From NCBI RefSeq assembly GCF_016432865.1, contig NC_067402.1, positions 2,046,001-2,110,000 of the forward strand: DNA of 64,000 nt, in the 5' to 3' direction. This DNA comes from Antechinus flavipes (lineage: Eukaryota). Of the stretch, positions 1 to 64,000 are shown one piece after another. The position numbers were made by a program, and so were the translations under genes. The notes beneath the pieces are model-generated. The model searched no databases and was not told the DNA's origin. It worked only from the letters and a program-made list of their open reading frames with translations. The first letter of the stretch is position 1. Each line of letters begins with the position of its first letter.

Positions 1-1130
1 CCAGTAAGTATGGGAGGGAGTATTTGACTTCAAGTCTTCTCCCTTCTGATCCTTTCTAGACTGTACTAGGCAGCCTTACTTAACTAGCTGATACTTCCCT
101 AGGGAACTACCCAGGTTCCCATTGCGACCAGCCCTCGTGTCAGAGCTTTTCATCTGACACGAACAAATTGGGTGCCAATTTGTGGGGATTCTTATTCTTT
201 GGCAATTAGGTGTCGGATGCTGCTAGAAAGTGGGCCACGACACTCTCAAGTGTGGTCCAAACTAGAGTGAAATGTCGTTCCTTTCTAAATTTAATTGGTG
301 ATGTCTTGATTTGTAAAAAGGAGAGAAATCTATAGACATGTGGTTTTCTACATCAATTTGTAGCTCTTAGGGACCTTAATGTGCAGTTTCATGGCCCCTG
401 ATTCCATTTGAGTTTGACAAGAATGTTCTAGCTCCTTGTTCCCACCCAAAGCTTCTGAAAATTCTTTGTCTGACACCGGTTGGAATGTTGCCACCAAGTC
501 CCCTTACAAGCATCCAACTCACAAAGCTCAGAAAAGAAATCCATGTGTTGACAAAGGGAAGAGCTTGTTCGGAAGATCCAAGTCAAAGCTCATAGCGATG
601 CTCCCAGAGGAACAAAGCCTTCCCCGGAGGCTAGTTAAACGATGGCTCCCGTGTCCATATAGTTTCTTCCTGGGCGTCTCTTCCCTTTTTGGTGTTTCTT
701 CCTTGCAGTTCCCCTCATGGCCCAGGAGAAAGTGCCCAAGGTCCTCATTCTGGGGAACAAATCCACCCAAAGTATCTCCCCTTGCCCTTCTTTGGTATTC
801 TCCCTCTCTATGTCCCAGGGCAGGTAGTCACCTCTCATGAGCTCTTCCTCAAAGGGAGGAAAGGGCTTTCTGAGTCCCCCGGTCCTGGCCAGGGACTGCC
901 CCACCCCTAAGTACCCTTCTCTTGCTCCCATGTAATGTCCTCTGGATATCTCTTCAGAGGTTCCAATTCGACCATCTTTTTGCCTCAGCAAGAGGAAGGG
1001 AGCAAGGCCAACCTTTACCAGAACCCACTTCCTGTAGTCTCTCACAGGCTCACCCTTAAAACTTCTGGGAGAATTCACACCAACATCTCTTTCATTTTCT
1101 GCGGTCCCACCTGACTTCCCATGATCCTGC
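1..1130 (-). mobile_element. Possible decayed Gypsy/LTR-retroelement gag-pro relic
   Basis: Minus-strand frames give a DTGA protease-like motif (RNYMDTGAIV*, ending at 635) and a GHF-containing knuckle-like segment upstream. Many stops and frameshifts; weak resemblance only. Confidence 0.25.
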
Positions 1131-1574
1131 AACAGCTGAAATGGGAGAGATCCGAGGGAAAGCCGCCCTCAGCAGCGCAGGAAGAACAATTGGGCTTTTG
1201 TGATCCCTATTTTCCTTCACATATTTGTTTAGGATAAATGGTGCTGGTGATCTCATCTCCTCATCGTTGTGAAGTCCAACTAAAAACTATCTGGGGACAA
1301 GTCACTATCCTGCTATTATTTCTTGATGTTCAAAAGATTATTGTGGAGTTGAATAAAACAGCTGCTCTTTCCTAAGCAAACAAAATGACTGGGCTGTAAG
1401 TTCATCATTTTCAGGCTTTCTGACAGCACTTCCGACCCACCTCCCACAGCCGGCAGAATCATGTTTTCCTCATCTTTCTCCCAGTGGTTTTCTATCATCT
1501 GCTAAGTCTCTGCTTAGAAAATGGATTATCCTTTGCAGTTTAGAACTTGTGAGTATTTGGTATGGCAACATGGA

Positions 1575-1745
1575 ACAGGTGATAGAGTGCTGGAATGATA
1601 GCGTCGGGGTGATCTGAATTCAAATCCATCCTCAGACATTTACTCGATAAGTGGCCCTAGGCAAGTCACTTTAGCTCTCAGTCTCAGTTTCCTTATCTGC
1701 AAAATAGGGCCAATAACAATCCCTACATCACAGAGTTGTAGACAA
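1575..1745 (+). mobile_element. MIR/CORE-type SINE
   Basis: B-box-like GAATTCAAATCC, core GGCAAGTCACTT...CTCAGTTTCCTTATCTGCAAAATAGG and a tail TTTGTAAAGC, typical of MIR-family SINEs. Confidence 0.8.
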
Positions 1746-2170
1746 TAATTTGTAAAGCCCTTTATATCCTTCAAGTGTTGAATACATGCTAGCTATCATC
1801 CTGGCAACATTGGAGACAATATCTGTAAAGTCCTTTCTACCCTTAAAGTGCTGAATACATTCTAGCTATCATCCTGGCGACATTGTAGACTATTTGTCAA
1901 GGCCTTTATACCTTTAAAGTGTTGAATACATTCTAGCTATCTTCCTGGCGACATTGTAGACAATATCTGTAAAGCCCTTTATACCCTTAAAGTGCTGAAT
2001 ATATTCTAGCTATCTTCCTGGCGACATTGTAGACAATATCTGTAAAGCCCTTTCTACCCTTAAAGTGCTGAATACATGCTAGCTATCATCCTGGCAACAC
2101 TGTAGACAATATTTGTAGTCTTTATATCCTTAAAGTGTTAAATACATGCTATCCTCCTTGCAACATTTAT
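1735..2170 (+). repeat. 73-bp minisatellite, about 6 copies, derived from the SINE tail
   Basis: CTGGC(A/G)ACA recurs at 1801, 1874, 1945, 2018 and 2091 (period 71-73). Confidence 0.9.
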
Positions 2171-2229
2171 TTAGAATGTTATTGCAAGTGTTGCGATGTT
2201 TGACAACAATTTAGTAGACTAGGATAGTC

Positions 2230-2900
2230 TCAAACATAGATGGAACTGAGTCAAATTTGTAAAGAAAAGAAAAAAAAAAGCAAAAGCAATAAGAGAACTG
2301 ATAATTGGTCAAAACATTTGAGGAGTTTTCAGTAGAAGAAATCAAAATTATCAATAGTCACAAGAAAAACTCTAAATGATGAATGACTAGAGAAATGTAA
2401 CTTAAAACACCTCAGAAGTACTCTTATCGCACCCATCAGATTGGCTAATATGACAGAAAGGAAAAATGACCAACGCTAGAGGGGATATGGGAAAAGTGGG
2501 CCACTGATAACTCTGTTGACAGAGTTGTGAACTGATCCAAGCATTCTGGAGAGCAATTTGGAACAAGGCTCTGTGCACAAACAAGACAGAACAACTGTCT
2601 GTGCCCTTTGAGCTAGGAGCACCACTACTAAATCTGTCACCCAAAGAGAACAACTTCCCTTGCAAACAGACTTATAGAGCTCTTTTGGCGACCGAGGGGA
2701 TGCTTGTCAGTTGGGGGTCGCCTCAGTAAGGATTGTGATGGAAAACCATCTTGCCAGGAGAAGTGAGCCGATGTAAAGTGACGTGAGCAAAACCAAGGGG
2801 ACAATTTGAGCAAAAAGAACGATATTATCGCCACAAAAAGCTTTAAAAGACTTCAGAATTGTGACCGACACGGTGGGATCGGTAATTCTAGAGGACCGGA
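2230..2900 (+). mobile_element. L1 ORF2 3' end / 3'UTR fragment
   Basis: CACCCATCAGATTGGCTAATATGACAGAAAGGAAAATGA...CATTCTGGAGAGCAATTTGGAAC matches the marsupial L1 3' region as recalled. Confidence 0.85.
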
Positions 2901-2964
2901 AGAAGAAATCTGGGGCCCACATCCTTCTGGAGATCGGAGGGACCCAGAGGGCAGATTGAAGCAC

Positions 2965-3200
2965 ACGTGCACTGCGACACACACTCACATCACAGCGCAC
3001 ACACACCACCCACCCCGTAATGCACGCGCACACACACAGCAACCGCATGTGCACAATCACTGCCACAGCATTTGCACACACCACACATACCCAACACACG
3101 CACATGCACAGCACACCATCTGCACAGCACACACGTTCCAGGGCCCACCCCACCCGTGTGCACGCATGTCTGCTCCCACACCATGCGTACTTATGCATAC
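2965..3200. repeat. Degenerate (CA)/(CACG)-rich simple repeat
   Basis: Alternating purine-pyrimidine CA-rich tract seen directly. Confidence 0.85.
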
Positions 3201-4399
3201 GCGCGTCCCCTCCCCCTGGGCGGGTCAGCGTGGCCATTTGTTTCATTTCACTAGAAGTATTCGTAGTGGGTTTTGTTTTTTCTTGCTTTCTCAGTGGCTG
3301 GAGGAGGGAAATGGAAGAGAGAGAATTCAGAACTGAAAAGAAACTTGAATTAAAAAGAAAAAAGTTAACTTCTGACCCATAATCCAGGCTAATTTGGTGT
3401 TTATTTTGTTATTTGTTTCTTATGGCTACCACAGTGCAAACGGAACCCTCGTGATTGAGGCGTCAAATTCTGGTGGACAAATTATCCCAACAGAGTAGTT
3501 CCAGCGAAAGGAGGTTACGTCACCTATTCAATGTTTTTAAAGACACAAAATGTGAGCTCTGCCCTATGTCAGTAGGTTGAATTATATTCTTAGGGAAATG
3601 AACAGAAATAAATGTTTAATTTTTTTCAGCAAACATTTCTCGAATATGCAGATGGGGGGGGCGCTAATGCTTTGGGGGCAGCCCGGAGACCTGCCACGCT
3701 GAAGGACCCGCCGGGGAAAGCCTTGGCCCGAGCCCCCTTGTTTGGCTGGTGGCTCTCCTAGCCTCGATCCCCGGCCTCTGTCTTCTCTGAGCCGGCCCGG
3801 GACCTTTTGCGACCATTCCCACAGACTGCCCCTCGGCAGGGCTCGGCCAGACCGGCTTGGGAATGGTTTGGGCACCCCCTGGTGGACACTGCCCGAAGGG
3901 CCCCGGCTGGGGCCTTCCGAGCTGGGCGCCCCCCCCCGGCCGTGTTCCGCACTTCCAGGACCCGCAGGCACGGGCTCAGGCGGCGAGAGGAAGCCGGACG
4001 TGAAGGACCCTCCCCGGATAGGAGCTACGGGTCGCGCTCGCGGCGCCTCCTCTGCTTCCGCCCTCGCGGGTGAACATTTGTGGAGCACTAGGCTCAGGAA
4101 TGACTCCCCGGGGTCGGCGCCGCAGCCGAGCAGGAGGGGGGTGGGGTGAGATGGGGGGAGCCACCTGTGGCCGGAGGCAGGAGAAGGGGGGCGGGGACAG
4201 TGGGCTCTCCCGCGCATCAGGTCCAACAGACTCAAAGCGGGAAACTGAGGCCCCGGCTCGTTCCTGACCACGAAGTCTGGGGAGGGCCCCGCGGGCCAGC
4301 CCGGACTCTGTGGGGTCCTTTAGGGGTCACACTGTCCCCAGTCCCCCATCCTCCGCATCAGTCTCGGGGCTAAGCCGGGGTACTGGAGCTCGTGGGACC

Positions 4400-4740
4400 G
4401 ATCCGGGGGCGGGGCCACAGGTGGGGCCTGGAGATGAGGAAGCGCTCTAGGCGGGCTTGGGGGCGGGGTCTAGAGCAAGGAGAAGCGCGTGGGCGGACCA
4501 TGGGGCGGGGTCTGGAGCAGGGGTGGATACAGGATAGGATCCGGATCGAGGGGTGGGACCCAGAGGGGCGGGTACAGACCCCGACTGATCCAACCAAGGA
4601 GAATCCGACAGGAAAGAAGGAAGTGAGCATGCGCAGAGGGATGTGATCGGGCGGGTGCGCATGTTCGATGACCTCTAGGGCCCTTTCAGCTTCCGTAGTG
4701 GACTGAGCGCATGCGCAGAGGCTCCGGAGACAATCGGGTT
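4400..4740 (+). promoter_or_regulatory. MIOS CpG-island promoter with Sp1 and NRF1 motifs
   Basis: GGGGCGGGG boxes near 4407, 4461 and 4502; NRF1-type GCATGCGCA 4627-4635, TGCGCATG 4656-4663 and palindromic GCGCATGCGC 4707-4716, directly upstream of a CAG/GTGAGC donor. Confidence 0.75.
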
Positions 4741-4818
4741 ACAGAGTGTAAGGCAGCTGAACTGGTTGTGGAGCTTGTCGTTTCCAGGCTCCGCCGGATC
4801 CCGGAGCTGCTGCTTCAG
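4720..4818 (+). other. MIOS: Probable non-coding first exon of MIOS (5' end approximate)
   Basis: Strong donor CAG/GTGAGC at 4819 downstream of the promoter motifs. The human gene has non-coding 5' exons. Likely acceptor TCCAG at 5151-5155. Confidence 0.55.
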
Positions 4819-5186
4819 GTGAGCCCGGGAGGGTGGCTGTGGAACCCCGAATTGGGCCCAGAATCACGGGGCTCCGGGTCGGGCTCGCCGCTGTCTGGCC
4901 GGGGACCCGGAGAGCTTTCTGGAGCCGTTGCTCCCAGCCTCGCCCCCTGCCCGGACCCCCCCGTTCCAGGCCGGGCTCCCCTCGGCTCGGGCCCCTCACC
5001 TGCCGGCCCTGACGCCGGCCCCGTTGGGAGCAGCCCGCACTGAGGGAGCTCCTGCGGGCCCAGCGCCGGCCGTGGGGAGCAGAGCCCGGCCTCCTCTGCG
5101 GCCTCGCTGCCCCGTTCCCCGCCCGGCCGGCCCGGGGCTTTGAGCGGGGGTCCAGCGTGAGGCCGGTATCGGCCCCGCCCCTCGCC

Positions 5187-6483
5187 ATGAGCGGCTCCAA
5201 GCCGGACATCCTGTGGGCCCCGCACCAGCTGGACAGGTTCGTGGTGTGCGACTCGGAGCTGAGCCTGTACCAGGTGGAGCCGGCGGGCAGCTCGGAGCTG
5301 AAGGCGGGCTCCCTGCGGCTGTCGGAGGACACGGCGGCCACGCTGCTCTCCATCAACTCGGACACCCCGTACATGAAGTGCGTGGCCTGGTACCTGAGCT
5401 ACGACCCCGAGTGCCTGCTGGCCGTGGGCCAGGCCAACGGGCGCGTGGTGCTCACCAGCCTGGGCCAGGACCACAACTCCAGGTTCAAGGAGCTGATAGG
5501 GAAGGAGTTCGTGCCCAAGCACGCGCGGCAGTGCAACACCCTGGCCTGGAACCCGCTGGACAGCAACTGGCTGGCGGCCGGCCTGGACAAGCACCGCGCC
5601 GACTTCTCCGTGCTCATCTGGGACATCTGCAGCAAGTACAGCCCCGAGGCCGCGCTTCCCCTGGAGAAAGTCAGGCTGTCGGCCGGGGACGCGGACGCGG
5701 GCTTGGTGGTGACCAAGCCCCTGTACGAGCTGGGCCAGAACGACGCCTGCCTGTCCCTCTGCTGGCTGCCGCGCGACCAGAAGCTCCTCCTGGCCGGCAT
5801 GCACAGGAACCTGGCCATTTTCGACCTGCGGAACACCAGCCAGAAGATGTTCGTCAACACCAAGGCCGTCCAGGGCGTGATGGTGGACCCCCACTTCCAC
5901 GACCGCGTGGCCTCCTTCTACGAGGGCCAGGTGGCCATCTGGGACCTCCGGAAGTTCGAGAAGCCCGTGCTGACCCTGACGGAGCAGCCCAAGCCTCTGA
6001 CCAAGGTGGCCTGGTGCCCCACGAGGACGGGGCTGCTGGCCACGCTCACCAGGGACAGCGACATCATCCGGCTGTACGACATGCAGCACACGCCCACGCC
6101 CATCGCCGACGAGACGGAGCCCACCATCATCGAGCGCAGCGTGCAGCCCTGCGACAATTACATCGCCTCCTTCGCCTGGCACCCCACCAGCCAGAACCGC
6201 ATGATCGTGGTGACGCCCAACCGCACCATGTCCGACTTCACCGTGTTCGAGCGGATCTCCCTGGCCTGGAGCCCCGTCACCTCCCTGATGTGGGCCTGCG
6301 GCCGGCACCTCTACGAGTGCACCGAGGAGGGCAGCGACCCCGCCGCGGACAAGGACATCGCCACCAAGATGCGCCTGCGGGCCCTGTCCCGCTACGGCCT
6401 GGACACCGAGCAGGTCTGGAGGAACCACGTGTTAGCCGGCAACGAGGACCCCCAGCTGAAGTCCCTCTGGTACACGCTCTACT
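5187..6483 (+). CDS. MIOS: MIOS coding exon 1 (WD40 propeller), 1297 nt
   Basis: GCCATGA start at 5187; ends at the U12 donor ATATCCTTT (6484). Confidence 0.96.
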
Positions 6484-9400
6484 ATATCCTTTGAAGTGAA
6501 AGCCGCCCGGCGTCTGGGGAAGGGCCCGGCCGCCAGCGCCGTCTGGACGGCCGGGACACGCCGTGCTGCCCTTGGTGTGGGGGAGGGAGCGAGGGGTCTA
6601 GTCAAGGCCGCAGCCCCGACTCCGGTTCCGTCCCGAAAAGGAGGCTTCTTCCAGGCCAGCCTTAGTGTTTCCTATGCATTTCAATACTCATGAAGCAGTA
6701 TACGGAGGATTTGGACCCGAAGTCTCCAGGCCACAAAGGGTCGCTGGTTTATGCCGGTATCAAGACCATCGTGAAGTCGTCTTTGGGTAAGGACGACCCT
6801 CTCTGTGGCAAAGTCACTTAATGCTCCGGAGGACTTGGGGGGCTTGGATTTAGCTTTTTGAGTTAAGGAGTTGGGGAGCGCTTCTCCCAGAGCAGCGTTT
6901 TTGAGGGGCGGCTGGCTGGCAGTGGGCCCTCCAGCTCCTTAGTCCTCCGCGGCCCCGCCCGACGCACCCTCATTCGGGCGGCCGAGCCCGCAGGCGGGGC
7001 GCGCTTGGTGATTGGCCCTGAGGGCAGCAGCCCTCCTCCCCTGCCTCAGGCCGGGCTGTTGTGGCCAGTCCTAACAGGAGACTCCTTTTCCATATGAGAA
7101 TTAACAAGAATTAAGAAAGATTTAAAAGAAATTTACAATTTTCTATTAAGGAGGGTTCCCAGTCAGTCCTGGTATCGCCCTTATGGAGGGAGGCAGTAGG
7201 TCAGTGCACAGCAAGCCACAAGTTCTGGGGCCCTCCTTTCTCTACCCCCCAGGGCTTGGTTTATTTTTTACATCAGTGAATTTGTTGAAGAAAAGCACTT
7301 GATTTTCAAACAGCTCCCCCTCCCCCTCCCACCTCCTGGGTGAGGCTGCTGAGCCCCAGGCCTCCCTCCTCCAAGGTCCAGGTGGTAATTAGGGCCATTC
7401 CCCCGCCCCCTAATGACAGGGCTGCCCAGGGTTCCCAAGCTCCAGGAAGGGGAGGCCCGGCCTTCAGAGCTCGGCTGACACAGGAAGTGGGGGAGGGGGC
7501 GGAGGTCACCGCGGGGGTGTCGGCGGTGCCCCCGACAGCGTGCCCCCCCTCCTCCAGGCATGGCAGAGACTGGCAGCAGACACACCTGGAGCGGGGCCCC
7601 CGAGAAGCCCAGCGAGGGCCCGAGCCTGAGCGAGGAGAGAATCCTGGCCTTGCAGCTCTGTGGCTGGATAAACAAGGGGACGGACGTGGACGTGGGCCCC
7701 TTCCTCAGCTCCCTCGTGCAGGAGGGAGAATGGGAGCGAGCGGCCGCCGTGGCCTTGTTCAACCTGGACATCCGGCGCGCCATCCAGATCCTGAACGAGG
7801 GGGCCTCCTCCGAGAAAGGTATTGGCCCAGCCCGTGGTGGGGGTCGGGGCCTGGGTCGTGGGGGTCCCCGGGGAGTCTGAATATCCTCTCCTGCCCCTCC
7901 GAGAGTCCCAGGCTGCTGTCGGGGGCGGGCAGAGAGTGAGGGCATTTACACTCACCTGGACCTGAAGGAGTCTGAGTGGGAGGAAGGGGTTCAGAGGTGG
8001 GAGGATGGCCCGACTTGACATGGCAGAGAAAGCCCTTGGAGCTGGAGGGGTCCCGGATGCTGAGGGCCCCCTGCGGGGTGGGGCTGGGGGCTGCTGGAGG
8101 GGAGAGAGACGACCGCCCACCTCATTTTAGAAAGGCATCTGTCAGCTCCTGGCAGCCCCCAGCCTCCCGAGGACCCCGTCCAAGCATCCTCCGCGTGGCG
8201 TCGTATACCGTGGAGCCCGGCGGGCTGTGGGGCAGGGGCATTCGGGGGGCTCGGGCCCTTGCTGACCAGGGCTGTTTCTGGCACGTAGGCGACCTGAACC
8301 TCAACGTGGTAGCCATGGCCTTGTCGGGGTACACAGACGAGAAGAACTCCCTCTGGAGGGAGATGTGCAGCACCCTGCGGCTGCAGCTCAGCGACCCCTA
8401 CCTCTGCGTCATGTTCGCCTTTCTGACGAGCGAGCCCGGCTCCTACGACGGCGTCTTGGTGAGCTCCGGGGGCTGCTCCCTTGGGGGTCGCCCTTCACTC
8501 GGCCCCCATTTTGGGTCTGGTGGAGTGAGCCTCCTGCACGTGGTGGTGGGTCTCGGGTGCCCAGCCAGAACGGCTCCCACTCATGACCCCATCTGTGAAT
8601 CGGCCAGTGAGTGGGGCCGGCCTCCGGCGCCTTGCCCGGCTTCTCGGATCCGTGCCCGGCACTCACCCCGCCCCGGCAGGACTCCTAGCAATCCTTGGCC
8701 CGGTGCCCCCAGAAGGGATGGCCTGGCCTGCGGAGAGCCACCCAGGAGGCAAAGCCGCCCCTTCTCGGGGAGCAGTCTGACCGGCCTCCGGCCCCCTCTC
8801 CATGAGGGGCCGGGCTGCTCTCGGCCAGTGTGGCTGCCGTGTGCTTCGTGCCTGCTCCCTCCCGATGGCCTTCTCAGACTGGGAGGCGATGGAGTGGGAG
8901 AGGAAAGAGGCCCCGTGCTCCCCTTCCGAGACAGGGGGTCTCCTCCTGCTCAGCCCGGTGACTCCTGACCCCTTGCGGGGATCTTTTGACCCTAGCCGCT
9001 TGCCCGCTCTGCCCCTCAGCTTGTGCTTCTGCAAGCAGGGCGTGAGTAACCCTTGGGGTGACTGTCTCCCAGGGCGCCCGTCGGGCTCAGAGGTCGGGCC
9101 TGGAAGGGCTCCTGCCCCCGTGGTCGCCTCTCGCCTTCTATAAAGCGAAGGGGGCCTGGACGGCGCGGCCGCTCTGATCCCTCTCAGCAACACAAAAGTC
9201 CAGTCCAGTCCCAGGCAGGGAAGTGACCCTCTTCCGAGGGGGCGTCCCGTAGGAAGCCAGGCCTCTCGATGGCGCCTTGGGGGGCTGTGCCCTCGCCGCC
9301 CCGTTCAGTCTGTCCCCGTCAGACCCAAGGCGCCGCCGAGCCCCGGTCCTGGCCTGAGTGCGCCTGCGGAGGGCAGCGTGCTGACCACAAGCAGACCCCG

Positions 9401-12400
9401 GGGCTGGGGCCCAAGGAGACTTTGGCTTCTACGCGTCTGGCTCGGAGGCGTGTCCCGAGCGTTTGGCTCCGGCTCCCTCCGCAGAGAAGCACACGGGTGG
9501 TCAGGCAGGGACGGGCTCACATCGGGGCTCGGCAGTGACCGGAGGGCGTCTGAAGCCCTCTCCTCGGGGGCCGTGCGGGAAGGGGGCCGGCGTTAGACCC
9601 GGCGCCGGGGCTTCCCCACGATTGTCTGGTCCCGAGCCGTTAACCCACTTACAGATTGTCATGGTTCTTTTTCCAGAAGCATTTTATTTTTTCCAATACA
9701 TGTAAAGATCATTTTCAAGATAATTCTGGTAACCCGCGCGTGTGCTCTGAATCTTCCTCCCCTCCCCCAGACAGTAGATAATGTAGGTGAAACACGCGCG
9801 GTCCTTTTGTTGACGTTTCCCTATTTCAGAGATTTTGTAAAGGCTTCCTTAGGTCACCATCGGCCTGGGGAGGCTTGGCCGTTGTCTAGAACTCACGGTT
9901 CACACCGTGATCGCTGCCCTGTCAGACCGCGGGCACCGCCAGGTGTTCGCCCCGGTGCCAGTTGGTGGGTTCTGGGCGCGGGACAGCGCCCCCGGCACCG
10001 CTGCAGGATGGGGGAGGAGGTGGCTCCCCTTGGCTGGGTAAGCGGTACGTGGAGGGTGACGGCAGCGTGGGGCCGGGAGTAACGGTCCTCCTCTTCTTGT
10101 CTTCTCAGTACGAGAGCAAGGTGGCGGTGCGGGACCGGGTGGCCTTTGCCTGCAAGTTCCTCAGCGATGCCCAGGTGAGAGCGGGCTGGGGCCTGTGGCC
10201 TGTCTGGGCGCGGGGAGCCCGGCGGGGCGGGGAGCTCTCCCAGGGTGCAGGGAAGCCTTCGCTCCTGATGGTGACGCTGCAGAGGTCTGGCCGGAACAGC
10301 TTCCTGGAGCTGGCGGGCGCCTTTCTGTGCGTGATGGGGCCTGGGCGGGGGTTCTGGCTGTGGGCTTATGTCCTCTAACATGGTTTCCTTTTCATCAGCT
10401 GGTTTTGTGCTTTCCTTTCCTTTTAATGAACAACGGCCAGAATCATGTCCTAGGTGCCCCTTGTGCCCGGGGCAGAGCTCGGCCTGTCCCCCTGCCTCCA
10501 TCGGTGCCGTCAGGGCCATGTCTGCCTTGGAAAGGGGAGCTACGACCTTCTCTCGGCTAGTTTGCAAATGGCCGAGGATGGGAGGCCGTGAGCACGGGGA
10601 CAGCGTCGCTAGCACGGGGCCCGCTGGGGCTTCAGGCTCCTTTTCAGAGCGTTTGTCCGGAACAGAGTGAAATCTTATGGGGGAACTACTCAGGGTTAGA
10701 ACCGAATGACCAAAAACTGACTTTTGAATTATCTAGTTGAACAGATACATTGAGAAGCTGACCAATGAAATGAAAGAAGCGGGAAACCTAGAAGGAATCT
10801 TACTGACGGGTCTAACAAAGGACGGAGTCGATTTAATGGAAAGTTACGTGGACCGAACTGGAGACGTCCAGACCGCGAGCTACTGCATGCTCCAGGTCGG
10901 TGTGGGGGCCCGGGGCCCGGCTTCTGCCCCGCTGCCTGGGGCTTCTCCTCCCACGTGGGGAAGAACGGCGGGCGCTCGGTGGGCCTTCGTTGCATTTAAA
11001 CCGGCCCAGAGCTTCTCATCGGAACCGAAGCCAAGAGGGTCTTTGTTCTAATGGGGACATTGTAACAAAGTTCAGATACTGAGCCTTGTTTCCCGCCGCC
11101 AGGGTTCTCCGCTGGACGTGCTTAAAGATGAGAGGGTCCAGTACTGGATCGAGAACTACAGGAACTTGCTGGACGCCTGGCGCTTCTGGCACAAGCGCGC
11201 GGAATTCGACATTCACAGGAGTAAGCTGGATCCCAGTTCCAAGCCCTTAGCGCAGGTAAACGCCCGCTTCGGCCCTAACGCCATTTGAGAGTCCCCCTCA
11301 TGTTGCGACCCAAGAAACGGGCACGTTTGTGAAGACTGGCAGCGCCCTTGTGATTGCTGGCCCTTCCATCCTCGGGTCTTCTCCTGCGTCCCACCCACTG
11401 ACTTAGCCTCGTTTGCTCATCTACGTGGCCCTGGCTTCCAGCCTTTTTACGTGGCTAGTAGCCGTCTCCTGACAAAATGGGACGTGACGAGGCAAAGGGC
11501 TTGGAACCCTCCCACCGGCCCCGGCCCCCTCCCACCGGCCCTGGCCCCGTCCCCCTCCCGCCGGCCCCCTCCCCCTTGGCTAACTGGCCTGTCCCTACAA
11601 CCGCTCTGACGCGTTTGCCAGTGTGCAGGGTGGGAGAAAAGCCACAGAGCTGTTCTGTTTCTTAGCCCTTTGGGGCATTAGCTCCAAGTAGATCAGCGTG
11701 TTCTGTAGCGCTCTGGATTTAAACCATCACTTCCATCTCAATCCGTGCTGACTGTAGAGATCCTGTTGGTTCTTTTCTGCCAAATCTGAAAAATATCGGT
11801 TCCTCTGGTCTCCACCCTGCTGGCGTTTTCTGCCTGGGATCTGTTTCTTTATCGTGAATGTTCCGCGTCCCCTCCTTTCTTTGGAAGTGGGACGGTCCGC
11901 GGCCTGCCCCCCGCCAGCAGCTTTCACCGGCAACAGCCTCCGTCTGCCAGGACTGATTGGGGGGGGGGGACGCCGGAGCTGCCCATCGGCACGGACCCCG
12001 CTCCCTCCCTCGGCGGTCCCTGCTTTCTCCGGCAGGCGTTCGGAGCTACCATTTGTGACCCTTCCCAGCAGGCCCCAGGGCACCCACTCGGGGCCTCCAT
12101 CGCCCGGCTGTGCTGTCTCTGAACTGCAGAGTCAGCTCTGGGCCGCCTCCTCTGCTGTGGCTGGAGCCGCGGGTGAAGGTGCCCGGGCTGAAAGCCCCCG
12201 ACCCGATGGGAGCGGGGGGCAGGGCCCCGCAGCCGCCCCTGACTCCCCGCCCCTTGTCCCACAGGTGTTCGTGAGCTGCAACTTCTGCGGAAAGTCCATC
12301 TCCTACAGCTGCTCCGCCGTGCCCCACCAGGGCCGGGGCTTCAGCCAGTACGGCGTGAGCGGCTCCCCAACCAAGTCCAAAGTCACGAGCTGCCCCGGCT

Positions 12401-13947
12401 GCCGCAAGCCCCTGCCGCGCTGCGCCCTCTGCCTCATCAACATGGGGACGCCCGTGTCTAGCTGCCCGGGTAGGTCTGGGCGCCGCAGGTCCTGGGCACT
12501 TCCCGCGGTTCCTCCGTTTAATTGTTGTTTGTTTGTTAAGTTTGTGTAAGTTCTGAACGCCCAGCCCCTCCCCCCGGGACGGCGAGCGGCCGGACGCAGT
12601 TAGCCACACACGCTGGCCAGAGCACGGCGTCCTCCCGAAGGCTTCCTCAGTCTTTCCTCCGAGGTGGGCGGCGCCTCTGCCGCGAGTCCTGAGGGGGTGG
12701 GACTGACAGATCCTGGCCCTTCGAGGTCTCACACTCCGAGCCTCCTTTAGCCTTTTTTGGTCCCATGGCCGTATCCCTCTTTGGGCCTGCCCTCTGCTGG
12801 CAGGAGCCGGTAAAGGGGCATCTAACGTGTCCTGAGGAAACCAGAGGCTGGGGGAGGCGGCTCGTTGTGGCAACGCGGGCCGCGAGCCCTTTGAGGGGGG
12901 AGGAGTCTTGTCCCCTCTGCTGTCCTCAGCGCTTGGCACGGTGCCCGCACACAGTAGGTGCTCGTTGCCTGACTGACTGTTAGACTGGGGGCAGGACCTA
13001 CCCCCCCCCCCCCCGCCCCCCGGCCCTTCAGCCTCGGGCCCTGTCAGCATGAGGCTCGAGCCCCTGCCATGTTTCTGTCGGCCACGGGCTCCTGCTGGGG
13101 GCCTCAGAGTAACGAGAGGCCTTCCCTTCCCCAGGGGGATCCAAGTCGGACGAGAAAGTGGACCTCAGCAAGGACAAGAAGCTGGCCCAGTTCAACAACT
13201 GGTTTACCTGGTGCCACAACTGCAGGCACGGGGGCCACGCGGGCCACATGCTCAGCTGGTTCAGGTAAGTGCGGCCATGGAGACCACGGGGGCCCTGCTC
13301 CGTTCTGCACCGGCTCGAGCAGATCCTGCTGTGATCGGAACCTCCGTGAGCACAGAAACGCCACAGAACGGAGGCCCATGAGGCTCTAAAACTGAACGTG
13401 CCCCCTCCCCCCTTCTCCATGGTGGGCTTTCTGTCTGATGTCCCTAGTGGGCGGGGCCGATCCCAAACTGAGGGGGTGACCACCAGCGCGGCTGACACTG
13501 GAGTGGTCCCTGACCCACGGCCCCGGGGTGGGGAGGGGCGTGAGCTGGTGTCGGCCCTGTAATCAGCCCCAGCAGTGAGGCGGGGTCCCGGGAAGCCTGG
13601 CGCCCCTCGGGAGAGCCTGTGGAGACTTCGGGGCGGCTTTCGCTCCCCCCATCTCTGCGCTTCCTCCCGCTGCTCCGGGGATGCTCCAGGGGCTTCCAAG
13701 GGGAAAGGAGCTGCAGCCGTGGGAAAGACAAGCCTGTGGTTCCCCCTTGGGGCCGGTTTTCTCACCCCAGAGATAGGGCTGGGGGGCAGGGAGCGGGGGG
13801 GCTGCCGAGGGAAGGCGGCTTTCTGACCCTGAGCCTTCCCCCCCACGCAGGGACCACGCCGAGTGTCCCGTGTCCGCCTGCTCCTGCAAGTGCATGCAGC
13901 TGGATACCACGGGCAATCTCGTTCCGGCAGAGACTCTGCAGCCCTAG
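5187..13947 (+). CDS. MIOS: GATOR2 complex subunit MIOS, join(5187..6483,6688..6786,7558..7818,8289..8458,10109..10174,10737..10895,11103..11255,12265..12469,13135..13264,13851..13947); 2637 nt, 878 aa
   Basis: [28 protein letters not shown]... through ...[31 protein letters not shown] follows human MIOS as recalled. Phases are consistent, length is divisible by 3, and the N-terminal WD40 and C-terminal Cys/His zinc-binding regions are intact. Confidence 0.97.
6484..6687 (+). other. MIOS: U12-type (minor spliceosome) AT-AC intron, 204 nt
   Basis: 5' end ATATCCTTT (U12 consensus RTATCCTTT), 3' end ...CAATAC. Joining restores YTLY-F-MKQYTED in frame. Confidence 0.93.
6688..6786 (+). CDS. MIOS: MIOS coding exon 2, 99 nt
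   Basis: (F)[33 protein letters not shown]; donor G/GTAAG. Confidence 0.93.
7558..7818 (+). CDS. MIOS: MIOS coding exon 3, 261 nt
   Basis: CCTCCAG acceptor; ...[25 protein letters not shown]...NEGASSEK; donor AG/GTATT. Confidence 0.95.
8289..8458 (+). CDS. MIOS: MIOS coding exon 4, 170 nt
   Basis: [26 protein letters not shown]...SYDGVL; TAG acceptor, GTGAG donor. Confidence 0.95.
10109..10174 (+). CDS. MIOS: MIOS coding exon 5, 66 nt
   Basis: [22 protein letters not shown]; canonical AG/GT ends. Confidence 0.95.
10737..10895 (+). CDS. MIOS: MIOS coding exon 6, 159 nt
   Basis: [53 protein letters not shown]; AG/GT ends. Confidence 0.95.
11103..11255 (+). CDS. MIOS: MIOS coding exon 7, 153 nt
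   Basis: [51 protein letters not shown]; AG/GTAAA. Confidence 0.95.
12265..12469 (+). CDS. MIOS: MIOS coding exon 8, 205 nt
   Basis: [16 protein letters not shown]...[26 protein letters not shown]; CAG acceptor, GTAGG donor. Confidence 0.95.
13135..13264 (+). CDS. MIOS: MIOS coding exon 9, 130 nt
   Basis: [42 protein letters not shown]; AG/GTAAGT. Confidence 0.95.
13851..13947 (+). CDS. MIOS: MIOS last coding exon, 97 nt, stop TAG at 13945-13947
   Basis: [31 protein letters not shown]. Confidence 0.95.
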
Positions 13948-14689
13948 CCCGGGCCCCTGCCCCGGGGGACGGGCCCCCGGAACTTTCCCGCCCCGCGACC
14001 CTCCCGCGGTGCAGCCCACTCACCGGCCAGAGCCTCCAGAGCTCCGGAACGCCTCCGACGCCAGCCAGAGGCAGGACCTTGTCACGGGGCGGTGGCAAAC
14101 ACGGCTTCCCGGGGAGGCAGCCGGGCCTTCAGCCGGAGCCGCCGCCGCCCCCCGGCCTTCTCCTCGACACGGCCGCCGTGTGCTCGCCAGCCGGGCACGG
14201 GGCCCGAACGGAACTTCTCTGTGCGAGAAAGCGGTTGTGAGGCGCCCATCGTGGGTGTGAGCGCTCCCTCCCTGGGGGGATGGGATTTGGCGCCGGGGTC
14301 TCCCCGCCGTCCTTGATCATGGTGGCCCTGCCCCCCGCCAGTCTGCCCTCTGCTCTGGAGCCTCGACAGCAGAGGCTGCAGCTCCCACCATGGACAGACG
14401 GAGGGAGAAGATGCCCCGCCTGCTGCCATCCGTCCTCGTGCCCACGGGGTCTCTCCCCCCGCTGGTGACCCTCCGTGGGCTGGGAATCGGGCCCGCCAAG
14501 TAGGACGACGTGGGCCGTGATGGGCGCGGGGGAATCGGCTGTACCGGCCGAGGCCGGACCCCGAGGGTGGTGGCCCGCGGGTCTCGGACTGCCCGGTGCC
14601 GTCCTTCGCCGGGTCAGAAGTGCCGGGTGGGGGGCTGGGCCGGCACAGCGGTGGGGGGAGCCTGTGCCCCTGGCAGCGCGGCCTCCCCG

Positions 14690-14750
14690 GCGGTATTTAT
14701 ACTTTTTGTACAGAAGTGGTTTTGTTAGTAAAGACGGCGTGTTTCATCTC
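14690..14750 (+). terminator. Probable proximal MIOS poly(A) region (variant AGTAAA at 14727-14732)
   Basis: AT-rich island in GC-rich 3' DNA, with TATTTAT, a TGTA upstream element and AGTAAA followed by GTGTTT. Confidence 0.55.
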
Positions 14751-16252
14751 TGCACTGACTGATTTCACGCCAGGCTGCTCCAGAAAGACCATTTTGGGGT
14801 GTGGGGGGCAGTGCCCACAGGACTGGCCCATCCCGGGCAGGGGCTGCAATTGCAAAGACCCCCAGTGGCCCCAGAGCATCCAGGACTCTGGGCTGGGGTC
14901 GGCCCTTCTTCCAGGGTCTGTGATATCGGGGGCACTGACTCATGGGGGGTCCCGCCTGCTGGGAACAGTCTGGGGGAACAGAAAGGGGGGCCCACGCCAC
15001 CGTCACAGGGTCTCGGGCATGACCGTGGCACTTCCAGCAGGGAAATCCCCGTTCTTTGGGGTTCCCTGTGAGTTTTGTCATCGCACAATCACGGGACCCC
15101 CAGCTGAAAGCCCCCCCTGCACCCCCCCACCCCCCGTGTCCCAAGTGCAGAAGGAGGGTCTTTCCTGCTGCTCATTACTCGTCCGTGACCTCCCGCCCTC
15201 CCCTGGGCTGGGCTCTGTGGGCCCACAGGCGGACGAGGCTTCTGGGCAGGCTGTGCTAGAGCTGCCGCCTTGGAGCCGGCTGCCAAAGGAAAAGGGAAAC
15301 CTGTGGGCCCAGCGCTGCTGGGGGAGGAGGCGTGCACTTAGGAAGCACCTACTGTGTGCCTGGCACGGGGATGCCAGGACAGAGAAGGAAGGCATTGCGA
15401 GTGGGGAGGAGCGGCCCATGAGGGCACGTCCGAGGGTCTCCAGGAGGTTCAGATCCCCCTTCAGAGGCTTCCTAGCTGGGGCACCCCCACTGACCCAGGC
15501 TGGTTGTGAGGAGCAAGTGGGATAACGGCACCTGGCACACAGTAGGGGCTTGTGCTGGCCAGGCCTGGACACTGCCCACGTCCCTCAGGGCCGGGCCCAC
15601 ATTCGGCCCCCAACTCACTCCCAGGAGGGAGCGTCGGGTCCTCCCGCGGCCTCCCCTCCCATCCAGGCAGGCAGCTCCCTTCCCCCGCCGGGCGTTTCCG
15701 AGCTCGCACTGGCCTGCAGGCGCCCAAACACCCAAGCAGCCTTTGAGCCGAGCTACATCTGCGCGCGGGCCTCGGTCGGGGCAGACCCTGCTTGCTGGGG
15801 AGGCGGGGGCTGGCGGTGGGCCCAAGCACAGGGATTGGGGGGAGGTGCCACTGCGGGGCCCAACTGGCCCAGGTCCAAGGCTCTGCAATAGTAGCGGACG
15901 AGGGCCCAAGAGCAGCCGCCAAAATGCATCAAATCCAACGCGGGGTTAGAACATCACACCCGGGCGGGAGGCGTCCCTCGGGGAGCGGGAGGCCGTCACT
16001 GAGGCCCCGGGACCCCGCACGGGTCACGAGCTTGATTCGCGGCTGGGGGAGAAGCACCGGCAGCACGGGGCGGCGACGGAAGCACATGCGGGCCCCTGGC
16101 GGGAGCTTCGCTGCTGGCTTCGGGGGCCAGAGGCGCCCGGCCCGGCCTGGTGATCCAAAGGGAGCCAGAGGCCTCAGAGACCCGGAGCCACCGAGAGCGG
16201 GCGGGGACCGAGGGCCGAGGAGGACTCCATTCAAGAGCACATGATTGTTCTT

Positions 16253-16266
16253 TTTTATTAATAAAA
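16253..16266. terminator. Palindromic poly(A) signal TTTTATTAATAAAA; the minus-strand AATAAA (16254-16259) is the probable RPA3 signal
   Basis: Perfect 14-bp palindrome about 120 nt past the RPA3 stop, with AATAAA on both strands. Confidence 0.8.
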
Positions 16267-16376
16267 GGATCGTTTGCAGGCCCGAGAGCCCAGAGTTAAG
16301 CTAGTCAGACACGGGGTCACCACCGGTGCCGCGGGTCAGAGGGGGACGCCCCCCGCCGGAAGCGGATCCCGCGCCG

Positions 16377-18628
16377 TCAGTTCTGCTGCGTGGCCCCAAA
16401 CGGGTAATACTGCGGGAACTCGTGGATGATTTTGAGAGCGTCGTTGTAGAGCCTGAGGTCTAGGAGAGAAGAAGGGTTGGGGTCCGCAGTCGGACTGCAG
16501 GGCCGCGCTTCTGCCCCCCGACCGAGTTACCGGGGCTCCCGCCTGGCTGTCTACGGCGCCCCCTCCCAGATGGGCTCCACACACACGGGTGACCTCCGAC
16601 GTCGGGGAAACATGGAACCCACGACAGCGCCGGACAGACGCGCACGGGCGGGGCAGGGACGAGACAGAGCCAAGGCTAAGGGGGTCCCGCCGGGAGCCAA
16701 CGGCCCCTCCTCACGTTCTCCAATCAAGCACCGTCCAGGGGGCACTGGCTCCGGTTACGCCTTCCCTCCCCCTTCTGCCCCCGGCCGCCCTCCTCAGAAA
16801 GAGACGGAGCCCCCTCGGGAGGCCGCGCTCACGGCGCATCGGGCCCCAAGGATGGCCCCTCTGAGCCATAGGCCCGGGAGACGCCCCCAACTTACTCCTT
16901 CTGCTCCAATGATTTATTGTGAAAAGTAGAACAGGGCCAGCAAAAAGCCAGGGAAAGTGCGCAAAAGCGCTCAGGGCGGCTGGGGCCGTCCGGAACTAGG
17001 CCTTTTAAAATGAGCCTGGCCGGGTGTATAAAGGGAGGGCCCCGTGGCCGGGTGTAGTGGGCAGGGCCCTGTGTTAGGGTGCAGAGAGGCCAGGGCCCCG
17101 CGGCCCGGGTGTAGTGGGCAGGGCCCTGTGTTAGGGGTGCAGAGAGGCCAGGGCCCCGCGGCCCGGGTGTATAAAGGGAGGGCCCCGCGGCCGGGTGCAG
17201 AGAGGCCAGGGCCCCGTGGCCGGGTGTAGTGGGCAGGGCCCTGTGTTAGGGTGCAGAGACCAGGACCCCGCGGCCCGGGCGAGGGATGGTGAGACCCAGG
17301 CAGACACGTGAGGGGGAGGGGGACGCCGTGCTCAAGCCCCGCTCACCAAAGCTGTTGTTGTGGTCTCTGAAGAGCATGTAGGACGCGCACAAGATGGTGG
17401 CCTTGGCTGTCACTTTGCCGACAACTTCCAGGACGCCGGAAAGCTCCTCTTCGAGCTGAGGAAGGAAGGGAGGCCCTGCTCACCCAAGGCCCGGAGCCTC
17501 CCTCGAGGGCGCAGGCCCGGCTCCCGCTCCAGGCTGACCACCGACTGTCCCAGGAAAGCAGCCCTGACCCGGAAACTACACAAAGTGACCGAGGGTCCCC
17601 CGAGCCCCAGGGAGACAGTGGGACCTCTGGCAAGGGCGCCGAGCGCTGCCCGGAGGCCGACGTGATAACACAAGTGGGGGGAGCGGGGGCCTTGAGGGGG
17701 TCCAGCCTGAAACTCCCTCCCACCAGCCACAAACAGTGGCGGCTCCCCAAGGCGTGGGGGGGGCAGTTTTTAGCCCAGGGCACACCCGAGAGCAGAGGGG
17801 GTGGGGAGGCTGATAAAGTGCCTACTGTGGGCAGGCCCTGAGTACTTCTCCCAGGAGCTCCTGGGGGACACTAAGCAGAGGGTGGGGCAGCTCCCCTGCC
17901 GGGGGGTTGTGCCCCGGGGGCCAGGTCACCCTGGTAGCTCCTCCCCGGGCGATGCCCTCCCCCCTTCCCAGGTCACTCCCTCCCCCCTTCCCAGGTTCCT
18001 CCCCATCACCCCAGCAGCCCCTCCCGCGGGGATTCTCTCCTCCAGCCTGGCTCAGCCCCTCCCCCACTCACAGGCTCCGAGAGCTCCACGGTGACCTGCT
18101 TGCCTTCCCCGTCGGACAGGATGAAAGACTTCCCGCTGGGGTGGATCTGAGAGAGAAGTCGAGGAGGGCCGTGGAGGGGCGTGCAGAGGTGGGGGCGCCT
18201 TCCCCACACCCCCCCCGCGGGACCTCCTCCCCCCCCCCCCCCCCCCCCCGGGGCCCTGTGCTGCTGCTCCCTCCCGGCCGCCCCCTCCTCCCCGGGGGCT
18301 CTGACACTGACACCGCGCCGGACGCCCCCTGGCGGAGGCCGGGAGCGCCGCGGTGCCCGTGCTTGCAGCGCCCAGTTAGGCCCGGGGGGGGGGGGGCGCC
18401 GTCCAGCCTTCCAAGTCCGAGCGCTGAGTATGCGCCTGCTGTGTGCCGAGCTCCGAGTGCGCTCCGGGAGGAGGCGGCCTCCCGCGGGAGGGGCATCTGA
18501 GCCCGGCCCCTTCCCCGGCCCCCGCGCACCTTCTCCAGCCGCCCCACGAAGCACACCGGCCGGTCGATGAAGTGCGCCACATGCGCGGCTCCGATCCGCG
18601 TCCGCGGCAGCTCCAGCAGCTCCGCCAT
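16377..18628 (-). CDS. RPA3: Replication protein A 14 kDa subunit, complement(join(16377..16459,17347..17455,18072..18146,18530..18628)); 366 nt, 121 aa
   Basis: [33 protein letters not shown] / [25 protein letters not shown] / [37 protein letters not shown] / [26 protein letters not shown]. All introns GT-AG; exons 99/75/109/83 nt. Confidence 0.96.
17017..17279. repeat. About 28-bp variant-repeat minisatellite (9 units) in RPA3 intron 3
   Basis: Units share GGGTG(T/C)A...GG(C/A)CC(C/T)G and fall into four variants, order A-B-C-B-C-A-D-B-C. Confidence 0.9.
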
Positions 18629-18629
18629 G

Positions 18630-18870
18630 GCGGGAAAGGAGCCCGGGACCAACTGGGGGCGGGACTTTCGGCTGCCGCGCGCCAACCCGGTCCGCCCTGG
18701 GCGGAAGTTGGCCCGCTCCCCCTCACCTTCCGGAAGTCGCTGTTGGTTTCCTGGTGACGACTGGCGTCCCGGAAGTGCCTCGGTGACTGAAGCTGGGGAG
18801 GGCGGGTGCGGGCCGGGGCAGTGCCCCGGAAGTGGCCTTGGGGAAGGAGGCTAGACCGCAACGGGGCCAG
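18630..18870. promoter_or_regulatory. RPA3/UMAD1 bidirectional promoter with four ETS/GABP motifs; probable UMAD1 non-coding exon 1 ending at 18870
   Basis: (C/G)CGGAAGT at about 18701, 18730, 18769 and 18826; donor CAG/GTACTG at 18871; head-to-head gene layout. Confidence 0.7.
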
Positions 18871-19117
18871 GTACTGGTGTCCGCTGTGGCGGGAGGGGGA
18901 GACCGCTGCTCGGGGTCGTGGGTGGGGAACCTGCGCGCTCGCCTCAGGAAAAAGGGTCGGAAGCCGGGGAGTGTGGAGGGCGTCCCGTGTGGTTAGTCCC
19001 CCGGACCGAAAGATGCCCCTCTTTCCCCCTCCCAGCCCCTGCGGGGTGGGGCTAAAGGAGAAGTGGGGGACGGGCCCCCTTGGAGCCTGAGCTCCCGAGA
19101 GCAGGGACTGTCCCAGG

Positions 19118-19576
19118 NNNNNNNNNNNNNNNNNNNNNNNNNNNNNNNNNNNNNNNNNNNNNNNNNNNNNNNNNNNNNNNNNNNNNNNNNNNNNNNNNNN
19201 NNNNNNNNNNNNNNNNNNNNNNNNNNNNNNNNNNNNNNNNNNNNNNNNNNNNNNNNNNNNNNNNNNNNNNNNNNNNNNNNNNNNNNNNNNNNNNNNNNNN
19301 NNNNNNNNNNNNNNNNNNNNNNNNNNNNNNNNNNNNNNNNNNNNNNNNNNNNNNNNNNNNNNNNNNNNNNNNNNNNNNNNNNNNNNNNNNNNNNNNNNNN
19401 NNNNNNNNNNNNNNNNNNNNNNNNNNNNNNNNNNNNNNNNNNNNNNNNNNNNNNNNNNNNNNNNNNNNNNNNNNNNNNNNNNNNNNNNNNNNNNNNNNNN
19501 NNNNNNNNNNNNNNNNNNNNNNNNNNNNNNNNNNNNNNNNNNNNNNNNNNNNNNNNNNNNNNNNNNNNNNNNNNNN
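19118..19576. other. Assembly gap (459 N) abutting a TG-rich repeat
   Basis: N run seen directly. Confidence 1.
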
Positions 19577-20662
19577 GTGTACGCCCGTGTGTTTGTGTTT
19601 GTGTGCGTGTGTGTTTGTGTGCCTGTGCGCGCGCGTGCGTTGACTCCGAGGGAGGCTCCTTGGTTGGCGTCCGGAGGCCTTGGCCCCATTCCGAGGGTCT
19701 CCTTCCACAAGCTCTTGTTCGAGCCCTGGTGCTGACCAGAGGGGCCCCGTCCGCTGTCTGCGTGTACGTATGTGTGAGCGGACTGTGTGAGCACATGCAT
19801 GAGCCCCGGGGCCTCCAGGGAAGGGCCGGAAGCCTCCCTCCTGGGGGGCCGTGGGGCCCGCTGTGAAACCTCCCCCCCCCTTTTAGTTTGGTCTCCAGGA
19901 CCCCCTGCCATTACTGATGGGTAAACTGAGGCTAGGTCGGGTGACTTGCCCTGTGACCCATTTCACAGATGGGGAAACCAAGGCAGGCTGCAGGGAAGGG
20001 GCTTGCCTCAGGCATTCAGGGCCGGAGTGTCCATCCTGCCTCTCGTGTTGGGTGTGGACTTTGCCCTTTGCCCTTTGCCCTGACCCGCAGTGGTCTGGGA
20101 GCTTCCTCCGTGTCCGTGGGCACACGCGCATGTGAAGTTGGCCCGCGTCAGCGTGGGGGACTCTCCCCCATGGGCAGGGGCTGGGGGTGCGCCGTCACTC
20201 TCGCCTCCCAGGGTTGAGGGGGCAGAGCTGGGATCCCCCAAGTGGCCCGGGCACGGATGGGGAAACTGAGGCAAGCAGAGACTCGGCGGTTTGGCCAGGG
20301 TCACCCGGCTGGGACGAGGTCGGACTTGAACTCGGGGCTTTCCGCTTCTCGGGCCAGTGCAGACACGGAGCGGTTGCCTCTGCTGGTTCGCATGTTGGGC
20401 TCTTGTGGGACAGTTGTCATCGGTCACTTATTGAGCACCTACTGTGTGCAGGGCTCTGTGCTGAGGGGGAGAAGACAAATGCCAACAGAAGAGGAAGGAC
20501 CCGTTCTGGGGGGGCTGAGGGAAGGTCTAGGTGGGGGGGGGGCCAAGGCAGCCCCTCCCCCGCTCAGAGTTTGTTGGGCTGATTCCCATCCCCCTCCCTC
20601 CCCGGGTCTCCTCTGGCCTGGGACCTCCCACAGCCTCCTTTGGGGTTTGTGGGAACATGTGA

Positions 20663-29832
<9,170 letters not shown>

Positions 29833-30009
29833 GCCCGGCGCCCCGGCCGGCAGCACTCTCCCGCCCGGCCTCGTCCCGCTCCGTGAGGGCCGCGCTCCCA
29901 GGTGGTCGCCTCTGTGCTACGGCGGCGTTCCCCTCCGCAAGCGCGGCTCCGCGCCGTTCCCTGCGAGCAGGAGGATGTGGAGCCGCTCCGCCGCGTTTGA
30001 GAAAAGCCA

Positions 30010-30015
30010 AATAAA
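30010..30015 (+). terminator. UMAD1 poly(A) signal AATAAA
   Basis: About 180 nt past the stop codon in otherwise GC-rich DNA. Confidence 0.8.
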
Positions 30016-31239
30016 AGCAGTTCTTCAGCCGGACGTAGCGCCTGCCCCGCGGTCCCAGGGGGCCGCGTCCCTCTCACCCCGGGGTCTCACGTGGGTGTCA
30101 CGGCTCACGGCGGTCTGGGCAGCTCCACGGGAGCCTCATGGGGGGGACGGGAGGGCTTTGTCTCCGTGCCCCCCTGCCTCAAGGGGAGGCCCCATAAAGC
30201 TCTTCCACTGCCTGGGAACCTGCCCCCCCCCCCCCCCCCCCGCCTTTTTCCTTTGCTCACCAGCCTCGGTCTTCACGGACTTTTCTGGGACGTTCCCTCG
30301 GTCGAGAGCCCGCCGGATCAGGAAGACCCACGTGCGACTCGGGCGCCTGCAGCGGCCTCCGCTCTCTGTAAAATGGGCACAGTCGTAGCCGCTTTCTCTG
30401 AGAATTAACGGGTGTAAAATGCTTTGCAGACAGTGCCGCCAATGCTGGCGGGCTTGTTACTCGGCCTTCGCCAGCCACGGCCCCGGCTCCGGCAGAGAGC
30501 GGGTGTTTTTGCTCAGCCTCCGTTCCCAAAGAAAGCCGGATCCCGGCGTTAATGCCGAGGACCGGGACTGGATGCAGACGGGAGCCCGGAGAGCTTCCCA
30601 CCCTCAGGCTCTGTTTGTGCCGGCTCCAATGGGGCTGTGGCGTCCCTCCCCTCCCCCCTTCAGGGAGACGGCGAGCCCGGCGGCGGAGGGCCTGCGTCAG
30701 CGCGGCGAGAACCAGCATCCCCGACCTGCCCGAGTTCCGTGGGGAACGAGGCGCTGCTGCCGGAGGGACGCCGGCCTTGCCCGCGCTGCGTCCTGCTAAC
30801 CGGACTGAGCCGTGAAACCCCGCGTGATGCCGGGGCGTCTACACTGGCTGGGAGTGCGCTGGTGTGTGCGCATTAAACCCTAACCCAGGCGTGAGTGTGC
30901 GGGAGCCGGCCCCCCCGGAGCTGGGGTCCCACTGTCACCAGCGCTCCGGGCGTCTGATCCCGTCCCCGCGATTCGTGTGCAGAAACCTTTTCTAATTCCG
31001 TGTGAGCCGGGAGAATAAAAGGTGGAGCCTTGAGACCGGGGTCCTCTGTCATTCCCTGCCCGGGGAGAGCGCGGGTTCTGAGAAATACTGAACGCCCCCA
31101 ACGGCTTCTGGTCGTAGGGCGAGAAAACCCGGTTCTGAGCAGCGGGAGCCCTGGGGAGGTGGGGCCTTGGGGAAGGGGGGCTTCTGCGGGGGCGGGCAGG
31201 GGGAGCCTCTCCCTGTGTGGTTGGCTGAGGTGCCCCCCC

Positions 31240-31252
31240 CCCACACACACTC

Positions 31253-31286
<34 letters not shown>

Positions 31287-31295
31287 TCACACACA
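31240..31295. repeat. (CA)n microsatellite
   Basis: Seen directly. Confidence 0.95.
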
Positions 31296-31794
31296 CTGGT
31301 CTTAAATGCACATCCCATGGGGGAAGGGAAGGCTCAGGGCCGGGCTGGTCAGCGACCTGGCCTGGGCTTTTCAGTGCAGTGGCTGAGGATCAGGAACCAC
31401 TGGCCCTGGCTGAAAGGCCGACACCGCTCTCCAAAGCGCAGGCAGGGAGGGTCAGGGTTAACTCCCCCCAAGATTTGGGACGGAATACAGATTTCGGTGT
31501 CCGGGCAGCCCCTCCAACTGCGACTCGGCCTCCTCCTCTGTGACAGGCTGGGTGCATGTTGATGACCCCCCACCAGTGCCCAAGCCAGCCGGGAGCCCCC
31601 CCAGAACGGAGCCCCCCCACGGGCTTTTGCTGGCTAGCGAGAGCTTCCGACCCTGGCTGCTGCCGGACCTGGACCATCCGGGGTTTTAAGCTGTCTGGCC
31701 CGCAGCTGGGACCGCCTCTCCTCCCCTTGTGGATAAACCCCATCGAAGGCCCTTTGCCCCGTCTCCACGTCTCTCATCCTCCAGAGCCCGGCAG

Positions 31795-32045
31795 CGGGTC
31801 TTCCCCCGCCACTGGCCCCCGCCATCGCCCTCCCCCCCACCCCCCCTTCCCCCCCTCTTTCCCCCCTTCTGCCCCCCCCACTGCCCTCCGCCGCCAGTTT
31901 CCCCCCTCTCCCCCCCCACCACTGGCCCCCGCCATCGCCCTCCGCCGCCGCCCCCCCTCCCCACCGCCCTCTGCCGCCGCCCTCCGCCCCCCCCCCACCC
32001 CACTGCCGCCGCCCCCCCTCCCCAGCCATGGCCCTCCGCCATCGC
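31795..32045. repeat. C-rich low-complexity tract with an internal duplication of CCACTGGCCCCCGCCATCGCCCTCC
   Basis: Motif at about 31809 and 31919, amid poly-C runs. Confidence 0.8.
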
Positions 32046-32649
32046 CGTCCCTGCGGGGCTCCCAATCCTTGGGAAGTTTTTTGTGGTCATGCACATTGGT
32101 CCGGTTCCGTTCGCTTGCGCCAGGTCGGACACGTGTTCTCGGTTTCTCCTCCTCCCTTCTCGGAAGAAGTCCTTCACGCGCATGCACATACACAGCCTCT
32201 TAGTGGGAAGTGCTTCAGGTTCACCTCCCCAAGAGCTTGAAACACCTTCCCCCACACTTATTTACATCTCTGTCCCCTAATCCCTGTCCCCCTTCTTTCC
32301 TTCTCTCCCTCCTGTCCCCCAGAGTCTGTGCCCCGCCGGGCGGACGCGTCCTCGACTGCCGCCGCCTCGGCTGCTTTGACCAGCTCTGTTGGAAGTCGGG
32401 TTCCAGGGTCCCCCGATCCCAGCTCCTCCGCCTCGTTTGCATTGATGCCCCCCTTCCCTCCTCCCTCAGGACTCCTCTGTTCTCCCTCCGTTCTTCTCTC
32501 GGGGCACAGAGACCACCTCCCCACCCGGACTGTGAGCGTTTCCTTGGCCTTTATCCCCATCCCTTCGTGTTCACTGCTTTAGGCTGCTCTTCCTCCCTGT
32601 GTTTGTACTTCAGAGTTTCTGGGCAGCGCCAGCCTTTCTTCCAGACTAT

Positions 32650-34060
32650 GTGGAAGCACTTTTCATTAAAGACCTATTTTTTCTGGTTTTGCTCGGTTTT
32701 TCTGGATGATTTGTTCTTGATTATAAGCCTAGAACTTTGACTTCTAGAATATCACATTCCCAGCTCTGCTTCTTGCTGGGGGGGGGCTGCTGAATTATGA
32801 CTGCTCCTGACTGGCTCCTCCTTAGCATTCTTCTCTGTGTTGTTTCCCTCTTTGACCAGGAATCTCTGAAGTTTGGCTGTGACTTTTCACTTTCTCGGTT
32901 TATTCTTTCTGTTCCACTTTGACCTTTGATTCTAAGAGATCTGGGCAATGTTCAGATTTCTGAAACCAGGACGTCCGGACTTTTTTTTCATGGCTTTCAC
33001 ACATTGTTGATTCTTACATTCTCTGTCTTGAATCTGTTTTCTAGGTCCTTTGTTTTTGCTATGATATACTTTAGATTTCTGCTATTTTTTTTTCAATCTT
33101 TTGAATTTATCTTGATATTTCTTGGTATCTCATGGAATCGTTGGCTTCTATTCAGTCCATTACTATTTTCAGGGAGTTTGGGTAAAGTTTTGTCCCTTTG
33201 ACGCCAATCTGTTCATTCCTTTTCCAAACCTTTCTTTGCTAAGTCTAACTTGTTTTTCAATTTTTTTCTGTTTCATTGATTAAAATTCTGACAACCTTTT
33301 TAAAAGCTCCTTCTACATCTCTTTCAAGAGTTCTAGCTGGATTCGAGCCGGAACTTTTTTGTTCTTTGCAGTTTTGCTGGAAGCTGTTTGGGAGTGATTC
33401 TCTTCTGTTGGATTGGTGTTTTGAGGATCCATTTTGCCATAACAACTGATTATATGGCGTTCTTTATGGACTTGATGTCTGGGCTTCAGGGGCTTCTGAA
33501 GGGATGTTCTGCGTTTGTTTTCTTGCTATAGTTATTGTGCGTTGTGATGTTCCAGGATTACAGAGATCTATATCTCAGACAGCTCAGCCTAGGGAACTGC
33601 AAGCTTTCAAAGTCTTCTGGTCCCAGAACAAATCCCGTGACCGTCTTCGAGTCTGAATTCTGCAAACTATCATCCTAGGCTTGGGTCTGAGCAGCAGTAG
33701 ACTCGGCTGGGCTCAACCCCTCTCGGCCAGCTGGAAACCTTTGCTGATTGGGCAGACAGATCCGAGGTTCCTTTTTGCTTTGGGAGTCCTGCCCTGGTTA
33801 TTCCTCCACAGCCTGCAGCTGGGACTGGAGCCTAGAACGGAGAACCTGCCCCGTTCTTACAGCCCACGTGCTCCCTGCTGAACCCGTCCCTCTTTTAGTA
33901 CGCGGTCTAGGTCATAGGATGCATTAGGCACAGAGAACTCCCTCAGTCTGCCCCGGATCTGTGCTCCGGCCTGGGTAAAGGGGACAAAGCTGCCAATTGG
34001 ACCCCTTTCCTGTGGCCGTGCCCTGGATGCTTCTGTGCCTTGGGGCACAGCCGCTCGCTT
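32650..34060 (-). mobile_element. Old L1 ORF1/5' region fragment
   Basis: TTCTAGAATATCACATTCCCAGC...TTTTTTCATGGCTTTCA...TTTTCTAGGTC resembles antisense marsupial L1 ORF1. Confidence 0.75.
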
Positions 34061-34479
34061 ATAGTGACATTTTCTTAAATTTCCCAATCAGGATTTGATC
34101 TTGGATTTTGGAGAGCTGCTTAGAGAAGAACTGGCTACGCTTGTTTCTGCTTCTCCCTAGGTGTCCTTTTTTGAACTATGCAAAATCATAACATAATTGA
34201 CTCATAGAAACAAAAAGTCTGGCATCTCAAGGGAAATGATGACAGGGAAGGAAGAAAGTGTCGTCAGATGTCGAGCTTTACTTTAAGGCAACCATCAAAT
34301 GCATTGGTTTGTTTTTAAAAATAGAAAAGTATCAGAAGAATAGATCAGAGAAGCAGGATCCTCGAGCAAATTAAAAATAATAGAAAGGAAAAAAAAACCA
34401 AGCTGTATTTAGTAGATATATGAGTCTCCTGTTATAAAAATGTTCATGTTGATTTTTTTTTCAAGATCAGAATGCACAA

Positions 34480-34930
34480 GAAAATAACAGAAAGCCATAT
34501 GGACCCATGTCTCAAAACTTTAAAACAAAGCAAAACAACAAAAGAAAGTTCCCCCAGATAGAGTTCAGAAAACAACAGCACAAAAACCCTGAATCCTGAC
34601 ATCATACCCCCCACACCTAAATTTAGAGCCTAAAATTTAACACAAAACAAAAAATTGTCCATTAAAAATAAGAAGAGTGAACAAAAGAGAAAAACCTGGC
34701 CATAGATAGCTACTGTAGTGGGAGAGAAAATCTGGTTTCAAATTCAGAATAAGATAATGAAGTTAAAATAACTACCTTTGTCTCAGAGAAAAAAAGCCAA
34801 GTGGTTCTAAGAGCAAGAAGAGTTTTCGGAAGCACTCAGAAAGGACTTTGAAAATCAAATGAGAGGTTTAGGGAAAAACACAATAAAAGTAGTAGGAAAA
34901 GAATCAAGGAAATTAAGAAAGGAAAGTCAA
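34480..34930 (+). mobile_element. L1 ORF1 N-terminal fragment
   Basis: GAGTGAACAAAAGAGAAAAACCTGGCCATAGATAGCTACTGT...AAGGACTTTGAAAATCAAATGAGAG resembles the L1 ORF1 start. Confidence 0.7.
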
Positions 34931-36194
34931 CCAATCAAGAAGAAAGCATAGTATGGGCTATATGTGTGAGTGATATGTGTCTGTTTATATCTATATTTAT
35001 GAATTCTTACAACAATTTATTTTTCTAAAGTTTTACAATAATTACAAAGCAGATCAGTGAATTGGGCAACTAAAAAGGTTCCGTTTCCGCGTAGATGTGG
35101 GTCGCTTGGCCAAGCCCTTTTTTGGGCCATCCCTGCTCACCCAGAGGGGCCCACGGTGTCCTACCTTGGGCCCCTCACGTCACCCCCCAGCTCTGGCAAA
35201 GCTGATTACCAGACCCAGGACTTGAGCCCCTGCTCTCCCCTGAGCTCCAGGAAGATCTGCCCCCTGGCCTGAAGGAGCAGCCTTTTCCCCACAGAGAACC
35301 CATGGCTCTGACTGGAAGGCAGCAGTGGCTGCCCCAGTGCACCCTAACGGGGGCTCGGGGCCTGCGGCTGTTCCCAGGATGCCACTTGCTTCCTACAGAC
35401 AGAGCCCAGGGACTGTGACCCCTAACCTTCTGCCCTTGGCCGGCCCAGCTCCGGCCCCTCCCCTCAGGGTGCCATCGCCCCAGCCCAGTCTCTGTGGGCT
35501 GCCCTTTGTACCCCTGCACCCGCTCCCCGTCCGGACGGTTCCCTGGCTGCCCCTGCTCCCCTCACTTGGTTTGGCCCCTAAAAGATAACCGGCTACTTTG
35601 TGTGGGGGCCGGCCCGGCTGCTGGGGGCTCCCCGTCCACCTGCCCCGCGGCCTTTCGGAGGCCGCCTTATCGGGGTCGGGCGGGCCCTCCCTGAGGACTT
35701 GCTGGGTCTCCACTGCAGAGTAATGCTGGGAGAGAAATAGGTGCTCCGTGACTTAAGAAGAAGCACCGCCGTGGTTCTGCATGATTTCGGAAGAACCCCG
35801 TTCTTTTTCCTCCGGCAGTCCTGGCACCAAAAGTGACCCGCAAAGTTTAAAAACCAAAACAGGAAGTCCCGCGAGCACCCCAAAAAGGGCATGGGTTGGT
35901 CACCGCCAGGGCCGCTAAAACATGGAGCAGCCCCTTCCTGAGAAGCTGCCTCTCTGCCGGCACCTCCCACCACAAGGCTAATGAGGATGTCTGGGGAAGG
36001 ACCCTCAGACATCAGCTACCCCGTGGCCCGTTATTTCAGGCCGCTGCCGCCTTGATGTCTCCCGGGATTGCCGCGCCTCCCTGTGCTGAAGCCTGGTCCG
36101 CTGCCTTGGCGGGTGGGGAGCCAGGGCTCCTCGGACGCATCCAGAGAAGAAGGGGGAGGGAAAGGGAGGGGATGGGGGGAGGCCGTCCCATTTC

Positions 36195-36310
36195 CTCTCT
36201 TTCTAATGGCATTAACACGTGTGAAAACGGAACGCGGGTGATTAATCTGTGGACAAGCTCTTCTCCCGAGAAGTAATCTAAGCTGTCAGCTGCTCCGAAC
36301 AAAGTGCCCC
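36195..36310. promoter_or_regulatory. Candidate developmental enhancer (dense TF motif cluster)
   Basis: TAATGGCATTA, CACGTG, GATTAATC, TAATCT, CTGTCA, CAGCTG and AACAAAG within about 105 bp. Confidence 0.45.
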
Positions 36311-37435
36311 GAGTTTCCAGTAGTTGGGGAGAGGCGATTTAGGGTCACGCCAAAGTTCTGCTTCGTCCCCAAAAGCTGCAAAACTGGCCAGGAGAGAAGT
36401 GACAAAGGTCAGAGGGTTTCGGGGGAAATCGGCTCCGTTAACGCCCTGCTGGGAGCTGAGGATGGTGCAGACCTTCTGGGAAGCAACTTGGCACCGTGCC
36501 CGACTGTGCCCGCAGTCCCTCCCCCGCCTGTCTCCCAACAAGGCCCAAGAGGAGGAAAAGGATCCGTGCAGACGGCAGCGTGTGCAGCAGGTTTTCCCGG
36601 CAAAGACCCGAAGCTGAGGACGGGCCCCTGATGGATCAGGGATTGTCCCAACGACCGTCCCCTCTGAGTGTCATGGAACAAAGATGTTTCAGGAAGCGGG
36701 GAAACCTGGGCCCGCCGCGTGCAGTGGGGACGCGATTCGGGACACAACAGGAATAGCCGAAAAACAAGTCACTCAAAGAGCCCTGGCCGGACCCTGATCC
36801 TCCCTGACGGCAGGAAGTTAATGGGGCCCGGGCTGCCCGCTTGTGGCCGGACGCTGCACCGGGAGCCGGGCTGGCCAACGGAGGAGTGGGGACGGGTCGG
36901 GAGGGCTTTGCTTTCTTGTTATTGGGGAGGAGGAAGAGGAGACGGAGCAAAAGGGGAATCTGGGGAAACAAAGATGCAGCTAAAAAGGAAGCGCCCGCAC
37001 GGCCTCCCTCGTAGCTCCTGTCTCCACACTTTAGCAGATCTGCTGGCAGGGGGCAGTCTTGTCTCCCGCAGTGGCCAGGCTTCAGCAAGGGAGGGATTGG
37101 GCAGAATGGAAGCCGGACCGAGGCAGGGAAGGTCCAGAGGCAGCTGCCTCCTCCAAGGAAGTCGCTTGTGAAGTCCCTCTACTTCAGGTCTTTGCGAGCC
37201 CTTCCCACCTGGCCGGAAGCTCCCATCCCTCCAACCTCCTCCTCCCCCGCTGGTCAGGCAGGCCGGCCATCTGCCACCAAGTGCCTCCTACAGGCTGACC
37301 TCCTGCCTCCCCTCGGGTTCAGATCTGGGGCCTCTCCTGGTTCTCCTCTCAGCTGCCTGCCCCCCCCCCCCACTCCTGCCCCAGTTATTAGTTCTCTCTC
37401 CGCCTCTGTCTCTGTTTCTTTCTCCTCTGTCTTTT

Positions 37436-37739
37436 NNNNNNNNNNNNNNNNNNNNNNNNNNNNNNNNNNNNNNNNNNNNNNNNNNNNNNNNNNNNNNNNN
37501 NNNNNNNNNNNNNNNNNNNNNNNNNNNNNNNNNNNNNNNNNNNNNNNNNNNNNNNNNNNNNNNNNNNNNNNNNNNNNNNNNNNNNNNNNNNNNNNNNNNN
37601 NNNNNNNNNNNNNNNNNNNNNNNNNNNNNNNNNNNNNNNNNNNNNNNNNNNNNNNNNNNNNNNNNNNNNNNNNNNNNNNNNNNNNNNNNNNNNNNNNNNN
37701 NNNNNNNNNNNNNNNNNNNNNNNNNNNNNNNNNNNNNNN
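37436..37739. other. Assembly gap (304 N) within a TC-rich repeat
   Basis: N run seen directly. Confidence 1.
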
Positions 37740-39079
37740 CTTTGTCTGTGCTTTGTTTGCCCGACATCATGATTCCTCCAGGCAGACGTTAGGTCCCGAG
37801 GGCATTTCCTTTTCGTCTCCCTGGTGCTTCCTAAGTGTGTATGGAATTGAGTCACAGCAGCTCCTGTCTGGGAGTCACACAAGGCCAGTCCGGCTCCAGG
37901 GCTGATGGAGAGACTCGGGAAGGGCCGGGGCTGTTCCACACCAAAGAGAATGCCATTGGCAACCCGAGGAGCCTCGGAGGAAGAGGACGGGCCACGTGGC
38001 CAGTGTGAGCTGCCCAGTGGACAGCCCGCGCGGCTGCCAGGACGATGGCCCCCACAGGCCCAGCAGGAGGGCAGGTTGTGTCTCTGCCCACTGAGAGATG
38101 AGAGGGAGCTAAAAGCCTGATGGGAGCCTCTTCAAGCAGGACTACCCTGGCCTCCTCATGGGGGAAAGCCAGGACCAGCCAGTGCCAGAGGCGGCCCCCA
38201 CCCCGGAGAGCAGAGACCTGCGCCAGGAGGGCCCCAGGGGAGGCCAGTGTTCCCCCACAGGGCCCTGGGGGCCGGAAGCCCCCCGGGAGCCTGGCAGAAA
38301 GCCCCCCCTCCCTAAGGGGAACTTTGCCAGGACTCCCCAAAGGGGAAGAGAGCTTCCTCTCTGGGAGCCGGACCCCCTAACTCCGGTGCCTTCCCCTAGC
38401 CCCTCTGCGGTGCCCTTCGGGGAGCTCGGCTGCTCAGACACCCCCTCCAGATGGGGGGCGAGCTCCCCGAAGGGAAGGCCACAGTTCCCGCGCAGCCGGC
38501 GCCCAGTGGTGCGTATTGATTGGGAGGCATCATGCACCAGCGGCTGGGATTGCATCTGATAGGGTGGCTGCCCGTGGGCTCGCGCTTCCTCGTGGGTCCA
38601 GAGCCACTAAGGAGACGCGAGAGCTTCGGCAGCCGAGGTCCCTTCCTCCCGGCGCCCTCTGATCCTCGGTCCCCACTGGTCCTGTGTCCTCCCTGGCCTT
38701 CCGCCAGCCGAGGGCCACGTTCTAGCTCTGCCCTGAGTCTGCCGGACCATCCCCGGAGAAGAGCCGCAGGGCAGGCAGCCCCCCAAAGCTCAGACACTGA
38801 CCGCCTGGGCAAGTCCCGGAACTCATCGGCGGTTGGTCACCTGTCAAATGGAGCACCTGCCTTCCAAGGCTTTCCAGGCTCCAAACCGTTCCAGCACCTG
38901 TCCGTTAATGTGAGGGGGACGGAGAGAGGGATCCCAGCGCCAGAAGGGACCCGCACCCCCTCCTCTGGCAGGTGAGGAAACAGGCTGGAGCAGTGAGCCG
39001 TTTGCCCGTGATCCCACAGGTGGCAAGTGACCGAGCCGGGACGCCCCGCCGCGGCTCTCGGCAATGGTTCCAGCTGCTT

Positions 39080-41000
39080 CCTTAATTTTTTGTTCATTGA
39101 CCCCCTTGGGATTGCAGACCCTTTCTTCCTCCGAATAAAGTTGGTTTTTATTCTTTTTTTCCAAAGTAATTCCTTCTCAGTTTGGCAGAGCATTACTGGT
39201 ATAATTCAGTTTGGTGGTACGGCCCAGCCATTGTCAACAAGTAGCTCCCCCATTATTTACTGCTTCCTTTAGATCTGTATACGGTGTCTGGTCATTGTAC
39301 TGCATTGCATGCAGTCAAATACTGAATGCATCCAGGCAGGTTAAAACAAAGATAATGATTTTTTGTTGTTGTTGGGAGTGGAATTTCTCTTTTTTGGGGG
39401 GCTTGTCAGCTGAACGTAGAAGGACTGATGATTTCGATGATTTTACTGAAATTATTTTTGCCATTCGTTGTCCTGATTCATTCCATTATGTGTTTGGAAG
39501 TATTTCTAAGTAAACTCCCACGCTTTCTGCAAAAGGATAATTCTGTCTCCTCTTTGCTGATGTATAATGTTAACTGCTCTTTCTTTTCAAAGGACTATTA
39601 ATAACATTCGTAGATCTTTGTCCAAAAAAATTGTGCAGAGGGGACCTCCTTGTCTTACTCCTGTACTTACTGGGAGAACTTTTAGAATTGTCCAGTTGCA
39701 TTGCATGCTCCTGTTTTATTTGTGAATTTATTTTTGCCATTAACTTTTGTTTGAGTTCCAAATGATTAATTCCCTTCTGCATTGAGAAGGCATTTAGGAT
39801 TAGCAATATGATATAAATTGTACATGTGAAGTTTGGCAAAACATTTCCATATTATCCACATTGCAACAACAACAACAAAAACCAAGAAAAAGGAACTTAA
39901 AATGCATGTTTCAAGCTTTACTCAGCCTTCCTCTGGAGACAGATGATAGCATTTTTCATCATAAGTCTTTCTGAGTATCCTTGGATCATCCCATTGTTGA
40001 GAATACCACAGCTGATCTTTCATCAATATTATTGTTTCTGGGTACAATCATCTCCTGGTTTGGCTCATTTCATGTAAGTTCCAAATTTTTCTGAAACAAT
40101 CCAGCTTATCATTTTCTAAAGTATAATAGTATTACATCTCAATCATAAGCTACAGCTCGTTCAGTCTTTCCCCACTTGATGGGGCTCCACTTTCCAATTT
40201 TTGCTACCACAAAAAAAGCTGCTATAAATGTTTTCTGTATATGTAAGTCTTTTCTCCCCTTTTTTTGGATGTCTTTGGGATACAGACCTAGGAGTAGCAC
40301 TTCTGAATCAAAGAAAATGCACACTTTAATATGGTTTCGATTGCTGTCCAGAATGGTTGGATCGGTTCACAACTCCACCAATAACAAATCAGCGTGCCTA
40401 TTTTTTTCCCATTCCCTACAGCATTAGTCATGTTAGCCAATTTGCTTGGTGAGAGATTGCCTTAATTTGCATTTCTCTGACTAATAGTGAGTTAGAACAT
40501 TTTTTCATATGGCTATCCATAGCTTTGATTTCTTTTTCTGGAAACTGTTCATATCCTTGACCACTTGTCCACTGGGGGATGACTTTTAATTTTATAAATT
40601 TGTCTCAGTTCCCTTGTGTTTGAGAAATGACACTTTTATCACAGGAACTTGCTATGCAATTTTTTCCCTCCAACTTCCTGCTTTCCAATTTTGACTACAC
40701 TAGTTTTGTTAGTATAAAAGCTTTTTAATTTCATATAATCAAAATGTTCTATTTTACTTCCTGTGCTCCCCTTTGCCTCTTGTTTCATCATAGGCCCTTC
40801 CCTTTTCTATAGAACTGAGAGGTAAACTCCCCTAATTTGCTCATGACATCATCCTTTACATCTAAATCATTTCTCCATTTTGATCTTATCTTGATATACA
40901 GTGGGAGGTATTGGTCTGTGCCTAATTTGTAAGTTCTCATTTTAACTATTTCTTCTTGATCATTTTAATAACTCCTTGATTCCTATACTTTTTAGGACTT
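39080..41000 (-). mobile_element. Fragmented L1 ORF2/3' relics
   Basis: Antisense L1 motifs, e.g. TTGCTGTCCAGAATGGTTGGATCGGTTCACAACTCCACCAA and CCACTTGATGGG. Confidence 0.8.
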
Positions 41001-42569
41001 TTTTTTCCCCACACAAAAGGATCTGGTAAACTGTGGAAGGCTTTTCCCCTTCTCTCAATATTCACAGCCTTGCAGACAAACGATTGTGAAATTAAAGCTG
41101 CCTCAGCTTCCTGCTGTGTTTTAGGCTGCTGGGCCATTGTGGAAGCTTCACATTCTTCAGCCACACTGGCTCCTTCCCTGTATCGGAATCCCTGAAATGC
41201 TTATTAGGAGACTGGTGCTTTCTCCACAATGACAAGATGGAACCTGAGGTTGATTTTATAGATAGCATTAAAGTGAAGGACGGTTGTTTTAAAATTATTT
41301 TTGTGTGTATATTCATTTGAGTCACTGAGCTTTTGTCATCTTTAAACATCCAGAGAAGCAGCTTTGCCTGAAAACTCTTAGATGAACTGCCTGGGAAATA
41401 TTTGACCCTCCCTTGGGGAAGGTTTTTTGTTAGGAGAAATCTGGCCCATGGAGAAGAAATTTAGTCTGACTAGACACAGCTTAAGAGCCATTAGGGTAGA
41501 AGTTCTTAATCTAGCGTCTGGTTTGATTTTAGGGGCTCTGCAACAACATTAGGAAAATACATCTTTATTTTCACTCATCTCTCCTTGAAATGGAGCATTT
41601 GTTTCCATTATGAATATAGGAAACAAATCACAGTAGGATTAATCAATAGTACCTGTGATTTTGTCACACTAGAAATCCCAGATATTTCCATATCACATCA
41701 CCAATGTTGCAAGTGTCTAAAAGTGTCATTTACAATTGTCACTACTGTGAAATGGCTGCTTATTAGGGTTGCTGCAGGTCATGATCACATGATCACAATC
41801 TTCCTATCTGGAGACTGATTTCAACATAATTGGTTTCCTCTATAATGCCATACATTGTATTAGAGACATTGAAGAACTTTACTCTGAGAAGAGGTCTATT
41901 GACTAAAAGACTGTTGCATGGTGGACGTGAAGGGAGACCCAGGAAAGGAATCATAGAAGGAACATTTAAGGACTGAAGCCAATCTTCAGTAATCATCTTT
42001 GACATCAGTAGGTTTTCTCCCCAGTCATTCTCTTCATCTCATATGTGAACTTTGCTTTGAAGACCAGAGTTCATGATTGTGAACTTCCCCTTGAAGTAAT
42101 ATTAAAGGCAGTCACAGGAGGCCTCCAGTTTCATGGCACCGTTTGGCTTGTTCAGAAGCAGAGCCGCCCCAGCACTGAAGAACATCGGACCGGGCTGATG
42201 GCAAACCCTTCCTGAGAGCAATGGGTTTGTAAAGTGCAATGTCACTGTAAAGGGATGGGTCTTGATTGAGGGCCGAGGAGGACTTGTAACAGTCCGACCG
42301 CTCCCTTCCGTCCATACTCTGCAGGCTCAGGGCACTCAGGGGCTTGGCTCAGGCTCACCTTGTGGACGGTGTCCGTGATGACCTCTGAACCTGACCTTCA
42401 GGCTGCTGGTGACTCCCTCAGTGCATTCTCATCACGTCCGGGACATCAGGCACAGTCCAAGTCTCTCCTCATTTATAACAGGAATAGGGGGGAATTCAAT
42501 AGCCTTTGTCCCTCTGTGATCATAGGCAGAGAACACTCTGGCTCGTTCCTTTATTCTCGTTTAAAATAA

Positions 42570-43140
42570 TAGCTAATAATAATAACAGCTTACACTTACC
42601 CAGCAGTTATGTAACAGGCACTGAGCACTTTACAGATATCATCCCATGGGTCAAGTGCACAGTGCCTGTGACAGCTCCCGAGGGTTTCCGTGACATCTCC
42701 ATGCCGACATCCCACCTTAGCTCTGATTGGCCGGCATCCTGGACCTTATCCTTCTCAACTCTGCCTCCCAACTTTAAGTCTGTTCTTTGAGGAAGCCTTT
42801 CACGACTCCTCTTAATTCTAGTGCCTTCTCTCTGCTAATTATTTCTTTTATTTGCCCTGTACAGAGCTTTTTGTATATATGGGTTTGCATTTGTCTTCAT
42901 CATCAGCTTGTGAGTGCCTCGAGGGTAGATCCTGCCTTTTGCCTCTTGGATCCCCATTGATTAACACAGGGCCTGGCATATAATAGGTTTGTGGTGAATG
43001 TTTATTGAGTGATTAATTCATAAATCAGTCGGTTTGACAGGTGAGAGGAGGATGGGACTGAAGTGTGGAAAGATATGAGCGAGGTAGTAGCTATTATTAC
43101 CCCCCCTTACAGATGATGAAACTGATGACTCCCCCAGAGT
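42570..43140. mobile_element. MIR/L2-type fragments
   Basis: TGTGAGTGCCTCGAGGGTAG...GGCCTGGCATATAATAGG...AATGTTTATTGAGTGATT (L2-type tail) and TTACAGATGATGAAACTGA (MIR core). Confidence 0.65.
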
Positions 43141-43469
43141 TACTTAAAACCCTCTTTGCTTGCTCTCTCACCAGAGCTCCCTTCCAAAAGGACAGAGAGG
43201 GCAGCCCTCTTGTCTCGGATGTGGAGAGTTTTTCATCTCTTTGGAAGGTCTCACTCCTCCAAGGCTTGTCCTCCGGCTTCCCAAGACTCAACTGTGGCCA
43301 ACGAGGTGGAAAACCTAGCTGTGCTGAGGCTGGCTGGCCCTCAAGCCGCAGTATCCAGTCCATGGCGGAGGGGCAGGAAAGTCTGGGGTCACTGCTGTGC
43401 ACATGGATCGGCAGGGTGACTTTAGGGGGCAGTTCTCTTAACTACCCGTGATTAGTCTTCTAGACATTA

Positions 43470-43990
43470 ATCCTTTCTAGCTTAGCCATACTCAGTTGTC
43501 ATGGACTTTTAGAATCAACTGTATTAAGACATACCGAGCAGGACGGTCTCAGAAAAAGCTGGATAATTTACGTGAGCTGATGCAGAGCGAAGCGAGCAGA
43601 ACCGGGAGAATGTTGTGCACACTAAAGGTACCTATGATAGATATGGCTCCTCAGCAATGCAATGATCCAGGATGATTCAGAAAAACATAATGAAAAAATG
43701 CTGTCCATTCTCAGAGAAAGAACTGTTGAGTCCAAGTGAGCAAAACCTACTTTTGTTCACTTCCTTTTTTTAATTTTTAATTTTTTTGGTCTGCATTTTC
43801 TTTCATAACCTAATATGGAAACATGTTTTGCATGACTGCACATGGTATAAACTTATTTCCCCTCAGGGAGGGAAAAGGAAAGCAAATTTGGATAATTTTT
43901 TTAAAAAATGGGTGTTAAAAGACTGTCTTTATATGTAACTGGGAAAAAGATCATTAAAAAAGAATTTCGAGTAGTTTCAGTTGCTCAGTG
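43470..43990 (+). mobile_element. L1 3' end fragment
   Basis: GAGCTGATGCAGAGCGAAGCGAGCAGAACCGGGAGAA...CAGCAATGCAATGATCCAGGA is a marsupial L1 3'UTR motif. Confidence 0.8.
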
Positions 43991-44469
43991 AAAAGGATGT
44001 GGGTAGAGGCTATATCTATCGTCAAGAAAAAAAGACTTAAAACCAGCCTATGTTGCCGTTGCTCATTCCCAGTACTCCATTGGCCAGCTCACTGCTTTTG
44101 CCTGACATGATCTTTGCCTGTCTCTTAGAATTTACGGTTTCCTTCAAAACTCAATTCAAGCACCATTTTCTGCTGGAGCTCTTTGCTGGGTCACTTCTCC
44201 TCTCTGCCACTTACTAATACCTTCCCTTCTCCAATTATTTATTTTTGGCTAATATTCACACAGCTGTTCATGTTGCCCCCACCCACTCTGTCTTAACTTG
44301 TGTATTCCGGTATTAGAATGCAATTCCCTTCACGATTAGTACTTCTTAAAGGTGCCTTGCTGAGCTTGATTTCTCAAGTTCAGAATGTCTGAGCAGAGCT
44401 CATTTCCCACCAGCTGGGCTCACAAACTGAACTTGTCCCTCACAATGACCCGCTTCTTATCTCATCTGT

Positions 44470-45340
44470 GCCGAATTTTGTACCTTTTCCTTCCACATAC
44501 TGTTGGTTTTAGATAAATACTGCTTATGATTTTAAGGAAAGCTCCCTTTATCCCTGTGCTCTCCAGTGTTTTTAATTGGAATGGGTGCTGTATTTTGTCA
44601 GAAGCTTTTTCTGCATCTATTGAGATTATCATATGATTTCTGTTGTTTTGTTCTTGATATGGTGGATTAGGTAATAATTTTCTGGTAATGAACCAATTGT
44701 CCATTCCTGGTATAAATCCTACTTGGTCATAGTGTATTAACCTGCTGATAAGCTGCTATAATCTCTTTGCTAAGATTTTATTGAACATTTTTGCATCAAT
44801 ATAACAATTATGTCTGTTTCGGCTCTTTCAGGTTTAGGTATCGGTACCATATTTGTGTCATAGAAGCAATTTGGCAGGACTTCTTTACCCATTTTTCCAA
44901 ATAGTTTACACAGTAGTGGAACTAATTATTCTTTAAATGTTTGGTAGAGGTCACTTGTGAATCCATTTAGTCCTGGAGATTATTTCTTAGGGAGTTCATT
45001 AATGGCTTCATTTTTTTTTTTTTTCTAAAATGGGACTAGTTAAGTAATTTATTTCCTTTTCTGCTAACCTGGACAATTTATATTTTTCTAAAAATTGATC
45101 TATTTTGGTTAGATTGTCAGATTTGCTGGCATATAGTTGGGCAAAATAGCTCGTAATTAATGTTTTAATTTCTACATCATTAGTGCTACTTCCCTTTTGA
45201 TTTTTTGATGCTGTTGATTCATTTTTTTTCTTTTCTTTTTCTAATCAAATTAACCAAAAGTTTATCTATTTTGGTTCCCCCTCCCCCATAAAATCAACTC
45301 TTTTTATTAATTCAATCATTTTCTTAGTTTCAATTTTATT
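44470..45340 (-). mobile_element. L1 ORF2 fragment
   Basis: TTTTGTCAGAAGCTTTTTCTGCATCTATTGAGATTATCATATGATT is the antisense of the [20 protein letters not shown] region. Confidence 0.85.
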
Positions 45341-45399
45341 CATTTCTCCTTTGAGTTTCAGAATATCTCATTTAATGGGCCTCCTTGACTCCCAGACAA

Positions 45400-46240
45400 G
45401 CCTCCAGTGCTGCCCCTGTGCCTGCGATGCCCTCCCTCCTCCCCTTTACCTTGGAGCATTTTTCTTTCCACTCTCCACTCTCCTGGGCCTTCCTGGATTC
45501 CCTGTATTGTTCATGGCTTCCCCCAAATCCGTGTCCTTATTATGACCTGCCAGTAGAATGAGAAGACCCGCAATAACCCCCCCCCCCCCCGCAGGGTATG
45601 TCTCCAGCTCCTAGGCCAAGCTGCCAGAGAGGAAGGACCCTCCAAGAAGTCCAGTAGAACTGTGGGGAATAGCGGCTCAGAGCTGCTGTCCGATGGCCGC
45701 CACACCGCCAGAGTTCTCTGAGCTTGCCCTCTCTCCCGCAGAGGACGGACTGTTGGCCAGCCTTTTCAGCGGGGCCTGATTCTTCCTTGCCCTTATGCAC
45801 CCTGCCATCCTTAAGCTAGCCTCCTGTACTTTTCCTTCCTCTCACGGCCACTCCTGGGGAATCTCTGGGAACACCCTGCTTTCCTTTTCTCGCACAAACT
45901 TCTGGATCTCTTGAATTCGGCTTCTGATGGCCCAGGTAAGCTCGGACCGCCCTCTCCAAGACTCCCAAGGATCTAACGGTTGCATCCAGAGGCCCTTTCT
46001 CCCTTGTTCTTCCTGTTGGCCGCCTCGGGCACTCGGGACACTCTCCCCGACCTGGACGATCCGACACTGCCTTCTCCGAAGGTTCTCCCCGTTGGTCCAT
46101 TTCTTCCTATTTCCACAGTCCTCCCACCTCGACCTGCACGTGGGCGCCCCACTCCTCTTCCTGCTACGTCTCAGCTCCCCCGGGGTCCCGACGCCTCTAT
46201 GAACGATTCCATTCCCTCCGTGTCCCGTGTCTCCTCCCAA
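45400..46240 (-). mobile_element. Possible decayed gag-like LTR-element relic
   Basis: Frameshifted KLRELWR/VWRPSDSSSEPLFPTVLLDFLEGPSSLAAW weakly resembles SCAN/Gmr1-Gypsy capsid. Confidence 0.2.
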
Positions 46241-47269
46241 GCTGACTGCCGGCGCTCACCGGGATGGCCGGGGGTCACCTTCCTCTCAGCACGTCCCGAA
46301 CTGGAGGAGAGGCGAGAACTGCCCGTCACCGTTGTCGGGCGGACGCGTAGACTGCAGGTTTCCGGGTTAAGGCTCCCTCCGACGCCTCTCCCTCAGCCTC
46401 TGTGGTCACCCAGCTCGGGCCCCAGGGGAACCCAGGGCCGCGCCGCGGCAGGCCGGGTGACCGGTGCTGGTTCTGAGGGAGCTCACGGCCTGGCGGAGGG
46501 GACTTGGTCCGGGCCACGGACACTGAGCGTGGACAGTGGGAGCGTCTCCCGGGGGAGGCCAGTCCCGGGGGCCGCAGGGCTTCCGCACCTCCCGCCGTGG
46601 CCTCTCCCCGTCTTGCTTAGGGCGCTGACCCCTCGCTGGAGCCCTCCCACGCCCACGCAGCCTCCCGGGGGTCTCCATCTTGCCCCTCGGACTCTGCGGC
46701 CAGCAAGTGGTGGCCCGTGGAGACGCTGGCCGGGGCTGTCCTGGCCGAGGCGGCTTTAACAACCGTCTCCGTAGCGCCTCCACATCGGTCACTGGAGGAG
46801 ACGCTCGGGTGGTCCCCCAGCCCCGGTGGGGGAGGGGTCCCCTGCGGTCCCGCCGCCCCCCCGGGTTCGCACCTTCCCTGCTCCGCCCGCCCATTCAGGC
46901 TGCCCCGCGGGCTCTCCTTTCCCAGCTCGCTCCCCGCGGGCCGCTGCCCCAAACCCGGACGCGACGCTCAGTGCCAAGAACACAGCCGGCGCTTCATCGC
47001 TGCTGTTTGTCCTTCGCTTTAAGAGCTCGCTGACATCAGGGAGCAGAAGCGAGGGGGGCTGGGCGAGGTCACCTGCCTTCTGGAGCCACCTGCCTGCAGG
47101 TGGAAAGGTGAAGTCTCAGGAGGAGCCCCGCCTCCCCCGCCTGCAGTGTGCGGATTCCTGGCTGCCTTCGGGGACCTGGGCCAGCTGCAGGAACTTGGGC
47201 TAGGTAAGGCTGGGCTCTAGCCTCAAAGTCTTCCAGCTTCTGCCCGGCCCAGCGTGGGCAGGTGCGCCC

Positions 47270-47811
47270 GGGAGGAGGGAGGGGCCAGGAGAGGAGCGCG
47301 CACGCGCAGACCCCGCCTTCCCTCCGAGGCTGTCAGTTGGGCGCCCCGCCCCCTTCTTTCCCGCGCACGCCCCGCCTCCGCGGCACCACCTGCACCCTCC
47401 ATTGACCGACGCACCCGTCGCTCCCGAGCTGGGGCCAATGAAAGCGCGGCACCGGGGGGCGGTAACAGGAGGCGGCGGCGGTGACAGGAGGCGGCGGCGG
47501 TGACTACGGCGGCTGCTCCGAGGAGCTGCGGGAGCGGAGGCGGAGGCGGACGCGGACGATGTGAGCGGGCTCCCAAGCGGGTCCTGTCGGCGGCGCCATG
47601 GGGGCGCCGGGCCCCGGCCCCGGCCCCGGCCCCGGCCCCGGCTCCGGCTCCGGCTCTGGTCCCGGGTGGCAGCGGCGGCTGAGACGGCCTTGAGCCCCAG
47701 GAGCCGAGCCCACCCCGGGGGCGCGCCCCGCCCACGCCCGCCGGGCACGCGCCCTCGCTCCCGCGGCGCGCCCTCCCCTCTGTCCTCCTCGCCCCCTCCC
47801 CTTCCCGGGCC
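47270..47811 (+). promoter_or_regulatory. GLCCI1 CpG-island promoter and GC-rich 5' leader
   Basis: GC boxes, CCAAT at about 47436, a duplicated GGAGGCGGCGGCGGTGAC unit and a (GGCCCC)5 run upstream of ATG 47812. The TSS position cannot be read from sequence. Confidence 0.75.
47598..47693 (+). CDS. Candidate uORF, 31 aa: MGAPGPGPGPGPGPGSGSGSGPGWQRRLRRP*
   Basis: GCGCCATGG Kozak context; stop TGA 47691-47693, out of frame with and 118 nt before the GLCCI1 ATG. Translation not demonstrated. Confidence 0.5.
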   Translation: MGAPGPGPGPGPGPGSGSGSGPGWQRRLRRP

Positions 47812-48088
47812 ATGTCGGCAGCGGCGGCGGCTGGGGGCTCAGTGGGCTCGGCTGGGGGTCCCGGCCCCGGCCCCGCGCAGCCCCCGCCCCCGCCGCCCCC
47901 CGCCGGGCCCCGGATGCGGCGCAGCGCCGCCAGCTCCCCCACGGCCCCGGGCGCCGGCCGCCTGCTGCAGCCCATCCGCGCCACAGTGCCCTTCCAGCTG
48001 CTGCGTGGGGGGCCCAGCCCTCCGGCCCCCGACCCCCCGAGGCCCCAGGGCCGTCCCCGGCGCAGGAGCGGCTCCCCGGAGCCCCGAG
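47812..48088 (+). CDS. GLCCI1: GLCCI1 (FAM117 family) coding exon 1, 277 nt
   Basis: RMRRSAASSP and GAGRLLQPIRATVPFQLLRG match human GLCCI1 as recalled; donor CGAG/GTAAGG, phase 1. Confidence 0.92.
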
Positions 48089-50099
48089 GTAAGGGCGCTG
48101 GGGGAAGGAGAGGCATGGGGGCGTGGCGAAGAGAGCCTCGGCTGGAGCCTCCGGGGAGATGTGGGAAGGGGCTGACCCGGGTGGACCCCCTCGGGGATGG
48201 GGTGTATGTGTGGGGAGGCTCGCGCGTCTGTGTGTGCATTTGGCGGAGCCCCAGCGCTCCCGGGGGGCTTCTGGGCCAGCAGAGCCCTTGGCGGTATGAA
48301 CTGCCCCTTGTCATACCGGGTTGGGCCGGGCAGCGCCATGGGGGTCCTGTAATTGGTGCTCGGCGGGAGGCCGCCCCCTCCCCTGCCCCGCCCCCATCGC
48401 CAGCTGCTGCAGAAACTGACAAGCTCCCGCAAATCTCGAATGAATGAATGAAAACGACGTGATCGCCCTGATAATGCCCCACGCGTGCGCGGGTGATGCC
48501 CTGCTCCGCTCCCCCCTTGCAGACCGTGCCCTCCCCCCGGGACTTGCCACGTCGCGCGCGAGGTCCCCGTGGGTGTCCTCTTGGAGGATTCGGGAGCCCC
48601 ACGACCCCCCTCCCCCCAGGAGCAGCGGATTTTCTTTCCCCGTGACTGCAGAGCCGATCCCCGGGATCCAGGCCCGGGGCCAGGCCAGGCCCTGCTACTC
48701 CTGCTGCCGTGACGTCACTCCAGCCACTGATGAATGAAAACGGCGGCCCTGCCCCCCCTCCCCCAGGAGTGGCCCCTGGGCAGCCTAGCTTGGGGGACGG
48801 GGGAAGGGCTCCGTGGGTGGGAGTGGCGTCATGAGTGGCCGGCTTCTGCGGGCTGCTGAGGTCAGGGCTGGGAGGGTCAGGGGGCGGCCGCCGGCTCCCC
48901 ACGGCTCACTGACCTGGTGGCAGGAGGATTTTAAAAGCTGTCTGTGCCAGACTGTTGTTTAACACGAAGTGGGGACGGTTTCTCCCAGTGTGAGCTTGCC
49001 CCCATCTCCCGCAGGTGGCTTTACACGTTGGAATGGACAAGGCCAGTTCTTGGCTCCACATCCAGAACATTGAGGAGGCTTTTATGCTAATCAGCCTTTT
49101 CCCTGATTGTTGGGGGTGGGACTTGGTCTGCCTAGTGGAGATGGGACCCTAGGAAGACCCTGATTTCCTGAAATTAGGACTAAGTGGCCAGAGGGGAGGG
49201 GGGAGGAGTTGGTTTGTTTCTTCCGAAACTTCTTCCCAGGTGGCTCTTGCCAAAGGCATCCAAAAGTAAGAGCGCTCCTTCCTGGAGGGGCTCGTTGCTA
49301 GGGGAGACTCGCTGCTCTTCAGACTGGTTCCAATTGTGGAAAACCAGAAAGCCTGAAAGGCCGCCAGTTACTGGGAATAAGGGAGTCCCCTCGTTTCAAG
49401 TCGCAAATTCCCCTTTGAACCAGGGACCAGATTTTCCAAAACTGTGGGGAAGATGTGACCATTGGCGCTCTTCCCGCACTCCTGGCCGGACTTGGCCGCC
49501 GAGAGGTCTCCCAGGTAGCTGATGGATGGCCAGGGCTGCTTGTGTTCCTCCGTTTTACATGCATGGGCCCACCCGGCCGGCTCTTACGCCTCCCCACGGG
49601 CTTCGCTGGCTTGCCTTGGGCCTGCACTGACCTTTGGGACTCCCGGAGAGATCCGTGTCCTTAGCAGTGTTCTTCAGCCTGGACCCCATCCCGGAATTAG
49701 GCTTCTCCTTGTGGAAACGGCCTTTAGGAAGCGAGGCTACCTCAGCCAGGGACCTAGAAGGAGGGGGCTTTGCGGCTGGAGCGCTCGGCTCGCCCTTCCC
49801 TCTGTACTGCTGTGGGCTTATTTATGGCCAGCTCCGGGGCTCGAGCAGGCGCTTCATGATCCGGAGGCGCAACTGGATCATTTTAAAGAACTCGCATGTG
49901 TGGTTGGGGTTTTTTAGTCTTTGTGCTTTTTGAGGACGCCGGCACGGGAACGGGTCATTAGCCATAACGCAAAGGTTCTGCTCATTCGATTGGTCCCGCC
50001 ATTTCTCCGTCCAGGGAGCTGGGAGAAATTCAGTCTCCCTTTGGGATGGAGCTTCTTGGCATTCACGCAGGGAAAGCCGCTTCCTTCCCCAGCTTTCCA

Positions 50100-50420
50100 C
50101 ACAACTGCAACATCACGTGCACATGCATGTATACCTATGTGGTGTGTACACTGCAGGCGTGTAGTTGTGCATGCACGTGTGTGCGTTCTGTGCAGGAGTG
50201 TGTGGTTGTGTGTGCACATACATGTGTGCATATTGTGCATACGTGCGTTTGTGTGTGCACACATGTGTGTACTGTGCATTGTGTGGTTATGCGCGCAAGG
50301 CATGTGTGCATGTGTGTTTGTGTGTGCACACACATGCATGTATCATGCAGGATTATGAGGTTGTGTGCGCACATGCGTGTGTGCATATTGTGCACGCGTG
50401 TGTGGTTGTGCATGCATGTG
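50100..50420. repeat. Degenerate (TG)/(TGCA)-rich simple repeat
   Basis: About 320 bp alternating purine-pyrimidine tract. Confidence 0.9.
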
Positions 50421-51849
50421 TTTCCCGGTGCCTCAGCTCTCCAGCTCTTTGGTGCGCCCGGCACATGAGCTGATGGCCAGGGCCGGGATTTGTCTCTCCT
50501 GGGCACAAAGCCTGCCCGCGGTGCTCTCGCGGACGCCTCGGGAGGAGGCCCCGACATCCCATAGTGGGGACCGGCTGCTTTGCAGAACTCCCCGTTCCAT
50601 CCGTCAGTCGCCATCTCTCCTCAGGGGCCAGAACGCCAAGAGAGGCCCGCAGACATGTGAGAAAGCGCCGAGAGTGTGTTGGGGAGTTGGCCCCGAGCGC
50701 CTCCAGCCCTGCAGGGGCGGTGGGCCTCGCCTCCCCTTTGCCCCTCCTCCTTTTCTCGCTCAGACTGCGAGCTCCTTGGGGGCAGGAGCTGCCCTTCTCC
50801 CTCTCTGCGCCCTCAGCGCAGCGAGTGCAAGTGCTCCCCGGAGGCTCGAGCCTTGGGCCGCTTTGCTTGTTGTTCACGGCTGGGAGACGAGAGGAATGGA
50901 CTGGGCCAGCGGAGCATGACGGCCTAGAAGAGGCGGGGCCGGGGGCCGGGTCTAGGAGTGGGTCAAGCGGGCTTGAGCAGTGCGCTCCTGGGCAGAGCCG
51001 CTCCAGGGCCCTTTCTCGATCTTCGTGGGTGGACACGTGGCTCCTCCTGCTCTTTGGACACGAACCGGGACTTTGTTCTCTTTTCCCCAAGAAGCGGCGC
51101 CCCGGGAGCAGGAGCTTCCAGCTCTCCCACCGGGGGCTCGGAGCCGGAGCCGTCGGCAGCCATCTCTGCGGCGGGCCCAGCGGGCTCTTTGAGAACGCCC
51201 AGCGTGGGTTGAAGCTCGCGTAGGAGAATTGTGATTGAGAAATGCAGCAGAGTCCGGCCACAGTGGGCCCCTGCGCTGTCCCCTGCCTGGTGGGGCAGGC
51301 AAGCAGAATTCTGTTTTCTTGGGTGGGCCCAGGCCGAGGGCGCCTCTGCCCTTCCCCAGGCTTCCCTCGGGCTCTCCTTCAGTTGGGACCACTCATTGAA
51401 GCCAGCTTTGATGGGGCACAAAGAGGCAGAAGGTGCCCTCCTGGTCTTTGCGTTGGGTCTCAGAAAACCAGAGCCGTGTCTTTCACAGAAAAAGGGGGTG
51501 TCCTTGAAGAGAATGGGGCTGCGTGATGGAGCCATGGAGACTCCTTGTGGAGAGGAAAAGGCCCGATGCTCCTGGTGTCGACTCCACCCCATCAGTTGCC
51601 AAGGAAGAAATTGTAGGTGTCCAAGCTGTGGCCAGAGAGCCAGAGGCGGCCAGAGGGATGGAGGCAGTCAGAGGGCCGGCCGCAGCCCTCGGGAGGCCTC
51701 CCCCGCAGCCGTTCAGGAGTCCATGCAGGAGGTGATGAGGGCCTGCCCAAGGTGGGAGCAACGTGAGAGTGTGAGGGTCCGGTGGTGGGACACTCCGAGT
51801 CATCGCGTAGAGAAGGTGACCAGGTGGCTGGTATTAGAAAGGAGAAGAG

Positions 51850-54800
51850 GAAATCAAAGCAATCTTAAGTAATTATTTTGCTAATAAATTTAGCACTTTG
51901 AGTGAAATGGAAGAATATTTGCAAAAACGTAAATTGCCTTGATTAGCAGAAGGGACTTGGACTAGCTAAATAAACTAATTTGGGAGAAAGAAATTGAACA
52001 AGTCATAATTGAGCTTCCCAAGAAAAAATGGACCAGATGAATTTCCAAATGAATTCTCTCAAACATTTAAGGATCAACTAATTCCAGTATTAAATAAATG
52101 ATTTGAAATAATAGGCAAAGAAGGGCTCCTACCAAAGTCCTTTTATGAAACAAATATAATACTGATATCTAAACCAGGAAGAGTGAACACAAAGAAAATT
52201 ATAGATCAATTTCATTAATGAATATGGATGCAAAAATCCTGGGGGAGGAGGGAACTAACTAGAAGATTACAGTAACATATTGCAAAGGTTGTACATGGTG
52301 ACCAAGTGAGATTATAGTAGAAGTGCAGGCATAGTTTAACACAAGGAAAACTATTGATATGATTGATTATGTCAGTAATAAAAATAACAATTATGTGCTA
52401 ATATCAATAGATGCAGAAAAAGCTTTTGATTAAAAAAAAACCCACTGATTCCTATTTAAAAGGCTTGAAAGCCCAGGTATAGATGTATTTTCACTTAAAA
52501 TGATTAAAAGCGTCTCCCTAAAACCATCAGTAAGCATTATTTGTAATAAGGATAAGTTAGAAGTCTTTCTAGTAAGGTCACCTGTCACCAGTATTATTTC
52601 AACATTGTATTGGAAATCCTAGCAATAACAGTAAGAGGAAAAAAGAAATAGAAGGAATCAAAATGGGTCATGAGTTAAAAATATAGATGATAATATAATG
52701 TATTTGGAGAATCATAATAAACTAAAAGTTAATTGCAACAACAATTTTAGCAAAGTAGCAGGACATAAAGTAAACCCACATAAAGCATTAGCATTCCTAT
52801 ATATCACCAACAAAACCCTGCAAGAAGGGATAGTAAGAGATACCCCATTTAAAATAACTGTAGACAATATAAAGTATCTAGGAATACATCAGGAACTATA
52901 TGAACAAAATTATTAAAAAAAACAACCCTTTTTATCCAAATAAAGTCAGTTTTAAGTAATTCGAGAAATATAATTGTATTTATGGGTAGGCAGAGCCAAT
53001 ATTAAAAAATGAGTGTTATCTCTATTCCATGTCATCCCAATTAAATTACCAAAATTATTTTATTGAATTAGAAAAAAATAACAAAATTCATTGGAAGAAA
53101 AAAAGATCAAGAATATCCAAGTAACTAAAGAAAATATAAAGAAAAGAGGGTTAGCAGTACCAGATCTTAAAACTACATTATAAGCAGTAATTATTAAAAC
53201 TATTTGGTATTGCCTGAGAAACAGAAATGTAGATTAGTAGAACAGAGGAGACATATCAACAGCAAATGACGGTAGTAACCTTGAGTTTGACAAATGTAAA
53301 GACTTAAGTTTTAGGAATCAGAATTCATTGGTAAAAATTGTTGGGAAAACTGGAAAAAAAATCTGGCAGAAATTGGATATAGATTAATATCTTATACCAT
53401 TTACCAAAAATAAGGTCAAAATAGATTCCTGAACCTAGGTATAAAAGGAGATATTACAAGAAAAATTGAAAAACATAGAACATATTACCTATCAGACTTA
53501 TGGACAGGTGAACAATTTAGGAATGAACAAGAAATAGAGCATTGTCAGGTATAAAATGGATAATTTTAATTATTTCAAATTAAAAAGCTTATTATAAATA
53601 AAATCAATGTAACTAAGATCAAAAGAAAAACAATTTTTTTGGGAAAATTTATAAACAGTAAGGTCTCAAGTCTCGAATATATAAAAACTTCACCAATTCT
53701 AGAAGAAAATAACCATTCTCACAGAGAGGATTGGTGAGATTTACATGAACTGATGCTAAGTGAAATGAGCAGAACCAGGAGATCATTATATACCTCAACA
53801 ATGATACTGTATGAGGATGTATTCTGATGGAAGTAGATATCTTCGACAAAGAGAAGATCTAACCCAGTTTCAATTGATCAAGGATGGACAGAAGCAGCTA
53901 CACCCAAAGAAAGAACACTGGGAAATGAATGTAAACTGCTTGCATTTTTGTTTTTCTTCCCGGGTTACTTCTACTTCTGAATCCAATTCTCCCTGTGCAA
54001 CAAGAGAACTGTTTGGTTCTGCACACATATATTGTATCTAGGATATACTGTAACCTATTTAACAAGTATAGGACTGCTTGTCATCTGAGGGAGGAGGTGG
54101 AGGAGGGAGGGGAAAAATCGGAACAGAAGTGAGTGCAAGGGAAAATGTTGTAAAAAATTACCAGGCATGGGTTCTGTCAATAAAAAGTTAATTTAAAAAA
54201 AAAAAAAAGAAAGAAAAGAATCATTCTCTAGTTGTTAAATGAGAAAGAATATGTACAGGTAGATTTCTGATGAAAACAAAATCATTACTGACAAGAGGAT
54301 GCAGATTAAAACAACCTTGAGGCATCATTTTGCATTTATCAGATTGGCTAAAATGACTAAAAAGGAAAGTGACAAGTACTGGAGAGGATGAGAAAAATAG
54401 GGATGTCATTTCAGTGTTGGTGAAGTTGAATTGATGCAGCCATTTTAAAGAACAATCTGGAATTATACCCAAAGTGTTATAAAACCGTGTATACCCTTTG
54501 ATCTGGCAATACAATTCTCAAACGTGTGTCCCAAGGTGATAAGAAAAAAGGAAAAGAACCCATGTGTTCTAAAATAGTACTAGCAGCTCTCTTTGTGGTT
54601 GCAAAGAACTAGAAATTGCAGAGATGCCCATCAATTGGAGAATGGCTGGACCAATTGTGGTATATGATCATGACGAAATCCTACTATGCTATAAGAACTG
54701 ATGAGCTCAGTAACTGTAGAAAAAGACCTGCATGAAATAATGAAGAGCGAAATGAAGAGAACATTGTACATGGTAATAGCAATATTGTGTTTTTTCCCAA
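51850..54800 (+). mobile_element. Old AT-rich L1 ORF2 relic (about 3 kb) containing a nested younger L1
   Basis: TCAATAGATGCAGAAAAAGCTTTTGA, AAAGTAGCAGGACATAAAGTAAACCCACATAAA and other collinear ORF2 motifs. Confidence 0.9.
53721..54210 (+). mobile_element. Young 5'-truncated L1 3' end with poly(A) and target-site duplication
   Basis: AATAAA plus A-tail at about 54179-54210; 18-bp flanking repeat AAGAAAATAACCATTCTC (53703-53720) / AAGAAAAGAATCATTCTC (54211-54228). Confidence 0.85.
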
Positions 54801-54829
54801 TTGATAGTATTTTATTTTTTCCAATTACA

Positions 54830-55230
54830 TGAAAAGATAGTTTTCAGCATTTACTTTTATAAGATTTTTGAGTTCCAAATTTTTTTCTCCCTTTCCTTCC
54901 CTCTTCCCAAGACAGCAAGATATTTATATATATGTATATATACATACATATACACATATATATAAAGATTATACATGTACATGTTGTGAAAGAAAAATCA
55001 AAACAAAAGGGAAAAACCACAAGAAAGAAAAAAGCAAAAAAAAACTGGAAATGGCCTGCTTCAATCTGCATTCAGTCTCCGTAGTTCTTTTTCTGGATGC
55101 TGACGGCTTTTTCCATCCTAGATTGGAATTTTCTTGGATTGCTGTATTGTTGAGAAGAACTAAATTTGCATAATTGATCATCTCCCAATCTATTGTTTTA
55201 AGAACAACTTTGGGCAAATAAGTCATTTTA
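54830..55230 (-). mobile_element. L1 3' end fragment
   Basis: CATTTACTTTTATAAGATTTTTGAGTTCCAAATTTTT...TGCTTCAATCTGCATTCAGTCTCC, an antisense marsupial L1 3'UTR. Confidence 0.8.
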
Positions 55231-56404
55231 ATTATTATAAATACCCAAATCAACTACAAAGGATCTAGGGAGGAACGCACTATCTACATCCACAAAAAGA
55301 ACTGATAAATAGCAGAGTGCAGAATGGTTTTACATGCATACATACACACACATGCACCAACACATATATATGTATATATGTATGTACACACACATTTATA
55401 CACATATATTTGTGTCTAACAGCCATCTGTAGGGCGGGGCATTTGAGGAGGGAAGGAAAGTAGATTAAAGTTGCACAGCAGAGAACAAAAGGAAACGTAG
55501 AAGGAAAGCCGAGGAGCTTTGAAAATCACCAGAGCTACTTATACAGATTTTCAAAAACAGACAACTGAAATGTAAATTCGTGGCTTTGCAGGGAATCCTC
55601 CTTTTAGGGTGTGCCGAACTCTTATGTCCTTTTTTTGTCTATATATTTTAAGTTTGAAATGAAAAAAGTTTAAATTATTTAAGAAGCTGATGAAAATGAA
55701 AATGAAAAGAAACGAAAGTGACCGGGGAATCTGGAAGAGGCGGGGCTGGGTGATGGAGTTGGGGGGGGGGGGTCTCATCAGCGGCCAAGCTGGGGTCTGG
55801 AGATGAGCAGAGATGTTTACAGGAGGCTCCGGCACAAAGCCCTGCAGGGTGCCCGCCGCCAGGCCCCAGGGTATTTTCAGCAAGTCTGGTTCTCCGTGAC
55901 TCCATTTGGCAGAGGTGCTTGGGGGGTTTGCCATTTCCTTCTCCTGCACATTTTACAGATTGAGAAATGGAGGTAGATGGGAATGCTGGGGCCTGATGCC
56001 CCCTAGTGCCGGTAGAGTCCCTGGGAAGCCATGCTGGTGCTCCCACTTATCCAAGGCTTGGTGCTCCCCCTGAGCTAATCCAGAAACCTTTTCTGGATCC
56101 CCCCCTCCCATCTCAGCTTATTCTGTTTGGACTCGGCTCTGGGTGTGTTGTCCCTTGATCCTCTCTGCCCTCAGTCCAAGGGAAGGTCCTGGAGGTTTGT
56201 CTTTATGTCCTCAGCCCAAGAAAGTAGATGCTTTAAATCGGCTTGGATCCTCGTCCCCTTTCACCTCTGACCCATGGCCTGGCCTCCCTCCCCATTATTT
56301 CTTGGACAGTGCCGATCTGGAGAGAATATCCCCTTTGTTCAGGGCATGGGCCAGTTCCAGATGAGTTCTTCCACACCTTCATACCTGGTGGAAATTCTGT
56401 GTGT

Positions 56405-57290
56405 TTCAAATTTTTTTTAAATTAAATTTTATTTTTTATTATAGCTTTTTATTGACAAAACATATGCATGAGTAATTTTTCAACATTGACCCCTGCAAAA
56501 CCTTCTGTTCCAACTTTTTCCCTACTTCCCCCAATCTCTCCCCCGATGGCAGGTAGTCCCATACATGTTACACATGTTAAAATATATGTTAAATCCAATA
56601 TATGTATACATATTTATATAGTTATCTTGTTGCACAGGAAAGATCGGATTTAGAAAGAAGGTAAAAATAACCTGAGAAGAAAAAATGCAAGGAAACAGTA
56701 ACAGAAAGAGTGCAAATGCTATGTTGTGGTCCACACTCATTTCCCAGAGTTCTTTCACTGGGTATAGCTGGTTCAGTTCATTACTGCTCTATTGGAATGG
56801 ATTTGGTTCATCTCATTGCTGAAGAGGGCCACGTCCATCAGAATTGATCATCATATAATCTTGTTGTTGTGTACAGTAATCTCCTGGTTCTGCTCATTTC
56901 CCTCAGCATCAGTTCCTGTAAGTCTCTCCAGGCCTTTCTGAAATCATCCTGTTGGTCATTTTTTACCAAACAATAATATTCCATAATATCCATATACCAT
57001 AACTTATTCAACCATTCTCCAATTGATGGGCAGCCACTCAGTTTTCAGTTTCTAGGGCCGCCACAAACATTTTGCACATGTGGGAACCTTTCCCTCCTTT
57101 AAGATCTCTTTGGGTATAAGCCCAGTAGAAACACTGTTGGGTCAAAGGGTGTATGATTTGGTAGCTATTTGGGAATAGTTCCAGATTGCTCTCCAGAATG
57201 GTTGGATCTGTTTACAACTCCACCAACAATGTATCAGCCTCCCGGTTTCCCCACATCCCCTCCAACATTTGTTGACATCTTTTCCTGTCG
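56405..57290 (-). mobile_element. Relatively young L1 3' end (poly-T at left)
   Basis: TTTTTATTGACAAAACATATGCATGAGTAATTTTTCAACATTGACCC...TTGCTCTCCAGAATGGTTGGATC; same family as 53721-54210, opposite strand. Confidence 0.9.
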
Positions 57291-59999
57291 CCTGATGGGG
57301 ATTCTCAAGAAGCTGCCTTTGGATGTGTCGGCAGAGCCTGTGCCTGGTGACCCTCATGCTGTTCCCTGACAACATGAGGAAGCTGCCATTTTGCCTCAGT
57401 AGCCTGGCTCCTTTTGGAGATTTCCTAAATGCAGTTTTTGCATGGAGTGATTTTCTTTTCGTGATCATGCTCTAGGTCCAGGGGACTGGTAACCATATGG
57501 ACTTCTGATTGCTTCCAGTAGGAGAGACTTAGGAAATAGGAACGGGACGATCTCTTTTTTCCTCATCGATCCTTGTAGCTGATGGGAATGGTGGGGTGAT
57601 CAGGAGGCAGCCTTTTCCCGAGAGAGACTCGTGTGTCTGCGTGTGCGGTCAGTGCCGCCGTTTGCGAGTTTGGTGTAGACGGCGCCATGGCCACGCCAGG
57701 AGTTTTGCTTTTTTTCTGTGATTGCAGTGGGCCGCCCCCTTGGGACACCCGGAGAGGCCCTGGTCTGGGCTTTGGCAGGTCCGGGCAGTCCGGCCCATTC
57801 TCTGGCCGAGTAGACTCCGGGCTCGGGTGCACCCGTAAGTGGGCGTTTCAGAGGGGGTCCTCGTGGAAGGAGCAGGAATTCTCCAGACCCACTCAGGGAC
57901 TCGGGCAGGAGGCCCCTTGTCGTAGAGCTGGCTTTCTCTGGGGCATTTTGCTCAGCACAGAGGACCTTCATCAGGATACCACTGGGGAGACCCTCTCCAA
58001 AACACTGACACCCTTGGGGCCGGGACTGCTTTTTCCAGCCTCGAAGCTGCCCCTGCGCTTGGTCCTCAGAGCCCTCTGCAAGCCCGGCCCAGCGCCTGGG
58101 GGCCGGGCCTTTCTCGGCTGATGTGGGGTGCCCCCGCCCTGCCAGGGTGGCCGTCCAGCCTCTGCTCTGGCTGCTCCTCCCCCCGCCGGACTCCACTTAG
58201 TCCCTAAGCTCAGGAAGTCCTCAGGAAGGACTTGGGATGCTTGAGATGCAGGCTGACTAACGGAGGGAATCCCAGGAGGGCTGACGCCACCTTCCAAGGT
58301 TATTGCTTTGTTGAGGGAAGCTGGTCTCCAGCCCGGTCCCCTTCCCCAGCGGCTCCCGGCCTTTCTGATGCGTCCCAGACGATGCTTTCTGGCGCTCGCT
58401 TCTCCCTCAGCCTCCCTTTGGGGGCGCTGTGGAGACCTCTTGTCTCCTATCCAGCTTCTGGGGAGGGGATGACAGATGGCCTTTTCATGGGAGAGACGAC
58501 CTTGGATCTGTCCTGGTTCCCTCTGTGCCGTCCTTAGGTTGGATGGACGTCCGGCCGAGGCCGGTTATTTTCCTTCCACGGTTTTGGCCGTGCTCCTGCT
58601 TGTCAGGGAGGACGACGGAGCTGTGCCCACCGGATCTTGCGCAGCGCATCCTCCGTGTGCCCAGGTGAATTCTAACGCCGCCAGACCGGCGAAAGGCCAG
58701 CTTGGGCATGGCCACTTACTGGAGAGGCTTCTGGGGTTTGGCGGGGTAATCCACCTGCCAGGTGAGGAGGAGCCACAGAGCTACATCTGAATCTTTCAGG
58801 TCAAATAATAGTCTCAAAACCAGGAACCCCCGGGCAGAGCCGAGCCCCCGTGTTCAGTGCGAGAGAGCCGGACTTGGCGCCGGCTGCCCGTGGAGGCCGA
58901 TCTTGGGGCTCTCTTGGTCTTGGGGAGCTTGTTCCCCCCCATTCTATAGGGAGGCATCAGCCCTGAGCGTTCGGGGCTGGAGCCCGGTGGGAAAGTGCTG
59001 CAGACTCTTCCCTTTGATGTCTCCAGGGAAACTCGTTCCCAGTTTACTGTGTACGGGGGAACCGTCCTGGCAACGGGCATTAGTAGCATGGCATGGTACT
59101 CGCAGTTCCACGGTGCCTCCAAGTTAAGGTGCTTTGTAGAAATTCCCTTTTATCCTTCCGACCACAGTCACTGTCTGTTTCACAGACACGGAGGCGAGCA
59201 CGTTGAGAGACGTGTCCAGGATGACATCAGTAGCCGGTCTCGGCTTTGGATTCAGATTCTGCGGGTCCGGAGTCTTGGGCCCAGCCTATATGGGGCAGAA
59301 AAAGGGACTTTCAGGTTCTCTGGCGGCCTGCAGGGGCTCAGTCTTTTCTTGTGGACTTAGTAGGCCGGAGTAGACACTGGTCAGGCCAAATAGAAGCAGA
59401 GGTTTGTTTTCGCCACTAAGGCCAGTAGGTACTTTATTTACTTTATTGGCACCGTGCTGCCCTCCCTGTGTAAGCTTCCTGCCGTGGCTTTCTTTTCTTA
59501 TTCCTTTCTCAGGTTCTTAGATCTCCTGGTGTTTTCCAGGAAACGGCCTAGAGGTCAGCTTGGCTCTGTCTCCACGCAGGAGCTGTTGGGGTGGGGGGCG
59601 GGGCCTCTCTCTGCCAGGTACTGAGGGTACTTCCGGACTAATAGGAACACCTAATATTTTCCCTTTTGACTCATTTGAGACGAGGCAATTCCATAATAAT
59701 TAGGAAATATTTTGATTGCTCGATTCACCACTAAATAGAACCTCTAATCACGACTGTAATCAGGAAACAATTTGTTGTGCTGAAGAAATAATTAATGCAT
59801 AGCCATCTGCATTTTCCAGTGCTGCATTAAAATGCTCCAATGTCTACTTGAGGGTGAGGAGACAGAGGACAGAGGCAAAGTTGGGCGCTGACCGTGGTGG
59901 GAGCAGAATATGAACAGAAGCTTTGAAAAGGGAGATGGGTTCTCCTTTCCTTGCCAAGAAATCCAACTTAAATGAGATGAAATTACCCCCCCCCCCCAC

Positions 60000-61260
60000 C
60001 GCCATGTTCAGATTAACAGAACAAGAAATAGAAAACTTAAATAACTGAATCACAAAAAAAGGAATTAAACCATCAATGAAATCCCAAAGAATAGTCCTTA
60101 AGGCCTAACAGACTTACAAGTAAATTTTGTCAAACATTCAAAGAGCTCATTCTAAAGCTATATATAAGCAAAAATATAAAAAAGGATCCTGCCAGTTTCC
60201 TTCTGTGATACAAATATGGTCTTCATACCTGAACCAGGGAGAATAAAAAGAGAGCGAGGAAACTTGAGCAGTATCCTAATGACCACTGAAGCAAAAGTTT
60301 TAAATAACAGATTAGTAAAGAAGCTCCAACAGCATCTAAAATAAAGATTATATCAGTTGGGCTTATACCAGGAATTCAGAGTTGGCCCAATCTTAGGAAA
60401 ACAATAAAAATAATCAACATAATAGCGACAGCAACAAATGTGATTTCGGAGGTGCAGACTCTTAACCAAATGTCATATCTATCCCTATTGAAAAATAACC
60501 ATCACATGTGTATAAAAGGTGCATCAGAAAACACAGGACTAGACCTTTTCTTGATGTGATGAAAAGTTTTTGTCTCCAACCTAGACTTCTATGTAATGAG
60601 GATGAGCGAGAAGTCTTTTTAATAAAATCAGGGGTGAAGCAAAGCTGCCATCGTCGCCACGACCATTTGGTCCAGCACTAGAGATGCTCGCTTTAGCAAT
60701 GCGATGAGAAAAATAAATTTGAGGGAATGTCAGGCAAAGAGGGAACAAAATCATTGATTCTTTTGCAAATGATATGAGGGAAATTAATGGGAATTATAAC
60801 TTCTGCAAAATTACACAATATAAAGTAAATCCCCATAAGTATTCACCACTTCATTTTGCCAATAAAACCCAGCAGGAAGGTGTTGAAAGAGAAATTCCAC
60901 TCCAGATAACCAGAGAGTATAATAAAATAGTTGAGAATCTCCCCGGGAAGGTTCACTCAGGAACTGTACGGATGCAACTAAACTAAGCATCATTTACAGA
61001 AATAAAGGTAGACCGAAATTAATATAGGAATATTAATTATTCATGGTTAGGATGAGCCAATATCATGGCAATTCCATCTCATCTATCTATTCACCCTGCC
61101 GAAAAATTACTTCATAGAGGTAGAAAAATTGGAATTCGTTTAGATCAAAGATCGGGAATCTCAAGGAAAATAATGAGAGAATAGTAGGAAGGAAAGGGAC
61201 TTGGTAAGACCTGATCTCACACTGAACACTCAAATAGTAATGAAAATGATGTCATGCTTG
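60000..61260 (+). mobile_element. L1 ORF2 relic
   Basis: AAATCAGGGGTGAAGCAAAGCTGCC, TTTGCAAATGATATG (FANDM from FADDM) and AAAGTAAATCCCCATAAG. Confidence 0.85.
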
Positions 61261-62845
61261 ATTTTAAACAAAAGTGGGTCAGTGGAACATCATCGACCCA
61301 GGGCTTCTTAAACTTCTTCCATTCACAAGCTCTTTTTGTGCGACCCCACCCCGAATGGAGCCAAGTGTTTCTGGCAGGTTCGCGTTGGATCAGATTTTGG
61401 ATTCACTGCGTGTTTGATTGTGGCTTCGTATTTGAAGCCTTTTAGGATTTTTTTTTTTTACACACACCCACCCCGCCTTCAGTTATATGTGGGATGGGAC
61501 TCACAGTTTAAATTACCGCTCAGTGCCGGGCCGAGGCAGAGAGCTGGGGACCGACGGTCAGAGAGTCCCCCGGAGGAACAGCTTGCTCAGGATCGGCACA
61601 GACTGCCAGCCCAACCGGAAGCCAGGCTGCCGGCAATGGGATTTAGACGGGGACCTCGTACCGCTCGCCAAGAGAAACTCCAAACGGAAAAGTAACGGTC
61701 ACAGAGGCATCCTGGAGCGAGTGAGAAGGCACCGGAGAGAAAATGCCCCATTATCGAATATGTGAAATAAAGCGCTTTTTGTAGAAACAGAACAGCTCAG
61801 AAGACGATGGGTACCTGCAGGGAAAACCCTGGCAGCGACTTGCTGAGAAAGGTATAGAAGGAACCAGTTAAAAGAGGTGGGAATAAAAGGCTTTCTTTTA
61901 TTTCTGAGCCATTAAAAGGACAAGAACAGGCAATTCCCCAGGGAAGAACCCAAACTACAAGAAAGAGGTGCCCCAGTCCAGCCCGGAGGGTCCAGTGAGG
62001 CTGACTGGGAGATTTCCTCCATCCCTGTGAGGTCCCCAGTTGCAGAGGCCAGCTGGACCCCCAGACCCAAGAGAACCAGAGGGGAGAGAGGAGGGTCCCC
62101 GTGCCCAAAGTCCTGAGGTGGCTGGGGAGGTGCCAGGAGGAGAGCGATGGCGGGCACAGCCTGGAGCGGCTGGGGAGCCCTTGGGGCACCCAGGTGGTGG
62201 GCAGTGGCCACGGCCAGGCTCATGCAGCCAGTGGGTGAGGGGGTTCAGACCCAGCCCTTTTGGCCCCAGAGTCTTGCCCTCAGCAGCGACCAGTTACAGA
62301 GGGTTCCAGAGTGTCTGCTGCCAGAGGCAGCCAGCCCCACGGCAGGGGTGCCCGTGGGCTCTGTTCTGGGTGCAGGGCATGAGATGGAGGGGGCAAAGGG
62401 CTTAGTCAGTGAGACGAGTAATGGCCGCTGGCTGGCGAGGAGGGGGAGAACTGGGGTCCTGCGAGCAGATGCTGGGGGCTTCTCAGTGCTTTGGAATGGG
62501 CTCTGAGGTGGGAGAGCCATGCCCCAGGGCAGGCCAGTGGGGAAGTCACTGCAGCGCTCTGGACCCCCAGCGCTAAAAAGGACCCCCAGGGACAGCGCCG
62601 GGCCAGGAGGAGACTAGTGAGGGGAGTCTCTCTTCCCTTCTCTGCTTTGTCTGATGGCCACTAGTCTTGGGGCGGGGTCTTGGTTGGGGCTGCTGAGTAG
62701 AGATCCCTCAGGCAGGGGACAGATACCAGCCCCAGGACCCTGTCCCTAGGTGGCCCCCGCTCGGCCTTCTGCCCCCCCCTTATCTTCCTTCATGACTGGG
62801 CGACGTGATTCCCCCATTTGTCTTCTGAAATTGTCCTTCTTGTAG

Positions 62846-63262
<417 letters not shown>

Positions 63263-64000
63263 TAGTGTGAACCCCCAGCGTGGCCGGGGCGCCCCGAGAA
63301 GCGCCGATCCGGCTCTCTATGCCCTTCCCACCTTAACCTCTCCCCAGGCTGGTACCAGGTACAGGGGTTGGGCTGGCTCCGTGTGCCCAGTTCCCTACTG
63401 TGCCCCCCAGCCCCACCTCTGAGTGAGCCGGAGAGATGCCAGAGTTAGCGCAGATACCCAGAGTTCCCGAGCCTCCCCAGGCCACACCAGGGAACAGCAG
63501 AAGAGCCCCAATGTCCTCAGGTAGTGTCACAGGGGGCAGAGCTCGGGCTCCCCCTCCCCTGGGATCCCCACCATGGACCCCCTGCTGGGCCCGCGGCTCC
63601 AGGCCTGCTGCCGCCTGGGACTGCTCCCTCCCAGGGGCCTTCCCGGTCTGGGTCGGACCTTACTTCAGCCCTTCCTGTCGAGGGCACAGCACAGTGGCCA
63701 AGGGAGACTGGCCAGCGATGGGTTGGGTCTTCTCTCAGGGTCTCCTATCCCACATGTGGAAATCCTCATTCATATTGGTAAGATTATAGCCATTTGCTGC
63801 CACATAAATGGCCAAAGGATATGAACAGGCAGTTTTCTTTTTTAATATGTAATTTTAATAAACACAAAAATATAGACACAAATAAGCAATAAACATTAGT
63901 ACTTACTATGTGCTAGGTACTGTGCCTGAGGGCTTTATCAATGTAATCTTGGTGCATTCTGGACTGAAGTTGTTTTTAAGTTCTTATTGATGCCTTTTTT

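What the first reader, a model, noticed from the sequence alone, without database searches (positions are those of the whole stretch)
47598..47693. Perfect-Kozak uORF that translates a (GGCCCC)5 repeat into poly(Gly-Pro) upstream of GLCCI1
Seen: GCGCCATGG opens a 31-codon ORF, MGAP-(GP)5-(GS)3-GPGWQRRLRRP*. Its core is five perfect GGCCCC units (47610-47639; GGGGCC on the other strand) decaying into GGCTCC. Its context is stronger than the main GCC-ATG-T at 47812. Known: GGGGCC is the C9orf72 repeat, which forms G4/hairpins and yields poly-GP; expansions of GC-rich repeats within uORFs produce toxic peptides (FMR1, NOTCH2NLC). Inference: a natural ATG-initiated dipeptide-repeat micropeptide and a repeat-length-tunable translational brake on GLCCI1, possibly lineage-specific.
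Basis: partly seen in the sequence, partly recalled or inferred. Interest (0 to 1): 0.7.

Follow-up and report, generated by a model that had tools for sequence, protein, structure and literature searches.

The report
Gly-Pro repeat uORF before GLCCI1
A short upstream reading frame that runs through a five-unit GGCCCC repeat really does sit in the leader of the GLCCI1 gene, but it looks like an ordinary, fast-changing upstream ORF that mildly damps translation, not a special C9orf72-like dipeptide-repeat device.

Summary
ATG 47598 (ggcgccATGg) opens 31 codons ending at TGA 47691-47693. They run through (GGCCCC)5 and three GGCTCC-type units and give MGAP(GP)5(GS)3GPGWQRRLRRP.

The gene downstream is a FAM117-family gene. 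Exon 2 (63084-63236) matches Pfam PF15388 at E 1e-16. MIOS lies upstream, so synteny makes the gene GLCCI1.

Contigs from one RNA library and one probable RNA run of two related organisms cover 47498/47535 to 47795/47827 without a break. No depth lies upstream of 47471. The uORF is therefore probably in the mRNA leader. No raw reads were served, so no start site is proven.

Three things argue against the stronger reading:
- The mRNA carries the C-rich strand, so it has no RNA G-quadruplex and folds worse than shuffles.
- Five units are far below any known toxic length.
- In one close relative the repeat zone is 7 letters shorter and the stop is CGA, so the peptide tail is not conserved.

A strong-context uATG with an ORF of 25 codons or more arises in 11% of shuffled leaders.

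Verdict: a real but ordinary, labile uORF built on a slippage-prone microsatellite, probably a modest translational damper. It is a new member of a known kind, and interest is low to moderate. The scan has not noted this on other DNA; one other repeat-uORF note exists in this genome.

The parts
47435..47439 (+). The only CCAAT box of the core promoter, in a TATA-less CpG island with GC boxes at 47346 and 47457. It lies 60-100 nt upstream of the 5' ends of the RNA-run contigs.
   Evidence: Motif scan; CpG observed/expected 0.65-0.89 and GC 0.67-0.83 over about 46000-48700
47458..47504 (+). 19-bp tandem repeat, 2.5 copies, directly upstream of the inferred start zone
   Evidence: TRF, 96% matches; 1-nt indel at 47486 in runs X1 and X20
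47498..47535 (+). Inferred transcription start zone, given by the 5' ends of contigs in RNA-type runs. Inferred, not shown.
   Evidence: X5 contig starts at 47498 and X10 contig at 47535; both runs have no depth upstream of 47471, while the DNA run X20 covers 46933-47598
47559..47564 (+). ATG-TGA start-stop element (context cggacgATGt), 34 nt upstream of the uATG
   Evidence: ATG scan
47598..47693 (+). The uORF: 31 codons plus TGA, in a different frame from the main ORF
   Evidence: Translation; ATG scan
47610..47665 (+). Hexanucleotide microsatellite: (GGCCCC)5, then GGCTCC, GGCTCC, GGCTCT, GGTCCC. Read as (Gly-Pro)5(Gly-Ser)3 Gly-Pro. GGGGCC on the template strand forms the only predicted G4 here (47618-47639).
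   Evidence: TRF; G4 motif scan; fold with G4 enabled
47694..47811 (+). 118-nt spacer between the uORF stop and the main ATG. It holds no ATG. The main frame is closed upstream by TGA at 47680.
47812..48088 (+). GLCCI1 coding part of exon 1 (92 codons plus 1 nt); donor G|GTAAGG at 48089
   Evidence: Translation; sequence
48089..63083 (+). Intron 1 (14,995 nt), GT...AG
   Evidence: Sequence
63084..63236 (+). GLCCI1 exon 2, the start of the FAM117 domain. The phase-1 join with exon 1 keeps the frame.
   Evidence: Pfam PF15388, E 1e-16, profile positions 1-38; sequence

Best explanation
This is an ordinary AUG-initiated uORF in the CpG-island leader of GLCCI1. It probably arose because a slippage-prone GGCCCC microsatellite lies downstream of an ATG in DNA so GC-rich that stop codons are rare. 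Proposed mechanism (inferred from the scanning model, not shown): transcripts start around 47500-47535. Scanning 43S complexes first meet the AUG-UGA start-stop at 47559, then the strong-context AUG at 47598. Those that initiate there translate 31 codons and terminate at UGA 47691. Only some reinitiate at the main AUG 118 nt downstream. The net effect is a constitutive, modest reduction of GLCCI1 translation. The Gly-Pro/Gly-Ser peptide is a by-product with no function of its own. The repeat matters mainly as a source of rapid length and frame change.
For: The ORF, repeat and contexts are as described. Gene identity: FAM117 domain on exon 2, MIOS upstream, and consensus splice sites with matching phase. 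Probable transcription: in X10, a recorded metatranscriptomic RNA-Seq run of 395 Mb, contigs cover 47535-47598 and 47668-47795. In X5, a 61-Mb run, one 326-nt contig at depth 25 covers 47498-47827. Neither has depth upstream of 47471. Runs this small cannot reach depth 16-32 from genomic DNA of a large genome. The CCAAT box at 47435 lies at the usual -60 to -100 from that zone. Lability: organism A has 7 fewer letters inside 47599-47667, and T>C at 47691 turns TGA into CGA. Chance level: P about 0.11 for such a uORF in shuffled leaders. The same GGCCCCGGCCCC motif also occurs in the main CDS (47863-47874, also read as GPGPGP) and at 11517, so it is a local sequence habit. uORFs are typically inhibitory, and repeat-bearing uORFs are a described class (PMC10027321).
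Against: No raw reads were served, so no 5' end, strand or expression level is shown. X5 is only guessed to be RNA, and CpG-island promoters are also enriched in ATAC, ChIP and reduced-representation libraries. CpG-island promoters start transcription at scattered sites, so some transcripts may begin downstream of 47598. There is no ribosome profiling, so initiation is only predicted. The upstream start-stop, 34 nt before the uATG, could let reinitiating 40S subunits bypass the uATG and weaken its effect. The relatives' sequence inside the repeat zone was hidden by the tool, so conservation of the TG of the uATG (47599-47600) and the exact tract length are unknown.
Confidence: 0.6

Rival explanations
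1. The ATG and repeat are promoter DNA only. Most transcripts start downstream of 47598, and the stretch acts, if at all, at the DNA level. Possible DNA-level roles are the GCCAT/ATGGCG core of a YY1-type site at 47595, GC-rich factor sites, or a G-quadruplex on the template strand that affects Pol II or keeps the island open.
For: TATA-less CpG island with scattered GC boxes. GCCATG occurs at both 47595 and 47809. A G4 is predicted only on the minus strand at 47618-47639, where allowing a G4 lowers the folding energy from -62.8 to -83.3 kcal/mol. No read-level start site is available.
Against: Contigs in an RNA library (X10) and a probable RNA run (X5) begin 63-100 nt upstream of the uATG and run through it, with no depth further upstream. 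The minus strand has 50 G4 motifs in this window and 7 within 46000-49000, so this one is not special.
Confidence: 0.2
2. One reading: a selected, ATG-initiated dipeptide-repeat micropeptide whose repeat length tunes GLCCI1 translation. Gly-Pro runs would slow elongation and so reduce reinitiation, and the peptide itself might be active or toxic.
For: Strong start context and a short uORF with a 118-nt spacer make translation likely. The tract length differs between close relatives. Contigs of three runs break at the tract, which fits heterozygous or longer alleles. Precedents exist: the FMR1 CGG repeat acts as a uORF on FMRP, and there are the NOTCH2NLC AUG-uORF polyG (PMC10027321) and the AUG-initiated C9orf72 antisense polyPG (PMC7024836).
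Against: The length change in organism A is 7 letters, not a multiple of 3 or 6, so the tail frame shifts. The stop codon is lost there as well. That is the opposite of purifying selection on a peptide. Five units are tiny, and polyPG at 100 repeats was expressed at low levels with limited toxicity (PMC7024836). The sense RNA has no unusual structure (z = +2.8 for the leader; -60.7 against a shuffle mean of -71.1 kcal/mol for the local segment). The chance level is 11%.
Confidence: 0.07
3. A two-element leader of the ATF4/GCN4 type. The start-stop at 47559 captures ribosomes, and 40S subunits resuming scanning cannot reload the ternary complex within 34 nt. They skip the uATG at 47598 and reinitiate at the main AUG. 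The balance between the two routes would then make GLCCI1 translation sensitive to eIF2 availability.
For: The geometry is right: start-stop, 34-nt gap, strong uAUG, 118-nt spacer. Start-stops are described as ribosome-halting, repressive elements that form part of complex leaders, including human ATF4 (bioRxiv 10.1101/2021.07.26.453809; PMC13338717).
Against: This rests on geometry alone. The start-stop context lacks G at +4. The uORF does not overlap the main ORF in this genome, so it is a weaker gate than ATF4 uORF2. There are no expression or stress data. X10's contig starts at 47535, only 24 nt before the start-stop.
Confidence: 0.1

Closest known systems
C9orf72 antisense C4G2 repeat with its AUG-initiated poly(Pro-Gly) ORF (Boivin et al. 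2020, PMC7024836; also noted in PMC10464328)
   Same: The RNA carries the C-rich CCCCGG/GGCCCC repeat. A canonical AUG upstream sets the Gly-Pro frame, and a stop follows soon after the repeat.
   Different: There the AUG is 194-195 nt upstream in a poor Kozak context, on an antisense transcript, and it matters at tens to hundreds of repeats. Here the AUG is 12 nt upstream in a strong context, in the sense leader of a protein-coding mRNA, with only five perfect units.
FMR1 CGG-repeat uORF (FMRpolyG) acting on FMRP synthesis (Rodriguez et al. 2020, as reviewed in PMC10027321)
   Same: A GC-rich microsatellite in a 5' leader is translated at native length. It behaves as an inhibitory uORF for the main ORF.
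   Different: FMR1 uses near-cognate (RAN) initiation and an overlapping frame. Its repeat is a G-rich triplet that forms stable RNA structure. Its function was shown by experiment, and nothing is shown here.
NOTCH2NLC uN2C polyG uORF (Boivin 2021 and Liu 2022, cited in PMC10027321) and further GGC-repeat ORFs in oculopharyngodistal myopathy (PMC12987736)
   Same: An AUG-initiated small ORF in a leader or 'non-coding' stretch has a GC-rich repeat embedded in frame.
   Different: Those are triplet repeats giving homopolymeric glycine and are pathogenic on expansion. Here a hexamer gives a dipeptide repeat, and no expansion is known.
Generic vertebrate uORFs (present in about half of human mRNAs, per bioRxiv 10.1101/2021.07.26.453809) and start-stop elements (same preprint; PMC13338717)
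   Same: Position, length, termination before the main AUG and the expected repressive effect. A start-stop sits next to the uORF.
   Different: Nothing essential differs. The low-complexity repeat content is the only unusual feature.

Membership tests
AUG-initiated uORF | An AUG upstream of the main AUG with an in-frame stop, on the sense strand of the gene | tested here: met
   ATG 47598, TGA 47691-47693, main ATG 47812, same strand, different frame
AUG-initiated uORF | Lies inside the mature mRNA 5' leader | tested here: inconclusive
   Contigs of one RNA library and one probable RNA run span it, starting at 47535 and 47498. Only contigs were available, with no raw reads and no cap data.
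AUG-initiated uORF | Ribosomes initiate there, and the main ORF output changes when it is removed | not testable with these tools
   Needs ribosome profiling and reporters
Repeat-embedded uORF (FMRpolyG / uN2CpolyG / C9orf72-antisense polyPG kind) | A GC-rich microsatellite lies in frame within an ORF opened by an upstream AUG or near-cognate codon | tested here: met
   Period-6 array 47610-47665 lies wholly inside the ORF, in the Gly-Pro frame
Repeat-embedded uORF (FMRpolyG / uN2CpolyG / C9orf72-antisense polyPG kind) | Repeat length is variable or expandable in populations | tested here: inconclusive
   Organism A has 7 fewer letters in the repeat zone. Contigs of X10, X20 and X1 break at the tract. 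The tool hides differences inside 47599-47667.
Repeat-embedded uORF (FMRpolyG / uN2CpolyG / C9orf72-antisense polyPG kind) | The repeat peptide is detected | not testable with these tools
   Needs a poly-GP immunoassay or mass spectrometry
C9orf72-type G4C2 RNA repeat (G-quadruplex or hairpin, RAN translation) | The transcribed RNA carries the G-rich GGGGCC strand and forms a G-quadruplex | tested here: not met
   The sense RNA is GGCCCC. The fold with G4 enabled finds none in the sense strand; a G4 appears only on the antisense strand. The only G4 motif here is on the minus strand.
C9orf72-type G4C2 RNA repeat (G-quadruplex or hairpin, RAN translation) | Repeat expanded to tens or hundreds of units | tested here: not met
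   Five perfect units, 9.3 including degenerate ones
Conserved-peptide uORF | The peptide sequence and stop are kept among related species | tested here: not met
   In organism A the stop TGA is CGA, and a 7-letter deficit shifts the frame of the tail. Only two relatives were seen, and only partly.
GLCCI1 (FAM117 family) as the host gene | FAM117 domain in the downstream coding exons, and conserved vertebrate neighbourhood with MIOS | tested here: met
   PF15388 E 1e-16 on exon 2. MIOS: PF21720 E 7e-216 and PF21719 E 1e-21, upstream on the same strand. Telling GLCCI1 from FAM117A/B rests on synteny and on my memory of the human protein, not on a database hit.

The most novel reading that the evidence does not exclude
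GLCCI1 in this lineage carries a naturally translated, AUG-initiated Gly-Pro dipeptide-repeat uORF. Its hexanucleotide tract varies in length among individuals and species. This variation would set, jointly with the adjacent start-stop, how much GLCCI1 protein is made. It would be a physiological, non-pathogenic counterpart of C9orf72 antisense polyPG translation and a source of baseline poly-GP signal.
Probability: 0.08. Interest if true: 0.55.

Novelty: new member of a known kind. Interest (0 to 1): 0.25.

Why it matters
GLCCI1 is a glucocorticoid-induced gene. Its promoter variants (rs37973) are studied as predictors of response to inhaled corticosteroids (PMC10265153, PMC6392942), so anything that sets its protein output is of some interest. 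If this uORF were shown to be translated, it would be a clean natural example of a canonical-AUG dipeptide-repeat ORF at non-pathogenic length. That would be useful as a control or background source for poly-GP assays and for studying how ribosomes handle Gly-Pro runs. As it stands it mainly illustrates a general point: microsatellites in GC-rich leaders create and remodel uORFs quickly, and most such uORFs are unremarkable.

Tried and rejected
**Protein searches on exon 1**
- The word search on the 211-aa read-through ORF, residues 1-93, found nothing.
- The word search on the 93-aa exon 1 found nothing.
- The full HMMER search of representatives gave two hits, both spurious: a repetitive 437-aa protein with an IL13Ra Pfam hit and a low-complexity 1461-aa protein.
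- Exon 1 is too low in complexity to fetch orthologues this way.
- Pfam finds nothing on exon 1 or on the uORF peptide.

**Other routes to orthologous loci**
- The metagenome scan with the 20-mer around the uATG gave 33 loci. A blastn of 44001-52000 against them found only one 31-nt match, so all are chance matches in GC-rich DNA, including one from a koala-associated assembly.

**Structure and RNA families**
- Rfam at gathering thresholds found nothing in the window.
- The sense leader has no special RNA structure (z = +2.8).

**Alternative splicing**
- I checked by eye for an alternative splice donor inside the uORF that could join exon 2. Only GTCCCG at 47659 has the right phase, and it is far from consensus. 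RNA-run contigs also run unspliced through 47668-47795. Rejected.

**Literature and earlier notes**
- The literature held no paper on a GLCCI1 uORF or repeat.

**Left out on purpose**
- I did not search the joined exon 1 + exon 2 protein. The exons were searched separately by reference.

Full report
**What is there**

- ATG at 47598 sits in the context ggcgccATGg. It opens 31 codons that end at TGA 47691-47693 and give MGAP(GP)5(GS)3GPGWQRRLRRP.
- Tandem Repeats Finder reports a period-6 array at 47610-47665 with 9.3 copies, 90% matches and consensus GGCCCC. Five units are perfect (47610-47639). They are followed by GGCTCC, GGCTCC, GGCTCT and GGTCCC.
- The uATG has a purine at -3 and G at +4. 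The main ATG at 47812 (cgggccATGt) has the purine but not the G. The uATG context is stronger, and 'near-perfect' describes it better than 'perfect', because -5 is G, not C.

**Is it more than chance?**

The repeat is. GGCCCCGGCCCC occurs six times in the window against 0.10 expected from shuffles.

The ORF is not.
- The leader is 82% G+C, so stop codons are rare.
- In 5000 dinucleotide-preserving shuffles of 47500-47811, 12.5% contained a strong-context ATG and 10.8% one with an ORF of 25 codons or more.
- The same 12-mer also occurs inside the main coding sequence (47863-47874), where it too is read as Gly-Pro-Gly-Pro, and at 11517. The motif is a habit of this GC-rich DNA, not something peculiar to the uORF.

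**Which gene**

- Pfam finds nothing in the low-complexity exon 1.
- Three protein searches gave no true relative.
- A motif I remembered from the human protein led me to an exon at 63084-63236. Its translation, given by reference, matches Pfam FAM117 (PF15388) from profile position 1 with E 1e-16.
- Exon 1 ends at 48088 before a consensus donor (G|GTAAGG). The acceptor is ...ttgcag at 63083, and the phase-1 join keeps the frame.
- MIOS lies upstream on the same strand: PF21720 with E 7e-216 at 5157-6491, and PF21719 at 7976-8965.
- A FAM117-family gene next to MIOS is GLCCI1 by vertebrate synteny. Telling it apart from FAM117A/B also leans on my memory of the human N-terminus, which is a lead and not a test.
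- I did not search the joined exon 1 + exon 2 protein. The exons were searched apart.

**Is it in the mRNA?**

Only Logan contigs were served, with no raw reads, so no start site can be shown. The contigs still say something.
- In X10, recorded as a metatranscriptomic RNA-Seq run of 395 Mb from related organism B, contigs cover 47535-47598 and 47668-47795 at depth 16-32.
- In X5, a 61-Mb run of related organism A guessed to be RNA, one 326-nt contig at depth 25 covers 47498-47827.
- Neither run has any depth upstream of 47471. The DNA run X20 covers 46933-47598 normally.
- Runs this small cannot reach such depth from genomic DNA of a large genome, so the material is enriched. RNA is the simplest source, although promoter-enriching DNA libraries are not excluded for X5.
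- The only CCAAT box (47435) lies 60-100 nt upstream of these contig starts, as expected for a TATA-less CpG-island promoter.
- I put the odds that the uORF lies in most mature transcripts at about two in three.
- All runs, including the DNA run, have zero depth at 47940-48073. The tool warns that records matching human DNA are dropped silently, so this hole is no finding.
To be open about it: the protein searches on the exon 1 translation were made after the reads call, by reference, and came back blank.

**What the relatives show**

The tool hides differences inside 47599-47667, so the tract itself cannot be read in the relatives. Around it the picture is as follows.
- Organisms A and B share T>G at 47571, C>G at 47698 and G>C at 47782.
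- Organism A has T>C at 47690, which is silent, and T>C at 47691, which turns the stop TGA into CGA.
- Organism B keeps the stop.
- The X5 contig uses 323 letters for 330 window positions, and no indel is listed outside the hidden zone. Organism A therefore has 7 fewer letters inside the repeat zone.
- Seven is not a multiple of three. If its uATG is kept, the frame after the tract would be the main-ORF frame, which is closed by TGA at 47680. This step is inference.
- On that reading an ORF of similar size may persist in A, but with a different tail. That is what one expects of a uORF whose peptide does not matter, or of no selection at all. It argues against a conserved micropeptide.
- Contigs of X10, X20 and X1 all break at the tract. 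The window's own perfect run (33 nt) is too short to confuse 31-mers, so the breaks hint at longer or heterozygous alleles. This is a hint only.

**The C9orf72 analogy**

- The mRNA sense strand carries GGCCCC, which is the C9orf72 antisense-type repeat (C4G2), not G4C2.
- With G-quadruplexes enabled, ViennaRNA finds none in the sense RNA. The antisense strand forms one (-83.3 against -62.8 kcal/mol without it).
- The only G4 motif at this place is on the minus strand (47618-47639). It is one of 50 such motifs on that strand in the window.
- The sense leader folds worse than its shuffles: z = +2.8 for 47500-47830, and -60.7 against a shuffle mean of -71.1 kcal/mol for 47585-47700.
- The precise known counterpart is therefore the AUG-initiated poly(Pro-Gly) ORF of the C9orf72 antisense transcript. 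Its AUG lies 194-195 nt upstream of the repeats in a poor context. It was assayed at 100 repeats, was expressed at low levels and showed limited toxicity (PMC7024836; PMC10464328).
- Five units are far from that regime.

**How it most likely works**

The following is inferred from the scanning model.
- A 43S complex loaded at the cap first meets an AUG-UGA start-stop at 47559-47564, and 34 nt later the strong uAUG.
- Ribosomes that initiate at the uAUG make the 31-residue peptide and terminate at 47691.
- Some 40S subunits resume scanning and reinitiate at the main AUG 118 nt further on.
- The expected result is a modest, constitutive reduction of GLCCI1 synthesis, as for most uORFs (PMC10027321; bioRxiv 10.1101/2021.07.26.453809).
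- Gly-Pro runs may slow elongation and lower reinitiation somewhat. This comes from my own knowledge of proline-rich motifs and is not tested here.
- The start-stop could add repression, or it could let rescanning subunits skip the uAUG. That ATF4-like reading is geometry only.

**Comparison and verdict**

- Repeat-bearing uORFs are a described kind: the FMR1 CGG uORF, the NOTCH2NLC uN2C polyG ORF, further GGC-repeat ORFs in oculopharyngodistal myopathy, and C9orf72 antisense polyPG (PMC10027321, PMC12987736, PMC7024836).
- This one is a new member of that kind. Its distinguishing points are a hexamer dipeptide repeat and a strong canonical AUG in the sense leader of a coding gene.
- No paper in the library links GLCCI1 with a uORF or a repeat.
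- This scan holds one other repeat-uORF note in the same genome (a CGG poly-glycine uORF at NDUFS8), which I did not check. It fits the view that such arrangements are common in GC-rich leaders.
The G4, toxicity, tunable-brake and functional-peptide claims do not.
- Interest is low to moderate.

Noticed in passing
window 47559-47564: An ATG-TGA start-stop element (context cggacgATGt) lies 34 nt upstream of the uATG. It is inside the leader if transcription starts at or before 47535. Start-stops are described as ribosome-halting repressive elements (bioRxiv 10.1101/2021.07.26.453809; PMC13338717).
   Followed up: partly
window 47458-47504: A 19-bp tandem repeat (2.5 copies, 96% matches) lies directly 3' of the only CCAAT box and just before the inferred start zone. 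Runs X1 and X20 show a 1-nt deletion at 47486 inside it.
   Followed up: no
window 47592-47608: The uAUG lies in the 5-nt loop of a perfect 6-bp GGCGCC/GGCGCC stem in the predicted RNA fold. The DNA also holds a GCCAT/ATGGCG core like that of YY1 sites, as does the main ATG at 47809.
   Followed up: no
window 47857-47905: The main GLCCI1 coding sequence holds its own GGCCCC x2 (read as GPGPGP), followed by CCCGCC-type repeats that encode a proline run. Many unrelated contigs pile up here in read laying (depth 4642 in X20), a low-complexity artefact.
   Followed up: partly
window 5157-8965 and 47812-63236: The locus is compact and GC-rich (55% over 64 kb). The MIOS exons are close together, and GLCCI1 exon 1 lies only about 40 kb from them. 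GLCCI1 intron 1 is 14,995 nt. From memory the human spacing is several-fold larger, with RPA3 and UMAD1 in between. I did not look for those genes here.
   Followed up: no
window 47940-48073: All four runs, the DNA run included, have zero depth over the conserved part of exon 1. This is most likely the tool's silent filter against human-like records, not a deletion.
   Followed up: no
loci L001-L033: A 20-mer spanning the uATG has 33 exact matches in metagenome contigs. None is homologous beyond about 31 nt. Short GC-rich patterns are not specific in that collection.
   Followed up: yes
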